A DNA stretch of 38,270 bases from Escherichia phage BUCT618: sequence record OM735461.1; one strand, written 5' to 3'. The notes beneath the pieces are model-generated. The model had not been told where the DNA came from. It searched no databases and was given only the letters and a program-made list of their open reading frames with translations. Both the position numbers and the translations under genes were made by a program. This document shows positions 1 through 38,270 of this stretch, one piece after another; the stretch's first letter is position 1; every line of letters begins with the position of its first letter.

Positions 1-19
1 CCATTCCGGGCCTTTTCTT

Positions 20-2389
20 TTACCATGCTGAAAGGTTGTAGCCGGTGACCAGGTTGTCAGAGATGGCGTCTAGCGTAGGGTCAACCTGGTCGTCGTGCTT
101 TCCGTTAGGGAATACGGAGAATTCACCGATGTAGGCAGGCATCCACGGAGCATCCTTCGGCAGGTGAACAAGGCCCGCCTCAATCTGCGGCAGAACATCC
201 AGGGCGCGGGTGAATTTATCCACCGAGCGCTGAATCGGGATTACCGGCACACCCTCCATTTTCAGCGTCTGAATCAGGCCGGTTCCGCTGGCCTTATCCT
301 CAATCTTCATTCCGCGAACAACGCCACGGTTAATGGGTGATTTGTGCAAATCCCAGAATGCGCGAGCCTGTTTTATGAGGTCCGGCGCCTCCCATTTACC
401 ACGAATCTGGTCGAGCAGATAGGCGTGGCCGTTTTTGAATCCCCAGCACTGGAATACAGACCAGTCGTTGTGCTCTTTTGTTTTGAGAGCGGTATCTGCG
501 TATATAACGCGATAATCCCACTCCGGGTGCACAAAGCTGTTGTCGTACCACTGCCACCAGCTGTCTTTGAAAAGGCCGCCGCCTTTCGGTGCAGGGCGCT
601 GCATGTACTGACCAGCGAATACGTAAGGGTTACTGGCCTCCATCTCTGCCAGCTTCTCACGTGAGTGCTTAAAGGGCCACAAGGCGGTGTCATCTGGGTT
701 TACGGCAGGGATACTAAGTACATGCCACTGCTCGCCATTTCCGCCAGCCTGTAGCCATCCTGCAAGGTCTTCCTCGTGGAGTCTCTGCATGATAACGATA
801 ATTGGCGTATCAGGGCTGTTCAGGCGTGATTCCATCGTGGTCTGGAACCAGTCAATGACATTCTGCCGCATGGTGTCAGAATTGGCCTCGCTTGCCTTAT
901 GCGGGTCATCAATTATGATACAGTTAGATACAACGGCACCTGTTTGTGATAATATGAAGTTGTTGTTATCTTCAACCCCTAAACAATAGGTTTCATCAAC
1001 ATGACCGATATACTCAACGAAACATGGCTGACCATCCCCAACACCAATGGGCTTTACGAGGTTTCCGATGCTGGAAATGTCAGAAGGACACGTCCCATCC
1101 GAGCGCTTAAGCCTTCTGTTGACTCCAAAGGATACTTGAGAGTCAACCTTTCCGTTGGCGGTAAGGTCACCTGCAAATACATCGCTCACCTTGTCGCTGA
1201 GAATTTTATAGGCGAAAGGCCCCATAAGAATGAGGTTAGGCACCTGGACGGGAACCCCATGAATAACACCCTTAGCAATCTCGCGTATGGCACTAAGTCC
1301 GACAACATGCAGGACGCTTTGCGGCATGGAACATTCCCCGTGCTCGAAAGAAGACCAGGAGCAGTCCTCGACAGAGTAAAGGTTGTTGAAATATTCCAGA
1401 GCGCCGATGATGCTAAAACTCTCGCTGCCAGGTACGGAGTTAGCGTCGGGGTTATCAGGCAGATCAAACTCAGACAGACATGGCGTAGCGTCACGAATGG
1501 ATTGCCTGATGCTCGGTGGAATGCAAAGCCAAAGCACTCGAAGGAAGTGATAAAAATCGCCATCGACCGGCGCTACAGCAGGGAAGAGGCTTGCAGACTC
1601 ACCGGACTTTCTTTGCACCAGATTAAGAGGCTTCGCAAGATGAATGGCGGAGACCCATCCGGCATCGGTTAATATTTCATGATCAGGAGTGCACTCAAAT
1701 GAAGACCCATCATCAAAGTGCACTCTTATAATGTCATTGCCAGGGTTTACCCACTTGTGAGTGATCCGCTTAACTTCAGCAACCTGATTATTCTCATTGA
1801 ATGAGTTTACCTCCATGACACCGCTGTGGATTATGTCATAGATGGATAGCTCTCCGTCAGGAGTGGAAATAATCTGGCTAGCTGGGAAGCAACCGCCGAA
1901 GCCTTCACGCAGTTTACCTGCGCCATACCCTGTGATAGTCCCGTCCGAACCGGTGGCATAGACGCAGCCGCCGGTTTTGGTGCGCCACTCGTCTTTAGCC
2001 TTAGCGTCCGGCATCATGCCGATGTCGCCGAATACGGCACGGTACTCTTCAGACATGGCAATGGCGCGGGCCTGGTAGGTGTTATTTGCTGCAAGGCGCT
2101 TGGAGTAGCTGGCGTGGATAAATTCGCAGTCAGGATAGTTCCCGATAGCCCAGGCCATGAAGTTGACCACAGCAAGCTCGGTCTTTGAGTAGCGAGGGGG
2201 GATATTGATAATCAGGCGTTTGTACTGTCCGATAAAGCACCGCTCGAGCGCCTCGCAGATTTTCGCATGATGCCAGTTCTCCACAAAGTCAAAGCCCTTG
2301 CGGGCCTTGAACATGTATTTGGAAAACTCAAGCAGGTCACATCGCAGGGTAGCGATGTCGTCGGCGGAAAGTTTAATCTCTTGAGCCAT
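20..2389 (-). CDS. terL: Terminase large subunit precursor (166-aa N-extein + 323-aa intein + 300-aa C-extein; mature product would be 466 aa)
   Basis: Uninterrupted 789-codon ORF. Walker-A-like IPPRYSKTE and Walker B CIIIDDPHK. C-terminal nuclease-like region. SD GAAGGAAG upstream of the ATG. Start overlaps the TerS stop. Confidence 0.9.
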   Translation of the reverse strand: MAQEIKLSADDIATLRCDLLEFSKYMFKARKGFDFVENWHHAKICEALERCFIGQYKRLIINIPPRYSKTELAVVNFMAWAIGNYPDCEFIHASYSKRLAANNTYQARAIAMSEEYRAVFGDIGMMPDAKAKDEWRTKTGGCVYATGSDGTITGYGAGKLREGFGGCFPASQIISTPDGELSIYDIIHSGVMEVNSFNENNQVAEVKRITHKWVNPGNDIIRVHFDDGSSFECTPDHEILTDAGWVSAIHLAKPLNLVQRKSGESASLFPAVAPVDGDFYHFLRVLWLCIPPSIRQSIRDATPCLSEFDLPDNPDANSVPGSESFSIIGALEYFNNLYSVEDCSWSSFEHGECSMPQSVLHVVGLSAIREIAKGVIHGVPVQVPNLILMGPFAYKILSDKVSDVFAGDLTANGKVDSQVSFGVNRRLKRSDGTCPSDISSIGNLVKPIGVGDGQPCFVEYIGHVDETYCLGVEDNNNFILSQTGAVVSNCIIIDDPHKASEANSDTMRQNVIDWFQTTMESRLNSPDTPIIVIMQRLHEEDLAGWLQAGGNGEQWHVLSIPAVNPDDTALWPFKHSREKLAEMEASNPYVFAGQYMQRPAPKGGGLFKDSWWQWYDNSFVHPEWDYRVIYADTALKTKEHNDWSVFQCWGFKNGHAYLLDQIRGKWEAPDLIKQARAFWDLHKSPINRGVVRGMKIEDKASGTGLIQTLKMEGVPVIPIQRSVDKFTRALDVLPQIEAGLVHLPKDAPWMPAYIGEFSVFPNGKHDDQVDPTLDAISDNLVTGYNLSAW
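945..955 (+). promoter_or_regulatory. Candidate extended -10 promoter (tGTGATAATAT) for the antisense HNH gene
   Basis: TG-n-TAATAT lies 46 nt upstream of the HNH ATG. It shares the GTGATA core with candidate late promoters at 30331-30339 and 23344-23352. Confidence 0.3.
1001..1672 (+). CDS. HNH homing endonuclease (NUMOD4-like N-terminus, HNH_3-like core, two C-terminal HTH-like segments), encoded antisense inside the intein
   Basis: WLTIPNTNGLYEVSDAGNVRR; GYLRVNL..YIAHLVAENFIG..EVRHLDGNPMNNTLSNLAYGTKSDNMQD; ARYGVSVGVIRQIK and ACRLTGLSLHQIKRLRK. Confidence 0.85.
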   Translation: MTDILNETWLTIPNTNGLYEVSDAGNVRRTRPIRALKPSVDSKGYLRVNLSVGGKVTCKYIAHLVAENFIGERPHKNEVRHLDGNPMNNTLSNLAYGTKSDNMQDALRHGTFPVLERRPGAVLDRVKVVEIFQSADDAKTLAARYGVSVGVIRQIKLRQTWRSVTNGLPDARWNAKPKHSKEVIKIAIDRRYSREEACRLTGLSLHQIKRLRKMNGGDPSGIG

Positions 2390-2999
2390 ACTTCCTTCTG
2401 AGCGCCTCAGTTACATCTGAGCCTTGTGGTGACATTGAACCGTCGCTTGAGATGTGGTTGACGGTTTCTTTGTATCCGCCAAGCATCTTGATGAGCATAT
2501 CCTGCGCCTTCTGCTGGTCTGCCATCTCGAACTTCGGACCCATCTTCGTGAAGGTGATGCCTTTGATGAGTCCGCGAATCTCTTCGGGTACTTCATCAGA
2601 TGACATCTTCACGACCGGCACAGCCATCTCACCAATCACCTCGCCGTCCTCGTTCACCATTGGGCGTTTCTCCCATCCGATGAACTGAGTCACGTCGGCA
2701 AACGCCTGAGCCTGGATGCGTGATGCAATTTCGTCAAGGCTCATGAGTTTTGACTTGGCAATAAGCCTGCGAGCCTCGCGGATGTATGGGCCGACTTTTG
2801 GATGGGTCAGCAATTTGCATCCAGCGACTACGGCAGACTTATATGCTACATCTTCGCCATAAGCATGGAGATACGCTCTCGTTGCGTTACCATTAGCAAT
2901 ATAATGATTAGCAAATGTTAAATGGTCTTTACTCAGTTGAGCCGCCATTTCCTCAAGCTCAGGCGTGAAGAAAGGCAGCTTATCGTCTGCCTCTGCCAT
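2373..2999 (-). CDS. terS: Terminase small subunit
   Basis: N-terminal HTH-like FANHYIANGNATRAYLHAYG typical of Terminase_2-type small subunits. SD AAGGAGG. Sits directly upstream of and overlapping terL. Confidence 0.8.
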   Translation of the reverse strand: MAEADDKLPFFTPELEEMAAQLSKDHLTFANHYIANGNATRAYLHAYGEDVAYKSAVVAGCKLLTHPKVGPYIREARRLIAKSKLMSLDEIASRIQAQAFADVTQFIGWEKRPMVNEDGEVIGEMAVPVVKMSSDEVPEEIRGLIKGITFTKMGPKFEMADQQKAQDMLIKMLGGYKETVNHISSDGSMSPQGSDVTEALRRKYGSRD

Positions 3000-3000
3000 G

Positions 3001-3201
3001 TCAATCCTCCTTCACCAGCACCAGTTTAAACCGTGAACGAGCGACTTTCTCGCCATAGTTATGGATGGCGCGCGGGTTTGGTGTATTAAAACTTTTACTG
3101 CGGCCCGGAGTAATGAATACATCCTCGCCATTAGCCGCAGCATCCATTGCTTCCTTCATGCCGTTACGGATAAAGTCACGCGGGGTAAATTGTTTCATCA
3201 T
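3001..3201 (-). CDS. Hypothetical small protein, first gene of the packaging operon
   Basis: 66-aa ORF. SD AAAGGA. Its stop lies 1 nt from the TerS ATG. Confidence 0.55.
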   Translation of the reverse strand: MMKQFTPRDFIRNGMKEAMDAAANGEDVFITPGRSKSFNTPNPRAIHNYGEKVARSRFKLVLVKED

Positions 3202-3224
3202 TAATCCTTTCCGTTGTTTCCCCT

Positions 3225-3253
3225 ATTATCGCCCCGCAATGAAACAGTGTCAA
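3225..3253 (-). promoter_or_regulatory. Sigma70-like promoter of the packaging operon (GGTTGACAC-N17-GATAAT)
   Basis: TTGACA at 3253..3248 and GATAAT at 3230..3225. The -35 box contains the TGA stop of the upstream gene. Confidence 0.6.
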
Positions 3254-3750
3254 CCTCGGTATGATTTGATTTCACTGCGCACCCAGTTGCGGGGGATGGA
3301 GAATGTACCCATCTTCTTGCCTGATTCGGATGCCTCTTTGCACTCCAGTCTTCCATCCTCTTCTCGATACCTTGCATTGTTTACCACCTCTTTCAGCCAG
3401 AAGTCGCCATTGACTTTATGGGTGAAGGTTCGCAGTCCATCTTCGGTTGTGACATCTACGGCCATTTCTACATTGCGCAGGATGTTCACGACAGTTCTCC
3501 AGTCACGGAAGCCGTACTTCTTAACCAGGTCTATAGCGGGGATCAGGTCCGGGTCGATTTTGGTGGCTGCTTCTATGAAAGCCTGCTTATCAACCTCGGC
3601 TGACTCCTTGCGTCCTTTAACTTCACTCCGAAGTGTCCGTACTTCTGACTTAACGGATTTAAGTTCAGTGGTGAGTGATTTTACCTGCTCAATCAGCTTT
3701 TCAACATGAAGGGCCAGGTTTGCGTAGTGCGGGGTTGGTTTGCGTTTCAT
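3250..3750 (-). CDS. Hypothetical protein with N-terminal coiled coil
   Basis: ORF track 3250..3774. Start preferred at the internal ATG 3750 because of SD AAGGAG (MKRKPTPHY..). Heptad-like LIEQVKSLTTELKSVKSEVRTLRSEV. Confidence 0.6.
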   Translation of the reverse strand: MKRKPTPHYANLALHVEKLIEQVKSLTTELKSVKSEVRTLRSEVKGRKESAEVDKQAFIEAATKIDPDLIPAIDLVKKYGFRDWRTVVNILRNVEMAVDVTTEDGLRTFTHKVNGDFWLKEVVNNARYREEDGRLECKEASESGKKMGTFSIPRNWVRSEIKSYRG

Positions 3751-3780
3751 GGTTATCTCCTTAGTGTCATGCATGAGGAG

Positions 3781-3809
3781 AATTTAATATGTAGAAAGGA
3801 AGGTGTCAA
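3781..3809 (-). promoter_or_regulatory. Sigma70-like promoter (TTGACAC-N17-TAAATT)
   Basis: Reverse complement reads gTTGACAccttcctttctacatatTAAATT, just upstream of the 3750 start. Confidence 0.55.
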
Positions 3810-3971
3810 CATTATATTGATGATTCTCAATCACTGCTCTGCGTGGGGGTGTGGGTGAGAGTCATCGAGGCCTCGCCTCCACCCTGTCCCGTAAAGCAGG
3901 GTTTGAGGTTATCATATTTTTTTTATAAAGTCAATAGATGAGAGGCAAAAAACAAAGTATAAAATTAGTGT

Positions 3972-4000
3972 TTGACATAATCACACCAGGCGGGTAGATT
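3972..4000 (+). promoter_or_regulatory. Early promoter, family TTGACAT-N-GGTA(A/G)(A/G)TT
   Basis: TTGACA 3972-3977, 17-nt spacer, TAGATT 3995-4000. The 15 nt tagtgtttgacataa is identical to 32280-32294. Confidence 0.65.
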
Positions 4001-4025
4001 TACTGAAAACAACAGGAGAAACGAA

Positions 4026-4265
4026 ATGACCAACGAATCAATGAAAGAGTACGAAGAAATCCAGCAGCGCCTTATGGATGAGTTCATTAACAACATCTCA
4101 CCGTGGATTGACTGGGTTGGCATGTCTGGTTTTGAAGAAACAATGGCCCGCTCTGCAGTTCGCAGCCTTATCAGCCTTTCTTATTATGAAGGCACGATGA
4201 ATGGCATTCGTGTCATGCAGCAGAATATGAAGGAGTTCCATGATGATGCAATGCGTGACCGTTGA
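4026..4265 (+). CDS. Hypothetical early protein
   Basis: 79-aa ORF, SD AGGAG. Confidence 0.6.
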   Translation: MTNESMKEYEEIQQRLMDEFINNISPWIDWVGMSGFEETMARSAVRSLISLSYYEGTMNGIRVMQQNMKEFHDDAMRDR

Positions 4266-4277
4266 GGTGGCGAGGGT

Positions 4278-4460
4278 ATGAGACTTTATCAGTGCTACAG
4301 ATGCGGAGAATCGAAAGACTGGTATCGGTTCAACCCTGGCCAGAAGTATTGGGCAAGGCAGTGCATCAGATGTGAAATAACACCAGCCGGAATGATGCCG
4401 GTCCCGCAAGAAAGTGAGCACAGGTTCAGGTGCAAAAAGATTAAAAAGGTGTGCAAATGA
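4278..4460 (+). CDS. Small zinc-ribbon-like protein
   Basis: CYRCG ... CIRC cysteine pairs. SD GAGGG. Confidence 0.55.
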   Translation: MRLYQCYRCGESKDWYRFNPGQKYWARQCIRCEITPAGMMPVPQESEHRFRCKKIKKVCK

Positions 4461-4741
4461 AAAGCAGCAGAGAGCAGTTTGAGGAGTGGATTTACAAAAA
4501 TAGGATGCGAGGAGTGCCGTTTGATATTGAAGTTTTCGATGTCGACGGGGCAATTTTCTACAAATCGACAGAAACGCAAGGTCAATGGAATGCATGGCAG
4601 GCCAGCCGTGCGGCGATTGAGATTGAATTGCCAGACAAACTCATGGTTGAAGATGAGTTCGACAATGGGCATAACTGCGCAATCGACTACTGCGCTGATT
4701 CCATCCGTTCCGCTGGCATTACAGTAAAAGGTGATGCATGA
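4457..4741 (+). CDS. Hypothetical protein
   Basis: ATGA start/stop overlap with the previous ORF. The track ORF begins at an alternative GTG at 4451. Confidence 0.55.
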   Translation: MKSSREQFEEWIYKNRMRGVPFDIEVFDVDGAIFYKSTETQGQWNAWQASRAAIEIELPDKLMVEDEFDNGHNCAIDYCADSIRSAGITVKGDA

Positions 4742-4974
4742 ACATCTTCTCAATAATCAATATGGCGCAGGCCGCCAACCCGAAGGCAGAAGTCACCATC
4801 CGCAGCGGTGGTCATGATGCCATCATCATAACCTGGTATTGGGATGGCCAGTACCTGAACCGCAGCTATTGCAAGGCTCGAATGACCGGTCATCGCTTAG
4901 GCGAATATGAGGCGTGGAGAATTGCGTTCAATGCGGTTGCTCAGATTATGGGAGTCGTGGGGTGTGCGAAATGA
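4738..4974 (+). CDS. Hypothetical protein
   Basis: 78-aa ORF, ATGA-coupled on both sides. Confidence 0.5.
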   Translation: MNIFSIINMAQAANPKAEVTIRSGGHDAIIITWYWDGQYLNRSYCKARMTGHRLGEYEAWRIAFNAVAQIMGVVGCAK

Positions 4975-5654
4975 TTATCTGGTCACTATTTGACGGTTCA
5001 GGTCTTATGGTCAAGCCGTGGGCGGAAGCAGGACATACTTGCTATTGTTTCAACTACGACGGAGCTGACCACGGTGACTACGCACGATTGGGCGCAAAAG
5101 TTGAACATGAAAATATCCACTATATAAACGCGTGGATTGATAATAAATTCGACTTCGACGTTGCGCCGGATATTATTTTCGCGTTCCCTCCGTGCACAGA
5201 CTTAGCCGTTAGCGGCGCGTCTCATTTCGAAACGAAGCGTAAGAAGAATGCAACGTTTCAGGTAGAGGCCGTGATTACATGTAAAGTGGCGGCTCGTCTG
5301 GCTAAAAGGTACAACGTACCTTATATGATTGAGAACCCGGTTAGCGTTCTTTCGTCTTTATGGCGCAAGCCTGACTACTCGTTCAATCCGTACGAATACG
5401 GCGGCTATTTACCCGAAGACGACACGCATCCAATGTTCCCTGAATACATAAAACCACGTGACGCATACCCTAAGAAGACATGTATTTGGGCCGGTAACGG
5501 TTTTGTCATGCCTGTTAAATCATGCGTTGCCGTCGGTGACGGGTACTCAAACCAACACAATAAATTAGGCGGTAAATCAGTGAGGACAAAAACAATCCGC
5601 AGCCTGACCCCGCGCGGATTTGCCCGTGCGGTATTTGAGGCTAACAAAGGTTGA
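4971..5654 (+). CDS. Compact DNA cytosine-C5 methyltransferase-like protein
   Basis: Motif I-like SLFDGSG, motif IV-like FPPCTDLAVSG, motif VI-like MIENPVS. ATGA-coupled start at 4971 (track start 4914 is upstream and in frame). Confidence 0.6.
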   Translation: MIIWSLFDGSGLMVKPWAEAGHTCYCFNYDGADHGDYARLGAKVEHENIHYINAWIDNKFDFDVAPDIIFAFPPCTDLAVSGASHFETKRKKNATFQVEAVITCKVAARLAKRYNVPYMIENPVSVLSSLWRKPDYSFNPYEYGGYLPEDDTHPMFPEYIKPRDAYPKKTCIWAGNGFVMPVKSCVAVGDGYSNQHNKLGGKSVRTKTIRSLTPRGFARAVFEANKG

Positions 5655-5709
5655 CCCATCTATAACAGGGCGGGATGATAGCCGCCCCATTTACCTGGAA
5701 TAAATCATC

Positions 5710-7314
5710 ATGGCAGAAGAACAAATAAACAGCCTCGTCAACCTGGCGGCTGAACAGTCACTTATCGGCGGCGTACTGATACTCGGGTTCGATGCAGATT
5801 TTCGTGAGCGCACTGATTACGTTTTCCAGAACGTGCGGGAATCTGATTTCTATGCCGCATCACACCGCATTATCTGGCGTGAAATCTGTGCGATGACCGA
5901 CAAGGCAAAGTCGGTGGATGTGATTACCCTGTTCGACATTATCGAAAGCAAGGGTATGGGTGAAAAGATAGGCGGGTTCGCGTACCTGTCAGAAATAGCC
6001 AAAGGAACGCCCAGCGCCGCAAACATCAATGCCTATGCTGATATTGTGGTTGAGCGTGCAAATGCGCGTGAAGTTCTGCGCCGGATGAATGCCGCCCGTG
6101 AAATCATTACCAAAGAGGACGGTCGTTCGCTGGCTATCCGACTGGCAGAAGCAAGTGACATCACCGCAGGCATCGACAACATATCAGCGGGCCGTATGCT
6201 GTTCAATCCTGTCGATGTGATCGCCTCGCAGCTGGAGACCATTGATGAAGACTATTCCCTTATCGAGAAGATTTTCAATGAATGTATTAAGCACAAAGAT
6301 ATTACTCTGCTTACTGGCGCTGGCGGTACGGGTAAATCCTGGCTCACCATCAAACTTGGCATTTCTGTCGCGCTCGGGCGTCCCGCACTTGGCGGGAAAT
6401 ACAATTTCCTCACTCCCGTGGAGCAGGGGGTGGTGGTCTTCCTGATTGGCGAGGATAGTGTCGATGATTACCGGCATCGCCTGGACAAGCTAATTAAGGC
6501 GGCTGGCATGACCCGTGATGAAAAGGCGCGGATTCTTTCGTCAATCCTGTTCGTTCCACTACGTGATAAGGATATTCGTCTGATTAAGCGCGAGCGTGGT
6601 GGCGACCTGGAGCAGACCGGCGTTATCCGCAATCTTGCAGCATCACTGAAGGCATGTAACTGCCGTCTTGCCATTCTTGACCCGATGAACAAATTCGCCA
6701 GCGGTGAGGAGAACAGTAACAACGAGGCAAACGTATTTATAAACGCTGTGCGGCGCGTGGTTGATTTATCTGGCTCGGCAGTGCTTATGGTCCACCACTC
6801 ATCAAAAACCGACCCTGGAGGCTCGCGCGGGGCTTCTGCGCTGGTGGATGGTGCGCGTTGTCATCTTGCACTGGCAACAATGTCGCAGCTTAAAGGCGAG
6901 AAGGCAGAGGCTGGTGATGATGACATCATTCGCCTGACCATGCCGAAGCATAACAACTTCAAAGGGTGGGACGGACCGGTATGGCTCAAGCGAAGTGACG
7001 CTGGCGATATGCTGACGATTGACCCGCCAGAGATGATTGGTACAGGCGCTATAGCCAAGCGCTTCCATGTGGATACGACGCGCGTTAAATCGCTCATCAT
7101 TGAATGTATCCGCAGCAACTCCAGACCGACAAGCACCAGCGAGTTTATCAACGCGTTTATAGAAGGACCGGGTAAAGAGCTGTGCCCTAACTACGGCAAG
7201 GCAAAGGATATTATCGGCGAGATGCTTAACGACGGCATCCTGGAAGAAGGCACGATGTTCAATCGCAAAGTGTTGCTGGTCGCTGAGCGCGAGAATGATA
7301 ATTTTACCTGGTGA
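5710..7314 (+). CDS. Replicative helicase-like protein (DnaB N-terminal domain + RecA/AAA_25-type ATPase)
   Basis: N-terminal NLAAEQSLIGGVLI (DnaB-N signature). Walker A LTGAGGTGKSWL. Walker B-like LAILDP. Confidence 0.75.
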   Translation: MAEEQINSLVNLAAEQSLIGGVLILGFDADFRERTDYVFQNVRESDFYAASHRIIWREICAMTDKAKSVDVITLFDIIESKGMGEKIGGFAYLSEIAKGTPSAANINAYADIVVERANAREVLRRMNAAREIITKEDGRSLAIRLAEASDITAGIDNISAGRMLFNPVDVIASQLETIDEDYSLIEKIFNECIKHKDITLLTGAGGTGKSWLTIKLGISVALGRPALGGKYNFLTPVEQGVVVFLIGEDSVDDYRHRLDKLIKAAGMTRDEKARILSSILFVPLRDKDIRLIKRERGGDLEQTGVIRNLAASLKACNCRLAILDPMNKFASGEENSNNEANVFINAVRRVVDLSGSAVLMVHHSSKTDPGGSRGASALVDGARCHLALATMSQLKGEKAEAGDDDIIRLTMPKHNNFKGWDGPVWLKRSDAGDMLTIDPPEMIGTGAIAKRFHVDTTRVKSLIIECIRSNSRPTSTSEFINAFIEGPGKELCPNYGKAKDIIGEMLNDGILEEGTMFNRKVLLVAERENDNFTW

Positions 7315-7320
7315 TTGTGG

Positions 7321-7349
7321 TTGACATTATTCAGTGAAGTGGTAAGGTT
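7321..7349 (+). promoter_or_regulatory. Early promoter, same family
   Basis: TTGACA 7321-7326 and GGTAAGGTT 7341-7349. The 15 nt ttgtggttgacatta is identical to 35021-35035. Confidence 0.6.
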
Positions 7350-7376
7350 TAAACGGAATTTTAGCGGGAGCAAAAT

Positions 7377-9143
7377 ATGAAGCAGCCACGATTTTACCAA
7401 ACAGAAGCAAAGGAGGCGGTGATTCACCGCATCCGTGAGAACTCGAAGAAAGGAGTCGCCAGCAGGATACTTGTTGATGCGGCGGCTGGTGCAGGGAAAA
7501 CCATCATGATGGCGATCATTGCCAAACACGTACATGAGCGAGGAGGGCGAGTATTGCAGATTGCGCGTCAGCCAATACTTGCCGAGCAGACCTATCGTGA
7601 GTTCTATGATTTTTCAGTACCGGCGGGGATGTACGCCGCAAAGTTCAATAAGCGCCAGGTATATCAGGTTACCGTAGGCACTGAGGGCACGATTGTTAAT
7701 GGCCTTGCTGACTTCAATAAACCGGTTGATTTGCTTCTTATCGACGAATCGCATCAGGTAGACATTGAGAACGAAGACACGCAATTCATGCGCATAATCA
7801 ATCATCTGGATGGAGTTTCGAAAAAAGCCGGTCGCCTTATGCATATCGTAGGAGTAACAGGTTCTCCATTCCGTGGAACCGCCCACCTTACCACGTTCGA
7901 CTTCTGGCAGGAGGTTGTTTACGACATCGGCGTCGACCGACTGACTGAGATGGGGTTCCTGTCGGTTCCCGTCTATGGGTTCCCTGATGCTGACGATGAC
8001 TCCCTGGATTTCTCCAGCGTGGATACTCGCAGCGGCTCATGGGAGTTCAGCGAAAAGGAACTCGACGAAATCGCCATGTCTGACGCTGGAAAGAAAAAAC
8101 TTGTGCGTATTCTGATGCAGGTCATTGAAAAGACCAAAGACCGGAACCAGCGGATAGTCTTTGCATCGACCAAGCGACACGCCAGGGAGATTCGGCGAAT
8201 CCTCATCGCACTGGGCATCGACAAGTCAAAGATTGGCCTTGTCACTGACGATTCCAGCGAGGCGGAGAAAGACCGCGTAATCAAGCTATCGAAGGAAGGA
8301 AAACTCGACTGGCTGATTAACGTGTCGGTGCTGACTACTGGCTTTAACTCGCCACTGATTGACGTGGTTGTTTACCTGCGCCCGATTGGTTCACTGGTGT
8401 TACTGATTCAGTCTATGGGGCGCGGCGCTCGCTTGCTTGAGGAGTGGATGAAAGAGGCCGGTTTCCATAAAGATAACTATCTGGTTCTGGACTATGCCGG
8501 AGTATTCGACAGGCTTGGGCATTTGCTGGACGACCCGCTTACAGGTGCGGCACTAGCGGAAAAAGGGCGCAAGTCAGGGAAAACAAAGTTATGCCAGCGT
8601 GAAGGTTGCGGGTGCGAAAACGGAATAGGCGCTCGGCGCTGTATCGCAAAGGATCCATCAGAACCTGATGGAAGGTGCTCGTTCTTCTGGGTTTCGCAAA
8701 CATGCCCAGACTGCGGAACAGAAAACGATATAGCAGCTTCTGAGTGCCGCAATCCGAAGTGCAAGCGTGAACTGCGTGACCCTAACAAAGAGCTTTTGCA
8801 TTCCCCATATTCTGATGACCAGCTTGTTGAGGTTAAATCATGGGAGATTACGCCAGCAGAAAACGGAAATGGCATCATGGTTAAGTTCAATCTTAAGGAT
8901 GAGCCAGAGCACGGCAACCCGGTTGTTTTTTATCCCACCGATAGCGAAGGGGCTAAGCGAATAACAATGAAACAGTTCATTGAGGTCTACTGCAGGAATC
9001 CTCGATGGCATCCAGAGTTTAAAGCGCAATTAAATCCACGTGGAATCATGAAATTAAAGCAGGCGTTAACCATGCCATCGCATATCTCTTACCGGATTAA
9101 CGGGCAAAACAAATTTGTTATCGGAAGAAGGCGCTTCTCATGA
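7377..9143 (+). CDS. Superfamily-2 DNA helicase (ResIII/DEAD-like) with C-terminal Cys-rich region
   Basis: Walker A AAAGAGKT, DESH box, helicase-C-like QSMGRGAR. Cys clusters CQREGCGC / CPDCG / CRNPKC. Confidence 0.8.
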   Translation: MKQPRFYQTEAKEAVIHRIRENSKKGVASRILVDAAAGAGKTIMMAIIAKHVHERGGRVLQIARQPILAEQTYREFYDFSVPAGMYAAKFNKRQVYQVTVGTEGTIVNGLADFNKPVDLLLIDESHQVDIENEDTQFMRIINHLDGVSKKAGRLMHIVGVTGSPFRGTAHLTTFDFWQEVVYDIGVDRLTEMGFLSVPVYGFPDADDDSLDFSSVDTRSGSWEFSEKELDEIAMSDAGKKKLVRILMQVIEKTKDRNQRIVFASTKRHAREIRRILIALGIDKSKIGLVTDDSSEAEKDRVIKLSKEGKLDWLINVSVLTTGFNSPLIDVVVYLRPIGSLVLLIQSMGRGARLLEEWMKEAGFHKDNYLVLDYAGVFDRLGHLLDDPLTGAALAEKGRKSGKTKLCQREGCGCENGIGARRCIAKDPSEPDGRCSFFWVSQTCPDCGTENDIAASECRNPKCKRELRDPNKELLHSPYSDDQLVEVKSWEITPAENGNGIMVKFNLKDEPEHGNPVVFYPTDSEGAKRITMKQFIEVYCRNPRWHPEFKAQLNPRGIMKLKQALTMPSHISYRINGQNKFVIGRRRFS

Positions 9144-9556
9144 TAGTCAAAAAGCAGCACGCAGATGGTTATTTTATTTACTGGGATGATGAGGCAAAGG
9201 GAGATTGTCGCCTTGAGGTATCAGAGCAGATTGACGCGATGGCCTGGCTGAAGGAGTTTTACCCTGATGCCAGAAAGGTGACGTTTCATGTGCCCAACGA
9301 GAGCGATTCTAAGCCTCAGCACAGGGCTTCACTTCAACAGCAAGGGGTAACGTCAGGTGTTAGCGACATTGTCACGCTGTGGGGCACTGGCGCGGTTTTT
9401 GAGATGAAGCGAGCCGTCAGGTCGAAGTCATCAGTTAGCAAAGAGCAGAGGGAGTTTCTGAGGCTGTCCCATCAGCAAGGGAAGTTTGCCGCATTGTGCT
9501 ACGGCGCATCAGCTTTTAAGCGGGCATGGGTTGACTATCTCGCCTCTTTTGTTTAA
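9140..9556 (+). CDS. VRR-NUC domain nuclease
   Basis: GVSDIVTLW...AVFEMKR...SKEQREFL (D..E.K PD-(D/E)XK core). ATGA coupling to the helicase gene. Confidence 0.7.
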   Translation: MIVKKQHADGYFIYWDDEAKGDCRLEVSEQIDAMAWLKEFYPDARKVTFHVPNESDSKPQHRASLQQQGVTSGVSDIVTLWGTGAVFEMKRAVRSKSSVSKEQREFLRLSHQQGKFAALCYGASAFKRAWVDYLASFV

Positions 9557-9586
9557 GGTTGACATAATATCAGAAGGAGAACTGAA

Positions 9587-9796
9587 ATGACCCGCGAAGA
9601 ATTTATCCAGAGAAACATCAAGAAGATTTTAATCAGCGAAGGTTTCAGCCATGAGGCGGCGGAGGTTGGCGCAGATGCGGCGCTCGATTTGTATCTGAGA
9701 AAGTCAGACTTCCCGAATGGAAAGGCTTTCGACTTCTGCCTGATGAACGCCCGTCGTGAAGCCAAGATGAAGCAGTCAGCAATGAGGATTAAATAA
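9587..9796 (+). CDS. Hypothetical protein
   Basis: 69-aa ORF, SD AAGGAG. Confidence 0.55.
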   Translation: MTREEFIQRNIKKILISEGFSHEAAEVGADAALDLYLRKSDFPNGKAFDFCLMNARREAKMKQSAMRIK

Positions 9797-10746
9797 TGAC
9801 CACAACACTACTTCCGGCGCTCGTACCGGCGCAACAATTCCTGATGGCACAGGAACAACAGTTTCAGGCCGTGCTTTCAGATGACCGTATTAACTTTGCG
9901 AAAGAATGCCAGTTCGCGTTGCAGCACCTGAGCAACAATGATTTTACCCGCCAGGTGGCGATGAAGAATCAGGAATCATTCCGCAACGCAATTATCAATG
10001 TGGCAGCTATAGGCATCAGCCTTAACCCGGCCGCAAAACTGGCTTACCTTGTTCCACGCAAAGGCTCAGTTTGCCTGGATATCGGATACCTGGGGCTTGA
10101 GCATCTTGCGATTGAATCCGGATCCGTGCTATGGGTGCAGACTAAGCTGGTGCACGCCAATGACACCTACGTTAACACCGGCATCAATACCGCGCCAGAG
10201 CATCAGTATTCTGCATTCGGCAAGCGCGGCGATATCGTCGGCTGTTACTGCGTGGCCAAAGTTCATGACGGTTCATTCCTTACCGAAGAGATGAGCATTG
10301 AGGAAATCCACCGCATTCGCGGGCGCTCAGAGTCATTCTCAAAAGGAGGTATGTCGCCGTGGAAAACAGACGAAGGCGAGATGATTCGCAAAACGGTTAT
10401 CAAGCGAGCGGCAAAGCACTGGCCCAAAAAAGCACGACTTGATGCAGCTATCGACATGCTTAACCGTCAGGGTGAGGGAATCGACTTCCAGCGTGAGCGT
10501 GCGCCAGTGCGCGAGAAGGCAATCAACCCGGCAACCGAAGAGCAGGTGAAGACAATCCGTGAAGGTCTGGAGTTTATCAGCCGACCTGAAGAGGCATTCC
10601 TGAAATACTTCTCTGGCAGCATTGCTAAGCGTGTTATTGAGTCCATTGAGGAGTTGACCGAGGAAGAGGCAATTAAGGCTATCAGCACCATTCAGTCAAT
10701 CATGGATAAGCAGGCAGAGAAGCAATCAAACAGAGAGGTATTCTGA
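9796..10746 (+). CDS. recT: RecT-family single-strand annealing protein
   Basis: RecT-like core AAIGISLNPAAKLAYLVPRKGSVCLDIGYLGL. TAATG coupling. Followed by the exonuclease partner. Confidence 0.8.
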   Translation: MTTTLLPALVPAQQFLMAQEQQFQAVLSDDRINFAKECQFALQHLSNNDFTRQVAMKNQESFRNAIINVAAIGISLNPAAKLAYLVPRKGSVCLDIGYLGLEHLAIESGSVLWVQTKLVHANDTYVNTGINTAPEHQYSAFGKRGDIVGCYCVAKVHDGSFLTEEMSIEEIHRIRGRSESFSKGGMSPWKTDEGEMIRKTVIKRAAKHWPKKARLDAAIDMLNRQGEGIDFQRERAPVREKAINPATEEQVKTIREGLEFISRPEEAFLKYFSGSIAKRVIESIEELTEEEAIKAISTIQSIMDKQAEKQSNREVF

Positions 10747-11429
10747 TGTTAATCGATGAACTACGCACGCGCCTGTCTGCATTCAATGACATATTCGGAT
10801 TTGACTGCGTTACCGTTGAGCAGAGGTCATACCAATGGCACATGATGCGCCTCGGAGTGATAACAGCGTCCGGCATTGACGCAATACTTGCCAAGCCAGG
10901 TAGCGCCACTCGTGATGGGTACATGGCAACACTAATTGCCGAGATTGCAACCGGAGCGCCAGCAGATCCGGTAAGCGCTAAAACACTGCAATGGGGTATT
11001 GACCACGAACCGGCAGCTATTGAAGCATACTCATTCATGACCGGCAATGTAGTAGAGCAAATCCCGTTCGTGTACCGTGATGAAACCATGCGCTGCGGTT
11101 GCTCGCCGGATGGGGTGATGGATGATTTTACTCTTGAGATAAAATGCCCATACATGAGCCGACGACACATTGAGCTGATTGTGGATGGACGCATGGACAA
11201 AGACTACATGGCGCAGACGCAATTCCAGATGTGGGTAATGGGGACGGATAAGGTGGACTTTCACAGCCATGACCCCCGTATGCTGAAACATACGGATCAC
11301 ACCGTAACGGTAGAGCGCTCAGACCTGTTCATGAAGAAATTCGACGATGCTATCCCGCAATTCATCATGGAGATGGATGCCAAACTGGAGCGACTTGGAT
11401 TCAGGTTCGGGGAGCAATTTAAAGCATGA
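10746..11429 (+). CDS. YqaJ/lambda-Exo-type recombination exonuclease
   Basis: SYQWHMMRLGVITASG and SPDGV..LEIKCP (PD-(D/E)XK). TGATG coupling to recT. Confidence 0.75.
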   Translation: MLIDELRTRLSAFNDIFGFDCVTVEQRSYQWHMMRLGVITASGIDAILAKPGSATRDGYMATLIAEIATGAPADPVSAKTLQWGIDHEPAAIEAYSFMTGNVVEQIPFVYRDETMRCGCSPDGVMDDFTLEIKCPYMSRRHIELIVDGRMDKDYMAQTQFQMWVMGTDKVDFHSHDPRMLKHTDHTVTVERSDLFMKKFDDAIPQFIMEMDAKLERLGFRFGEQFKA

Positions 11430-11432
11430 GAA

Positions 11433-11459
11433 AGGGGCCGATTGGCCCCTTATTTTATT
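11433..11459. terminator. Bidirectional rho-independent terminator between the convergent early and tail blocks
   Basis: AGGGGCC-gatt-GGCCCCT flanked by a T-rich run on one side and an A-rich run on the other. Confidence 0.7.
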
Positions 11460-12036
11460 CTGGAATCTCTGGCCATTGTGGATTCGATGTATCCACACGC
11501 ATCAGTAGCACCCGGTACATTTCCCATTCATCGAGTTCTGTCACTTCTTCAGCCGTGGCAATTCCTTTATCAACCGCATACTTTCGCCATGTAATCTCTT
11601 CAGCGGCGGTGGCGAGTAACCGTGCTTTTTTCTGTTCTGCTGAAGCAACGTCAGCCGCATGCTGAGCATCCGCATCCGTTACCCACTCAGATCCATTCCA
11701 TTTGTCATATGGCGTTGCTGGAGCCAGGAGAGTATAAGCATCATCGAGAGGACCAAGAGTGCGAACGGTTTCTGTCGAGCGGTCGCTTTTCTTATATACG
11801 GTTGTTCCCCGTAAATCCTCAATTTGTCTCCATGCAGAGCCATCCCAACAAACTGCATACCCGTCATTAGCCACGGGTGCTGGAATCATAGTGGAGAAGC
11901 CGGGGATGCCGGTACCAACTAAAATACGCACGTCGTAAGTAGCAGTATGCTCGCCAGTGATAGGATCAAACCCACTCACAGTCACTGTTTGCGTTTCTGT
12001 AGCATTTCCGTTCTTATCGAATAACTCAGCCATCAT
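11455..12036 (-). CDS. Tail fibre assembly protein (Tfa-type chaperone)
   Basis: C-terminal ..WNGSEWVTDADAQHAADVASAEQKKARLL..AEEVTELDEWEMYRVLLMRVDTS typical of the Tfa family. Immediately downstream of the fibre gene. Confidence 0.75.
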   Translation of the reverse strand: MMAELFDKNGNATETQTVTVSGFDPITGEHTATYDVRILVGTGIPGFSTMIPAPVANDGYAVCWDGSAWRQIEDLRGTTVYKKSDRSTETVRTLGPLDDAYTLLAPATPYDKWNGSEWVTDADAQHAADVASAEQKKARLLATAAEEITWRKYAVDKGIATAEEVTELDEWEMYRVLLMRVDTSNPQWPEIPE

Positions 12037-12809
12037 TTAGCCCTCACAATCATATTCCACGCAACGTTTCTCATTCTGTTTTCTGCTGCTGTCTGAACTA
12101 CTTTACTGACATCAAGAACCAGTGTCTCGCAACCACCCCAGCCAGGGTCCGAGCCAATTCCGTTTTTTGAGCCGACATTCGTAACAGAAAATGCGCCCGT
12201 TGCCGTTACTGCGTCCCCAATAAACTGCTGACTAGTGTCTGTGCCTCCCGATACCGTACCCGTGATATTTCGAATCGCGTCCTCCTGCGCAGACATAAGA
12301 ACGCGTCCCGTATCAATTCCTCGTCCGTTATCCCATCCGCGGGGAACATATCCTCTCATATCGGATGGTAGTACGTTCGTTGGGTGCAACTGAGAAAGTA
12401 ATGGATATTTAACAGGATCGAACGATTGGGCCATGTACGGGATAAACTCCATTCCGCAGTCTGGCCAGATTTCCTGTGGCATTTTCTGAAGTGGCCACTC
12501 AATCAGCTGACCAATGAGCGGCGACCCATATTTGAGATTTCCCAAACCAAGATTTGTTAGAGCCGTAGAAATCGCTGCTGCTCCATCCGATTTGATGTCT
12601 CCGAATGGGTCTGTTCTTTGTAGCTTATTTGAATACAGCCATTGAGATTTCAGGTCTGATAAATTTTGCAGATAGCTGAAGTCGTTTTTCGTTGGGGGGT
12701 TTGACCCCACAAACTCCCAGCCCTTTGCATAGTTAACATCACCGATTGGCGTTAATCCGCCAGTGGCTGTAGAGCCGAAAATCTTATTGAAATCTTCTGG
12801 CAGAGCCAT
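12033..12809 (-). CDS. Tail fibre protein (short)
   Basis: Position between the baseplate genes and tfa. N-terminus ..INYAKGWEF..PPTKNDFSYLQN.. resembles fibre proteins. Confidence 0.65.
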   Translation of the reverse strand: MALPEDFNKIFGSTATGGLTPIGDVNYAKGWEFVGSNPPTKNDFSYLQNLSDLKSQWLYSNKLQRTDPFGDIKSDGAAAISTALTNLGLGNLKYGSPLIGQLIEWPLQKMPQEIWPDCGMEFIPYMAQSFDPVKYPLLSQLHPTNVLPSDMRGYVPRGWDNGRGIDTGRVLMSAQEDAIRNITGTVSGGTDTSQQFIGDAVTATGAFSVTNVGSKNGIGSDPGWGGCETLVLDVSKVVQTAAENRMRNVAWNMIVRAK

Positions 12810-12820
12810 GCGATCACCTC

Positions 12821-13471
12821 TTAGTTAATAAAATGACCAACATCAAAACCTTTCATTCCTGGCTGGTCAGCGAATCCAAAGATATTGCCGTCACCACTAA
12901 AGAACAAATTAACCTTTATGCCGGCCGCTCTTGGTATGATGTCCGAACCGTTCAGTATAGACTTAATATTATCACTAACCAGGCCGATGATGTAGATATT
13001 GAACTCTGCAGGACTTCCCTGATAAACCAGAACCCGGTCTGCCCGAGTCATATTAAGAACAGATGTTGCGACGCCAACCTCTGACACATCACCATAGTTT
13101 CTGGCTATCTGCCCAATGATAATCACGCGGTAATCATCATCATTAAGGATTGACGAAGCGGTTGTTTTATCATTTTGCTCCCTGAATCTGGCCTGACCAA
13201 ATCCTGTAACATTTTCCTGGTCTGAGAAGCCAAAATAAGTAGGCTGAATCTGCTTGTCAAAAACTCGGCTAACCCCGACAATGTCGCCAATCAAATCAAG
13301 CCAAACCCCTTTGGCCTTCATGATATTAATGTTTTTAGCGACGTAGTCGTAGATGTCGCTGGATGCGTCGAAATCCTCGGCAAGCAATCGAATCACTTCT
13401 ACATAGTTTGGCGAATCCCTTAGCTGGTTAACAATCAGGTCGTGGGAATATTTCTGATAAAACTTACTCAT
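12821..13471 (-). CDS. Baseplate/tail-fibre attachment protein (DUF2612-like by position)
   Basis: 216-aa ORF, translationally coupled downstream of the baseplate J-like gene. Confidence 0.5.
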   Translation of the reverse strand: MSKFYQKYSHDLIVNQLRDSPNYVEVIRLLAEDFDASSDIYDYVAKNINIMKAKGVWLDLIGDIVGVSRVFDKQIQPTYFGFSDQENVTGFGQARFREQNDKTTASSILNDDDYRVIIIGQIARNYGDVSEVGVATSVLNMTRADRVLVYQGSPAEFNIYIIGLVSDNIKSILNGSDIIPRAAGIKVNLFFSGDGNIFGFADQPGMKGFDVGHFIN

Positions 13472-14634
13472 GGCGTCACCGTGATATTGATGTTTTCATC
13501 AGTGATATTCAGCCGCTGATATGCTGTCAGGATAACGCGGTCTGTCCCATTAATCGTTACCGAGTTTATATCAATGCCGGGGACAAGGTTGACAGGCGTA
13601 TAAAGTCTGCTGGCATAAAGCACCTTGCCAATCGGCCAGGCATTAACGAAGTTGACCAACTCATTCTTGATAAGCTGCTGCCCATCTGTCGGGAAGTTTG
13701 CATCCGTGCTTATGTTGATCGCAATCGTCGCCGTGGTGTTTGTTGGTCTTACAAACCAGACCATCACAGGCTGACCATTTGCCGTATTGATCACAGAAAC
13801 GCTTTTCCATGTTGCCGCCGGTATGTCTGAAGACGTAGTAAACTGAATCCCAGCCGCGCGTGTCTCAAGAATGGCAAGCGCAACTTCATTGTCATCACCA
13901 CCATCAACTACCGGCATTATTGAGTGCGGCGGCATACCGGCGTCATTGGTTGTATCGGTGAAGTTCTCCAGCACTGAGGCATAAGTTACGCCATCAACCT
14001 GACTTACAGCAGTGTAAATCCCCTCTGGTGTCCCGCTTGCCGCAGATGAAGTTTGCAGCATACGGAAACGAAGCTGGGCATCAGTTTCACGCGCGCGGCC
14101 AAGCGTCCCATCGTTTGGGTTTGTTACCGATGAAATTCCGTACACGCCAGACTCAAGAACCGTCATTGTCCCTGCTGTTGGCTTGAAGTTGCTGGCCTCT
14201 ATTGCCTCGGCAAGCACTACGCCGCTGCTGTTCGGGGCAACGACCAAATCCTGAGTGGTAGCGAATTTCTTCGTTTTATCCAGTGATGACGAAACGATGG
14301 TCCCATCCGGCACAGTAGCGCCGTTGTTATCAGCATTGAATTGCAGCGTTACCTGGCTGTAGATGCGTGGTAGACGACGCTTGTTCATCAATGGTGCAAG
14401 ATTTGATAGTTGCGCACCTATAGCCGAGAACGGGCTGAATGAGTTGATGATGTACTCAGCCTTTGCGTTCAGGTTGTCATGGATTGCTGATTGTATTGAG
14501 ATGATACGACCAGCCACGCGCGGTGTACTGGTGTCCATGTCAGGGAACGAGTCATTCCAGCGCTTGGCGTTTTCCTCGCGCACATCCTGATACCTGTCTC
14601 TCTGGAATCCAGTTTCGTCAATTTTAGTAGCCAT
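13468..14634 (-). CDS. Baseplate J-like wedge protein
   Basis: Size and synteny (W-like, J-like, I-like, fibre). Assignment mostly by gene order. Confidence 0.6.
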   Translation of the reverse strand: MATKIDETGFQRDRYQDVREENAKRWNDSFPDMDTSTPRVAGRIISIQSAIHDNLNAKAEYIINSFSPFSAIGAQLSNLAPLMNKRRLPRIYSQVTLQFNADNNGATVPDGTIVSSSLDKTKKFATTQDLVVAPNSSGVVLAEAIEASNFKPTAGTMTVLESGVYGISSVTNPNDGTLGRARETDAQLRFRMLQTSSAASGTPEGIYTAVSQVDGVTYASVLENFTDTTNDAGMPPHSIMPVVDGGDDNEVALAILETRAAGIQFTTSSDIPAATWKSVSVINTANGQPVMVWFVRPTNTTATIAINISTDANFPTDGQQLIKNELVNFVNAWPIGKVLYASRLYTPVNLVPGIDINSVTINGTDRVILTAYQRLNITDENINITVTP

Positions 14635-14669
14635 GCCACCCCCGGTAATTTTTAATCATTATATCACGC

Positions 14670-15023
14670 TCAGAGTGATGAGCTGAAAATCTCGCCATCA
14701 TCGGTGATTCCTTCAAATTCGCATGTGGCAATAGCTGAATCAGTATTAACCGCAACCTCAATCCTTGTAAGCTCAATGGCCCCAGGGGTGCTCATAATCA
14801 CATCACGGATAATCTGCTTCTTGGCGGCAATGCTAACCTGTGGGCTTACCATGTCGGTAAGCCACGGCATTCCGATTCTGTTGTCGTCGAAAACCTCACC
14901 CTGAATAAGTTGGAGTGAGAACTTACTATCCTGAGACGTCATGGCTGCATCTTCAATGATGCCAATATCATCGGTGATGACAAGGTCCCATGAATTTCTA
15001 TCAAGTTCGAAATCGCTTCTCAT
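14670..15023 (-). CDS. Small baseplate protein (gpW/gp25-like position)
   Basis: 117-aa ORF between the spike and the J-like gene. Confidence 0.5.
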   Translation of the reverse strand: MRSDFELDRNSWDLVITDDIGIIEDAAMTSQDSKFSLQLIQGEVFDDNRIGMPWLTDMVSPQVSIAAKKQIIRDVIMSTPGAIELTRIEVAVNTDSAIATCEFEGITDDGEIFSSSL

Positions 15024-15718
15024 GAAGTCGGACCTCCTGATGTTCCGCCACCTGTCTCTACGCCTGTATGTTTGTGATTGTTGAACGGAATGCCGTTAAT
15101 CGTCGCGCCATTTGGCATGGTGACAGGTACGCCGAAATTCACGCCTGAAGCCGTTGCGGTCATGGCGTTGGCTCCGCCAACCGAAAGCGAGTAATTAGAT
15201 GCCGACAGGGTGTGGGTAGAATCACCAACCTTTGCCGTGATGGATGACGCATTTACATGAAGGCTGACTGAGCCATCAAGCGAGCGCACGTCAATACCAT
15301 CCTGCACCCCGCCAACAGCGTCAGGAAACGCATTCAGGCCGAAGTAGGCCACAGCGTCATTCATGTTATGGTGCTGGGGACTTTTCGGGTCAACTATGCC
15401 ACCGGTTAGCTTCCATTTAGAGATGTTGCGGTCGCTTATCAGCAACATGCAGACATCGCCAGGGGAAGGATTATGGGTTATGACGAACCCGCCAGCCTGA
15501 TAGAATCCAACAGGCACATCTTTTATCGGCGGGATGTTGCTGACATTCCCGTCAATGTTGGTCTGTAGTAATGGCTGGACGGTGACGCAGTTTCTCCCCG
15601 CATCAAATGACACGCATTCGGCCAGCATCATGGTGCGCAGGGTTAGCGCGTTCTGGTCCATTGAGTACAGGAGAGATTCATCGCTCTCCATTTCGTGCAT
15701 TGAGGTATCAAGTAGCAT
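15020..15718 (-). CDS. Baseplate central spike/hub protein (gpV / Gp138-N-like)
   Basis: OB-fold-like N-terminus ..VQPLLQTNIDGNV..IKDVPVGFYQAGGFVITHNPSPGDVCMLL... Gly-rich C-terminal tip. Confidence 0.6.
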   Translation of the reverse strand: MLLDTSMHEMESDESLLYSMDQNALTLRTMMLAECVSFDAGRNCVTVQPLLQTNIDGNVSNIPPIKDVPVGFYQAGGFVITHNPSPGDVCMLLISDRNISKWKLTGGIVDPKSPQHHNMNDAVAYFGLNAFPDAVGGVQDGIDVRSLDGSVSLHVNASSITAKVGDSTHTLSASNYSLSVGGANAMTATASGVNFGVPVTMPNGATINGIPFNNHKHTGVETGGGTSGGPTS

Positions 15719-16658
15719 CTGGTAACTCTATCGTTTCGAGCCTGCATTCAAATGGGCCGCCAGCGTTATTGCCAACGAATTGAACTGACTGGCAGATATA
15801 AAATCCATTATAGTCTTTGCCGCGCTCAACCGGGTAGGTCTTTTCCTTTTGCACCTGCTGAGTCTTTCCGCTCTTTTTGTCTTTCTTTACCTGTGTGCCA
15901 TCCATCACGCCAGTGCCGCCGGAATCAACGGTCCACGATGATGACTCCAGCTTAACCACCTTGCCCGGCCTTAAATCGGGGTGAAGCTGACACCGTATAT
16001 TTACACCCTTCTCTGATACCGATGGCGCTTCAAGCAAGCCGGATGATGAATCCAGTACGATAGCCTCGCCATCAATCGGCTTAGTGATTGGCGTGACCTG
16101 TAATTCATTGTCCTGAATAGACCACTCACCACCGGCGTTGCGCACAACCTGGTCAAGTGCAAGCTGTGATTTTCCATGCAGGGTAATGGAGCCATCAAGC
16201 AAGCCTTTGAGGATGTTGGCTGACTCTTTCAGCGCGATGCCCATATCGCGCGCTGTCTGCTCAACTATGGTCCTGATCGGCGTTCCTGCTGCGTAATTCC
16301 TGCTGGTAATAGACTGACTGAATGACCGGAATCCATCCCCGGCTTTAATCTCGGTCTTCCAGTCAACATCCTCTTTCACCGTCGAAACGAATACGACATC
16401 ACCCACAAAGATGAGCTTGTTGTCGCCATCGTAACCCGCATACAGCCGAACGGATTTGGCGTCCCGTTCAATGCGTCTGCGGTCGGTTTCTGCCAGGTTA
16501 TAAATCGCAATGACTCCCTGATTTGGCGTCTTGCTGCGGCTCATCTTGATATCGAAATCCACCTGCAACATGCGTCCGGCGTCATTCTTCTGGTCGTAAA
16601 CGATAGCCTCGTTTTCGTAGATAACCTCTAGATATGCCTCGCTCTTGAAATACCTCAT
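15708..16658 (-). CDS. Baseplate hub/tail protein
   Basis: 316-aa ORF in the baseplate cluster. Synteny only. Confidence 0.45.
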   Translation of the reverse strand: MRYFKSEAYLEVIYENEAIVYDQKNDAGRMLQVDFDIKMSRSKTPNQGVIAIYNLAETDRRRIERDAKSVRLYAGYDGDNKLIFVGDVVFVSTVKEDVDWKTEIKAGDGFRSFSQSITSRNYAAGTPIRTIVEQTARDMGIALKESANILKGLLDGSITLHGKSQLALDQVVRNAGGEWSIQDNELQVTPITKPIDGEAIVLDSSSGLLEAPSVSEKGVNIRCQLHPDLRPGKVVKLESSSWTVDSGGTGVMDGTQVKKDKKSGKTQQVQKEKTYPVERGKDYNGFYICQSVQFVGNNAGGPFECRLETIELPDAT

Positions 16659-17044
16659 CGCGCGTACCCGGTATCAGCAACAAATTCATTGTAGTTAACT
16701 TTTGGCACGTACAGCAGCAGATGATCAACTCCGAACGACTCAAACGTTAACTCTTTTTGCTCTGGTGTTACCGAGACAAGAAACAGGCCGCCAAGCGAAT
16801 CCTGAGCGTGAGGCTCAAGAATGTCGCAGCCGCCAGTGATAACTATGCCATAAGCCTCAAATTCATCGTTTGAGATGTCCATATTCCAGCAGCCTTCTGG
16901 AACCCATCCATCATCAGCGGCGAGAGCTGAAAGGCTTTCATCGAAATCAGACCAGTACAGGCGAATGGTTGTCGGCTTTCCGTCCAGGTCCATGCGCATG
17001 GTCTGGTCCGGGTACTGCTCAATTGGTATAAGGATATTGTCCAT
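16655..17044 (-). CDS. Tail/baseplate-associated hypothetical protein
   Basis: 129-aa ORF, overlapping stop/start coupling on both sides. Confidence 0.45.
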   Translation of the reverse strand: MDNILIPIEQYPDQTMRMDLDGKPTTIRLYWSDFDESLSALAADDGWVPEGCWNMDISNDEFEAYGIVITGGCDILEPHAQDSLGGLFLVSVTPEQKELTFESFGVDHLLLYVPKVNYNEFVADTGYAR

Positions 17045-17733
17045 CAGTTAAGCCACCCGTTAATTTTTTTAGCTCCCCATTCACCAGATTGCAGAAGCCA
17101 TGATTTCGACTTCTCTGGCGTAGCTGCGCCAACCTTCTTACCTGCGGCGTTAATCTGTCCTGCGGTATTCGATTTCTTGCCAACATCCTTTTTAGGGGCC
17201 ATCTTCTTAGACCCGCCATTTTTGTTGTCACTCATTGCACTGGCAGGAACCTGAGTGGTTCTCGCTGAGATGATGTTGATGCCAGTCAGCGTGGCGGTGA
17301 AGAATAGCGCGTCACTGGTCGTCAGGTCACGATTGACGGTAATGGGACCATCAAAGAACATATTCTTATAAGTTCCGAGCGATGTCACCAGCGTAAAAGG
17401 CTCGCGCATCTTGCGAATCTCATGCAGCTTGGCGAGCTTGTCCTCCCAAGTGCTCATAGTGGACGGGGTAAATCCGTCGTCCAGTGCTGACTGCACAAGC
17501 TCAATCCCCTTATTCAGTAGCGACTGGTCAGTGAAAATCCCCTGAATGGTCACGCTGTCAGGCTCGATCAGGATGTTATCAGAGATTGTCGCCCCGTCCT
17601 GCACTGGCTTGCGGGTGATGGTGTGGTTAAACGTATGTGTTTCAACCTGAGTCACATCAATCGGAATGACTGAAATCTGGTTATAGTCACTGCCAAACAG
17701 CTTTCTCAGTACGCCGGGTTCGAAAATAAGCAT
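17044..17733 (-). CDS. Tail-associated protein downstream of the tape measure
   Basis: 229-aa ORF. Its ATG (17733-17731) shares one base with the tape-measure TGA stop (17735-17733), reading ATGA on the minus strand. Basic C-terminus. Confidence 0.45.
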   Translation of the reverse strand: MLIFEPGVLRKLFGSDYNQISVIPIDVTQVETHTFNHTITRKPVQDGATISDNILIEPDSVTIQGIFTDQSLLNKGIELVQSALDDGFTPSTMSTWEDKLAKLHEIRKMREPFTLVTSLGTYKNMFFDGPITVNRDLTTSDALFFTATLTGINIISARTTQVPASAMSDNKNGGSKKMAPKKDVGKKSNTAGQINAAGKKVGAATPEKSKSWLLQSGEWGAKKINGWLN

Positions 17734-19298
17734 CAGTATTTAACCCCCGTATCAGTTCCTTTCACTCTTGATGCGTTGTCTCTTCGTAGCTCCTGTCGTA
17801 TAGCCTGTGCAGTTGCTACCGGATTTTCAGCGCCATTGACAATAATCTCGCCAACTGTTGTGTTCCCGCTGTTAGTGGTAATGACGTTTGCTCTACCGGC
17901 ATTAGCTTGTGCCAGTCCCTGAGCCATTGTCGGCGGCGCAATAACAGTATTTCCTGGAATATCTAACTGCCGGTTTGCGCCTTTTACTATTTCCGCATAA
18001 CCCGGGATGCGCTCATGACCTGGAATATCAGGCTGTAGGTTGCTTTGTGTTCTATAATTCCTGTTTGGATTGTACGACCCGCCAGACAATGACGTCATAA
18101 GTTCCTGCATCCATTCAGGCATGGAGTTGTAAATGGCTTTGTCTATCCTTCCCAGCGCACCGATGATGTAATCAACAAGCCCGTCCCATATACCCCTTAT
18201 GCTGGTGTCCATTCCTTTGAAACTTTCAATTATGCGCCCTGTAACTGAGTCTCCGCCGGTGAAGTAGGTATATACATCCTGTATGGCAAGAATGAGCGCG
18301 CCGATTGCAAGTCCTACCAGCGCAGGACCAGCAGCAGCGGCAGCCCACGCCAGCAATGCACCTGCTCGCATTGTGGCGAATGCCGTTGTTAGCGCATTGG
18401 TTAGCGCGATTAGTTTTGCCCATGACGCGATTGCAGCAGAGCCAACCAGGTAAGGCATGGCAATAGCTGCAGCTATGCCCAGGTATTTGATGGAGGCAAT
18501 GAGACCTTTAATCGCAGCGGTAAGGCCATTAACTATCTCATCGCCGTGAAGGTCGAAAAACTCCTTCATCTGGCGTGTTATTCGCGTGAATATCGGCAGC
18601 AGGTTAGAGGCTACGATATTCCATAGTCCTTTGATACGCGCCTGTAACAAGTCCATTTCACGGGTATATTCCCGCGCCATGTCGATGTTTTCCTGGCTAA
18701 TTACCAGCCCGGATTCTCGCGCCTGCTTCTGAAGTGCCGCGATTTTTTCGGATGTCTGCGCAAAAAATTCACCGCCAACATCTGCAAGCCCGCCACCGAA
18801 AAGGGCATCAGCAAGGAATTGCCGCTTGCCCTGCTCTTTAACCTCGCTCAGTTTATTCCTGACAAGCCTAAAAAGCCCTTCGATATTGTTGCCGTACTGT
18901 TTGACCTGGGCCTGCGTGATGCCGATTTCGCCAAACGCATCAGCATTAGCCTTACCGTCAAGCGCAAACTCGCCAGCACGCATCGACAGCTCTTTCATGC
19001 CATCAGCAAGCTGGTCTTGCTCAATACCGAATGATTTTGCGGCGAAGGCGGTGGCCTGGAACGCCTCAGCGTTGACGTTCAGGCGCTTGGTTAACTGGTC
19101 AATCTCTGTTGCTGTATTGGCAAAGTCATTAACCATCGCATAAGCCGCACCGGTGACCGCTGTGGCCGCCGATGCTGCAATGGTGATAAGACCAGCCATA
19201 ACCTTAGTGACGTCCTTAACGGACTGCTCGGCATCGTTAAATGAAGCATCATCAACATCGAGGCCGATGTAACCCAAAAGCTCAGTGACAAATGCCAT
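17733..19298 (-). CDS. Tail tape measure protein
   Basis: 521 aa, Ala/Gly-rich with hydrophobic central helices (AAIAMPYLVGSAAIASWAKLIALTNALTTAFATM..). Follows the frameshifted chaperone. Confidence 0.8.
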   Translation of the reverse strand: MAFVTELLGYIGLDVDDASFNDAEQSVKDVTKVMAGLITIAASAATAVTGAAYAMVNDFANTATEIDQLTKRLNVNAEAFQATAFAAKSFGIEQDQLADGMKELSMRAGEFALDGKANADAFGEIGITQAQVKQYGNNIEGLFRLVRNKLSEVKEQGKRQFLADALFGGGLADVGGEFFAQTSEKIAALQKQARESGLVISQENIDMAREYTREMDLLQARIKGLWNIVASNLLPIFTRITRQMKEFFDLHGDEIVNGLTAAIKGLIASIKYLGIAAAIAMPYLVGSAAIASWAKLIALTNALTTAFATMRAGALLAWAAAAAGPALVGLAIGALILAIQDVYTYFTGGDSVTGRIIESFKGMDTSIRGIWDGLVDYIIGALGRIDKAIYNSMPEWMQELMTSLSGGSYNPNRNYRTQSNLQPDIPGHERIPGYAEIVKGANRQLDIPGNTVIAPPTMAQGLAQANAGRANVITTNSGNTTVGEIIVNGAENPVATAQAIRQELRRDNASRVKGTDTGVKY

Positions 19299-19839
19299 TA
19301 GTCGGCCTCATAAAGTGATTCGTTGATTCTGCGATTAATCTCAGCTTCGACGTGAAGTGATTCGCAGCAGTCCAGGAACATTTGATAAGTCCATTTGTTC
19401 AGTACGTCATCCGGGCTTGCATAGTATGCTTTGGCTACGCGCATCACCGCCGCCATCTCATCAGAGTATGACGGCTGGATGTCACGCGTGTAAATCAGCT
19501 TTCCGCCGACCCTGAGTTCTCCGCCATCTTGCGTTGAAACATAGCGGTCGCCTTCCCCAAAAAACTTGGGTACATCTCCTTGACGTAAGCAAAGAAAACG
19601 GTATCGGCAAGGTCAATCTGGCCTTCAAAGAATTTGTCGAAATCAAGCGGCTGGTTATCGACTTCCGCGCCGTTCAGCATAGATTTTAGCAGTTCGTACT
19701 GCTCATCGCCTTGCAGTTTTCCCTGATAGGTCAGCGCCGCGATGTTCATCAGCTTGGCCTGAATGCGGAAGCCTTCGCGTGTGGTTGGCATGACTACGCT
19801 GAAAGTGTGTTCGCCTGCTTTGATGTCTTTGAGTTGCAT
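19298..19839 (-). CDS. Tail assembly chaperone, -1 frameshift-extended (GT-like) product
   Basis: Slippery heptamer T TTT TTG at 19564..19558. The -1 frame is open from there to the TAA at 19300..19298, which overlaps the tape-measure ATG (TAATG). Confidence 0.65.
19495..19839 (-). CDS. Tail assembly chaperone (short, G-like product)
   Basis: 114-aa ORF directly upstream of the tape measure. SD GGAG. Confidence 0.7.
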   Translation of the reverse strand: MQLKDIKAGEHTFSVVMPTTREGFRIQAKLMNIAALTYQGKLQGDEQYELLKSMLNGAEVDNQPLDFDKFFEGQIDLADTVFFAYVKEMYPSFLGKATAMFQRKMAENSGSAES

Positions 19840-19866
19840 GGTATGTCTCCGTGTTTGGTTGACATA

Positions 19867-19876
19867 ATTATAACAC
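19867..19876 (-). promoter_or_regulatory. Extended -10 promoter (TGTTATAAT) for the chaperone/tape-measure/baseplate operon
   Basis: Reverse complement reads ccgTGtTATAATtatg, about 28 nt upstream of the ATG at 19839. It lies immediately after the terminator at 19892-19911. Confidence 0.55.
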
Positions 19877-19891
19877 GGAGGGAGGGGAATG

Positions 19892-19911
19892 AAAAAAGCC
19901 CCGTTAGGGGC
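19892..19911 (-). terminator. Rho-independent terminator ending the accessory island
   Basis: Minus strand GCCCC-taac-GGGGC followed by TTTTTT, directly after the stop at 19912. Confidence 0.75.
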
Positions 19912-20160
19912 CTAGAATTTCACTACTTTTGCTGATTTCACATTTGGTGGGTCAAAGTCAGGTACAAATATTGGCATCCAGTGGGTTGCTTCCCTTATGA
20001 CATATCCACCTATCTCCTTGAATCTTGGCCTGGAGAATCTTTCTGTCCCTGCTCTTTTACTGACCTCATATATGCAAAATGGCTGAATGTATGCGCCATT
20101 AAAAACGTGAACTATTTCCCCAACGGCAGGCAATCTCTCACTGCACTTAATCCATTCCAT
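19912..20160 (-). CDS. DUF551-like protein
   Basis: MEWIKCSERLP.. signature N-terminus of DUF551 phage proteins. Confidence 0.65.
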   Translation of the reverse strand: MEWIKCSERLPAVGEIVHVFNGAYIQPFCIYEVSKRAGTERFSRPRFKEIGGYVIREATHWMPIFVPDFDPPNVKSAKVVKF

Positions 20161-20163
20161 CAG

Positions 20164-20292
20164 TCAACCCTCATCTTCATAATCAGAAAAACACTTAGCA
20201 GAAAGGTTATCCCCATCGCAAAGCGTTGCTTTCCCGTACACCTCAAATATCCATTTTGCAAAATCCAGCGTAAATTCGTCATATGCTGTCAT
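20164..20292 (-). CDS. Hypothetical 42-aa protein (below the ORF-track cutoff)
   Basis: MTAYDEFTLDFAKWIFEVYGKATLCDGDNLSAKCFSDYEDEG. ATGA coupling with the upstream gene. Its stop lies 3 nt before the next ATG. Confidence 0.45.
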   Translation of the reverse strand: MTAYDEFTLDFAKWIFEVYGKATLCDGDNLSAKCFSDYEDEG

Positions 20293-20588
20293 TTCTTCAC
20301 CCCATACTTACGGTTAATATCATACTCACTGGTACACAGCAGGATAATGAACTCGATAAACGCAACGAAAAAGGTGATTCCAGTCCAGCAGAACAGAATG
20401 TACATCACCCCGGAAAACGGTCGCCCCAGGTAGAAGCGGTGAATGCCAATAAAACCGAAGAAGAAGCAAAGCAGCACCGCGGTAACTTTGCTCTTCGTGT
20501 AAACCTGTTGCTTCGCGCCGCAGTTAGGGCAATCGGTCGCTGATTCGTGGATTTGTGTGCCGCAAGCGCGGCAGTAAGTGTTGCTCAT
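20289..20588 (-). CDS. Zinc-ribbon + TM2-domain membrane protein
   Basis: CRACGTQ..CPNCG zinc ribbon, followed by two hydrophobic helices with GIHRFYLG (TM2-domain signature). Confidence 0.7.
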   Translation of the reverse strand: MSNTYCRACGTQIHESATDCPNCGAKQQVYTKSKVTAVLLCFFFGFIGIHRFYLGRPFSGVMYILFCWTGITFFVAFIEFIILLCTSEYDINRKYGVKK

Positions 20589-20824
20589 TTACCCTCCCAT
20601 GATATGTATTTTGCGTGAAGTTTGTTTCTCATTTCCTGTAAATGAAATTCTGGAACTGTTACAAAGTGCTCACTGTTATCGTCTCCCTCTGGTATGAACT
20701 CAAAAAGAACGCCGTCAATCCATCTCATGGTTGCCGACCAAATCTGTCCATTGTGGCACCAAATTGAAACAAACTGACCACTGCCGGGAAGTTCATCAAG
20801 AAAATCAATTGTGCTTTCAGTCAT
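20585..20824 (-). CDS. Hypothetical protein
   Basis: 79-aa ORF, ATGA-type coupling downstream. Confidence 0.5.
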   Translation of the reverse strand: MTESTIDFLDELPGSGQFVSIWCHNGQIWSATMRWIDGVLFEFIPEGDDNSEHFVTVPEFHLQEMRNKLHAKYISWEGK

Positions 20825-20854
20825 TTGTTAACCCTCGTAAAAACAGACCCATCA

Positions 20855-20881
20855 CTAAGCGCGGCAGTAGATGTTGCTCAT
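20855..20881 (-). pseudogene. Truncated 5' remnant (MSNIYCRA*) of a paralogue of the zinc-ribbon/TM2 gene
   Basis: ATGAGCAACATCTACTGCCGCGCTT differs at two positions from the start of the gene at 20588 (ATGAGCAACACTTACTGCCGCGCTT). It has its own SD-like GGGTGA. Confidence 0.5.
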
Positions 20882-20897
20882 TTTAATCACCCTTGTA

Positions 20898-21161
20898 TCA
20901 AATTTTACCTTCAGCCATCAGCCCTTCGACTAATGTCATTTTATAAGTCGCAGGCTTCCATGACTGCATTGCCCTTTCAGCGCCTTTGCGTGTTTTGTAA
21001 GGCTTAATGGATGGAACTATAGCGCTCACAACCCCCTGCCCATAACCTCTGTCTGTCTCCTGGAACACCCTGAAAAAGCCGGAGTCTTCTTTGACAACGA
21101 GTCGTTTAAAGGCATAAACACCAGTATCTTTGTTTAGGTAACGGCTAAGTATGATTTCCAT
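20898..21161 (-). CDS. Hypothetical protein, first gene of the accessory island
   Basis: 87-aa ORF, SD AAGGAG. Confidence 0.55.
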   Translation of the reverse strand: MEIILSRYLNKDTGVYAFKRLVVKEDSGFFRVFQETDRGYGQGVVSAIVPSIKPYKTRKGAERAMQSWKPATYKMTLVEGLMAEGKI

Positions 21162-21344
21162 GATTACTCCTTGTGGTGTTATTGGTGGGGTGGCGTGCTT
21201 CGTCGGTAGCCTCGGTTAAGTAACCGCACTAGCGTTCTCCGTTTCCGGTAGTGTGTGCGTTCTGGCCTCACGGTTGGGAATCCTGACACTACGATCAAGC
21301 CCCTGCGTTGCTCCTCTCCTGCTGCATCCTGCCGCCTCCCTATG
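21162..21344 (-). promoter_or_regulatory. Long GC-rich structured 5' leader (candidate cis-regulatory RNA / leader-peptide attenuator)
   Basis: About 180 nt between a strong promoter and the first island gene. Contains a GNRA hairpin CCG-GAAA-CGG and hairpin CGGTT-ACTT-AACCG. Pairings GTAGTGT/ACACTAC and CACTA/TAGTG are mutually exclusive. A 10-codon ORF with a good SD sits at 21327..21295. Confidence 0.4.
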
Positions 21345-21350
21345 TGTTGA

Positions 21351-21378
21351 ACTATACACCACATTTCTATTGTGTCAA
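21351..21378 (-). promoter_or_regulatory. Strong sigma70-like promoter (GGTTGACAC-N16-TATAGT)
   Basis: TTGACA at 21378..21373 and TATAGT at 21356..21351, immediately after the tail-tube terminator. Confidence 0.65.
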
Positions 21379-21391
21379 CCATTACATGCGT

Positions 21392-21411
21392 AAAAAAGGG
21401 GCCGAAGCCCC
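21392..21411 (-). terminator. Rho-independent terminator after the tail tube gene
   Basis: Minus strand GGGGC-ttcg-GCCCC followed by TTTTTT. Confidence 0.75.
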
Positions 21412-21418
21412 AATTTGT

Positions 21419-21832
21419 TTAATCCAGTGCCTGACCTGTATGGATGATATAGCCATCCACAAACTTGAAGGTGAATTGCACGATGGTTAACTCCTGCGCC
21501 TTCACCAGGGCCGGAGGCCGCGCCAGCATCGCCTCTTTTGCGCCGGCAACCTCGCCAGTGCTGTTTCGGTCAATCAACAGGAGTGGCAGCGGTTTGCCAG
21601 CCTCATAAAGCGCCTGCCATGCCGCCTTTGTCGGGCTTACGTCCTGCAAGGAGACAACGCAAGTGCCTGTTTTATCAAGGGATTTGACGAAAGCGCCACC
21701 ACCTTTAATGGAAGCGTAGGTGTTCCAGATGTCATTGTTAAATGTAAAGTTGAACATCTCGCCATTGGCTACAGCTCTTGCCGCCACTCCGCCCCAGCTT
21801 AATGTAACTTTCTCAGGGTTATAAATTGGCAC
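21419..21832 (-). CDS. Tail tube protein
   Basis: 137-aa ORF directly downstream of the sheath gene. Assigned by synteny. Confidence 0.7.
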   Translation of the reverse strand: MPIYNPEKVTLSWGGVAARAVANGEMFNFTFNNDIWNTYASIKGGGAFVKSLDKTGTCVVSLQDVSPTKAAWQALYEAGKPLPLLLIDRNSTGEVAGAKEAMLARPPALVKAQELTIVQFTFKFVDGYIIHTGQALD

Positions 21833-21834
21833 GA

Positions 21835-23307
21835 TTAGATACCCCCAATTGACCAGGTGCCGCGAACAACCCAGCCATCAATGGCGGAGTTTAGCGTTGC
21901 CTGATATACGTCGTTAAATGTTGCCTGACCGGATTTACGCACAGACGCAGGAATGCTGTCAGGGTCTGGCAGTGATACGGTGTAATCTTCCAGGATAATA
22001 CGGCGGTCTACCGCTCTCTCCAGCCACTCACGAATCAGCGCTTCAGCATCCGTGAACGTTTCTTCGTCGAATGCCATCAGCGGCGTGCGGAATGCGTAAT
22101 TCGCCAGGCTTGCCTGCAGATTGTTATCGAACCAGTCTGCACCCCACTGAATACGGATTTCCCTGTCGGTACAGGTGCGCCCTTTGAACAGGTGCGTGAA
22201 CGTTGTATTCGTGAATGTTTCCACGAAGTTGTAACCCTTAGCCCGAAGGTTATTCTGCTCTGTTGGGCTTAATCCTGAGTCGCTGGCGGTGGTCAGGGTT
22301 TTATAATCCCACTGCTGAGCGCCCGGGTCAGTCCAGAGCATTCGACCAAGAATCGCAGCGTCAGGACGCTGACCGGTCATGTCCACACCATTAACCACGC
22401 CAGTGGGGTGATAGATTACTGACGACCGCTCCATGCTGGTATTGCGCAACTGATAGCCGATGTCACTCGTTGCAGTGTTAAGCACAGCATTTTGGTCGGT
22501 AGTCATGAACATGGCCTGAGCCTTGTTCTCCGTGCTTGACTGAACCCATGCTGCGATTGTTTTCTGGTCTGCAATAGCATCAGCATTAACGCCAGCGTAA
22601 GCGTAGAAATAAGCGTTTCCACCACGTGAGTAGAAATCATTCATGACATCAGGGAATGACTCGCCAGTGGTTTGAGCGGTTCCGGTAGTTGACACCGAGC
22701 CAGCAGATGTTGCCAGTTTCATCGCCTGCGACAGAGCGGTATCTCCGCCAGTGATGGTGACGCTTGATGCGCTGCCAGTTGTCGCAGAGGTTACGATAAA
22801 TTGCGCGGTTCCTGCCGCCCATGCAACGGTGGCCACAGGCGTGGTCTTGTTGTTAAGCGCGGTAGCAACGTCATCCATAGAAGCGACACTGGAAAGGTCA
22901 ACTCCAGTAATGGCCTTTGGCGTGCCGTCGATGGTCAGGCTCATGGCACCATCACTAATGCCGGTGAATTTTGCCAGCGCCTGCTCTTCAGAAGAAAGCA
23001 CGCCGCCGGTGAGTTTGCCAGCAGTTGCCGGAGTGTTTAAGGCGGTCTTGTTCCAGTAAATCACTGCAACGTCAGCAGGCGCGCCACCTTCCTGCGAGAA
23101 GTGGGTTTGCAGCCACTTGAACTCAACAGGATGCGACACCGCATCAACCTCGTCAGCATAGGAGTCAGGGGTGAGGATGCGATAACGCTCACCGCTGAAT
23201 AAATCGTTTGTTGTTATAAAGCCTGCGCGGTTCAGCACATCGACAGTGGCTACTTTATCGTTCAGCAGCGTATCGACCGCGAAACGGCGGCGAATCGGAG
23301 TAGGCAT
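21835..23307 (-). CDS. Contractile tail sheath protein
   Basis: 490 aa, upstream of the tube gene. The conserved C-terminal half resembles DUF3383-type sheath proteins (from memory). Confidence 0.75.
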   Translation of the reverse strand: MPTPIRRRFAVDTLLNDKVATVDVLNRAGFITTNDLFSGERYRILTPDSYADEVDAVSHPVEFKWLQTHFSQEGGAPADVAVIYWNKTALNTPATAGKLTGGVLSSEEQALAKFTGISDGAMSLTIDGTPKAITGVDLSSVASMDDVATALNNKTTPVATVAWAAGTAQFIVTSATTGSASSVTITGGDTALSQAMKLATSAGSVSTTGTAQTTGESFPDVMNDFYSRGGNAYFYAYAGVNADAIADQKTIAAWVQSSTENKAQAMFMTTDQNAVLNTATSDIGYQLRNTSMERSSVIYHPTGVVNGVDMTGQRPDAAILGRMLWTDPGAQQWDYKTLTTASDSGLSPTEQNNLRAKGYNFVETFTNTTFTHLFKGRTCTDREIRIQWGADWFDNNLQASLANYAFRTPLMAFDEETFTDAEALIREWLERAVDRRIILEDYTVSLPDPDSIPASVRKSGQATFNDVYQATLNSAIDGWVVRGTWSIGGI

Positions 23308-23343
23308 GTTTAAATCCTCGTTTTGGCAAGTACTTGCCTGGTA

Positions 23344-23352
23344 ATAATATCA
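23344..23352 (-). promoter_or_regulatory. Candidate extended -10 promoter (GTGATATTAT) upstream of the sheath gene
   Basis: TG-a-TATTAT on the minus strand. Followed by palindrome GGCAAGTACTTGCC (23325-23338) and SD GAGGA. Confidence 0.35.
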
Positions 23353-23357
23353 CAGCC

Positions 23358-23885
23358 TCACAGCGCTGGCGAAGATGGCGCCACTGTTTCAATAGTAAGC
23401 ACATCGTCAGTTGATACCCACTGCCCTGTGACGTAAAACTGGCGCAGTCGGTAATCGTCAAATTCCGTCATTGGCGAGATATGGAAAACAACGTCTGACT
23501 GCCAGCGGGTGCGGTAAGCCTCATCACCCAACTCTGAAAGGTTTCTGGCCTGCCCGATGCTGATCAGCGCCATTCCCTCTGCTGCCAGTGCTCCGCGCGC
23601 CTCATAATAGTTTTTTAGTCCATGAAGCCCCATCAGCAAAGAATAGCCACCAGGACCATAAGCGTTCACGCTAACGGTTAGCTCTGAGTGGAACCAGTTT
23701 GTTTCCGTGAACGTCTCGTTATCAGCCTGCAGCACTCGCCTCTTCATCGGGCTGCGTTGCGGGATGATGGCCATTGGCTGAAACGTCATGTATACGCCAG
23801 TTGGACGCGGCCCGTTGTATGGCGCTTGCTTAACGACAGGCGTGAGGCGCTTAAGGAGTGCAGTCAATGCTGATTCAATACTCAC
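23358..23885 (-). CDS. Tail completion/neck protein (by position)
   Basis: 175-aa ORF between the head-tail joining genes and the sheath gene. Confidence 0.45.
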   Translation of the reverse strand: MSIESALTALLKRLTPVVKQAPYNGPRPTGVYMTFQPMAIIPQRSPMKRRVLQADNETFTETNWFHSELTVSVNAYGPGGYSLLMGLHGLKNYYEARGALAAEGMALISIGQARNLSELGDEAYRTRWQSDVVFHISPMTEFDDYRLRQFYVTGQWVSTDDVLTIETVAPSSPAL

Positions 23886-24274
23886 GAATCCCCCTGAATT
23901 TTCCGCACGGTGGCTTTGTAGTAATTGCCGAGGATGTCGCGGGTTTCCACCTTGATAACCTCGTATTCCTGACCCTCAAACTGGAAGCGGTCGGCATTAA
24001 CCTCATCAGTCCTGACGCGGACCGGAAAGGAGGTATAAATCTTCTGGATGTCCTGAATCTTCTGCCCGTCCGTGAATTGCATCAGTTCCTTTTCATTCAG
24101 TGGCTGCGGCGGCATTCCCTGGATTGTTTGCGTGGTCGACGTGCCTGGAACGTAAACCCCCTCGGAATTATCAGCCCCGGCAGAATATCGTATTAGGGTG
24201 TAGTTAATAAACTGATCGCCCCACACCTGATTAAAATCAAATAACATTATTCCTCCGGCTTGACGTATGCCCAT
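23882..24274 (-). CDS. Neck/tail terminator-like protein (by position)
   Basis: 130-aa ORF, coupled on both sides. Confidence 0.4.
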   Translation of the reverse strand: MGIRQAGGIMLFDFNQVWGDQFINYTLIRYSAGADNSEGVYVPGTSTTQTIQGMPPQPLNEKELMQFTDGQKIQDIQKIYTSFPVRVRTDEVNADRFQFEGQEYEVIKVETRDILGNYYKATVRKIQGDS

Positions 24275-24729
24275 CTGATTGAGCTTACCAGTTGCCCGGT
24301 ATCAATCAGCGGGTTATCTGATTTCTTCTTATCAATTGTGCTTTGCGCGTTTGGCGGTGACTTCAGTTGCACGATTGCCCGCTGCACATCCTGCTGCGCA
24401 ACCTCGCCAAGCCTGCCCATTGCCTGCCGCAGATTATAATTCTGTTCATTCATCACGCGAGCGGTAATCTTCCCCATGATGCCGATGTACTTCGCTTTCT
24501 CTTTCGCAAAGGTCGGTCGCAGCGTCGGGCGCTCAGGAATGCGTGATGTGCCAAATTCGTTCCACCAGTACACCTCTGCAACCGTTGTCCCAGTGGCGTG
24601 ACCCTGCTCATCCTTATGCGCTCCAGCGTCACCATGAACGCCAACAGCTACAGCGTGCGCACCGATGCGCCGCTGAATGTCGCGGATAGCGTTAGGATTG
24701 CGAATGACCAGTTTGTTTTTAGCAGCCAT
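24247..24729 (-). CDS. HK97 gp10-family head-tail joining protein
   Basis: WWNEFGTSRIPERPTLRPTF motif typical of the gp10 family. Confidence 0.65.
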   Translation of the reverse strand: MAAKNKLVIRNPNAIRDIQRRIGAHAVAVGVHGDAGAHKDEQGHATGTTVAEVYWWNEFGTSRIPERPTLRPTFAKEKAKYIGIMGKITARVMNEQNYNLRQAMGRLGEVAQQDVQRAIVQLKSPPNAQSTIDKKKSDNPLIDTGQLVSSIRWAYVKPEE

Positions 24730-25108
24730 AACCGGTTGCCGCTTCTGTCAGATATGGCCCAGCCCCGAACATGGTAATCAGGTTTTTGAACATCTGCCCG
24801 TAAGTCGTCCCATCCCACATTGAGCCATCAGAGCCAACGCCAATTGCCTGCCCTGATACGCTGACGTCACCAACCGTCCGCCCGGTAGTGACAACCGTAA
24901 CCGAACCGCCACCAGACTGACCAGTCGTCAGGTTGTAATTTGTCGCCAGCATGTGCGCCACATAGTAACCCTGCAGCACGTCGTAATATTCACCGTAGCA
25001 GCCGGTATATAAAACTGCGAACTCAGCAAGGTATCGCTGAATTACTTCATCCGGTACGTTAACAAACTCAGGGTATGAAGCACGAAATTTCGCAAGGTCT
25101 AGAGCCAT
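24719..25108 (-). CDS. Head-tail connector/adaptor protein (DUF4054-like)
   Basis: N-terminal LAKFRASYPEFVNVPDEVIQRYL resembles DUF4054 proteins. Position after the capsid genes. Confidence 0.5.
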   Translation of the reverse strand: MALDLAKFRASYPEFVNVPDEVIQRYLAEFAVLYTGCYGEYYDVLQGYYVAHMLATNYNLTTGQSGGGSVTVVTTGRTVGDVSVSGQAIGVGSDGSMWDGTTYGQMFKNLITMFGAGPYLTEAATGYGC

Positions 25109-25119
25109 ATTCCACCTGT

Positions 25120-25143
25120 AAAAAAGGGACGCCGTAGCATCCC
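25120..25143 (-). terminator. Rho-independent terminator/attenuator after the capsid genes
   Basis: Minus strand GGGATGC-tacg-GCGTCCC followed by TTTTTT. Confidence 0.7.
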
Positions 25144-25165
25144 TTTATTTTAACACGTCACCGGA

Positions 25166-25348
25166 TTATTTCTTAATCACGATGTAACCGGCATCAACGA
25201 GGTGCTTTTCGTTGCTTTCGATGAACGCCAGTTGTTCGGCAGTCACTTCGGTTTCAACGCCAGGAAGCAGACGCAGGTCGCCGGAGTAGTGAATGTTAGC
25301 GCGCTGGTTGGTAGCGGTAACTTTCTTGGTTGCTTTTACTTCAGCCAT
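25166..25348 (-). CDS. Small hypothetical head-associated protein
   Basis: 60-aa ORF immediately downstream of the major capsid gene. Confidence 0.5.
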   Translation of the reverse strand: MAEVKATKKVTATNQRANIHYSGDLRLLPGVETEVTAEQLAFIESNEKHLVDAGYIVIKK

Positions 25349-25350
25349 GA

Positions 25351-26379
25351 TTAAATCCCGTTAGTTACAGTAACAGACAGCGGGAAGTATACCACAACGC
25401 CAGCGGTTGCCAGGTAGCCATCCACCACAGTTGCCAGGTTGCGAGCTTCTGGCGGCATCATGGTAAACGGTTTTGGAACCTCAACGCCGAGCTTCTCGGA
25501 ATCGTTGCGATAGTGAATCATAGCGCTGTTGGTCTGACCGGTTCCCTGCGGACCCAGCCATTCCACGGTTTCAACCGTGATTTCCGGGTAGGATTTCTTG
25601 AAGCGCTCCATCGCATTCTCGCCGGTGTTATCGGTGAAGAATGTGGTGCGGGCACGCTCATAGCTCGCAGATGTCATGACGACGGTATCAGGACGCTCAG
25701 CGCCGATGGTGTCTGTCGCCTGCTGGGTAATTGGGTAAACCAGGTCAGCATAGATTTCTTCTGCTGTTTTAGTTGCCCAGGTCGATGTACCCTTCGCGCC
25801 GTTTGTTGCGGTGCGAGTGGTAACGTTCGGCGCGTTATACAGACCGGTAAGACCAGTTTCAGCATCGCCAACCCAGATGATCTGGTCCAGCTTCTGCTCT
25901 GCTGCATTTCGGATCGCCATACCCTTACGGTCAACGATATTCATGCCAGCAACGGTTGCTTTGGCGATTTCGAATACGCTGTAAATAATCGAGCCACCGA
26001 ATGCACGGATGTTTACAACCTTCTTCTCGCCAGTGACCTCGATGTTTGGCAGGTCGTCGGCGTAGTTGGTGATGTGCTCCAGCATACCAACGCGGTCAGC
26101 GACAGTGTAGGCAAACTCTTCAGCACCGAATGGCGCTTCGTTCTGCATAGGCAGCAGGTTTTTACCCTTGAATTGCGGGTATGCCTTCTCCCGGATGCGG
26201 TTAGACATCGCCTGCAACTGCTGCGCAAAGATAACACCGGTTGCGGCATCAGCACGGAAGCCAAGCTGTTGCACATCCAGCGCTTTAGATACCAGGCTCG
26301 CCAGCATGGTAGGAGTGGTTTCCCAGCCCGCATCCAGCTTCACGCCCTTAAGATGATCCAGTCGTAAATTGATATTCAT
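25351..26379 (-). CDS. Major capsid protein
   Basis: 342 aa. Position after the scaffold and decoration genes and before a terminator. No TTA/CTA/TCA across codons 5-288, the span covered by the register-frame antisense ORF 25513-26367. Confidence 0.75.
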   Translation of the reverse strand: MNINLRLDHLKGVKLDAGWETTPTMLASLVSKALDVQQLGFRADAATGVIFAQQLQAMSNRIREKAYPQFKGKNLLPMQNEAPFGAEEFAYTVADRVGMLEHITNYADDLPNIEVTGEKKVVNIRAFGGSIIYSVFEIAKATVAGMNIVDRKGMAIRNAAEQKLDQIIWVGDAETGLTGLYNAPNVTTRTATNGAKGTSTWATKTAEEIYADLVYPITQQATDTIGAERPDTVVMTSASYERARTTFFTDNTGENAMERFKKSYPEITVETVEWLGPQGTGQTNSAMIHYRNDSEKLGVEVPKPFTMMPPEARNLATVVDGYLATAGVVVYFPLSVTVTNGI

Positions 26380-26392
26380 TTATAATCCCCTG

Positions 26393-26866
26393 TTAGGCAG
26401 CTGGTGCGGTGGTGGCAGGTTTCAGGTTGACAATCGCAACGCCTGCACCAGTGGTGGAGGTGTCGAAGATGCCTACCGGTCGTGTTGCTGCTGAGGCTGC
26501 AACGTTGGTGAATCCAGAGCCATCAGTGAGGGCGTAGGCCAGCTCACCCTGATTCACAGCTGCCTTAACAGTTACCCACACCGGGCCATCGGTCACAACA
26601 GAAACGTCTTTGCCGATTGCGTGAACCTGCTCGGTTGCGCCATCAGCGGCAACCCAGGTGGCTTCCCAGCGAACCACGCCGATAACCACATCGTTGGCAG
26701 AAGATACCGGCTTAACTTTGTGGTCGTTGTTATCACGCACAGCAGCCTGACCTGCTTTGATAGCAGCAGATGCGATACGGCTGACGGTCTGCGTCATTCG
26801 TGCGTCCGCAACCATGCCAGGGGAGTACGGCTGTGGAGTTAAGGAATAGGTGTTATTAAGCGCCAT
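26393..26866 (-). CDS. Head decoration/structural protein (DUF2190-like by position)
   Basis: 157-aa ORF between the scaffold and capsid genes. Confidence 0.5.
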   Translation of the reverse strand: MALNNTYSLTPQPYSPGMVADARMTQTVSRIASAAIKAGQAAVRDNNDHKVKPVSSANDVVIGVVRWEATWVAADGATEQVHAIGKDVSVVTDGPVWVTVKAAVNQGELAYALTDGSGFTNVAASAATRPVGIFDTSTTGAGVAIVNLKPATTAPAA

Positions 26867-28137
26867 TATGCTTTCCCCGCGTAGAATTTAGCGTTATATG
26901 CGGCCTGACCAGACTCTTCGCGAGAGTTGAACATGCCATCAAGATTCAGACCCTGGCGCTGAGTGCGCAGGCTGTCGGTGCGATTCTTCAGGCCATCTAC
27001 TGCGGCATCGAATCGACCGCTGATATAGGCATCGGACTTGCCATCAGCATTGAAGCCGGATTTTGCGGCAATGAGCGCCTCAACCTGGATTTCGCGAGCA
27101 GTTTTCACGCGCTTGCCATCCATGTGGCTGATGCCCGGTTTCAGTTTTTTGGCATCCTCGATGATTCGCAGCATTTTGCTGAGGGAGTCGGTTTTCTGCT
27201 CCGGGTCGGTGTCGGTGTCTTCATCCACCTTATCCGGGCATTCTTCATCCATTAAGGAATCAGGAGTGTCGCCGCTTACCGCGTCAGCCAGCTCATCCAG
27301 CTGAGCCTGAAGGGTGTCTACCGCTTCGGAAACGCTGGCTACTGCGTTTTCTACCGCCGGAACATCGACTTCCACCACTTCCTTGTTCTCGTCGTCGGCA
27401 TCTTTAATGATGTCGTCAGCGTCTAGCTTAAGTTTTGGAGCGATGGCTTTTACCAGCTTTTTCAGCTGACCTGTAGCGGAATCAAGGCGCTTGCCCTGCT
27501 TCGCCAGCGCCGCGTTGATGGTCGCTGCCGTAGCTGCATCTGCAACTTCAACAGTGCCGCCGCCGGGCAGTTTGATTTGAGTCATTGATTTCTCCTCGTT
27601 ATTCGGCACATGTGCGCCATCAAAACGCAGTGAACAGATTGAGCCACCTCGCGCGGCATCCACGATGGCCTGATGGTTATAGCGCCGATTGCGCTGGACA
27701 CGGTCATACTTCTGGCCCTGCCATTCGCCCGGCGTTTCATCAAGGTCAACGGAATAACCCGGAGAAAGCTCAGTTACACCGCCGTATTCTACAGCATGTA
27801 AAGCCTCGTTGCCAATTACCAGCATTGACGCAACAAGATTGTCACCATCACGCTTTGGCATCCCGTTAACGCTGCCCTGTGAATACTGTTTGTAATTGGA
27901 TGGCGTAACCATTTCAGGTGGGTGCTGCAAAGTCACCGGAGCGCCAGCCAGGGACTTCAGCGATTCCTCATCAAACAGCGTCTCCTCTGGCACAAATTCA
28001 CGGATAATCGTGCCATCATCTTCCATATACTCAAGAATGCCGACATGAGCCACCACGCCATCAATGCGCAGGTATCCGTTTTCGTCAATCTTTGAGGTGA
28101 TTCTACCGCCTTTGTCGATGCGATAATCTTTTTTCAT
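26866..28137 (-). CDS. Scaffolding/prohead protease-like protein (DUF2213-like)
   Basis: N-terminal GYLRIDGVVAHVGILEY.. and ..LSPGYSVDL... Acidic coiled-coil centre. Confidence 0.6.
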   Translation of the reverse strand: MKKDYRIDKGGRITSKIDENGYLRIDGVVAHVGILEYMEDDGTIIREFVPEETLFDEESLKSLAGAPVTLQHPPEMVTPSNYKQYSQGSVNGMPKRDGDNLVASMLVIGNEALHAVEYGGVTELSPGYSVDLDETPGEWQGQKYDRVQRNRRYNHQAIVDAARGGSICSLRFDGAHVPNNEEKSMTQIKLPGGGTVEVADAATAATINAALAKQGKRLDSATGQLKKLVKAIAPKLKLDADDIIKDADDENKEVVEVDVPAVENAVASVSEAVDTLQAQLDELADAVSGDTPDSLMDEECPDKVDEDTDTDPEQKTDSLSKMLRIIEDAKKLKPGISHMDGKRVKTAREIQVEALIAAKSGFNADGKSDAYISGRFDAAVDGLKNRTDSLRTQRQGLNLDGMFNSREESGQAAYNAKFYAGKA

Positions 28138-28145
28138 TTTTTACC

Positions 28146-28991
28146 TCAGAACTCAATTACATTACTTGCGTAGCAGCGGCAGTTTATTGCCTGCCCTGGA
28201 AAAGTATCGCGAGCACCAGCACCATCTGACCAGTTATACGTCTTGCCGTTACGCGCATAGTGCGATGGTTTGGCTTTCGGGTATCGGCCTGATGGGTTTC
28301 CTCGCACCCGCTGGTCTTCCATCGTGCGCCATACGAATTGCTTGATTTCCAGGTCTGCCGCACGTTGCTTTGTTACCTGCATATTCATAGTGGCGACCTG
28401 GTCACGGGCAATCAGGTCGGCGCGTCGTTTAGCAACCCCGGTTTCGGCCCGAATGTTTTTGCTGATGTCGCGCCATGACAGGCCATCGCGAAATCCAGAG
28501 TTAACGGCAGTTGTAATCTTGCTCAGGTAGCTTTGCGTCAGATTGGTAATCAGCGCAGTATTTTCCTCAGCCCATGCGTCAATATTTGCGCTCATGTCAG
28601 TTCCTGGCAATGCCACGTTGACGCCAATGGCCTGGTTGATTGCTTTCTGCCAGTTACCATCAATTGCCGAACGAATAGAATCGCCAATGTTGCGCACGAA
28701 TGACAGTCCCGGAATATTACCCGTTGCCAGTGAGCGAATAGCTCGCAGAACAGCAGACAGGTCATCAACCCGATAACCATCCTCACGCGCCGCAATCTCT
28801 GCTTTTAATTCATCAGCGATGCGGGTTTTCAGCTCGGCATTAATGCCGTCAATGATGCCGCGCAGCATCTTCGCGTACTGCTGTTCAATCCGTACAGGGT
28901 GACGGGCTGGCAGCAGAACCTTACGCTTCCGCTTGTCAGGCTTCAGTGCTTCCAGTTGTTTCTGAAATTCCGTTTGTGCCATTTTCGCCAC
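28146..28991 (-). CDS. Head morphogenesis protein (SPP1 gp7 / Mu F family)
   Basis: C-terminal ..FPGQAINCRCYA signature. Follows the portal gene and overlaps its 3' end. Confidence 0.75.
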   Translation of the reverse strand: MAKMAQTEFQKQLEALKPDKRKRKVLLPARHPVRIEQQYAKMLRGIIDGINAELKTRIADELKAEIAAREDGYRVDDLSAVLRAIRSLATGNIPGLSFVRNIGDSIRSAIDGNWQKAINQAIGVNVALPGTDMSANIDAWAEENTALITNLTQSYLSKITTAVNSGFRDGLSWRDISKNIRAETGVAKRRADLIARDQVATMNMQVTKQRAADLEIKQFVWRTMEDQRVRGNPSGRYPKAKPSHYARNGKTYNWSDGAGARDTFPGQAINCRCYASNVIEF

Positions 28992-30303
28992 CGAGTGAGT
29001 TAAGACCTAACGGATCCTGTTCTTCTTCATCCTCCGGCAATTCTTCCAGCGAGAACAGGCCAGTATCGTTGGCCAGATTGCGCACCTCGTTAGGCGTGAG
29101 CGCAGCAGATTGCTCAAGCGTTGAAATTGCCGTCGCTACCGATGCCATCGAGGTTGCTTTCTTGTCTGGTGACATCGCACTAAGTTCTGCCCACCGCCAG
29201 TCGAAGTCCAGTCCGGTCTGCATCTTCACGTTATCAATGCATGACTGCACCAGCGCAGACGGATCGCCTTCCTGAATCGCGGCAATCTTGTCGTAGTAAA
29301 CCGACAGGATTTCCTCCTGGCTGGCATTCAGCCCTGCAGGAGATTTCCCGAACAGCATCATTTCGGAAAGGCCAGTCGCGCCAGCTACCGCAGTGGCAAA
29401 GCGGTCAACGAAGTCGGGGATTCCCTGGAGTGATCGGTTAACGAACTCGAATGACTCTTCCTTATCGACAACCGCCGCCCGGTAGATTGACTTACCCTGG
29501 TTGAAGGCGTTTGCACGGTTCATTACTGCCTGCGATGCCGTCATCCCCATTGATTGCGCAGCTGTCAGGTTAGGCACGGAAAGAATGCCAACCCCTGACT
29601 CTTTCAGCAGGAATGAAGCATCCTGTAATGTCTCGTTGTATGCGGCAATTGCCGACCATGCCATCGCAACATAAGAGCCACCCCATCCCTGCAGTTCAAT
29701 CTGGGTATCGTAAGGAACCGGGCAGCCATAGAAAGGCGCAATGCGGTCGCGGTGATACGTCACGCCGTTGCGAGCCACATAATTCAGTGCACGCCCATAA
29801 TGCGGGGACTCAGGGTCAAGGTCGATTTCATCAACACTTAATGACCAGCGGTCGAGCGGCACCAGGTCAATGATGGCCGCCGTTTCTGATGGGGGTGATT
29901 CTGGCGGGCGAGAATCGTCGTAAACCTTCAGCACGCCAGCACCACCGAACAGGCGTGACCAGGCGATACCCTTGCGAACTGCCGCGCGCAGACCAATCTC
30001 ATCAAGCATGGTTTCAACGCGCTTTTTGTCCTCACCATCCAGACCGGTGATTTCGATAAACTTGCGTGTCGCATCCTCTGCGGGGAGGTCGCAGATTTTA
30101 CGCGCCAGCCAGTCCGACAAATAGATGTTAGTCAGCACCTGCTGATTGTTGTGCATCAGGTGCGCAAATGCAGGAGACAGAACTTGCCCGAGGCTCTTGT
30201 CGATGCCAGGAATACCCTGCCCGGATATTGGGTTAGCCCACGCATCAACGCGGTAAGACATGCTGCCGTCATTATGCAGCTTGAGGTGGGGCTTCTTAGC
30301 CAT
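28936..30303 (-). CDS. Portal protein (DUF1073-type)
   Basis: 455 aa, first gene of the head module, acidic C-terminus. SD GAGGGA. Confidence 0.75.
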   Translation of the reverse strand: MAKKPHLKLHNDGSMSYRVDAWANPISGQGIPGIDKSLGQVLSPAFAHLMHNNQQVLTNIYLSDWLARKICDLPAEDATRKFIEITGLDGEDKKRVETMLDEIGLRAAVRKGIAWSRLFGGAGVLKVYDDSRPPESPPSETAAIIDLVPLDRWSLSVDEIDLDPESPHYGRALNYVARNGVTYHRDRIAPFYGCPVPYDTQIELQGWGGSYVAMAWSAIAAYNETLQDASFLLKESGVGILSVPNLTAAQSMGMTASQAVMNRANAFNQGKSIYRAAVVDKEESFEFVNRSLQGIPDFVDRFATAVAGATGLSEMMLFGKSPAGLNASQEEILSVYYDKIAAIQEGDPSALVQSCIDNVKMQTGLDFDWRWAELSAMSPDKKATSMASVATAISTLEQSAALTPNEVRNLANDTGLFSLEELPEDEEEQDPLGLNSLGGENGTNGISETTGSTEA

Positions 30304-30330
30304 TATCAGTCCCTCATGAAAATTAACGTC

Positions 30331-30339
30331 AGTATATCA
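30331..30339 (-). promoter_or_regulatory. Candidate extended -10 promoter (GTGATATACT) for the head operon
   Basis: TG-a-TATACT on the minus strand, about 28 nt upstream of the portal ATG and just after the terminator at 30355-30382. Confidence 0.4.
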
Positions 30340-30354
30340 CGGAGGATTGGATAA

Positions 30355-30382
30355 GAAAAAACCCGCCGAAGCGGGTCTTTTT
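30355..30382. terminator. Rho-independent terminator (bidirectional shape) ending the tRNA transcription unit
   Basis: AAAAAA-ACCCGC-cgaa-GCGGGT-CTTTTT. On the minus strand it follows the tRNA CCA end by 5 nt. Confidence 0.75.
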
Positions 30383-30386
30383 GATT

Positions 30387-30463
30387 TGGCGCACACGGAC
30401 GGATTTGAACCTTCAATCAGCCGATTATAAGTCGGTTGCTTTAACCAATTAAGCTACGCATGC
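30387..30463 (-). tRNA. tRNA with anticodon UAU (Ile, AUA codon), CCA encoded
   Basis: Manual cloverleaf. Acceptor GCAUGCG/CGUGUGC (two G-U pairs). D arm GCUU/AAGC with GG in the loop. Anticodon loop C-U-UAU-A-A. T loop UUCAAAU. One A-C mismatch and one A-G mismatch in the stems. Confidence 0.8.
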
Positions 30464-30498
30464 GAAATTTGCTGGTTTAAGCATTGCCAGCGTGCTTT

Positions 30499-30564
30499 CT
30501 TAATATCCAGCCCCGTAACCCATACATACCCCTACATATGATTGCGATAACGCTGGATATTAAG
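30499..30564. repeat. 13-bp perfect inverted repeat (CTTAATATCCAGC / GCTGGATATTAAG) with a 40-nt loop, 35 nt upstream of the tRNA
   Basis: Arms at 30499-30511 and 30552-30564. The loop (minus-strand sense) contains the tandem TATGTAGGGG TATGTATGGG and three or four G-tracts. Confidence 0.7.
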
Positions 30565-30793
30565 TGTTGCGGCGTTTCGCGATTAACTGAAACTGGCATA
30601 ACAATGGATGCAACCCTATCAAAATAATCAATTTGGCATTACCACAACGGCAAGAGCACTGCATGGTTTTACCATTACATCCGAAGATTTATCTGGTGTA
30701 GTCAATGCCCTTGCCTGTTGTGTGCCGGTTACGCGTCCGGCGTCAACCAAGTTGACCGATTCACAGACACAACGGGAGCAACGTTGTGATGTA

Positions 30794-30822
30794 AGTATCA
30801 CCCAATCTGATTATCGTGTCAA
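30794..30822 (-). promoter_or_regulatory. Sigma70-like promoter of the tRNA unit (GGTTGACAC-N17-GATACT)
   Basis: TTGACA at 30822..30817 (contains the o-spanin TGA stop) and GATACT at 30799..30794. Confidence 0.55.
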
Positions 30823-31049
30823 CCTTTCCGCGATGGCATTTTGTCGTCGTTGCACTTTTTCTTCCACGTTTCGTTGTGGGTCAGAATCTGGCGCAGCGTA
30901 CCATCGGTCATATGGTCGATTTCAGTGCGGTCCAGCCAGATTGGGTGCACCCAGTAGCAGCTGGTGTCAATTACCTGGACGGGTCCATTCGTCGCGCAGC
31001 TTGTCGCGGACAGAGCCAGGATTGCTGCGCAGAACTTCATCTTTAACAT
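30819..31049 (-). CDS. Outer-membrane spanin (Rz1-like lipoprotein), overlapped arrangement
   Basis: Signal-like MKFCAAILALSATS-C. Starts inside the i-spanin gene in another frame and extends past its stop. Confidence 0.55.
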   Translation of the reverse strand: MLKMKFCAAILALSATSCATNGPVQVIDTSCYWVHPIWLDRTEIDHMTDGTLRQILTHNETWKKKCNDDKMPSRKG

Positions 31050-31230
31050 CGTTTGCCACCTTAACGGATTCTGTGCGGGCTTTCTCTTGTGCCAATGCCT
31101 GTTGCGCCTGCTGGATGTATGATTTAGATTTCTGCTCTGACTTACCGCGAGACTTACCGCCGAGCCAGAGTCCGACAGCGCCGATGATTAGCGCGGTGAT
31201 TGCGCCGATGATGGTGCTCAGGGTTATCAT
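30967..31230 (-). CDS. Inner-membrane spanin (Rz-like)
   Basis: N-terminal TM helix IIGAITALIIGAVGLWLGG followed by a charged coiled coil. Last position in the lysis cassette. Confidence 0.65.
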   Translation of the reverse strand: MITLSTIIGAITALIIGAVGLWLGGKSRGKSEQKSKSYIQQAQQALAQEKARTESVKVANDVKDEVLRSNPGSVRDKLRDEWTRPGN

Positions 31231-31263
31231 TTATCAGCCTCCTGAAACCTTTCTGCCTTCCGG

Positions 31264-31488
31264 TTATCCAGCGGTCGAATCATCTTTCTTCTCCCTCACG
31301 GCAATCAGCTTGTTAACGGAGTTGCCAGCAACGACGACGGCGAGGTAAATGCCGAACATATCTGTCGTCAGCGTGTTCTGATATGCCTGCCAGACGATGA
31401 CGCCTGACGCAATCATGACGCCGATGAACTGGCATGTTTTTGACAGAGAAAAGTCGCCGACTGGCGAGGTTAGCAGGTCTTTAAGCAT
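31264..31488 (-). CDS. Holin (two predicted TM helices, charged C-terminus)
   Basis: 74 aa with CQFIGVMIASGVIVWQAY and MFGIYLAVVVAGNSV. Sits between the endolysin and the spanins. Confidence 0.6.
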   Translation of the reverse strand: MLKDLLTSPVGDFSLSKTCQFIGVMIASGVIVWQAYQNTLTTDMFGIYLAVVVAGNSVNKLIAVREKKDDSTAG

Positions 31489-31552
31489 CGGTTCCCCAGA
31501 ATAGCGCGACCAGGATTAGCACTACTGTAGCACCAATACAGACCTCGACCAA
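31481..31552 (-). CDS. Possible 23-aa single-TM peptide between endolysin and holin (TTG start)
   Basis: (M)VEVCIGATVVLILVALFWGTDA. Its TAA overlaps the holin ATG region. No clear SD. Confidence 0.2.
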   Translation of the reverse strand: MVEVCIGATVVLILVALFWGTDA

Positions 31553-31556
31553 ATAA

Positions 31557-32105
31557 TCAAAGGGAAATGCGATTGGCAATCCAGCCATATGCGAAAGCCT
31601 CGTTATCCTGACGGCCTTCCGCCAGCTCAATATACCGCGCACCCTGGAGGCAGTTCAGTGCCTTGAGCATCACAGTTTCACCTTGCTTGCCGCGCAACCC
31701 CAGATAGCTTTTAAGGGCTGAAGCAGTAGCAGGGCCAACCTTTCCGTCGACAGCAATATCAGCGTATGTCTTGCCCTGGTTGTTAAAGGCGTTCAGGCAG
31801 CGCTGAAGGAACTTTCCCGCCACTGATGGCCCCATGTTAACCCCTGTATCAACCACTTTGGCAGCGATGGATTCAGACAGCGGAATAAGCAGGTCAAACT
31901 TTGGCTTCGATACGTATTGAGTGTAGTAGATGTTTTCGGCAAGTGAGATGGGGAGGTCTTTCATTGCGCCGGTGTAACCATTGGCAACAGCTACCGACTT
32001 TGTAATGCCGTACATCGTTTCGCCGCCGGAGTCGTTTGGGTTATTTGAGTAACCACCTTCGACTTTGATGATGTCGTCAATAATTGACTTTACAGCCGGG
32101 GTCAT
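31557..32105 (-). CDS. Endolysin, glycoside hydrolase family 108 N-terminal domain + PG_binding_3-like C-terminal domain
   Basis: IIKVEGGYSNNPNDSGGETMYGIT signature of GH108. Confidence 0.8.
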   Translation of the reverse strand: MTPAVKSIIDDIIKVEGGYSNNPNDSGGETMYGITKSVAVANGYTGAMKDLPISLAENIYYTQYVSKPKFDLLIPLSESIAAKVVDTGVNMGPSVAGKFLQRCLNAFNNQGKTYADIAVDGKVGPATASALKSYLGLRGKQGETVMLKALNCLQGARYIELAEGRQDNEAFAYGWIANRISL

Positions 32106-32209
32106 AAAAACCTCATTATTAAGTTTTGGCTCGATTTCGCTCTAGCGGGTTCGTCGTGGCATACTTGCCTGTCGGCGATGCCCCGCTTCCTATCCAGGAA
32201 AGCGAAGCC

Positions 32210-32238
32210 AATTTAACATATAAAAAAGCAAAAGTCAA
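32210..32238 (-). promoter_or_regulatory. Sigma70-like promoter of the lysis cassette (TTGACT-N17-TAAATT)
   Basis: Reverse complement reads TTGACTtttgcttttttatatgtTAAATT. It precedes a leader of about 100 nt containing hairpins. Confidence 0.5.
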
Positions 32239-32285
32239 AAGAAGGAGCACAAAATGACGCTGGTGGAAATAGATTGTTATAGTGT

Positions 32286-32314
32286 TTGACATAAGGCATA
32301 GATGCGGTAAGATT
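32286..32314 (+). promoter_or_regulatory. Early promoter, same family as 3972-4000
   Basis: TTGACA 32286-32291 and GGTAAGATT 32306-32314. Confidence 0.65.
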
Positions 32315-32343
32315 TAGCCATCACCAACAAGTGGAGCAATAAC

Positions 32344-32649
32344 ATGAAAGAGTTTAAAGGTACGCCTGGGCCGTGGGTTGCAGATAAGACATCTCGCGCG
32401 ATAGGCCCAATTAGCCATGATGATGACCAGTCTTACGGAATTTTAATTCCTGTTGCCTGGGTGGAGTTTGACCAAGATGAGGGGATTAAGGCGTCAAACC
32501 AACGCCTCATCGCTGCAGCGCCTGAGTTGCTGGAGGCCTTGAAGAAAATGGTCAGCAAAGCGTATAAGCAAAACTGGAATGATGCATACCCAGAAGAGAT
32601 TCAATCAGCACAGGCAGCAATCAACAAAGCACTGGGAGAAAAACAATGA
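32344..32649 (+). CDS. Hypothetical protein
   Basis: 101 aa, SD GTGGAG. ..NQRLIAAAPELLEALK.. motif is common in small phage early proteins. Confidence 0.6.
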   Translation: MKEFKGTPGPWVADKTSRAIGPISHDDDQSYGILIPVAWVEFDQDEGIKASNQRLIAAAPELLEALKKMVSKAYKQNWNDAYPEEIQSAQAAINKALGEKQ

Positions 32650-33527
32650 AACTTATCGACTTGCTGGTTAAAGAGTTACCGCAGTGGGGCGGGTGGCCTG
32701 AAGGTGCGATAAATGCTACACAAGATAAAGATGGGGTGGTGAATTTCTATGAAGGTGCAACACCTGTATTTGCCTCGGTCGCCTGGCTTGGTGGTGACTG
32801 GTGCGGAAATGAGTTTAACACAATTACGGCCAGCGACTACGACACCGCCATTGTCACCCGAGAACAATACGAATCCGCGCTCGCAGCCAGTAAAGCCGTT
32901 GTTGGCCATGACGGATGGATTCAATGGGCTGGCGGTGAGTGCCCGGTTGATAGTGACGCAATTGTTGAAGTCAAATACCGAAATCCGAGCCGGAACAAAT
33001 TCAATAATGATCGTGCTGGCGATTTTACCTGGTCACATGATGGATTTGGCGGTGACATCATCGCCTACCGCCTGCAACAGCCGACGAAATCAGAACAGGC
33101 TTGCGATGACGCTGCGGAAGCTGATGACGAAGCAGACCTGAACGAGTGCATTGGTCAGGATATTGATATTCCGGAATGGAATGGTGAAGGGTTGCCGCCA
33201 GTTGGCACTATCTGCCAGGCCAAAGTCCCGCGCTCAATTACTGGGTGGGAATGGCGAAGGGTGAAGGTTGTCGAGTCTGGCATCCCAGGCGCAGAGAAAG
33301 AGGTGCTTGTTTATGACCTGGAGACAACAATCCCATCATGGGCAGATGAATTCCGACCACTCCGCACCGAAGCGGAAAAGGCGCGTGAGAAATTGGCCGC
33401 GTCGCTTCATATTGCGGCTGGCGCCAGTCCAATCGAATTAAACGGCATAGGGACTTTATACTTCAAGCTGGCTGATGCCATCATTTCAGGAAGCGTTTTC
33501 GGAACTACATTCAAGGCGGGTAAATAA
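32646..33527 (+). CDS. Hypothetical protein
   Basis: 293 aa, ATGA-coupled. Confidence 0.6.
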   Translation: MKLIDLLVKELPQWGGWPEGAINATQDKDGVVNFYEGATPVFASVAWLGGDWCGNEFNTITASDYDTAIVTREQYESALAASKAVVGHDGWIQWAGGECPVDSDAIVEVKYRNPSRNKFNNDRAGDFTWSHDGFGGDIIAYRLQQPTKSEQACDDAAEADDEADLNECIGQDIDIPEWNGEGLPPVGTICQAKVPRSITGWEWRRVKVVESGIPGAEKEVLVYDLETTIPSWADEFRPLRTEAEKAREKLAASLHIAAGASPIELNGIGTLYFKLADAIISGSVFGTTFKAGK

Positions 33528-33751
33528 TGGATATTGACGTAGTTAACCATCCATCGCACTACACTAAGGGCAGAATCGAGTGCATTGATGCCATTGATTC
33601 AGCCACCACCGGAAAATCAGGAATCGAAGCCGTATGCGTGGCAAATATCATTCGTTACCTGTGGCGCTACGAAGAAAAAGGTGGCCTTGAAAGTGTAAGG
33701 AAGGCGCAGTGGTATCTTAACAAATTAATCTCTGAACTGGAGTCAAAATAA
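33527..33751 (+). CDS. DUF3310-like protein
   Basis: NHPSHYT..IECIDAI...[21 protein letters not shown]. Confidence 0.65.
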
Positions 33752-34275
33752 TGGCATCGAGAGGCGTTAACCGTGTAACAATCCTGGGCAACCTCGGCAA
33801 TGACCCGGATGTAAAATACACCGCATCAGGAAGCGCAATCGCAAACCTGACGGTGGCAACATCTGAGTCATGGAATGACAAGGCAACCGGTGAGAAGAAG
33901 GATTTGACCGAATGGCATCGCGTCGTGCTGTTCGGCAAACTGGCAGAGGTGGCAGGTGAATACCTCCGAAAAGGTTCGCAAGTCTATATTGAAGGCCAGC
34001 TTCGAACCCGCAAATGGACCGACCAATCCGGCCAGGAGAAATACACCACAGAGATTGTTGTCGGCATGAATGGGGTGATGCAGATGATTGGCGGAAAGCA
34101 GGATAGCAAGCCTCAGCAACAAAGCGGATGTGGGCAGCCTCAACAACCAAAGCCGCAGCAGCAGAGCAAGCCAGCACCAGCCGGGCATAATGTTCCTCCA
34201 GTGGACTTTTCTGACGACATTCCGTTCGCTACCATTGGTTTGCAGTACGGGAAATCGAGAATCTACGCCCTATAA
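33751..34275 (+). CDS. ssb: Single-stranded DNA-binding protein
   Basis: [58 protein letters not shown].. with a Gln/Pro-rich linker and an acidic DDIPF tail motif. Confidence 0.9.
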
Positions 34276-34294
34276 TTATCACCATATCAACCAA

Positions 34295-34313
34295 CCCGCT
34301 ACGGCGGGTTTTT
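34295..34313 (+). terminator. Rho-independent terminator after ssb
   Basis: CCCGC-tacg-GCGGG followed by TTTTT. Confidence 0.75.
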
Positions 34314-34331
34314 CATCTTTTACGCAATCTG

Positions 34332-34360
34332 TTACAATTTCAAGATTGTTCCAGTATATT
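34332..34360 (+). promoter_or_regulatory. Candidate promoter (TTACAA-N17-TATATT)
   Basis: Located between the ssb terminator and the 34409 gene. Confidence 0.4.
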
Positions 34361-34408
34361 CACTCAAAGGCAGGCGTGTACCCTAAGGAAAGAAGAAAGG
34401 GGGTGCAT

Positions 34409-34726
34409 ATGCCAAACAGGATGAACATGTCTACAGTCGAAGAGCGGCTAACGAAAGTTGAGACGAATCTTGCGAACCTTGCAGATGCACAAAGGGATGT
34501 TAGCCAGGCTTTAAACAAGGTGTCTGAGTCCATCCACGCCATCCAGATTAGCATTGAGCGCCAGAACGCGAGTATTCATCAGATAGTTGAGTTGCGTCGT
34601 GATGTTGATGCAATGTCGAAGGATGTGGATAAGCTAAAAGGCAAGGTGTGGTGGTTAGGCGGCGTGGCAGCCGCCTGTACTTTCATTATCGTGAACTTCT
34701 CGCGCATGAAAGACTTCTTTCACTGA
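34409..34726 (+). CDS. Coiled-coil protein with C-terminal TM anchor (XhlA-like architecture)
   Basis: Start chosen at the ATG with SD AAGGGGG (track ORF extends upstream in frame). Coiled coil LTKVETNLANLADAQRDV.. followed by WWLGGVAAACTFIIVNF. Confidence 0.55.
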   Translation: MPNRMNMSTVEERLTKVETNLANLADAQRDVSQALNKVSESIHAIQISIERQNASIHQIVELRRDVDAMSKDVDKLKGKVWWLGGVAAACTFIIVNFSRMKDFFH

Positions 34727-34853
34727 TGCGGATTATATCCATGTCGCGCATGGTTGCATGACGTGCGCGGGCGAAGTAGTATCGCGCGAATGTGAATCCA
34801 TAGCGGCGCAATCCGCCAGCAAATCCCCACCGTTCAATCAGCCACCATTTCAT
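34686..34853 (-). CDS. Possible 55-aa basic/aromatic protein
   Basis: MKWWLIERWGFAGGLRRYGFTFARYYFARARH... In frame with track ORF 34686..34973. Its 3' end overlaps the convergent 34409-34726 gene by 41 nt. Confidence 0.3.
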   Translation of the reverse strand: MKWWLIERWGFAGGLRRYGFTFARYYFARARHATMRDMDIIRISERSLSCARSSR

Positions 34854-34981
34854 TTCATCCTCCCCAGATAGAAGCATACTCCCGCCGCACTGAGATATAT
34901 TGCCGCTGAAATATCGCGGTTGATAGCTGCCGAGAATATTGCCGACAGCACCAGGAAAAGCATTGGCATCCACTTGATCAT
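34850..34981 (-). CDS. Possible 43-aa hydrophobic membrane peptide
   Basis: MIKWMPMLFLVLSAIFSAAINRDISAAIYLSAAGVCFYLGRMK. SD GAGGGG 9 nt upstream. ATGA-coupled to the next small ORF. Confidence 0.35.
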   Translation of the reverse strand: MIKWMPMLFLVLSAIFSAAINRDISAAIYLSAAGVCFYLGRMK

Positions 34982-35026
34982 TTTTTTACCCCTCATCATA
35001 TTTCGCCTCAAATCCACAGATTGTGG

Positions 35027-35054
35027 TTGACATTACCATGATACATGGTAACCT
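35027..35054 (+). promoter_or_regulatory. Early promoter with an embedded palindromic operator candidate
   Basis: TTGACA 35027-35032 and GGTAACCTT 35047-35055. The spacer is the palindrome TTACCATG-ata-CATGGTAA (35033-35051). Confidence 0.55.
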
Positions 35055-35079
35055 TATCCATATCAACACGGGAGGTAGT

Positions 35080-35196
35080 ATGAATCAGCAGAAATTTGAA
35101 TCAGCACAACGGGCGGCAAGACTGGCAGTTAAGTGTAGAAGCAAAGGCGCATGGAAAGAGGCGATGCGCCTGCTTCGGGAGGCTATTTATGCTTGA
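35080..35196 (+). CDS. Hypothetical 38-aa protein
   Basis: MNQQKFESAQRAARLAVKCRSKGAWKEAMRLLREAIYA. SD GGGAGG. Confidence 0.4.
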   Translation: MNQQKFESAQRAARLAVKCRSKGAWKEAMRLLREAIYA

Positions 35197-35335
35197 CCGT
35201 CATTGCCCAATCGACCGCGACGAACGCATCCACGCCGACAGCTGGCAGGATGAGCCAACAGAGGAAGATATTGAGCGCCAGCGCTCAATCATCGAAGCAC
35301 AGGCAGACTTAGAGGAGATGTACAATGGCTGGTGA
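35189..35335 (+). CDS. Hypothetical 48-aa acidic protein
   Basis: MLDRHCPIDRDERIHADSWQDEPTEEDIERQRSIIEAQADLEEMYNGW. Its ATG overlaps the previous stop (ATGCTTGA). Confidence 0.4.
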   Translation: MLDRHCPIDRDERIHADSWQDEPTEEDIERQRSIIEAQADLEEMYNGW

Positions 35336-35501
35336 ATTTGCAGTTTACACATCGGTAGCTGTCGGCGGGAAGAGTGGCCGACAAACCAAGCAAGAAACAC
35401 GCGAGCAGGTCATCGCTCGCAATAGTTTCCCTGGTCCAGACCAGAATCGTTACATTGATAAGTTTTTAGCGGAGCAGAAGAAAAATGAGCAACTGGCATA
35501 A
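35325..35501 (+). CDS. Hypothetical 58-aa protein
   Basis: MAGEFAVYTSVAVGGKSGRQTKQETREQVIARNSF... Overlaps the previous ORF by 11 nt. Confidence 0.4.
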   Translation: MAGEFAVYTSVAVGGKSGRQTKQETREQVIARNSFPGPDQNRYIDKFLAEQKKNEQLA

Positions 35502-35568
35502 CGAACACATCATGCAGTGGCATCGCCGTCGCATTAAGTCAATCATTAACCCTTGTGAGGTTTAACAA

Positions 35569-35955
35569 ATGGCAAAAACTACATATAGTCGAGAAGAACT
35601 TGAGCGCCAACTAGCAGAATCACGCCGCGAGTTCTGGGCAGCAGACGCTACCATTAGCAATCTTGAAATGAAGCTCGCAGACATGGCGGCACAGCTCGCT
35701 AACGCAGAGAACAAGTGCGCAGCGCCGGTATCTGTGCCTGCTGAGCGTGCAGCATTTGAAACCTTCATGGAGAAACGCTTTAAAGACCTTATCGACCGTC
35801 GCCTGGTGAAGAATGGTGATGGTGAATACTTCGCGTGGGACATGCAGGTTGCATGGATTGTCTGGCAAGAGCGCGCCGCTATGCTTAAGTGCTCCGAACC
35901 TGTAACGGACAACACGAATCAGCAATTCGAATCTCTAAGCAGAGGCGACAAATGA
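35569..35955 (+). CDS. Hypothetical protein (coiled-coil N-terminus; Ead/Ea22-like feel)
   Basis: 128 aa, SD GTGAGG. Confidence 0.6.
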   Translation: MAKTTYSREELERQLAESRREFWAADATISNLEMKLADMAAQLANAENKCAAPVSVPAERAAFETFMEKRFKDLIDRRLVKNGDGEYFAWDMQVAWIVWQERAAMLKCSEPVTDNTNQQFESLSRGDK

Positions 35956-36356
35956 ACGGAAAAATAGCACTTCGCGACATCATAAAAGCAATTGTTATTC
36001 TTAAACCTGGCGTTACGATGGCGGTAATTCAGCGGATGATATGGACAAAAACACCAAGCGCAACAATTGGGACGGCGCTGCACTGCATGTCAGCACAAGG
36101 GTTATTTACGACAAGGAGGGTTGAAAACAAAGGAAGGCGAGGATTCAAATGCAATGCCTACTATCCAACGAAGAAGCTACTGGACTCGTTCACGGTTACG
36201 AGCGAGATGCGGGAGTATCTTGGGCTGACGGATGGCGACCTTAACCCAGGGAAGGTGAAGCGCAAGTGCAACACTGTCTTTGAGTCATGTAAACAAAGCC
36301 CGGCAACGAAACGCATCCTTTGGTTTTATGGGCGCGGTGAATTGCCAGCCATCTGA
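35952..36356 (+). CDS. Hypothetical protein
   Basis: ATGA-coupled start at 35952 (track ORF extends upstream in frame). 134 aa. Confidence 0.55.
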   Translation: MNGKIALRDIIKAIVILKPGVTMAVIQRMIWTKTPSATIGTALHCMSAQGLFTTRRVENKGRRGFKCNAYYPTKKLLDSFTVTSEMREYLGLTDGDLNPGKVKRKCNTVFESCKQSPATKRILWFYGRGELPAI

Positions 36357-36395
36357 TTGGTTAAGCGAGGTTATGACGATTATGGAGAAGTTTCG

Positions 36396-38258
36396 ATGAT
36401 TACAAATGATGGTGTTAAGTTAATTCATGGTGATTGCCTGGAGGTGCTGAAGGGAATGCCAGACAATTCCGTGGATAGCATAGTCACAGACCCGCCTTAT
36501 GGACTTTCATTCATGGGGAAGAAATGGGACTACGAAGTTCCTGACCAGGCTATCTGGGAGGAATGCCTACGCGTCCTTAAGCCTGGTGGTCATCTGCTGG
36601 CCTTTGCTGGTACACGAACGCAGCACCGCATGGCTGTTCGCATTGAGGACGCTGGGTTCGAGATACGGGACATGATTGCATGGGTATATGGCAGCGGGTT
36701 TCCTAAAAGTGCGAACGTTTCAAAGCAGATAGACCAGCAAGAAAGAAACAGATGGGTTAAAATCATCAAGGCGATTGATAAAACAAACCTTTCTGAAATG
36801 GCTGAACTATGGATAAACTCAAGAAATGCGAATGCTGCGGGGCTTTCATTCCAAAGGAATCAAACCGAAGCTGGGCTCAATACGCAAAAAAACGGTTTTG
36901 CTCACGGAAGTGTTCTGCTTCAAGTCAGTCACAAAAACTGCGATGCGCTTGCAGTCATTGCGGAACTAAATTCGACCGAAGCCCATCCCACAAGCGAGGG
37001 GAATTGCAGTTCTGCACAATCGAATGCCGAAAGCACTATCACGGCATCGAAAAGCCATGCGACCACTGCGGAAAAATCACCAGAAAACCGCGAAGCAACG
37101 CTGTGCATGGTGGATTTTTCTGCTCTACACAGTGCATGGGGCTGGCAAGGCGAAAGCAGGGCGGACAAACTCAAGGCCGTCGAAGCCCTGAAGATTTGGC
37201 TTGGAAGAAAGCCATCCTCAAGGCGGGAGGCTACAAGTGCGCTATGTGCGGCACTGACAGACGACTTGAAGCGCATCACGTTAAGCCAATCAAAGACTTT
37301 CCTGAGCTACGACACGACACGTCAAATGGCTTGTGCGTCTGCCATCAGTGCCACTATTACGGAATCCACGGCGGCAAGCCTAATTTCATTCACGGCAGGT
37401 ACTCTAAAAAGTAAGGCCATCGACAAGGCGGCTGGTGCGGAGCGCGAGGTGGTCGGCAGCTACGAGGTGACTCGCGACATGTCTGGCGGATCATGGGCGG
37501 AACTTCACGGAAAACCGAACAGCGCCAAGATGCACAACATAACCGCACCAGCCACCGACGCCGCAAAACAGTGGCAAGGCTGGGGTACAGCCCTAAAGCC
37601 AGCACTTGAACCAATCACCGTAGCACGCAAGCCGTTCAAAGGCACTGTGGCGGCTAACGTGATGGAGTGGGGAACGGGGGCGCTGAATATTGATGGGTGC
37701 AGGGTGGTGGGGGATGTTTGGACTAGAAGAACACCTTATAAAGACAACATCAAAGGCGGACAGCTTCACGCCGCAAAAAGTGAATCAACCTACGCATGCG
37801 GCCCTCAATCTTGCAATGAATTGGGGCGCTGGCCCGCGAACCTGATTCACGACGGAAGCCATGAGGTGATGTCGGAGTTTCCTGCAAATGTTGTCGCGAA
37901 CGGAGGTAGCGGCGTATTTAACCAGCACGCATGGATGCGCTACGAGACGCCGCAGAACATCAATCGCAGCAAAGGCAGCGCAGCTCGCTTCTTCTACTGC
38001 GCTAAGGCCAGCAAGAAAGACCGAGGCGAAGGTAATAACCACCCTACCGTCAAGCCAACCGACCTCATGGCGTACCTTTGCCGCCTTGTAACGCCTCCTG
38101 GTGGCGTGGTTCTCGACCCGTTCATGGGCAGCGGTAGCACCGGCAAGGCAGCCGTGCGCGAAGGCTTCCGCTTCATCGGCATTGAAATGGACGCGGAGTA
38201 CCTTGCAATCGCTGAGGCGAGAATTGCGCATGATGCAGGGAAGCAGACTGAGAAATAA
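36396..38258 (+). CDS. Beta-class N6-adenine/N4-cytosine DNA methyltransferase carrying a 215-codon read-through insertion
   Basis: Motif IV SIVTDPPYGL near the N-terminus. Motif I VLDPFMGSGSTGKAA near the C-terminus. ATG 36396 with SD GGAGAAG (track ORF starts at an upstream TTG). The frame is open across 36768-37427. Confidence 0.8.
   Translation: MITNDGVKLIHGDCLEVLKGMPDNSVDSIVTDPPYGLSFMGKKWDYEVPDQAIWEECLRVLKPGGHLLAFAGTRTQHRMAVRIEDAGFEIRDMIAWVYGSGFPKSANVSKQIDQQERNRWVKIIKAIDKTNLSEMAELWINSRNANAAGLSFQRNQTEAGLNTQKNGFAHGSVLLQVSHKNCDALAVIAELNSTEAHPTSEGNCSSAQSNAESTITASKSHATTAEKSPENREATLCMVDFSALHSAWGWQGESRADKLKAVEALKIWLGRKPSSRREATSALCAALTDDLKRITLSQSKTFLSYDTTRQMACASAISATITESTAASLISFTAGTLKSKAIDKAAGAEREVVGSYEVTRDMSGGSWAELHGKPNSAKMHNITAPATDAAKQWQGWGTALKPALEPITVARKPFKGTVAANVMEWGTGALNIDGCRVVGDVWTRRTPYKDNIKGGQLHAAKSESTYACGPQSCNELGRWPANLIHDGSHEVMSEFPANVVANGGSGVFNQHAWMRYETPQNINRSKGSAARFFYCAKASKKDRGEGNNHPTVKPTDLMAYLCRLVTPPGGVVLDPFMGSGSTGKAAVREGFRFIGIEMDAEYLAIAEARIAHDAGKQTEK
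36768..37427 (+). mobile_element. In-frame HEG-bearing insertion in the methyltransferase gene, bounded by duplicated KAIDK codons
   Basis: aag gcg att gat aaa (36768-36782) versus aag gcc atc gac aag (37413-37427). Same peptide, four synonymous differences, spaced exactly 645 nt apart. Confidence 0.6.
36809..37414 (+). CDS. HNH endonuclease with three N-terminal zinc-ribbon repeats, nested in the +1 frame of the methyltransferase ORF
   Basis: Three repeats: CECCG..FCSRKC / CSHCG..FCTIEC / CDHCG..FCSTQC. HNH core YKCAMCGTDRRLEAHHVKPIKDFPELRHDTSNGLCVCHQCH. Confidence 0.8.
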   Translation: MDKLKKCECCGAFIPKESNRSWAQYAKKRFCSRKCSASSQSQKLRCACSHCGTKFDRSPSHKRGELQFCTIECRKHYHGIEKPCDHCGKITRKPRSNAVHGGFFCSTQCMGLARRKQGGQTQGRRSPEDLAWKKAILKAGGYKCAMCGTDRRLEAHHVKPIKDFPELRHDTSNGLCVCHQCHYYGIHGGKPNFIHGRYSKK

Positions 38259-38270
38259 AATAAACAAGGC

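Follow-up and report, generated by a model that had tools for sequence, protein, structure and literature searches.

Stable RNAs co-transcribed with phage tRNAs are known, among them the species 1 and 2 RNAs of T4, and large phage RNAs such as GOLLD and ROOL have been described. Phage RNAs processed by RNase P are likewise familiar (C4 of P1 and P7, CI of P4), and phage-borne tRNAs that read AUA include ileZ of Stx phages, the tRNA-Ile of T4 and tRNA3 of P1. At the DNA level, integron attC sites are imperfect inverted repeats with AAC...GTT ends; their two strands are asymmetric, their centre varies, and some bases are bulged or mismatched. Large 'ornate' phage RNAs occur beside tRNA genes (PMC12286853), and a catalogue lists ~10,000 candidate viral RNAs, with 8,495 candidate phage RNAs (PMC10690425).

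The module examined here lies in a 38,270-nt stretch of Escherichia phage BUCT618 (OM735461.1), hereafter the window; related loci carry the prefix L. Like the T4 species 1 and 2 RNAs, GOLLD and ROOL, it is a phage- or prophage-encoded non-coding RNA that is predicted to be highly structured and is often adjacent to, and co-oriented with, tRNA genes. Unlike those RNAs, it is built of short autonomous units that occur singly or in any combination, with hypervariable inserts that are exchanged as cassettes. Apparently new, and not annotated before, is the modular scaffold RNA with swappable inserts, in which the tRNA is an optional passenger.

Promoter, tRNA and terminator

The unit occupies positions 30355-30822 on the minus strand, with the lysis cassette on one side and the portal gene on the other, and comprises a promoter, a structured RNA of ~325 nt, a tRNA with anticodon UAU and a terminator. 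The promoter and terminator, and the cleavage steps discussed below, are predictions from sequence. The signals are as follows.

30794-30822, minus strand: sigma-70-type promoter-like site, TTGACA (30822-30817), N17, GATACT (30799-30794), 10/12 positions in a consensus scan
30387-30463, minus strand: tRNA, anticodon UAU (reads AUA, Ile box), 77 nt, discriminator G73, from ARAGORN and Rfam RF00005
30355-30377, minus strand: intrinsic terminator, GACCCGC-uucg-GCGGGU followed by U6 (T6 in the DNA)

The initial annotation had described a stand-alone promoter-to-terminator unit with a tRNA(UAU), and the promoter score and both tRNA searches agree with it. ARAGORN accepted the cloverleaf and reported a single tRNA in the whole window, a tRNA-Ile with anticodon tat at position 35 and 77 nt including the CCA, which is encoded (GTGTGCG-CCA); RF00005 scored 61.1 bits (E = 5e-11) against a gathering score of 29. 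The promoter was found where it had been proposed, overlapping the end of the o-spanin ORF (30819-31049), whose TGA stop lies inside the -35 hexamer. The ~90% identical relative L374 retains it as TTGACA-N17-AATACT, and it stands outside the segment common to other phage groups, for which similarity begins at 30744. The strong terminator predicted just past the CCA is also present, although it begins 9 nt after the CCA and not 5 nt. The same terminator was found in L354 and L374, and it could act bidirectionally because an A-run precedes it.

Architecture of the structured RNA

The minimum free energy (MFE) fold of 30464-30790 has a stability of -109.9 kcal/mol (z = -3.72), with none of 100 shuffled sequences equally stable, and contains all of the leader hairpins that had been listed previously. 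In the leader, three small hairpins are followed by an S1 unit, whose stalk of 19-20 bp carries a 41-nt insert at its tip, then by a second module with a 7-bp closing helix and by a segment termed block C.

30768-30788, minus strand: 5' hairpin CACAACG-uugcucc-CGUUGUG, from sequence and MFE fold
30742-30756, minus strand: hairpin GUCAAC-uug-GUUGAC, from sequence and MFE fold, also in L374
30724-30741, minus strand: hairpin GCCGG-acgcguaa-CCGGC, directly abutting the S1 module
30643-30722, minus strand: S1 module, 5' arm CACAAC-A-GGCAAGGGCAUUG (30722-30703), 3' arm CAGUGCUCUUGCC-GUUGUG (30661-30643)
30566-30648, minus strand: second module, 7-bp helix GUUGUGG (30648-30642) / CCGCAAC (30572-30566)
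30471-30564, minus strand: block C, 13-bp stem CUUAAUAUCCAGC (30564-30552) / GCUGGAUAUUAAG (30511-30499) and hairpin GCUGG...CCAGC (30491-30471)

The 5' hairpin resembles an 'empty' scaffold or the scar of a recombination event because its CACAAC/GUUGUG motif is the motif that closes S1; in L374 it runs on into CGTTGTGGTGAAT, the start of the S2 motif described below, and then breaks off. The hairpin at 30724-30741 is the first element of the segment common to Skate-like phages and is identical in L001, L332, L307 and L374, its slot being taken at other loci by a different hairpin or a terminator.

The arms of S1 pair with one bulged A around the insert VAR1 (30702-30662). The S1 consensus, CACAAC-A-GGUAAGAGCAUUG / CAGUGCUCUUUCC-GUUGUG around a variable insert, is fitted by 30722-30643 with three differences, two of which turn a U.U mismatch into a C-G pair. 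The second module includes the hairpin GUUUC-aguuaaucgc-GAAAC (30593-30574). It occupies the slot that holds the canonical tRNA-like S2 motif in other phages but is not itself S2, and its insert type recurs in L001, L004, L011, L332, L307 and L316. Pairing at the base of S1 and the closing helix of the second module must be mutually exclusive, because both use GUUGUG at 30648-30643. In block C, placed upstream of the tRNA slot, the stem surrounds a conserved G-rich loop of 40 nt and the hairpin follows; the block is 95-98% identical in many phages.

Strand specificity and covariation of the helices

The helices of the leader are RNA-level, strand-specific and covarying in the computational comparison. 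At 228 loosely defined S1 sites, ~10% of which may by our estimate be chance matches, 18-19 of the 19 stalk positions pair on the tRNA strand and 13-15 on the opposite strand. In five unrelated phages with the S1 stalk and the window-type insert, 25 pairs include six compensatory changes, and no stalk pair is broken. One U-A pair of the second-module hairpin has given way to C-G, a compensatory change for which a G.U intermediate is seen (L332, L011), and among 23 aligned variants of the block C stem U-A is replaced by C-G in eight sequences, with G.U intermediates; covariation in these two elements rests on few events because the copies found are so similar, and their sequence identity would be accounted for by recent horizontal transfer on its own. 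Loci were retrieved by exact conserved words, so that conservation of the scaffolds appears inflated. The earlier proposal of a structured, non-coding, 'co-transcribed ncRNA' is supported.

The inserts themselves have no folding advantage over shuffled sequence (median z: VAR2, -0.4; VAR1, 0.1), so that 'structured cargo' holds for some insert families only. For the same reason, we ruled out inserts as stable stem-loops or 'anticodon arms', since shuffled sequence folds as well.

Distribution and cassette exchange

Megablast of 20000-38270 against 50,697 phage records gave ~30344-30744 as the only region of similarity (about 85% or more), and the portal protein has at most 40% identity to any phage record. 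Parts of the module are carried at 80-99% identity by 143 phage records. In the T7-like Enterobacter phage phiKDA1 (Autographiviridae), the S1 unit has 95% identity and the element lies directly downstream of the capsid terminator. Overall, scaffolds occur in lambdoid, P1-like and T7-like phages as well as in myo- and siphophages; among 5,426 E. coli genomes, 808 carry them (~15% of complete genomes).

The surroundings vary, and several unrelated phages, phiKDA1 among them, carry the scaffold but not tRNA(UAU). In one of these, the myovirus Klebsiella phage SBP, a scaffold has its own promoter and terminator; in the lambdoid Erwinia phage phiEt88 it adjoins a tRNA-Phe; and in the P1-like RCS47 it comes straight after tRNA-Asn and tRNA-Thr. 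In lambdoid prophages of E. coli the scaffold is located between Q and the holin gene, S1-S2 following immediately 3' of a tR'-like terminator in the late leader; the module was not found in the Q-to-lysis regions of DLP12 and Qin in E. coli K-12, a strain with dense sRNA maps. A tRNA lies within 400 nt in 27 of 234 viral loci, in each of the 27 on the same strand, which is ~15 times the background in those loci. Block C is followed by tRNA-NAU, by tRNA-Asn (L374), by a tRNA-Ser-like gene and tRNA-Arg (L401), or directly by a terminator with no tRNA (L428, L332, L307, L356, L384, L245 and L316). The description of this RNA as a 'leader' serving the tRNA is therefore not supported, since the same RNA is found with other tRNAs or with none; it is independent of the tRNA, is horizontally shared among unrelated phages and has cassettes that are swapped between close relatives.

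Cassette exchange is seen most directly in the window, L354 and L374, which share ~90% identity over 9 kb, yet differ in VAR1, the second module and the tRNA. Since some of the loosely defined S1 sites may be chance matches, insert diversity was taken from 150 stricter, high-confidence units, which contain 93 unique VAR1 sequences in 50 clusters. Matches to inserts across 4.8 Mb of the retrieved loci were mostly self-matches and thus uninformative. Inserts were also considered as copies of host rRNA or tRNA and this was rejected, only the SBP-type VAR2 resembling 16S helix 11; the scaffold and the window inserts gave no significant match to the rrnH operon.

Searches for a partner protein, a target or a conserved neighbour, within the window and among flanking genes, found none. 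No antisense target of more than 13 nt was found in the window, and the genes flanking S2 formed no cluster larger than three among 64 downstream and 60 upstream ORFs.

The partner motif S2

S2 is a frequent partner motif, tRNA-shaped, strongly covarying and distributed across Proteobacteria. It consists of a closing helix, a hairpin GCGCA-GGCUGA-UGCGC, an insert and a second hairpin, GCCGG-AGAUCAGCA-CCGGC. Its topology is tRNA-like, with a closing helix of modal length 7 bp and ACC after the helix. The S2 covariance model R1 scored 32-52 bits on L016, L017, L253 and L438. Nothing above chance was obtained with R1 in the window, where the best hit (8.6 bits, E = 2.4) fell outside the second module of the leader, or on L354 and L374.

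Like the tRNA-like RNAs YrlA, the tRNA-like domain of tmRNA and mascRNA, S2 is cloverleaf-like: its 7-bp closing helix stacks on a hairpin of 5 bp, the loops of its two hairpins are able to contact each other, and ACC lies 3' of the helix. Unlike a tRNA, its 'elbow' would be formed by five Watson-Crick pairs between invariant loops and not by T-loop/D-loop contacts, and a hypervariable insert of 10-173 nt takes the place of the anticodon arm. The YrlA model gave no match in the tested loci save a weak one overlapping genuine tRNAs. Second modules in some close relatives of the window carry true T-arms.

Comparison with known families and described systems

Only tRNA passed threshold when the window and 13 homologous loci were searched with Rfam 15, which includes GOLLD, ROOL, YrlA, C4, STnc100, ribozymes and riboswitches. 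The Rfam scan that the initial annotation had recommended for the leader thus returned no family; at permissive settings the leader, SBP, an E. coli prophage and a P1-like phage gave terminator-like or chance matches only. The module is not annotated as an RNA in phage or RefSeq E. coli records, its motif sequences were not found in the 8 million full texts searched, and the region is not discussed in the seszw genome-reduction paper. Compared with Rfam 15 and existing annotations, the RNA family is apparently undescribed; it may figure, unnamed, among the 8,495 candidate phage RNAs of the catalogue mentioned above (PMC10690425). The Pas sRNAs (10.64898/2026.05.13.724894) were considered and are different elements, and a 'tmRNA' call by ARAGORN in L014 merely reuses the 3' half of a real tRNA.

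A cis-regulatory leader or riboswitch would precede one consistent downstream gene, whereas block C precedes varied tRNAs or none. S1 resembles attC in its imperfect inverted repeats of ~60-150 bp, AAC...GTT ends, variable centre and cassette exchange. It differs in its arms, which are conserved in sequence across hosts, in its consistent orientation with transcription signals and tRNAs, and in its ends, ACACAAC/GTTGTGG departing from the attC consensus RYYYAAC/GTTRRRY at one and two positions, respectively.

Proposed function and alternative explanations

We consider it probable that 30355-30822 is an autonomous ncRNA operon, in which the leader belongs to a modular phage RNA family, the tRNA is an optional passenger and the transcript is cut by RNases into the tRNA and trans-acting RNAs. 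The leader would be the constant part of the unit, its conserved helical scaffolds bearing exchangeable hypervariable inserts, and the tRNA would be an optional occupant of the site that lies 3' of block C and ahead of the terminator. Host enzymes of tRNA and rRNA processing would cut the primary transcript, RNase P at the 5' end of the tRNA, together with 3' trimming, and RNase III possibly within the S1 stalk. The freed tRNA would supplement the reading of AUA in tail, baseplate and replication genes. At least one stable structured RNA would also be freed to act in trans and, as a best guess, would most plausibly serve as a protein-binding decoy or scaffold whose specificity is set by the inserts. 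An invariant scaffold, hypervariable cargo and cassette exchange form the pattern expected of an arms-race function. A more specific role in counter-defence or in competition between phages is conceivable, and we hold it only tentatively: the RNAs would form a diversifying system, each insert being a decoy, sponge or guide for a different host or rival factor, with the passenger tRNAs as part of the tool-kit. If the RNA products are real, they would constitute a common, unannotated class of phage ncRNA, account for long 'empty' intergenic regions and for spurious ORFs such as plp/upl (P1-like) and CPT_Skate_053-055, offer in S2 a new tRNA-shaped fold for study, and give a handle on the placement of phage tRNA genes.

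The upstream RNA could instead be the usual leader of a tRNA precursor, there only to be cut away by RNase P or RNase E, and conserved through hitch-hiking with a recently transferred tRNA. This would fit the near-identity of block C everywhere, its adjacency to the tRNA in most copies and the failure of target searches to give a function. We regard this as unlikely, given that block C and S1 occur tRNA-less, with the terminator directly after, in at least seven loci, that S1 and S2 are present in phages without this tRNA altogether, that substitutions in the helices are compensatory or G.U-compatible, and that 325 nt of scaffolds with swapped inserts is unlike mere spacer. The initial annotation had also offered decayed tRNA genes, here taken as the remnant of a larger phage tRNA cluster. 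Elements do lie in tRNA arrays, S2 has the tRNA topology noted above, the second modules of L354 and Skate end in a T-arm beside an acceptor-like helix of 7-9 bp, and a T-arm-like hairpin GGTTCGAnTCC occurs in 6 of 159 VAR1 and 5 of 123 VAR2 inserts of relatives, against 0-1 in shuffles. However, the leader has no tRNA-model match at E <= 10, the S1 stalk has no tRNA counterpart, and scaffolds that covary and are conserved across unrelated phages indicate selection and not decay, which makes such an origin improbable. The small-protein explanation (ORFs of 34, 40 or 57 codons) is very improbable indeed. The minus strand holds ORFs of 34, 36, 40 and 57 codons, more than the two that were first reported, and 'hypothetical proteins' are annotated over homologous DNA in some phage records, mostly on the opposite strand. 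Conservation of these ORFs is out of the question, since in ~90% identical relatives the inserts that they run through give way to unrelated sequence of other length; furthermore, substitutions track base-pairing and not codon position, and no Shine-Dalgarno sequence is evident, as had been noted.

Two further explanations place the function in the DNA or in cis. The inverted repeats could be recombination sites, attC-like or for another recombinase, with inserts and tRNAs as cassettes and RNA structure incidental. Such an element would match the cassette-like swapping between ~90% identical phages, the truncated scaffold junctions at the 5' end of the unit in the window, and an S1 unit of ~70-150 bp with ...AAC/GTT... 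inverted repeats, a variable centre, a bulge and mismatches. Its likelihood is low: the elements are always co-oriented with adjacent tRNAs (27/27) and with promoter/terminator pairs, flanking-ORF clustering linked no recombinase or other conserved gene to them, the ends deviate from the attC consensus, the closing helix of the second module reads alike on both strands and so cannot be an oriented attC, and homologous recombination at the conserved scaffolds suffices for swapping. Rather improbable, too, is a cis-acting signal, either boxA- or put-like antitermination against Rho or RNase III/RNase P punctuation of polycistronic transcripts. In its favour are the position of S1-S2 after the tR'-like terminator and, in phiKDA1, after the capsid terminator, a stalk of typical length for an RNase III substrate, and an 8-mer, UGCUCUUU, that the S1 3' arm CAGUGCUCUUU has in common with both rrn boxA elements. 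In the comparison with boxA (UGCUCUUUAACAA), the first 8 nt match both rrnH copies and the remainder diverges. However, this match (E = 2.2) is not significant alone, and in the S1 stalk the segment is base-paired, while NusB/NusE bind single-stranded boxA. The module is found, too, in T7-like phages, in which a phage RNA polymerase would, as in T7, transcribe the late genes, and elsewhere it forms a promoter-to-terminator gene of its own, behind which there is nothing to control; hypervariable inserts would be needless for such a role.

Decoding and origin of tRNA(UAU)

tRNA(UAU) probably derives from a CAU-anticodon tRNA of Skate-like phages. The wobble base 34 varies among otherwise near-identical homologues, which carry CAU, AAU or UAU; most have C34 and some A34, and the window has U34. 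In lysidine-type tRNA-Ile2, which is charged with isoleucine and reads AUA but not AUG, TilS turns the C34 of a CAU anticodon into lysidine; with U34 (UAU, not CAU), AUA should be read without lysidine. The C/A/U polymorphism is a natural experiment on AUA decoding without lysidine. The acceptor stem (C2-G71, U4.G69) and G73 of tRNA(UAU) differ from the CAU relatives, and because of these changes its amino-acid identity is uncertain. Over 13 nt the anticodon arm of the homologues, CGACUCAUAAUCG, matches E. coli tRNA-Ile2 exactly; overall identity of the CAU homologues (56 vs 58 of 77) does not discriminate between Ile2 and Met as their origin. No E. coli genome contains DNA-level similarity to tRNA(UAU).

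Like the AUA-reading tRNAs named at the outset and the E. coli ileX/ileY-type tRNA-Ile2 (CAU), it serves a rare codon of the Ile box, and here the tRNA is phage-borne. The antisense HNH gene that the initial annotation had cited for its ATA codons was not located, five candidate ORFs having no Pfam HNH match. The supply of a rare codon by the tRNA, as suggested there, is consistent with codon usage. AUA is used in the phage at 8.0 per 1000 codons (12.5% of Ile codons), ~2 times the typical usage of E. coli, and the AUA codons are concentrated in the tail, baseplate and replication genes and not in the head genes.

A predicted structured RNA gene between the lysis and head modules

Computational evidence, on which the whole case is built, showed that the interval 30355-30822 (minus strand) is a promoter-to-terminator unit for a structured, non-coding, strand-specific RNA of a modular family, in which a tRNA is optional. 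The unit contains three RNA modules (S1, a second module and block C), with variable inserts in S1 (VAR1) and in the second module (VAR2).

Features of the unit (window coordinates, all on the minus strand)
30822-30794: promoter TTGACA-N17-GATACT, 10 of 12 positions as in the sigma-70 consensus
30788-30768: 5'-most hairpin, CACAACG-uugcucc-CGUUGUG
30722-30643: S1, with a 41-nt VAR1
30648-30566: second module
30564-30471: block C
30463-30387: tRNA, 77 nt (ARAGORN and Rfam), the single tRNA that ARAGORN calls in the window
ending at 30355: terminator hairpin GACCCGC-TTCG-GCGGGT then T6, 9 nt past the tRNA, the 3' limit of the unit

The TGA stop of the o-spanin ORF (30819-31049) lies within the -35 hexamer, and about 325 nt without a credible CDS separate the promoter from the tRNA. 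The initial annotation had placed the unit between the lysis and head modules, and the flanking genes agree: GH108 endolysin, DUF2644 and DUF2681 small membrane proteins and a lipoprotein ORF on the upstream side; portal, Mu-F-like protein and major capsid protein on the downstream side. The UAU anticodon and encoded CCA were recovered (ARAGORN tRNA-Ile (tat); Rfam, 61.1 bits), as were all the hairpins named in that annotation, which are present in the fold of the 327-nt upstream RNA (MFE -109.9 kcal/mol, z = -3.72). Its terminator is present, at 9 nt from the CCA rather than 5, and its two small leader ORFs become four on the minus strand (34-57 codons). No gene corresponding to its 'antisense HNH gene' was located. 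The plus strand has a 246-codon ORF (30608-31348) that runs antisense through the leader, the two spanin genes and the holin gene; it almost certainly does not represent a gene.

Directly past the terminator, 27 nt ahead of the portal start codon, lies an extended -10 element (TG-a-TATACT, 30331-30339, minus strand). As it is kept in the close relatives L354 and L374 (L-numbers denote the homologous loci compared), the head operon is predicted, probably, to have a promoter of its own.

Conserved scaffolds carry unrelated inserts

The anatomy was derived by lining up the upstream regions of homologues, which revealed conserved scaffolds with unrelated inserts between them. The family layout is hairpin, ACACAAC-A-GGUAAGAGCAUUG-VAR1-CAGUGCUCUUUCC-GUUGUGG...VAR2...CCACAAC, block C, tRNA slot, terminator. 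S1 consists of a 13-bp helix, a bulged A and a CACAAC/GUUGUG extension, with VAR1 as its cap. GUUGUGG/CCACAAC closes the second unit, which in many phages contains the motif S2, with invariant hairpins GCGCA-GGCUGA-UGCGC and GCCGG-AGAUCAGCA-CCGGC on either side of VAR2. Block C comprises a 13-bp stem enclosing a conserved G-rich loop, followed by a GCUGG/CCAGC hairpin. The loci were found via exact conserved words, which biases estimates of conservation.

GUUGUG has two possible partners, the upstream CACAAC (S1 base) and the downstream CCACAAC (closing helix of the second module), and therefore a conformational switch between the two pairings is possible. The 5'-most hairpin looks like an empty scaffold. 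Its counterpart in L374 continues into GTTGTGGTGAAT, the start of S2, and then ends abruptly, a break resembling a recombination scar.

The unit is shared horizontally and the leader occurs with other tRNAs

Megablast of window 20000-38270 (18 kb) found similarity restricted to approximately 30344-30744. The portal (28936-30303) has at most 40% identity to anything among 50,697 phage records, and the only close relatives are IMG/VR contigs of sample 3300045988 (L354 and L374); the phage itself is novel. For the restricted segment there are 143 matching records (80-99% identity), chiefly from Skate-like and Saltrevirus-type siphophages of Salmonella and Escherichia; there it occupies another location, flanked by tail-tube and head-tail genes and encoded on the strand opposite to theirs. 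The matches are mosaic, the sub-segments shared varying by record. The unit is a module shared horizontally, within an otherwise novel phage.

What follows block C
Same tRNA: CAU anticodon in most copies, AAU in the Skate lineage and two others, UAU in the window and L354
tRNA-Asn(GUU): L374
tRNA-Ser-like gene and tRNA-Arg(UCU): L401
Terminator directly, with no tRNA: at least 7 loci

The leader is independent of the tRNA. L354 and L374 share about 90% identity with the window over 26-35 kb, yet both have a different second module, and L374 has a different VAR1 and tRNA as well, so that inserts and tRNAs behave as exchangeable cassettes on a constant scaffold. The elements are linked to tRNA genes: in 27 of 234 viral loci a tRNA lies within 400 nt, with the same orientation in every case and about 15 times as often as in the background of those loci. 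A terminator-like hairpin lies within 110 nt after S2 in 17/70 cases (2/70 in controls).

The S1-to-block C element is kept in every listed record of the genome-reduced mutants of Salmonella phage seszw (MZ375295-MZ375354), which shrink from 45.9 kb to 36.5 kb; the region passes without discussion in that study (PMC9825161). Its retention may hint that the element is non-dispensable, or merely that it is located among structural genes.

Evidence for structure at the RNA level

At 140 S1 sites whose near-palindromic arms match both strands, 18-19 of 19 pairs form on the tRNA-sense strand compared with 13-15 on the other, owing to conserved G.U pairs. Conserved non-Watson-Crick features of S1 include a U.G pair and a U.U mismatch. 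The window-type insert occurs in five unrelated phages, where the 25 predicted pairs of stalk and insert include no broken stalk pair and six two-sided changes; within the insert an internal loop, GAUAA/GUAA, is conserved between covarying stems. Covariation in block C and the window-type second module amounts to a few events: among 23 block C variants, one stem pair changes from U-A to C-G in eight sequences and one-sided changes yield G.U.

For S2, 42 diverse units were paired in 90.1% of cells versus 76.0% in shuffles, with a covariation score of 0.366 versus 0.108, a value reached in 0/500 shuffles; sliding the partner columns gave 0.06-0.10. Double changes were seen at 19 of 27 pairs. Most often the closing helix has 7 contiguous bp; it abuts the 5-bp hairpin B. 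Five nucleotides of one S2 loop are complementary to five of the other (GCUGA/UCAGC); both sides are altered in one variant family (GUCGA/UCGAC), and other changes are G.U-compatible except for one mismatch. In topology and dimensions S2 therefore matches a tRNA, with an acceptor-like stem of 7 bp, a T-like stem of 5 bp and touching 'D' and 'T' loops. In the position of the anticodon arm it carries a variable region of 10-173 nt. ACC is the commonest trinucleotide 3' of the closing helix (20/107; chance expectation about 1.6%).

A covariance model, with which true S2 copies (inserts included) score 32-52 bits, found no S2 in the window, L354 or L374. The second module of the window has three S2-like features only: a 7-bp closing helix; a terminal hairpin beside it, with a compensatory change in L332 and a G.U intermediate in L011; and a possible loop-loop contact suggested by 5-nt complementarity (GAUUA/UAAUC).

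Inserts, proposed function and alternatives

The 150 high-confidence S1 units contain 93 distinct VAR1 sequences of 27-113 nt in 50 similarity clusters, and VAR2 of the S2 units comprises 123 distinct sequences in 97 clusters. As a class the inserts fold no better than shuffled sequence, with internal covariation in some families and T-arm-like hairpins in a few. No antisense target was found in the window, no informative match in the rest of the fetched loci, and no conserved partner gene. The SBP-type VAR2 (Klebsiella phage SBP, L016 2709-2755; also L170, L173 and L181) resembles helix 11 of 16S rRNA (86% identity with E. coli 16S 254-282 across 29 nt; local Rfam hit with E = 1e-7) and could mimic a ribosomal-protein binding site. 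At L014 3200-3574, an ARAGORN 'tmRNA' spans the ncRNA and borrows the 3' half of the real tRNA; we rejected it as probably false, an artefact of the T-arm-like insert GGCGGTTCGACTCCGC.

The transcript would be matured by RNase P at the tRNA 5' end and by 3' trimming, possibly with an RNase III cut within the 19-20 bp S1 stalk, to give the tRNA plus stable RNAs active in trans. Three features suggest that a conserved host or phage factor specifically recognises the scaffold and that the inserts are under diversifying or frequency-dependent selection: scaffold sequences that are invariant, including their conserved non-Watson-Crick positions; S2 loops that do not vary; and cargo that is both hypervariable and exchangeable. 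A putative decoy, sponge or guide in conflicts of phages with hosts or with other phages would fit this pattern.

Several other explanations were rated lower. Among them are a passive tRNA leader, against which stand the loci where block C runs directly into a terminator, and the decayed tRNAs suggested by the initial annotation, against which stand the covarying stems. A site of recombination acting as DNA was placed lower too, with the constant co-orientation of the elements and adjacent tRNAs against it, as was a small protein, of which the leader offers the four short ORFs. So was a cis-acting antitermination or processing signal: the S1 3' arm (30661-30651), CAGUGCUCUU(G), resembles the rrn boxA core, and its family consensus, UGCUCUUU, is identical to both rrnH boxA copies, a match that alone is non-significant. 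A speculative possibility is that S2, which the window lacks, is an undiscovered self-cleaving ribozyme, which would share its invariant core, variable periphery, phage context and absence of a linked gene.

We regard the feature as real. Its leader is a new form of the structured, tRNA-associated RNAs of phages, unusual in its modular, cassette-bearing design; its tRNA belongs to a known kind and has an uncommon variant of the anticodon.

The tRNA and decoding of AUA

The tRNA body is near-invariant in homologues (for example L001 2778-2854), and position 34 (window 30429) is C, A or U. CAU prevails; AAU occurs against different backgrounds in Skate (L002 2611-2687), L006, L012 and L367, and UAU in the window and L354. 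The anticodon arm of the CAU form, CGACUCAUAAUCG, is identical over 13 nt to E. coli tRNA-Ile2. The Ile2 comparison sequence has at least 99% identity in most of the 5,424 genomes carrying tRNA-Ile2, and is annotated tRNA-Ile among the matches listed. Overall identity did not separate an Ile2 from a Met origin, with metT as the Met reference. Since both derived anticodons belong to the Ile box, the family is most simply explained as an AUA decoder of tRNA-Ile2 type, in which U34 of the window would make lysidine unnecessary. The UAU lineage carries C2-G71 and G73, with U4.G69 in the window, and its aminoacylation is therefore uncertain. An A34 tRNA-Ile is unusual among bacteria. The wobble variation could reflect recurrent selection at position 34, for escape from anticodon nucleases or for TilS independence.

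Across 42 ORFs of the window AUA has a frequency of 8.0 per 1000 codons, roughly double that of E. coli, and supplies 12.5% of the Ile codons. The genes for capsid, scaffold, portal and sheath have values near zero; several genes of the tail, baseplate and replication groups reach 15-23 per 1000. The proposed supply of AUA codons by the tRNA is plausible from this usage, without being specific to highly expressed genes.

Distribution and annotation of the scaffolds

The T7-like Enterobacter phage phiKDA1 carries the window's unit of S1 and VAR1 at 95% identity, 3' of the capsid-gene terminator. Diverged copies occur in the Klebsiella myophage SBP, between a promoter and a terminator of its own and lacking a tRNA, and in the lambdoid Erwinia phage phiEt88, where the copy lies downstream of Q and tRNA-Phe comes next. 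An S1-S2 query matched 162 phage records, none annotated as RNA.

Carriers of S1-S2
Lambdoid phages mEp460 and HK633; Stx2 phages
P1-like RCS47; myophages ep3 and JEP4; podophages
Klebsiella siphophages and 160-kb Klebsiella phages
Cronobacter, Pantoea and Erwinia phages

The same query matches 808 of 5,426 complete E. coli genomes, with no annotation; two lambdoid prophages were examined, and in both it falls between the Q antiterminator and holin genes, directly after a tR'-like terminator. In IMG/VR, each of two conserved words was found in at least 120 loci. Exact copies of the S2 hairpin A 20-mer are present in at least 120 contigs of bacteria, spanning Gamma-, Beta- and Alphaproteobacteria, Desulfobacterota and other groups, with hairpin B within 300 nt in 70 of the contigs listed; part of the remainder look like coincidences in coding sequence. 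Neighbouring genes include CI-like repressors, RecT and SSB, indicating prophage-like contexts.

The element has no match in Rfam 15 and is unannotated in GenBank phage records and RefSeq E. coli genomes. The motif sequences had no match in the full-text literature searched, and keyword searches returned nothing equivalent; an unnamed entry in candidate lists (e.g. PMC10690425) is possible.

In RCS47 (L438 1935-2560), an S1-S2-S1-S2 array starts 1 base past the CCA of tRNA-Thr; the ORFs annotated over it on the other strand, 'plp' and 'upl', may be mis-annotations of an RNA locus. The small ORFs CPT_Skate_053, 054 and 055 of Skate (L002 2077-2591), whose annotation places them antisense to the RNA of S1, the second module and block C, are probably spurious. 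S2 lies directly downstream of a cI-like repressor gene, on the same strand, in the Stx2a_1447 phage (L437 2501-2646) and a Pseudomonas prophage (L452 2986-3153), and for this reason may be expressed there in lysogens, like morons of the rex/sieB type.

Follow-up and report, generated by a model that had tools for sequence, protein, structure and literature searches.

An HNH endonuclease gene in a shifted frame of the Escherichia phage BUCT618 DNA methyltransferase gene, with probable read-through of the inserted cassette

An HNH gene nested within a methyltransferase gene

The window, that is, the whole 38,270-nt stretch of Escherichia phage BUCT618 analysed here (record OM735461.1), contains a DNA methyltransferase (MTase) gene interrupted by a cassette that carries a second gene in another reading frame. 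The locus comprises the following features:

36396–38258, plus strand: ORF of a beta-class N6/N4 DNA methyltransferase, 620 codons from ATG (Pfam N6_N4_Mtase, 3e-33)
36396–36725, plus strand: MTase part 5′ of the insertion point (DPPY ... GFPKSANVSK), with 89% nucleotide identity to locus L026 up to 36707
36726–37415, plus strand: insertion cassette of 690 nt (230 codons), absent from the syntenic relative L026
36726–36808, plus strand: cassette leader, 83 nt, coding in the MTase frame only (QIDQQERNRWVKIIKAIDKTNLSEMAEL); helical in the AlphaFold model (residues 108–142)
36775–36802, plus strand: promoter-like element for the HNH gene, with −35 TTGATA (36775–36780), a 16-nt spacer and −10 AATGGC (36797–36802)
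36809–37414, plus strand: gene of the 201-aa HNH endonuclease, read in frame +2 with respect to the MTase; Pfam HNH_2 and HNH
37413–37427, plus strand: native host KAIDK codons (second copy), directly 3′ of the junction, in the conserved GFPKSxDVSKAIDKAAGAERE
37416–38258, plus strand: MTase part 3′ of the insert, with the variable region followed by HPTVKP and FMGSGSTG

The MTase ORF, whose product matches the annotated BUCT618 MTase at 100% identity, has a second in-frame start (TTG 36357) upstream of ATG 36396 and is free of stops across the cassette. As the initial annotation had read from the sequence, it places DPPY (motif IV) near the N-terminus and FMGSGSTG (motif I, FxGxG) near the C-terminus of a 620-codon frame starting at ATG 36396; with the target-recognition region in between, this is the layout of the beta class, and the Pfam N6_N4_Mtase match (3e-33) falls in two stretches. 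A megablast search with the MTase gene returned no match in phage and E. coli genome collections that did not include BUCT618. The methylase is an orphan MTase and probably dispensable.

Codons of the HNH gene begin on the third base of MTase codons, and its frame is thus +2 (equivalently −1), because 36809 − 36396 = 413 = 3 × 137 + 2; the overprinting of an intact 201-aa zinc-ribbon HNH protein described by the initial annotation is upheld, with its frame label of +1 corrected. Three N-terminal Cys4 zinc ribbons precede a C-terminal HNH core (CAMCG...EAHHVKP...NGLCVCHQCH), which has the His...Asn...His arrangement and Cys4 zinc site of HNH / His-Me finger endonucleases. The nested ORF passes the Pfam cut-offs for HNH_2 (24.2 bits; cut-off 21) and HNH (22.0 bits; cut-off 21.4) and matches PHROG HNH families down to 3e-11; moreover, H156, H157, N173, H182 and C144/C147/C178/C181 are near-invariant among 21 HNH homologues. 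An AlphaFold model of the HNH frame, built from 21 sequences, has a pLDDT of 82.7 and finds its best PDB match in 5H0M, the HNH protein of phage GVE2 (Foldseek probability 1.00, TM-score normalised by target 0.65), and a search of PDB sequences with the HNH protein gave chance zinc-ribbon matches only. The protein is a putative homing-type endonuclease that presumably cuts insert-free alleles.

Translation of the HNH frame by a programmed −1 frameshift joining it to the MTase N-terminus was rejected, because a TGA (36803–36805) lies two codons before the HNH ATG and the open stretch upstream is short and unconserved in relatives. The 339-aa MTase-HNH fusion P0129 and the chimeric P0140 come from contigs of about 1 kb and look like frameshift or assembly artefacts.

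The borders of the cassette were obtained by comparison with L026, which is syntenic with BUCT618 at 88–95% nucleotide identity and has an MTase shorter by exactly 690 nt. They are uncertain by 6 nt because Ser-Lys codons stand at both insert ends; the cassette peptide in the MTase frame starts QIDQQE (or SKQID) and ends GTLKSK. The last four cassette bases, TAAG, include the HNH stop, and, as initially noted, this TAA (37412–37414) lies within the AGT-AAG (Ser-Lys) codons. The insertion follows GFPKS, where the MTase variable region starts; insert-free alleles read GFPKSMDV-SKAIDKAAGA at the site, and the conserved target is GFPKSxDVSK/AIDKAAGAERE (slash, insertion point), which separates the catalytic motifs from the variable region.

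Two KAIDK pentapeptides, at 36768–36782 and 37413–37427, are indeed 645 nt apart and differ at four synonymous positions. The initial annotation took them to delimit an insert of 215 codons and, possibly, to be a duplicated, disrupted homing site, neither of which agrees with the comparison with L026: the insert spans 230 codons (36726–37415), its leader includes the first copy, 14 codons from the 5′ junction, and the second copy belongs to the host gene itself, occurring a single time in the insert-free L026 and L029 and also in mycobacteriophages Murica and Taj. We likewise dropped the idea that the two copies are a target-site duplication at the insert ends, because the first copy is internal to the insert and coincides with the −35 hexamer of the promoter-like element, which reads TTGATA in BUCT618 and TTGACA in most relatives, where the peptide is KALDN.

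Selection on the open host frame

The MTase frame runs without a stop across the HNH gene in all 29 loci with a sense-oriented cassette (BUCT618, 25 IMG/VR loci and 3 MAG loci), the open stretch measuring 460–850 codons, and the third, non-coding frame of these loci contains 9–31 stops. These loci were gathered by HNH similarity, so decayed copies are under-sampled, and, with several near-duplicates among them, they amount to about 24 distinct sequences. Synonymous shuffles of the HNH ORF predict 4–6.6 stops in the MTase frame, in agreement with the 4–8 stops in the equivalent frame of four homologous HNH genes that are inserted in antisense orientation and serve as a control. With uniform synonymous codons, the probability of an open frame is 0.002 for BUCT618 (0.2% of shuffles) and 0.00005–0.009 (0.005–0.9%) over 22 homologues; under the conservative permutation of each gene's own codons it is 0.02 for BUCT618 and 0.001–0.17 over the 22 homologues. 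The open frame is thus rare by chance, as initially supposed, yet it is kept among HNH proteins that have diverged to as little as 53% amino-acid identity and whose genes differ at 45% of third positions. These figures are quantitative evidence that selection keeps the MTase frame open.

The MTase parts flanking the insert are themselves under purifying selection in insert-bearing alleles, with differences of 0.30/0.22/0.61 at the three codon positions and intact motifs. This bears on the possibility that the insert inactivates the MTase, the open frame being left over from a recent insertion or from composition rather than from selection. The methylase is probably dispensable as an orphan, the MTase that hosts the comparable ShiLan element of mycobacteriophages is missing from close relatives (PMC11855218), and the own-codon permutation probability reaches 0.17 for single genes; however, recency or composition would not account for openness that lasts over such divergence, for the stops gathered by the antisense homologues, or for flanks that keep all motifs, and we regard inactivation as very unlikely.

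Within the cassette, substitutions track the HNH frame (codon-position differences 0.284/0.243/0.450), and the MTase-frame peptide is conserved no better than that of the non-coding frame, amino-acid identity being 0.645 for the HNH frame, 0.432 for the MTase frame and 0.429 for the non-coding frame. In close pairs, synonymous and nonsynonymous codon changes are about equally frequent in the HNH frame, against synonymous-to-nonsynonymous ratios of 5:23 to 17:72 in the MTase frame. Third positions are less variable in the HNH gene than in the MTase flanks (0.45 vs 0.61), which may reflect extra second-frame constraint or a younger age; for this reason, an absence of selection on the passenger peptide holds only to first order. 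In the AlphaFold model of the MTase frame, residues 144–240 are mostly below a pLDDT of 50 and the ends of the segment are helical, with values of 72–90; because these helices are predicted with fair confidence at both ends, part of the passenger segment may be a real structural element.

Such helices, together with the numerous long-form MTases found in metagenomes, would suit a reading in which the 230 codons belong to the MTase as a real domain and the overprinted HNH ORF is spurious or in decay. We give this reading a negligible chance, since it is the HNH frame that shapes the substitutions, the 21 homologues hardly vary in their catalytic and zinc ligands, and the HNH protein matches Pfam and PHROG families and folds confidently; in addition, the segment is missing from most MTases of the family, a near-identical phage included, and the same HNH also occurs antisense with a split MTase. 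A conserved MTase domain with a broken overlapping ORF, named initially as an outcome that would overturn the proposal, is contradicted by an HNH frame that is both intact and selected.

Leader, mobility and splicing signatures

The leader differs across loci with a coding-type pattern in the MTase frame (0.38/0.27/0.50 by codon position), and its predicted helix (residues 108–142) has a pLDDT of 80–86. It also holds a promoter-like signal: the arrangement TTGACA-N16-TATAAT-N6-ATG, at the same positions, matches at least 10 of the 12 hexamer bases in 13 of 22 relatives and all 12 in five, for a background frequency of 0.001 for a match of at least 10/12. The BUCT618 element shares the 6-nt spacing from −10 hexamer to HNH ATG and has only 7/12 bases, its −10 being degraded as it is in its two closest relatives; a promoter and terminator scan of BUCT618 36300–37500 gave no site, and the promoter signal came from the relatives only. 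The HNH start is ATG in 22/22 loci and a Shine-Dalgarno sequence is missing in 19/22, as it is in BUCT618, a combination that would fit a leader promoter placed for a leaderless HNH mRNA starting at the A of the ATG. Because its −10 hexamer is degraded, HNH expression may be weak in the BUCT618 clade.

Most of 80 sampled MTase loci are without the insert, and similarities of the two genes disagree among those that have it: L013 and L014 are 92% identical in the HNH protein and 60% in the MTase N-terminus, the corresponding values being 81% and 61% for BUCT618 and L003, and 63% and 86% for BUCT618 and L008. This discordance indicates that the cassette is mobile between diverged MTase genes. Four sibling loci (L032, L034, L118 and L119) carry the HNH gene opposite to the MTase, which is split into two ORFs; in this antisense form, the MTase apparently persists as two ORFs divided at the same insertion site.

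Distribution also informs the idea that the HNH gene has been domesticated for the benefit of the phage, for example by cutting insert-free competitors or by a restriction-modification-like pairing with the methylase. An intact HNH gene is fixed in many diverged lineages and physically coupled to the MTase, and phage homing endonucleases are known to cause marker exclusion; however, a patchy distribution with absence from most of the family and incongruence between HNH and MTase fit a selfish element, and the promoter is degraded in the BUCT618 clade. We regard domestication as unlikely.

No known Rfam intron family, including Intron_gpI, was matched in BUCT618 (E ≤ 10) or, at the gathering score, in any of 20 related loci, and only 83 nt of the cassette lie outside the HNH ORF. 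The insert start has been described as mimicking the downstream exon, a possible intron signature according to Arsenault et al. (PMC11855218); in one clade of the present family it resembles the residues after the 3′ junction at 4–5 of 12 positions (null frequency 0.007), and in BUCT618 the first 12 residues of the insert match at 2/12, which is not significant. This partial mimicry, and the frequency of HNH genes in phage group I introns, would suit an unrecognised self-splicing intron or another element excised at the RNA level, with the open frame incidental or otherwise used. Against it, 83 nt are too few for a ribozyme core, the Rfam searches were negative, leader substitutions are coding-type in the MTase frame, and a host frame open in 29/29 loci against 4–6 expected stops would be needless if the segment were spliced. 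RNA-level removal is therefore quite improbable.

A further alternative places the removal after translation: an atypical intein or proteolysis would act on the protein, and the active MTase would be either spliced or formed of two associated fragments. Pfam and PHROG searches with the insert peptide, which cover known families only, revealed no intein or other domain; in particular, there is no Hint/intein Pfam match at E ≤ 0.01 and no terminal His-Asn, the peptide ending GTLKSK, in line with the initial observation that intein junction residues are missing. A true intein was detected in TerL of the same phage. An in-frame insertion at a conserved site is intein-like, the phage's TerL intein and the two-ORF MTase of the antisense form lend some plausibility to this alternative, but a splicing domain would be conserved, and the peptide is conserved no more than the HNH frame imposes and has neither Hint blocks nor a C-terminal His-Asn. 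We consider it highly improbable.

A probably tolerated passenger and its relation to known systems

Taken together, these observations make it likely that a selfish zinc-ribbon HNH cassette resides in the MTase gene and is read through unspliced as a tolerated passenger; the initial proposal of an in-frame HNH insertion in the MTase variable region, with neither intron nor intein, is supported by the insert-free L026, the open frame with its drifting peptide and the incongruent similarities. On this model, a 690-nt selfish HNH cassette would have entered an orphan beta-class MTase gene at GFPKSxDVSK/AIDKAAGAERE, with the HNH protein translated from an ATG of its own, in frame +2. Because 690 nt is a whole number of codons and HNH codon choice avoids MTase-frame stops, the ribosome could pass through to yield a single 620-aa methylase with a 230-aa passenger segment, a tolerated linker with helical ends and a poorly ordered middle. 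In most family members, a near-consensus sigma-70 promoter in the leader would start transcription at the A of the HNH ATG and give a leaderless mRNA. The HNH protein would cut the insert-free allele, and repair would copy the cassette in, which is homing as presumed for such elements. From sequence we infer the absence of splicing of RNA or protein, a methylase that would be active with the insert in place, and the cleavage specificity of the HNH protein.

To our knowledge, homing endonuclease genes have been thought to survive in host genes only by way of introns, inteins or gene splitting. Somewhat tentatively, we favour the view that, next to introns and inteins, overlapping-frame read-through offers homing endonuclease genes a third and general mode of residence in essential-looking host genes, with a promoter carried by the cassette, a stop-free passenger and switching of one HNH lineage between sense and antisense forms. 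If so, a host protein would work with a 230-aa linker selected just for the lack of stops, and perhaps for helical ends, and BUCT618 would offer the first such element open to E. coli genetics. At a practical level, long "methyltransferase" ORFs can conceal a complete second gene, which is a warning for annotation.

Group I introns with HNH ORFs, such as I-HmuI of SPO1 and I-TevIII, are likewise HNH-driven mobile insertions in phage genes. Introns normally carry in-frame stops, whereas the BUCT618 element has a host frame conserved open, no detectable ribozyme core and 83 nt outside the ORF. Inteins with a homing-endonuclease domain share in-frame selfish insertion at a conserved host site, co-translation and endonuclease-driven homing; unlike them, the BUCT618 element lacks Hint blocks and a terminal His-Asn, has its endonuclease in another frame with its own start, and presumably stays in the mature protein.

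MobE in nrdA of Aeromonas phage Aeh1 is reportedly a free-standing homing endonuclease that splits its host gene (Friedrich et al. 2007), and SegF and MobE represent intronless homing in T-even phages. The cassette resembles this type in having neither intron nor intein, and its antisense siblings (L032, L034, L118, L119) split the MTase in the same manner; in BUCT618, by contrast, the host gene is unsplit and read through in an overlapping frame. Among known proteins, the BUCT618 HNH protein comes closest to zinc-ribbon HNH nicking endonucleases and to the GVE2 protein 5H0M, with which it shares, at 22% identity, the predicted HNH core fold, the HNH motif and the Cys4 zinc site; 5H0M is a terminase-associated protein of 92 residues, whereas the BUCT618 protein adds three zinc ribbons and is encoded within an MTase gene.

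The arrangement itself is already published, as the ShiLan domain, a hidden out-of-frame HNH in DNA methylases of mycobacteriophages (Arsenault, Gosselin and Gogarten, Genes 2025, PMC11855218), following an earlier report on the element (Gosselin et al. 2023, PMC9957025). Both elements, known from computation alone, reside in the same N6_N4 MTase family (the BUCT618 MTase is about 50% identical to those of Murica and Taj) as in-frame insertions of about 200–230 codons with a stop-free host frame, an insert start resembling the post-site sequence, no intron or intein signature and a disjunct distribution. The ShiLan criteria also describe the BUCT618 cassette, which is absent in close relatives, leaves the host frame without a stop and is nearly filled by an HNH ORF that ends in its last bases.

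Differences concern the site, the protein and its expression: the BUCT618 insertion follows GFPKSxxVSK, that in Murica WGTALKP; three N-terminal zinc ribbons and a C-terminal HNH contrast with the central HNH and flanking zinc fingers of ShiLan; and the BUCT618 HNH gene begins at an ATG behind an 83-nt leader that holds a sigma-70-like promoter, against a GTG start 18 bp into the ShiLan insert. The BUCT618 family extends from an E. coli phage to numerous environmental contigs, and a tblastn search of 50,697 phage records with the BUCT618 HNH gave no mycobacteriophage match; a ShiLan-type copy at the other insertion site was seen in an environmental contig (L039). With another site and another HNH, the BUCT618 cassette is, on the sequence evidence, a separate second family outside the ShiLan lineage.

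The ShiLan proposal was based on few mycobacteriophages, included no selection test and gave no account of HNH expression, with Escherichia, metagenomes and selection tests unmentioned (PMC11855218). What is added here is statistical evidence for selection on the open host frame while the passenger drifts, a near-consensus sigma-70 promoter in the leader (degraded in BUCT618) with a model of leaderless expression, and antisense, split-gene sibling forms. In summary, the read-through solution would have arisen or spread at a second insertion site and with a different HNH protein, in an E. coli phage, which provides a tractable host for work on splicing, methylase activity and homing, and in many environmental phages.

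An HNH gene within an open methyltransferase frame

The DNA methyltransferase (MTase) ORF of Escherichia phage BUCT618 contains a second coding sequence, and comparison with an insert-free allele delimits the DNA that carries it:

36396-38258, plus strand: MTase ORF, 620 codons from its ATG (ORF list and sequence)
36726-37415, plus strand: insert of 690 nt or 230 codons, from comparison with the insert-free MTase P0046
36809-37414, plus strand: nested HNH endonuclease ORF, 201 aa, above the Pfam HNH_2 and HNH cut-offs

Preceded by an in-frame TTG at 36357, the MTase shares 100% identity with the phage's annotated site-specific DNA-methyltransferase, has both the DPPY and FMGSGSTG motifs noted in the initial annotation and matches Pfam N6_N4_Mtase (3e-33). 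Its gene had no megablast match in phage and E. coli genome collections, and BUCT618 was not mentioned in the literature searched. As HNH codons start at the third base of MTase codons, the nested frame is +2 (equivalently −1), rather than +1 as first assigned.

P0046, a 355-aa homologue, comes from contigs of a phage that shares synteny and 88-95% nucleotide identity with BUCT618. Its DNA, ...CCG AAA TCG ATG GAT GTA AGC AAG GCA ATT GAT AAG GCG..., encodes GFPKSMDV-SKAIDKAAGA, and its alignment with BUCT618 places the junctions of the latter at ...GTT TCA AAG / CAG ATA GAC ... CTA AAA AGT AAG / GCC ATC GAC AAG..., with an uncertainty of 6 nt because Ser-Lys is present at both ends. The HNH TAA sits within the AGT-AAG codons, as described earlier, and the insert outside the HNH ORF amounts to only 83 nt, a leader preceding the HNH ATG. 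The two KAIDK-coding copies (36768-36782 and 37413-37427) are indeed offset by 645 nt, with synonymous differences at four positions; however, their interpretation as a duplicated homing site is wrong, the first lying 14 codons in from the junction, within the leader, and the second being native host sequence, so that the pair does not mark the borders.

Two further features of the junctions were observed. The 18 nt directly 5′ of the insertion (36708-36725, compared with 1291-1301 of the syntenic, insert-free relative L026) are far more diverged than the remaining gene, which is 89% identical, and encode KS-ANVSK versus KS-MDVSK; this stretch may represent a tract of co-conversion or a target variant that resists cleavage. 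At the 3′ junction of many relatives (L001-L006, L009, L010 and others), HNH passes the junction TAA and reads on into the host exon, by about 3 codons or, in a few loci, by as many as about 10, so that it overlaps native MTase codons there; these extended proteins end at a TGA made by host ATT-GAY (Ile-Asp) codons, with tails such as ...KKQGD*.

By the tests applied, the insert is neither an intron nor an intein, as initially proposed: Rfam intron families were absent from the window at E<=10 and from 20 related loci at gathering score, and no Pfam Hint/intein domain was found in the full-length MTase, whereas the true intein of the BUCT618 terminase large subunit (TerL) was picked up. The HNH-frame model, built from only 21 sequences, is confident (mean pLDDT 82.7) and has phage GVE2 HNH endonuclease 5H0M as best PDB match (probability 1.00); the protein also matches PHROG HNH families. 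The insert read in the MTase frame (passenger peptide) is Ser/Thr/Ala-rich (36%, versus 21.5% elsewhere) and has no PHROG family match. In the MTase model, whose core is confident, leader residues 108-142 are helical (pLDDT 80-86), residues 144-240 are mostly below pLDDT 50, and residues 260-347 form long helices (pLDDT 72-90).

Selection on the overlapping frames and HNH expression

An alignment of 22 sequences, with 188 codons free of gaps, gives mean pairwise differences of 0.284/0.243/0.450 for HNH codon positions 1/2/3. Amino-acid identity is highest in the HNH frame (0.645); the MTase frame (0.432) is about level with the non-coding third frame (0.429). Read in the MTase frame, the overlap differs most at position 2 (0.439), the signature of the HNH frame; the corresponding values are 0.30/0.22/0.61 and 0.31/0.24/0.63 for the MTase flanks and 0.38/0.27/0.50 for the leader. 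Between close pairs, synonymous and nonsynonymous codon changes are about equal in the HNH frame, and their ratio is 5:23 to 17:72 in the MTase frame. This substitution pattern indicates that HNH is a selected protein and that the passenger peptide drifts, yet must remain open. The lower third-position variation of HNH relative to the MTase flanks (0.45 vs 0.61) may stem from some additional constraint of dual coding, or from a younger age.

That the host frame is open over HNH had been judged unlikely by chance, and synonymous shuffling bears this out. When each HNH protein was re-coded with random synonymous codons, the MTase frame was open in 0.005-0.9% of trials (0.2% for the window), and the stops averaged 4-6.6; a permutation restricted to the synonymous codons that a gene already uses, which is conservative because of their existing bias, left it open in 0.1-17% (2% for the window). 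Four homologous HNH genes antisense to the MTase (L032, L034, L118 and L119) provide a natural control: their equivalent frame contains 4-8 stops. The observation is real and non-random. Per gene, about 10-15 Leu, Val or Ile codons stand before an A- or G-initial codon, and an A-initial codon never comes after Met; these are the contexts that need management for the frame to stay open.

No Shine-Dalgarno sequence precedes the conserved ATG in 19/22 loci. Instead, the leader of most relatives carries TTGACA-N16-TATAAT, followed after exactly 6 nt by the ATG; 13/22 loci match at 10/12 positions or better and five at 12/12, against a background frequency of 0.001 at arbitrary positions. With a spacing of 6 nt from the −10 element, sigma-70 transcription usually begins at the A of the ATG, and the HNH mRNA is therefore predicted to be leaderless, from a sigma-70-like promoter in the leader. 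Leu-Asp-Asn codons of the KALDN/KAIDK peptide supply the −35 hexamer, and an Ile ATA codon kept in most loci forms part of the −10, which argues for constraint at the DNA level. In BUCT618, L001 and L002, TTGATA is present and the −10 is degraded (AATGGC or AATAGC; 7-9/12); a promoter scan of the window found no promoter.

Distribution, mobility and sibling forms

Protein searches returned dozens of long-form MTases with the same segment (570-860 aa, 45-78% identical) and many short forms without it, as well as intact homologues of HNH that share as little as 47% identity and in which the Cys, His and Asn columns hardly vary. An IMG/VR scan based on the HNH alignment yielded 25 loci; in 25/25, the frame at +1 relative to HNH is open across the entire HNH gene, within an MTase span of 460-850 codons, and the third frame is closed by 9-31 stops. 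Three contigs from metagenome-assembled genomes (MAGs) behave likewise; with the window, this makes 29 sense-oriented loci (about 24 distinct), all with the element at the identical MTase position.

Similarities of HNH and MTase are incongruent between loci, pointing to mobility: HNH and the MTase N-terminus are, respectively, 92% and 60% identical between L013 and L014, 81% and 61% between the window and L003, and 63% and 86% between the window and L008, with a Spearman correlation of only 0.39. Even mycobacteriophage MTases retain the target region, GFPKSxDVSKAIDKAAGAERE, and such conservation is typical of homing sites.

Some copies are atypical. On a Mycobacteriales MAG contig (L035, 2850-3560), a variant that lacks both the usual leader and the GFPKS motif has no HNH ATG and a possible GTG start (VEKVDCKYEICGG), the host frame still being open; it may be rearranged or host-adapted. 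Two homologues from contigs of about 1 kb, P0129 (339 aa; MTase N-terminus joined in frame to HNH) and P0140 (292 aa; insert-free MTase joined to the last 30 HNH residues), are probably frameshift or assembly artefacts.

The antisense homologues occupy the same MTase site (L032 3001-3777, L034 522-1262, L118 1335-2108, L119 1094-1843), are 53-59% identical and have one extra N-terminal zinc ribbon. There, the MTase consists of two ORFs with conserved extension peptides, the N part ending ...VVWSxDHE* and the C part starting MSSVAxxIxIxVDG..., so that these loci are a genes-in-pieces form of the same element and the site tolerates full separation of the MTase halves. In three of the four (L032, L034, L118), reverse-complement frame 0, which is not the MTase frame, is stop-free over about 250 codons; this codon-aligned frame may reflect only avoidance of TTA, CTA and TCA codons.

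In a survey of 80 MTase loci, most were insert-free. L093 (about 2585-3382) has an MTase frame stop-free through 266 inserted codons directly after DPPYGLS, codon-aligned antisense to a 267-aa endonuclease-like ORF in which zinc ribbons and a Vsr/DUF559-like motif were read by eye. The MTase of Mycobacterium phage Taj (L031, gene 480-2153) has an in-frame LAGLIDADG-type insertion (LAGLIDGEGCF) near its N-terminus, corresponding to a published "lone LAGLIDADG" insertion (PMC11855218). The MTase family is a hotspot for selfish insertions.

A second hidden HNH gene and comparison with ShiLan

A further endonuclease gene lies antisense within the TerL intein:

20-2389, minus strand: terminase large subunit gene, 789 aa
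923-1891, minus strand: TerL intein, 323 aa, GFGG/CFPASQ...AVVSN/CIIIDDPHK
1001-1672, plus strand: intact NUMOD4 + HNH_3 endonuclease ORF, 223 aa, codon-aligned antisense to the intein

The TerL/intein frame is open throughout this ORF, and the intein is absent from L026 (466 aa, GFGGAIIIDDPHK). Together with the MTase-nested gene, BUCT618 thus has two hidden HNH genes.

Overall, the main proposal of the initial annotation, a homing-type HNH cassette carried as an in-frame insertion that is neither intron nor intein, is well supported computationally. The concept of an out-of-frame HNH in a methylase is already published: the "ShiLan domain" of mycobacteriophage methylases is a 202-aa stop-free in-frame insertion concealing an HNH in the third frame, without intron or intein signature, described on entirely computational evidence by authors who speculate about leaderless translation (Arsenault, Gosselin and Gogarten 2025; PMC11855218). 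Among other papers and preprints, only two touch on related out-of-frame endonucleases. An environmental viral contig (L039, about 2300-2790) has a ShiLan-type out-of-frame (+2) HNH at the ALKP site of an MTase with an open host frame, so that the mycobacteriophage-type element also occurs outside cultured actinophages. PMC11855218 makes no mention of Escherichia, metagenomes or selection tests; the present analysis contributes evidence for selection, a model of leaderless HNH expression from a promoter in the leader, forms in which HNH is antisense and the MTase gene split, and an example from an E. coli phage that is amenable to experiment. In Murica, a mycobacteriophage, ShiLan follows WGTALKP and its HNH domain order is unlike that of the BUCT618 protein, which had no mycobacteriophage match by tblastn. 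Given this precedent at another site and with another HNH, the BUCT618 element is of the same recently described kind, in a separate lineage, and not a new kind.
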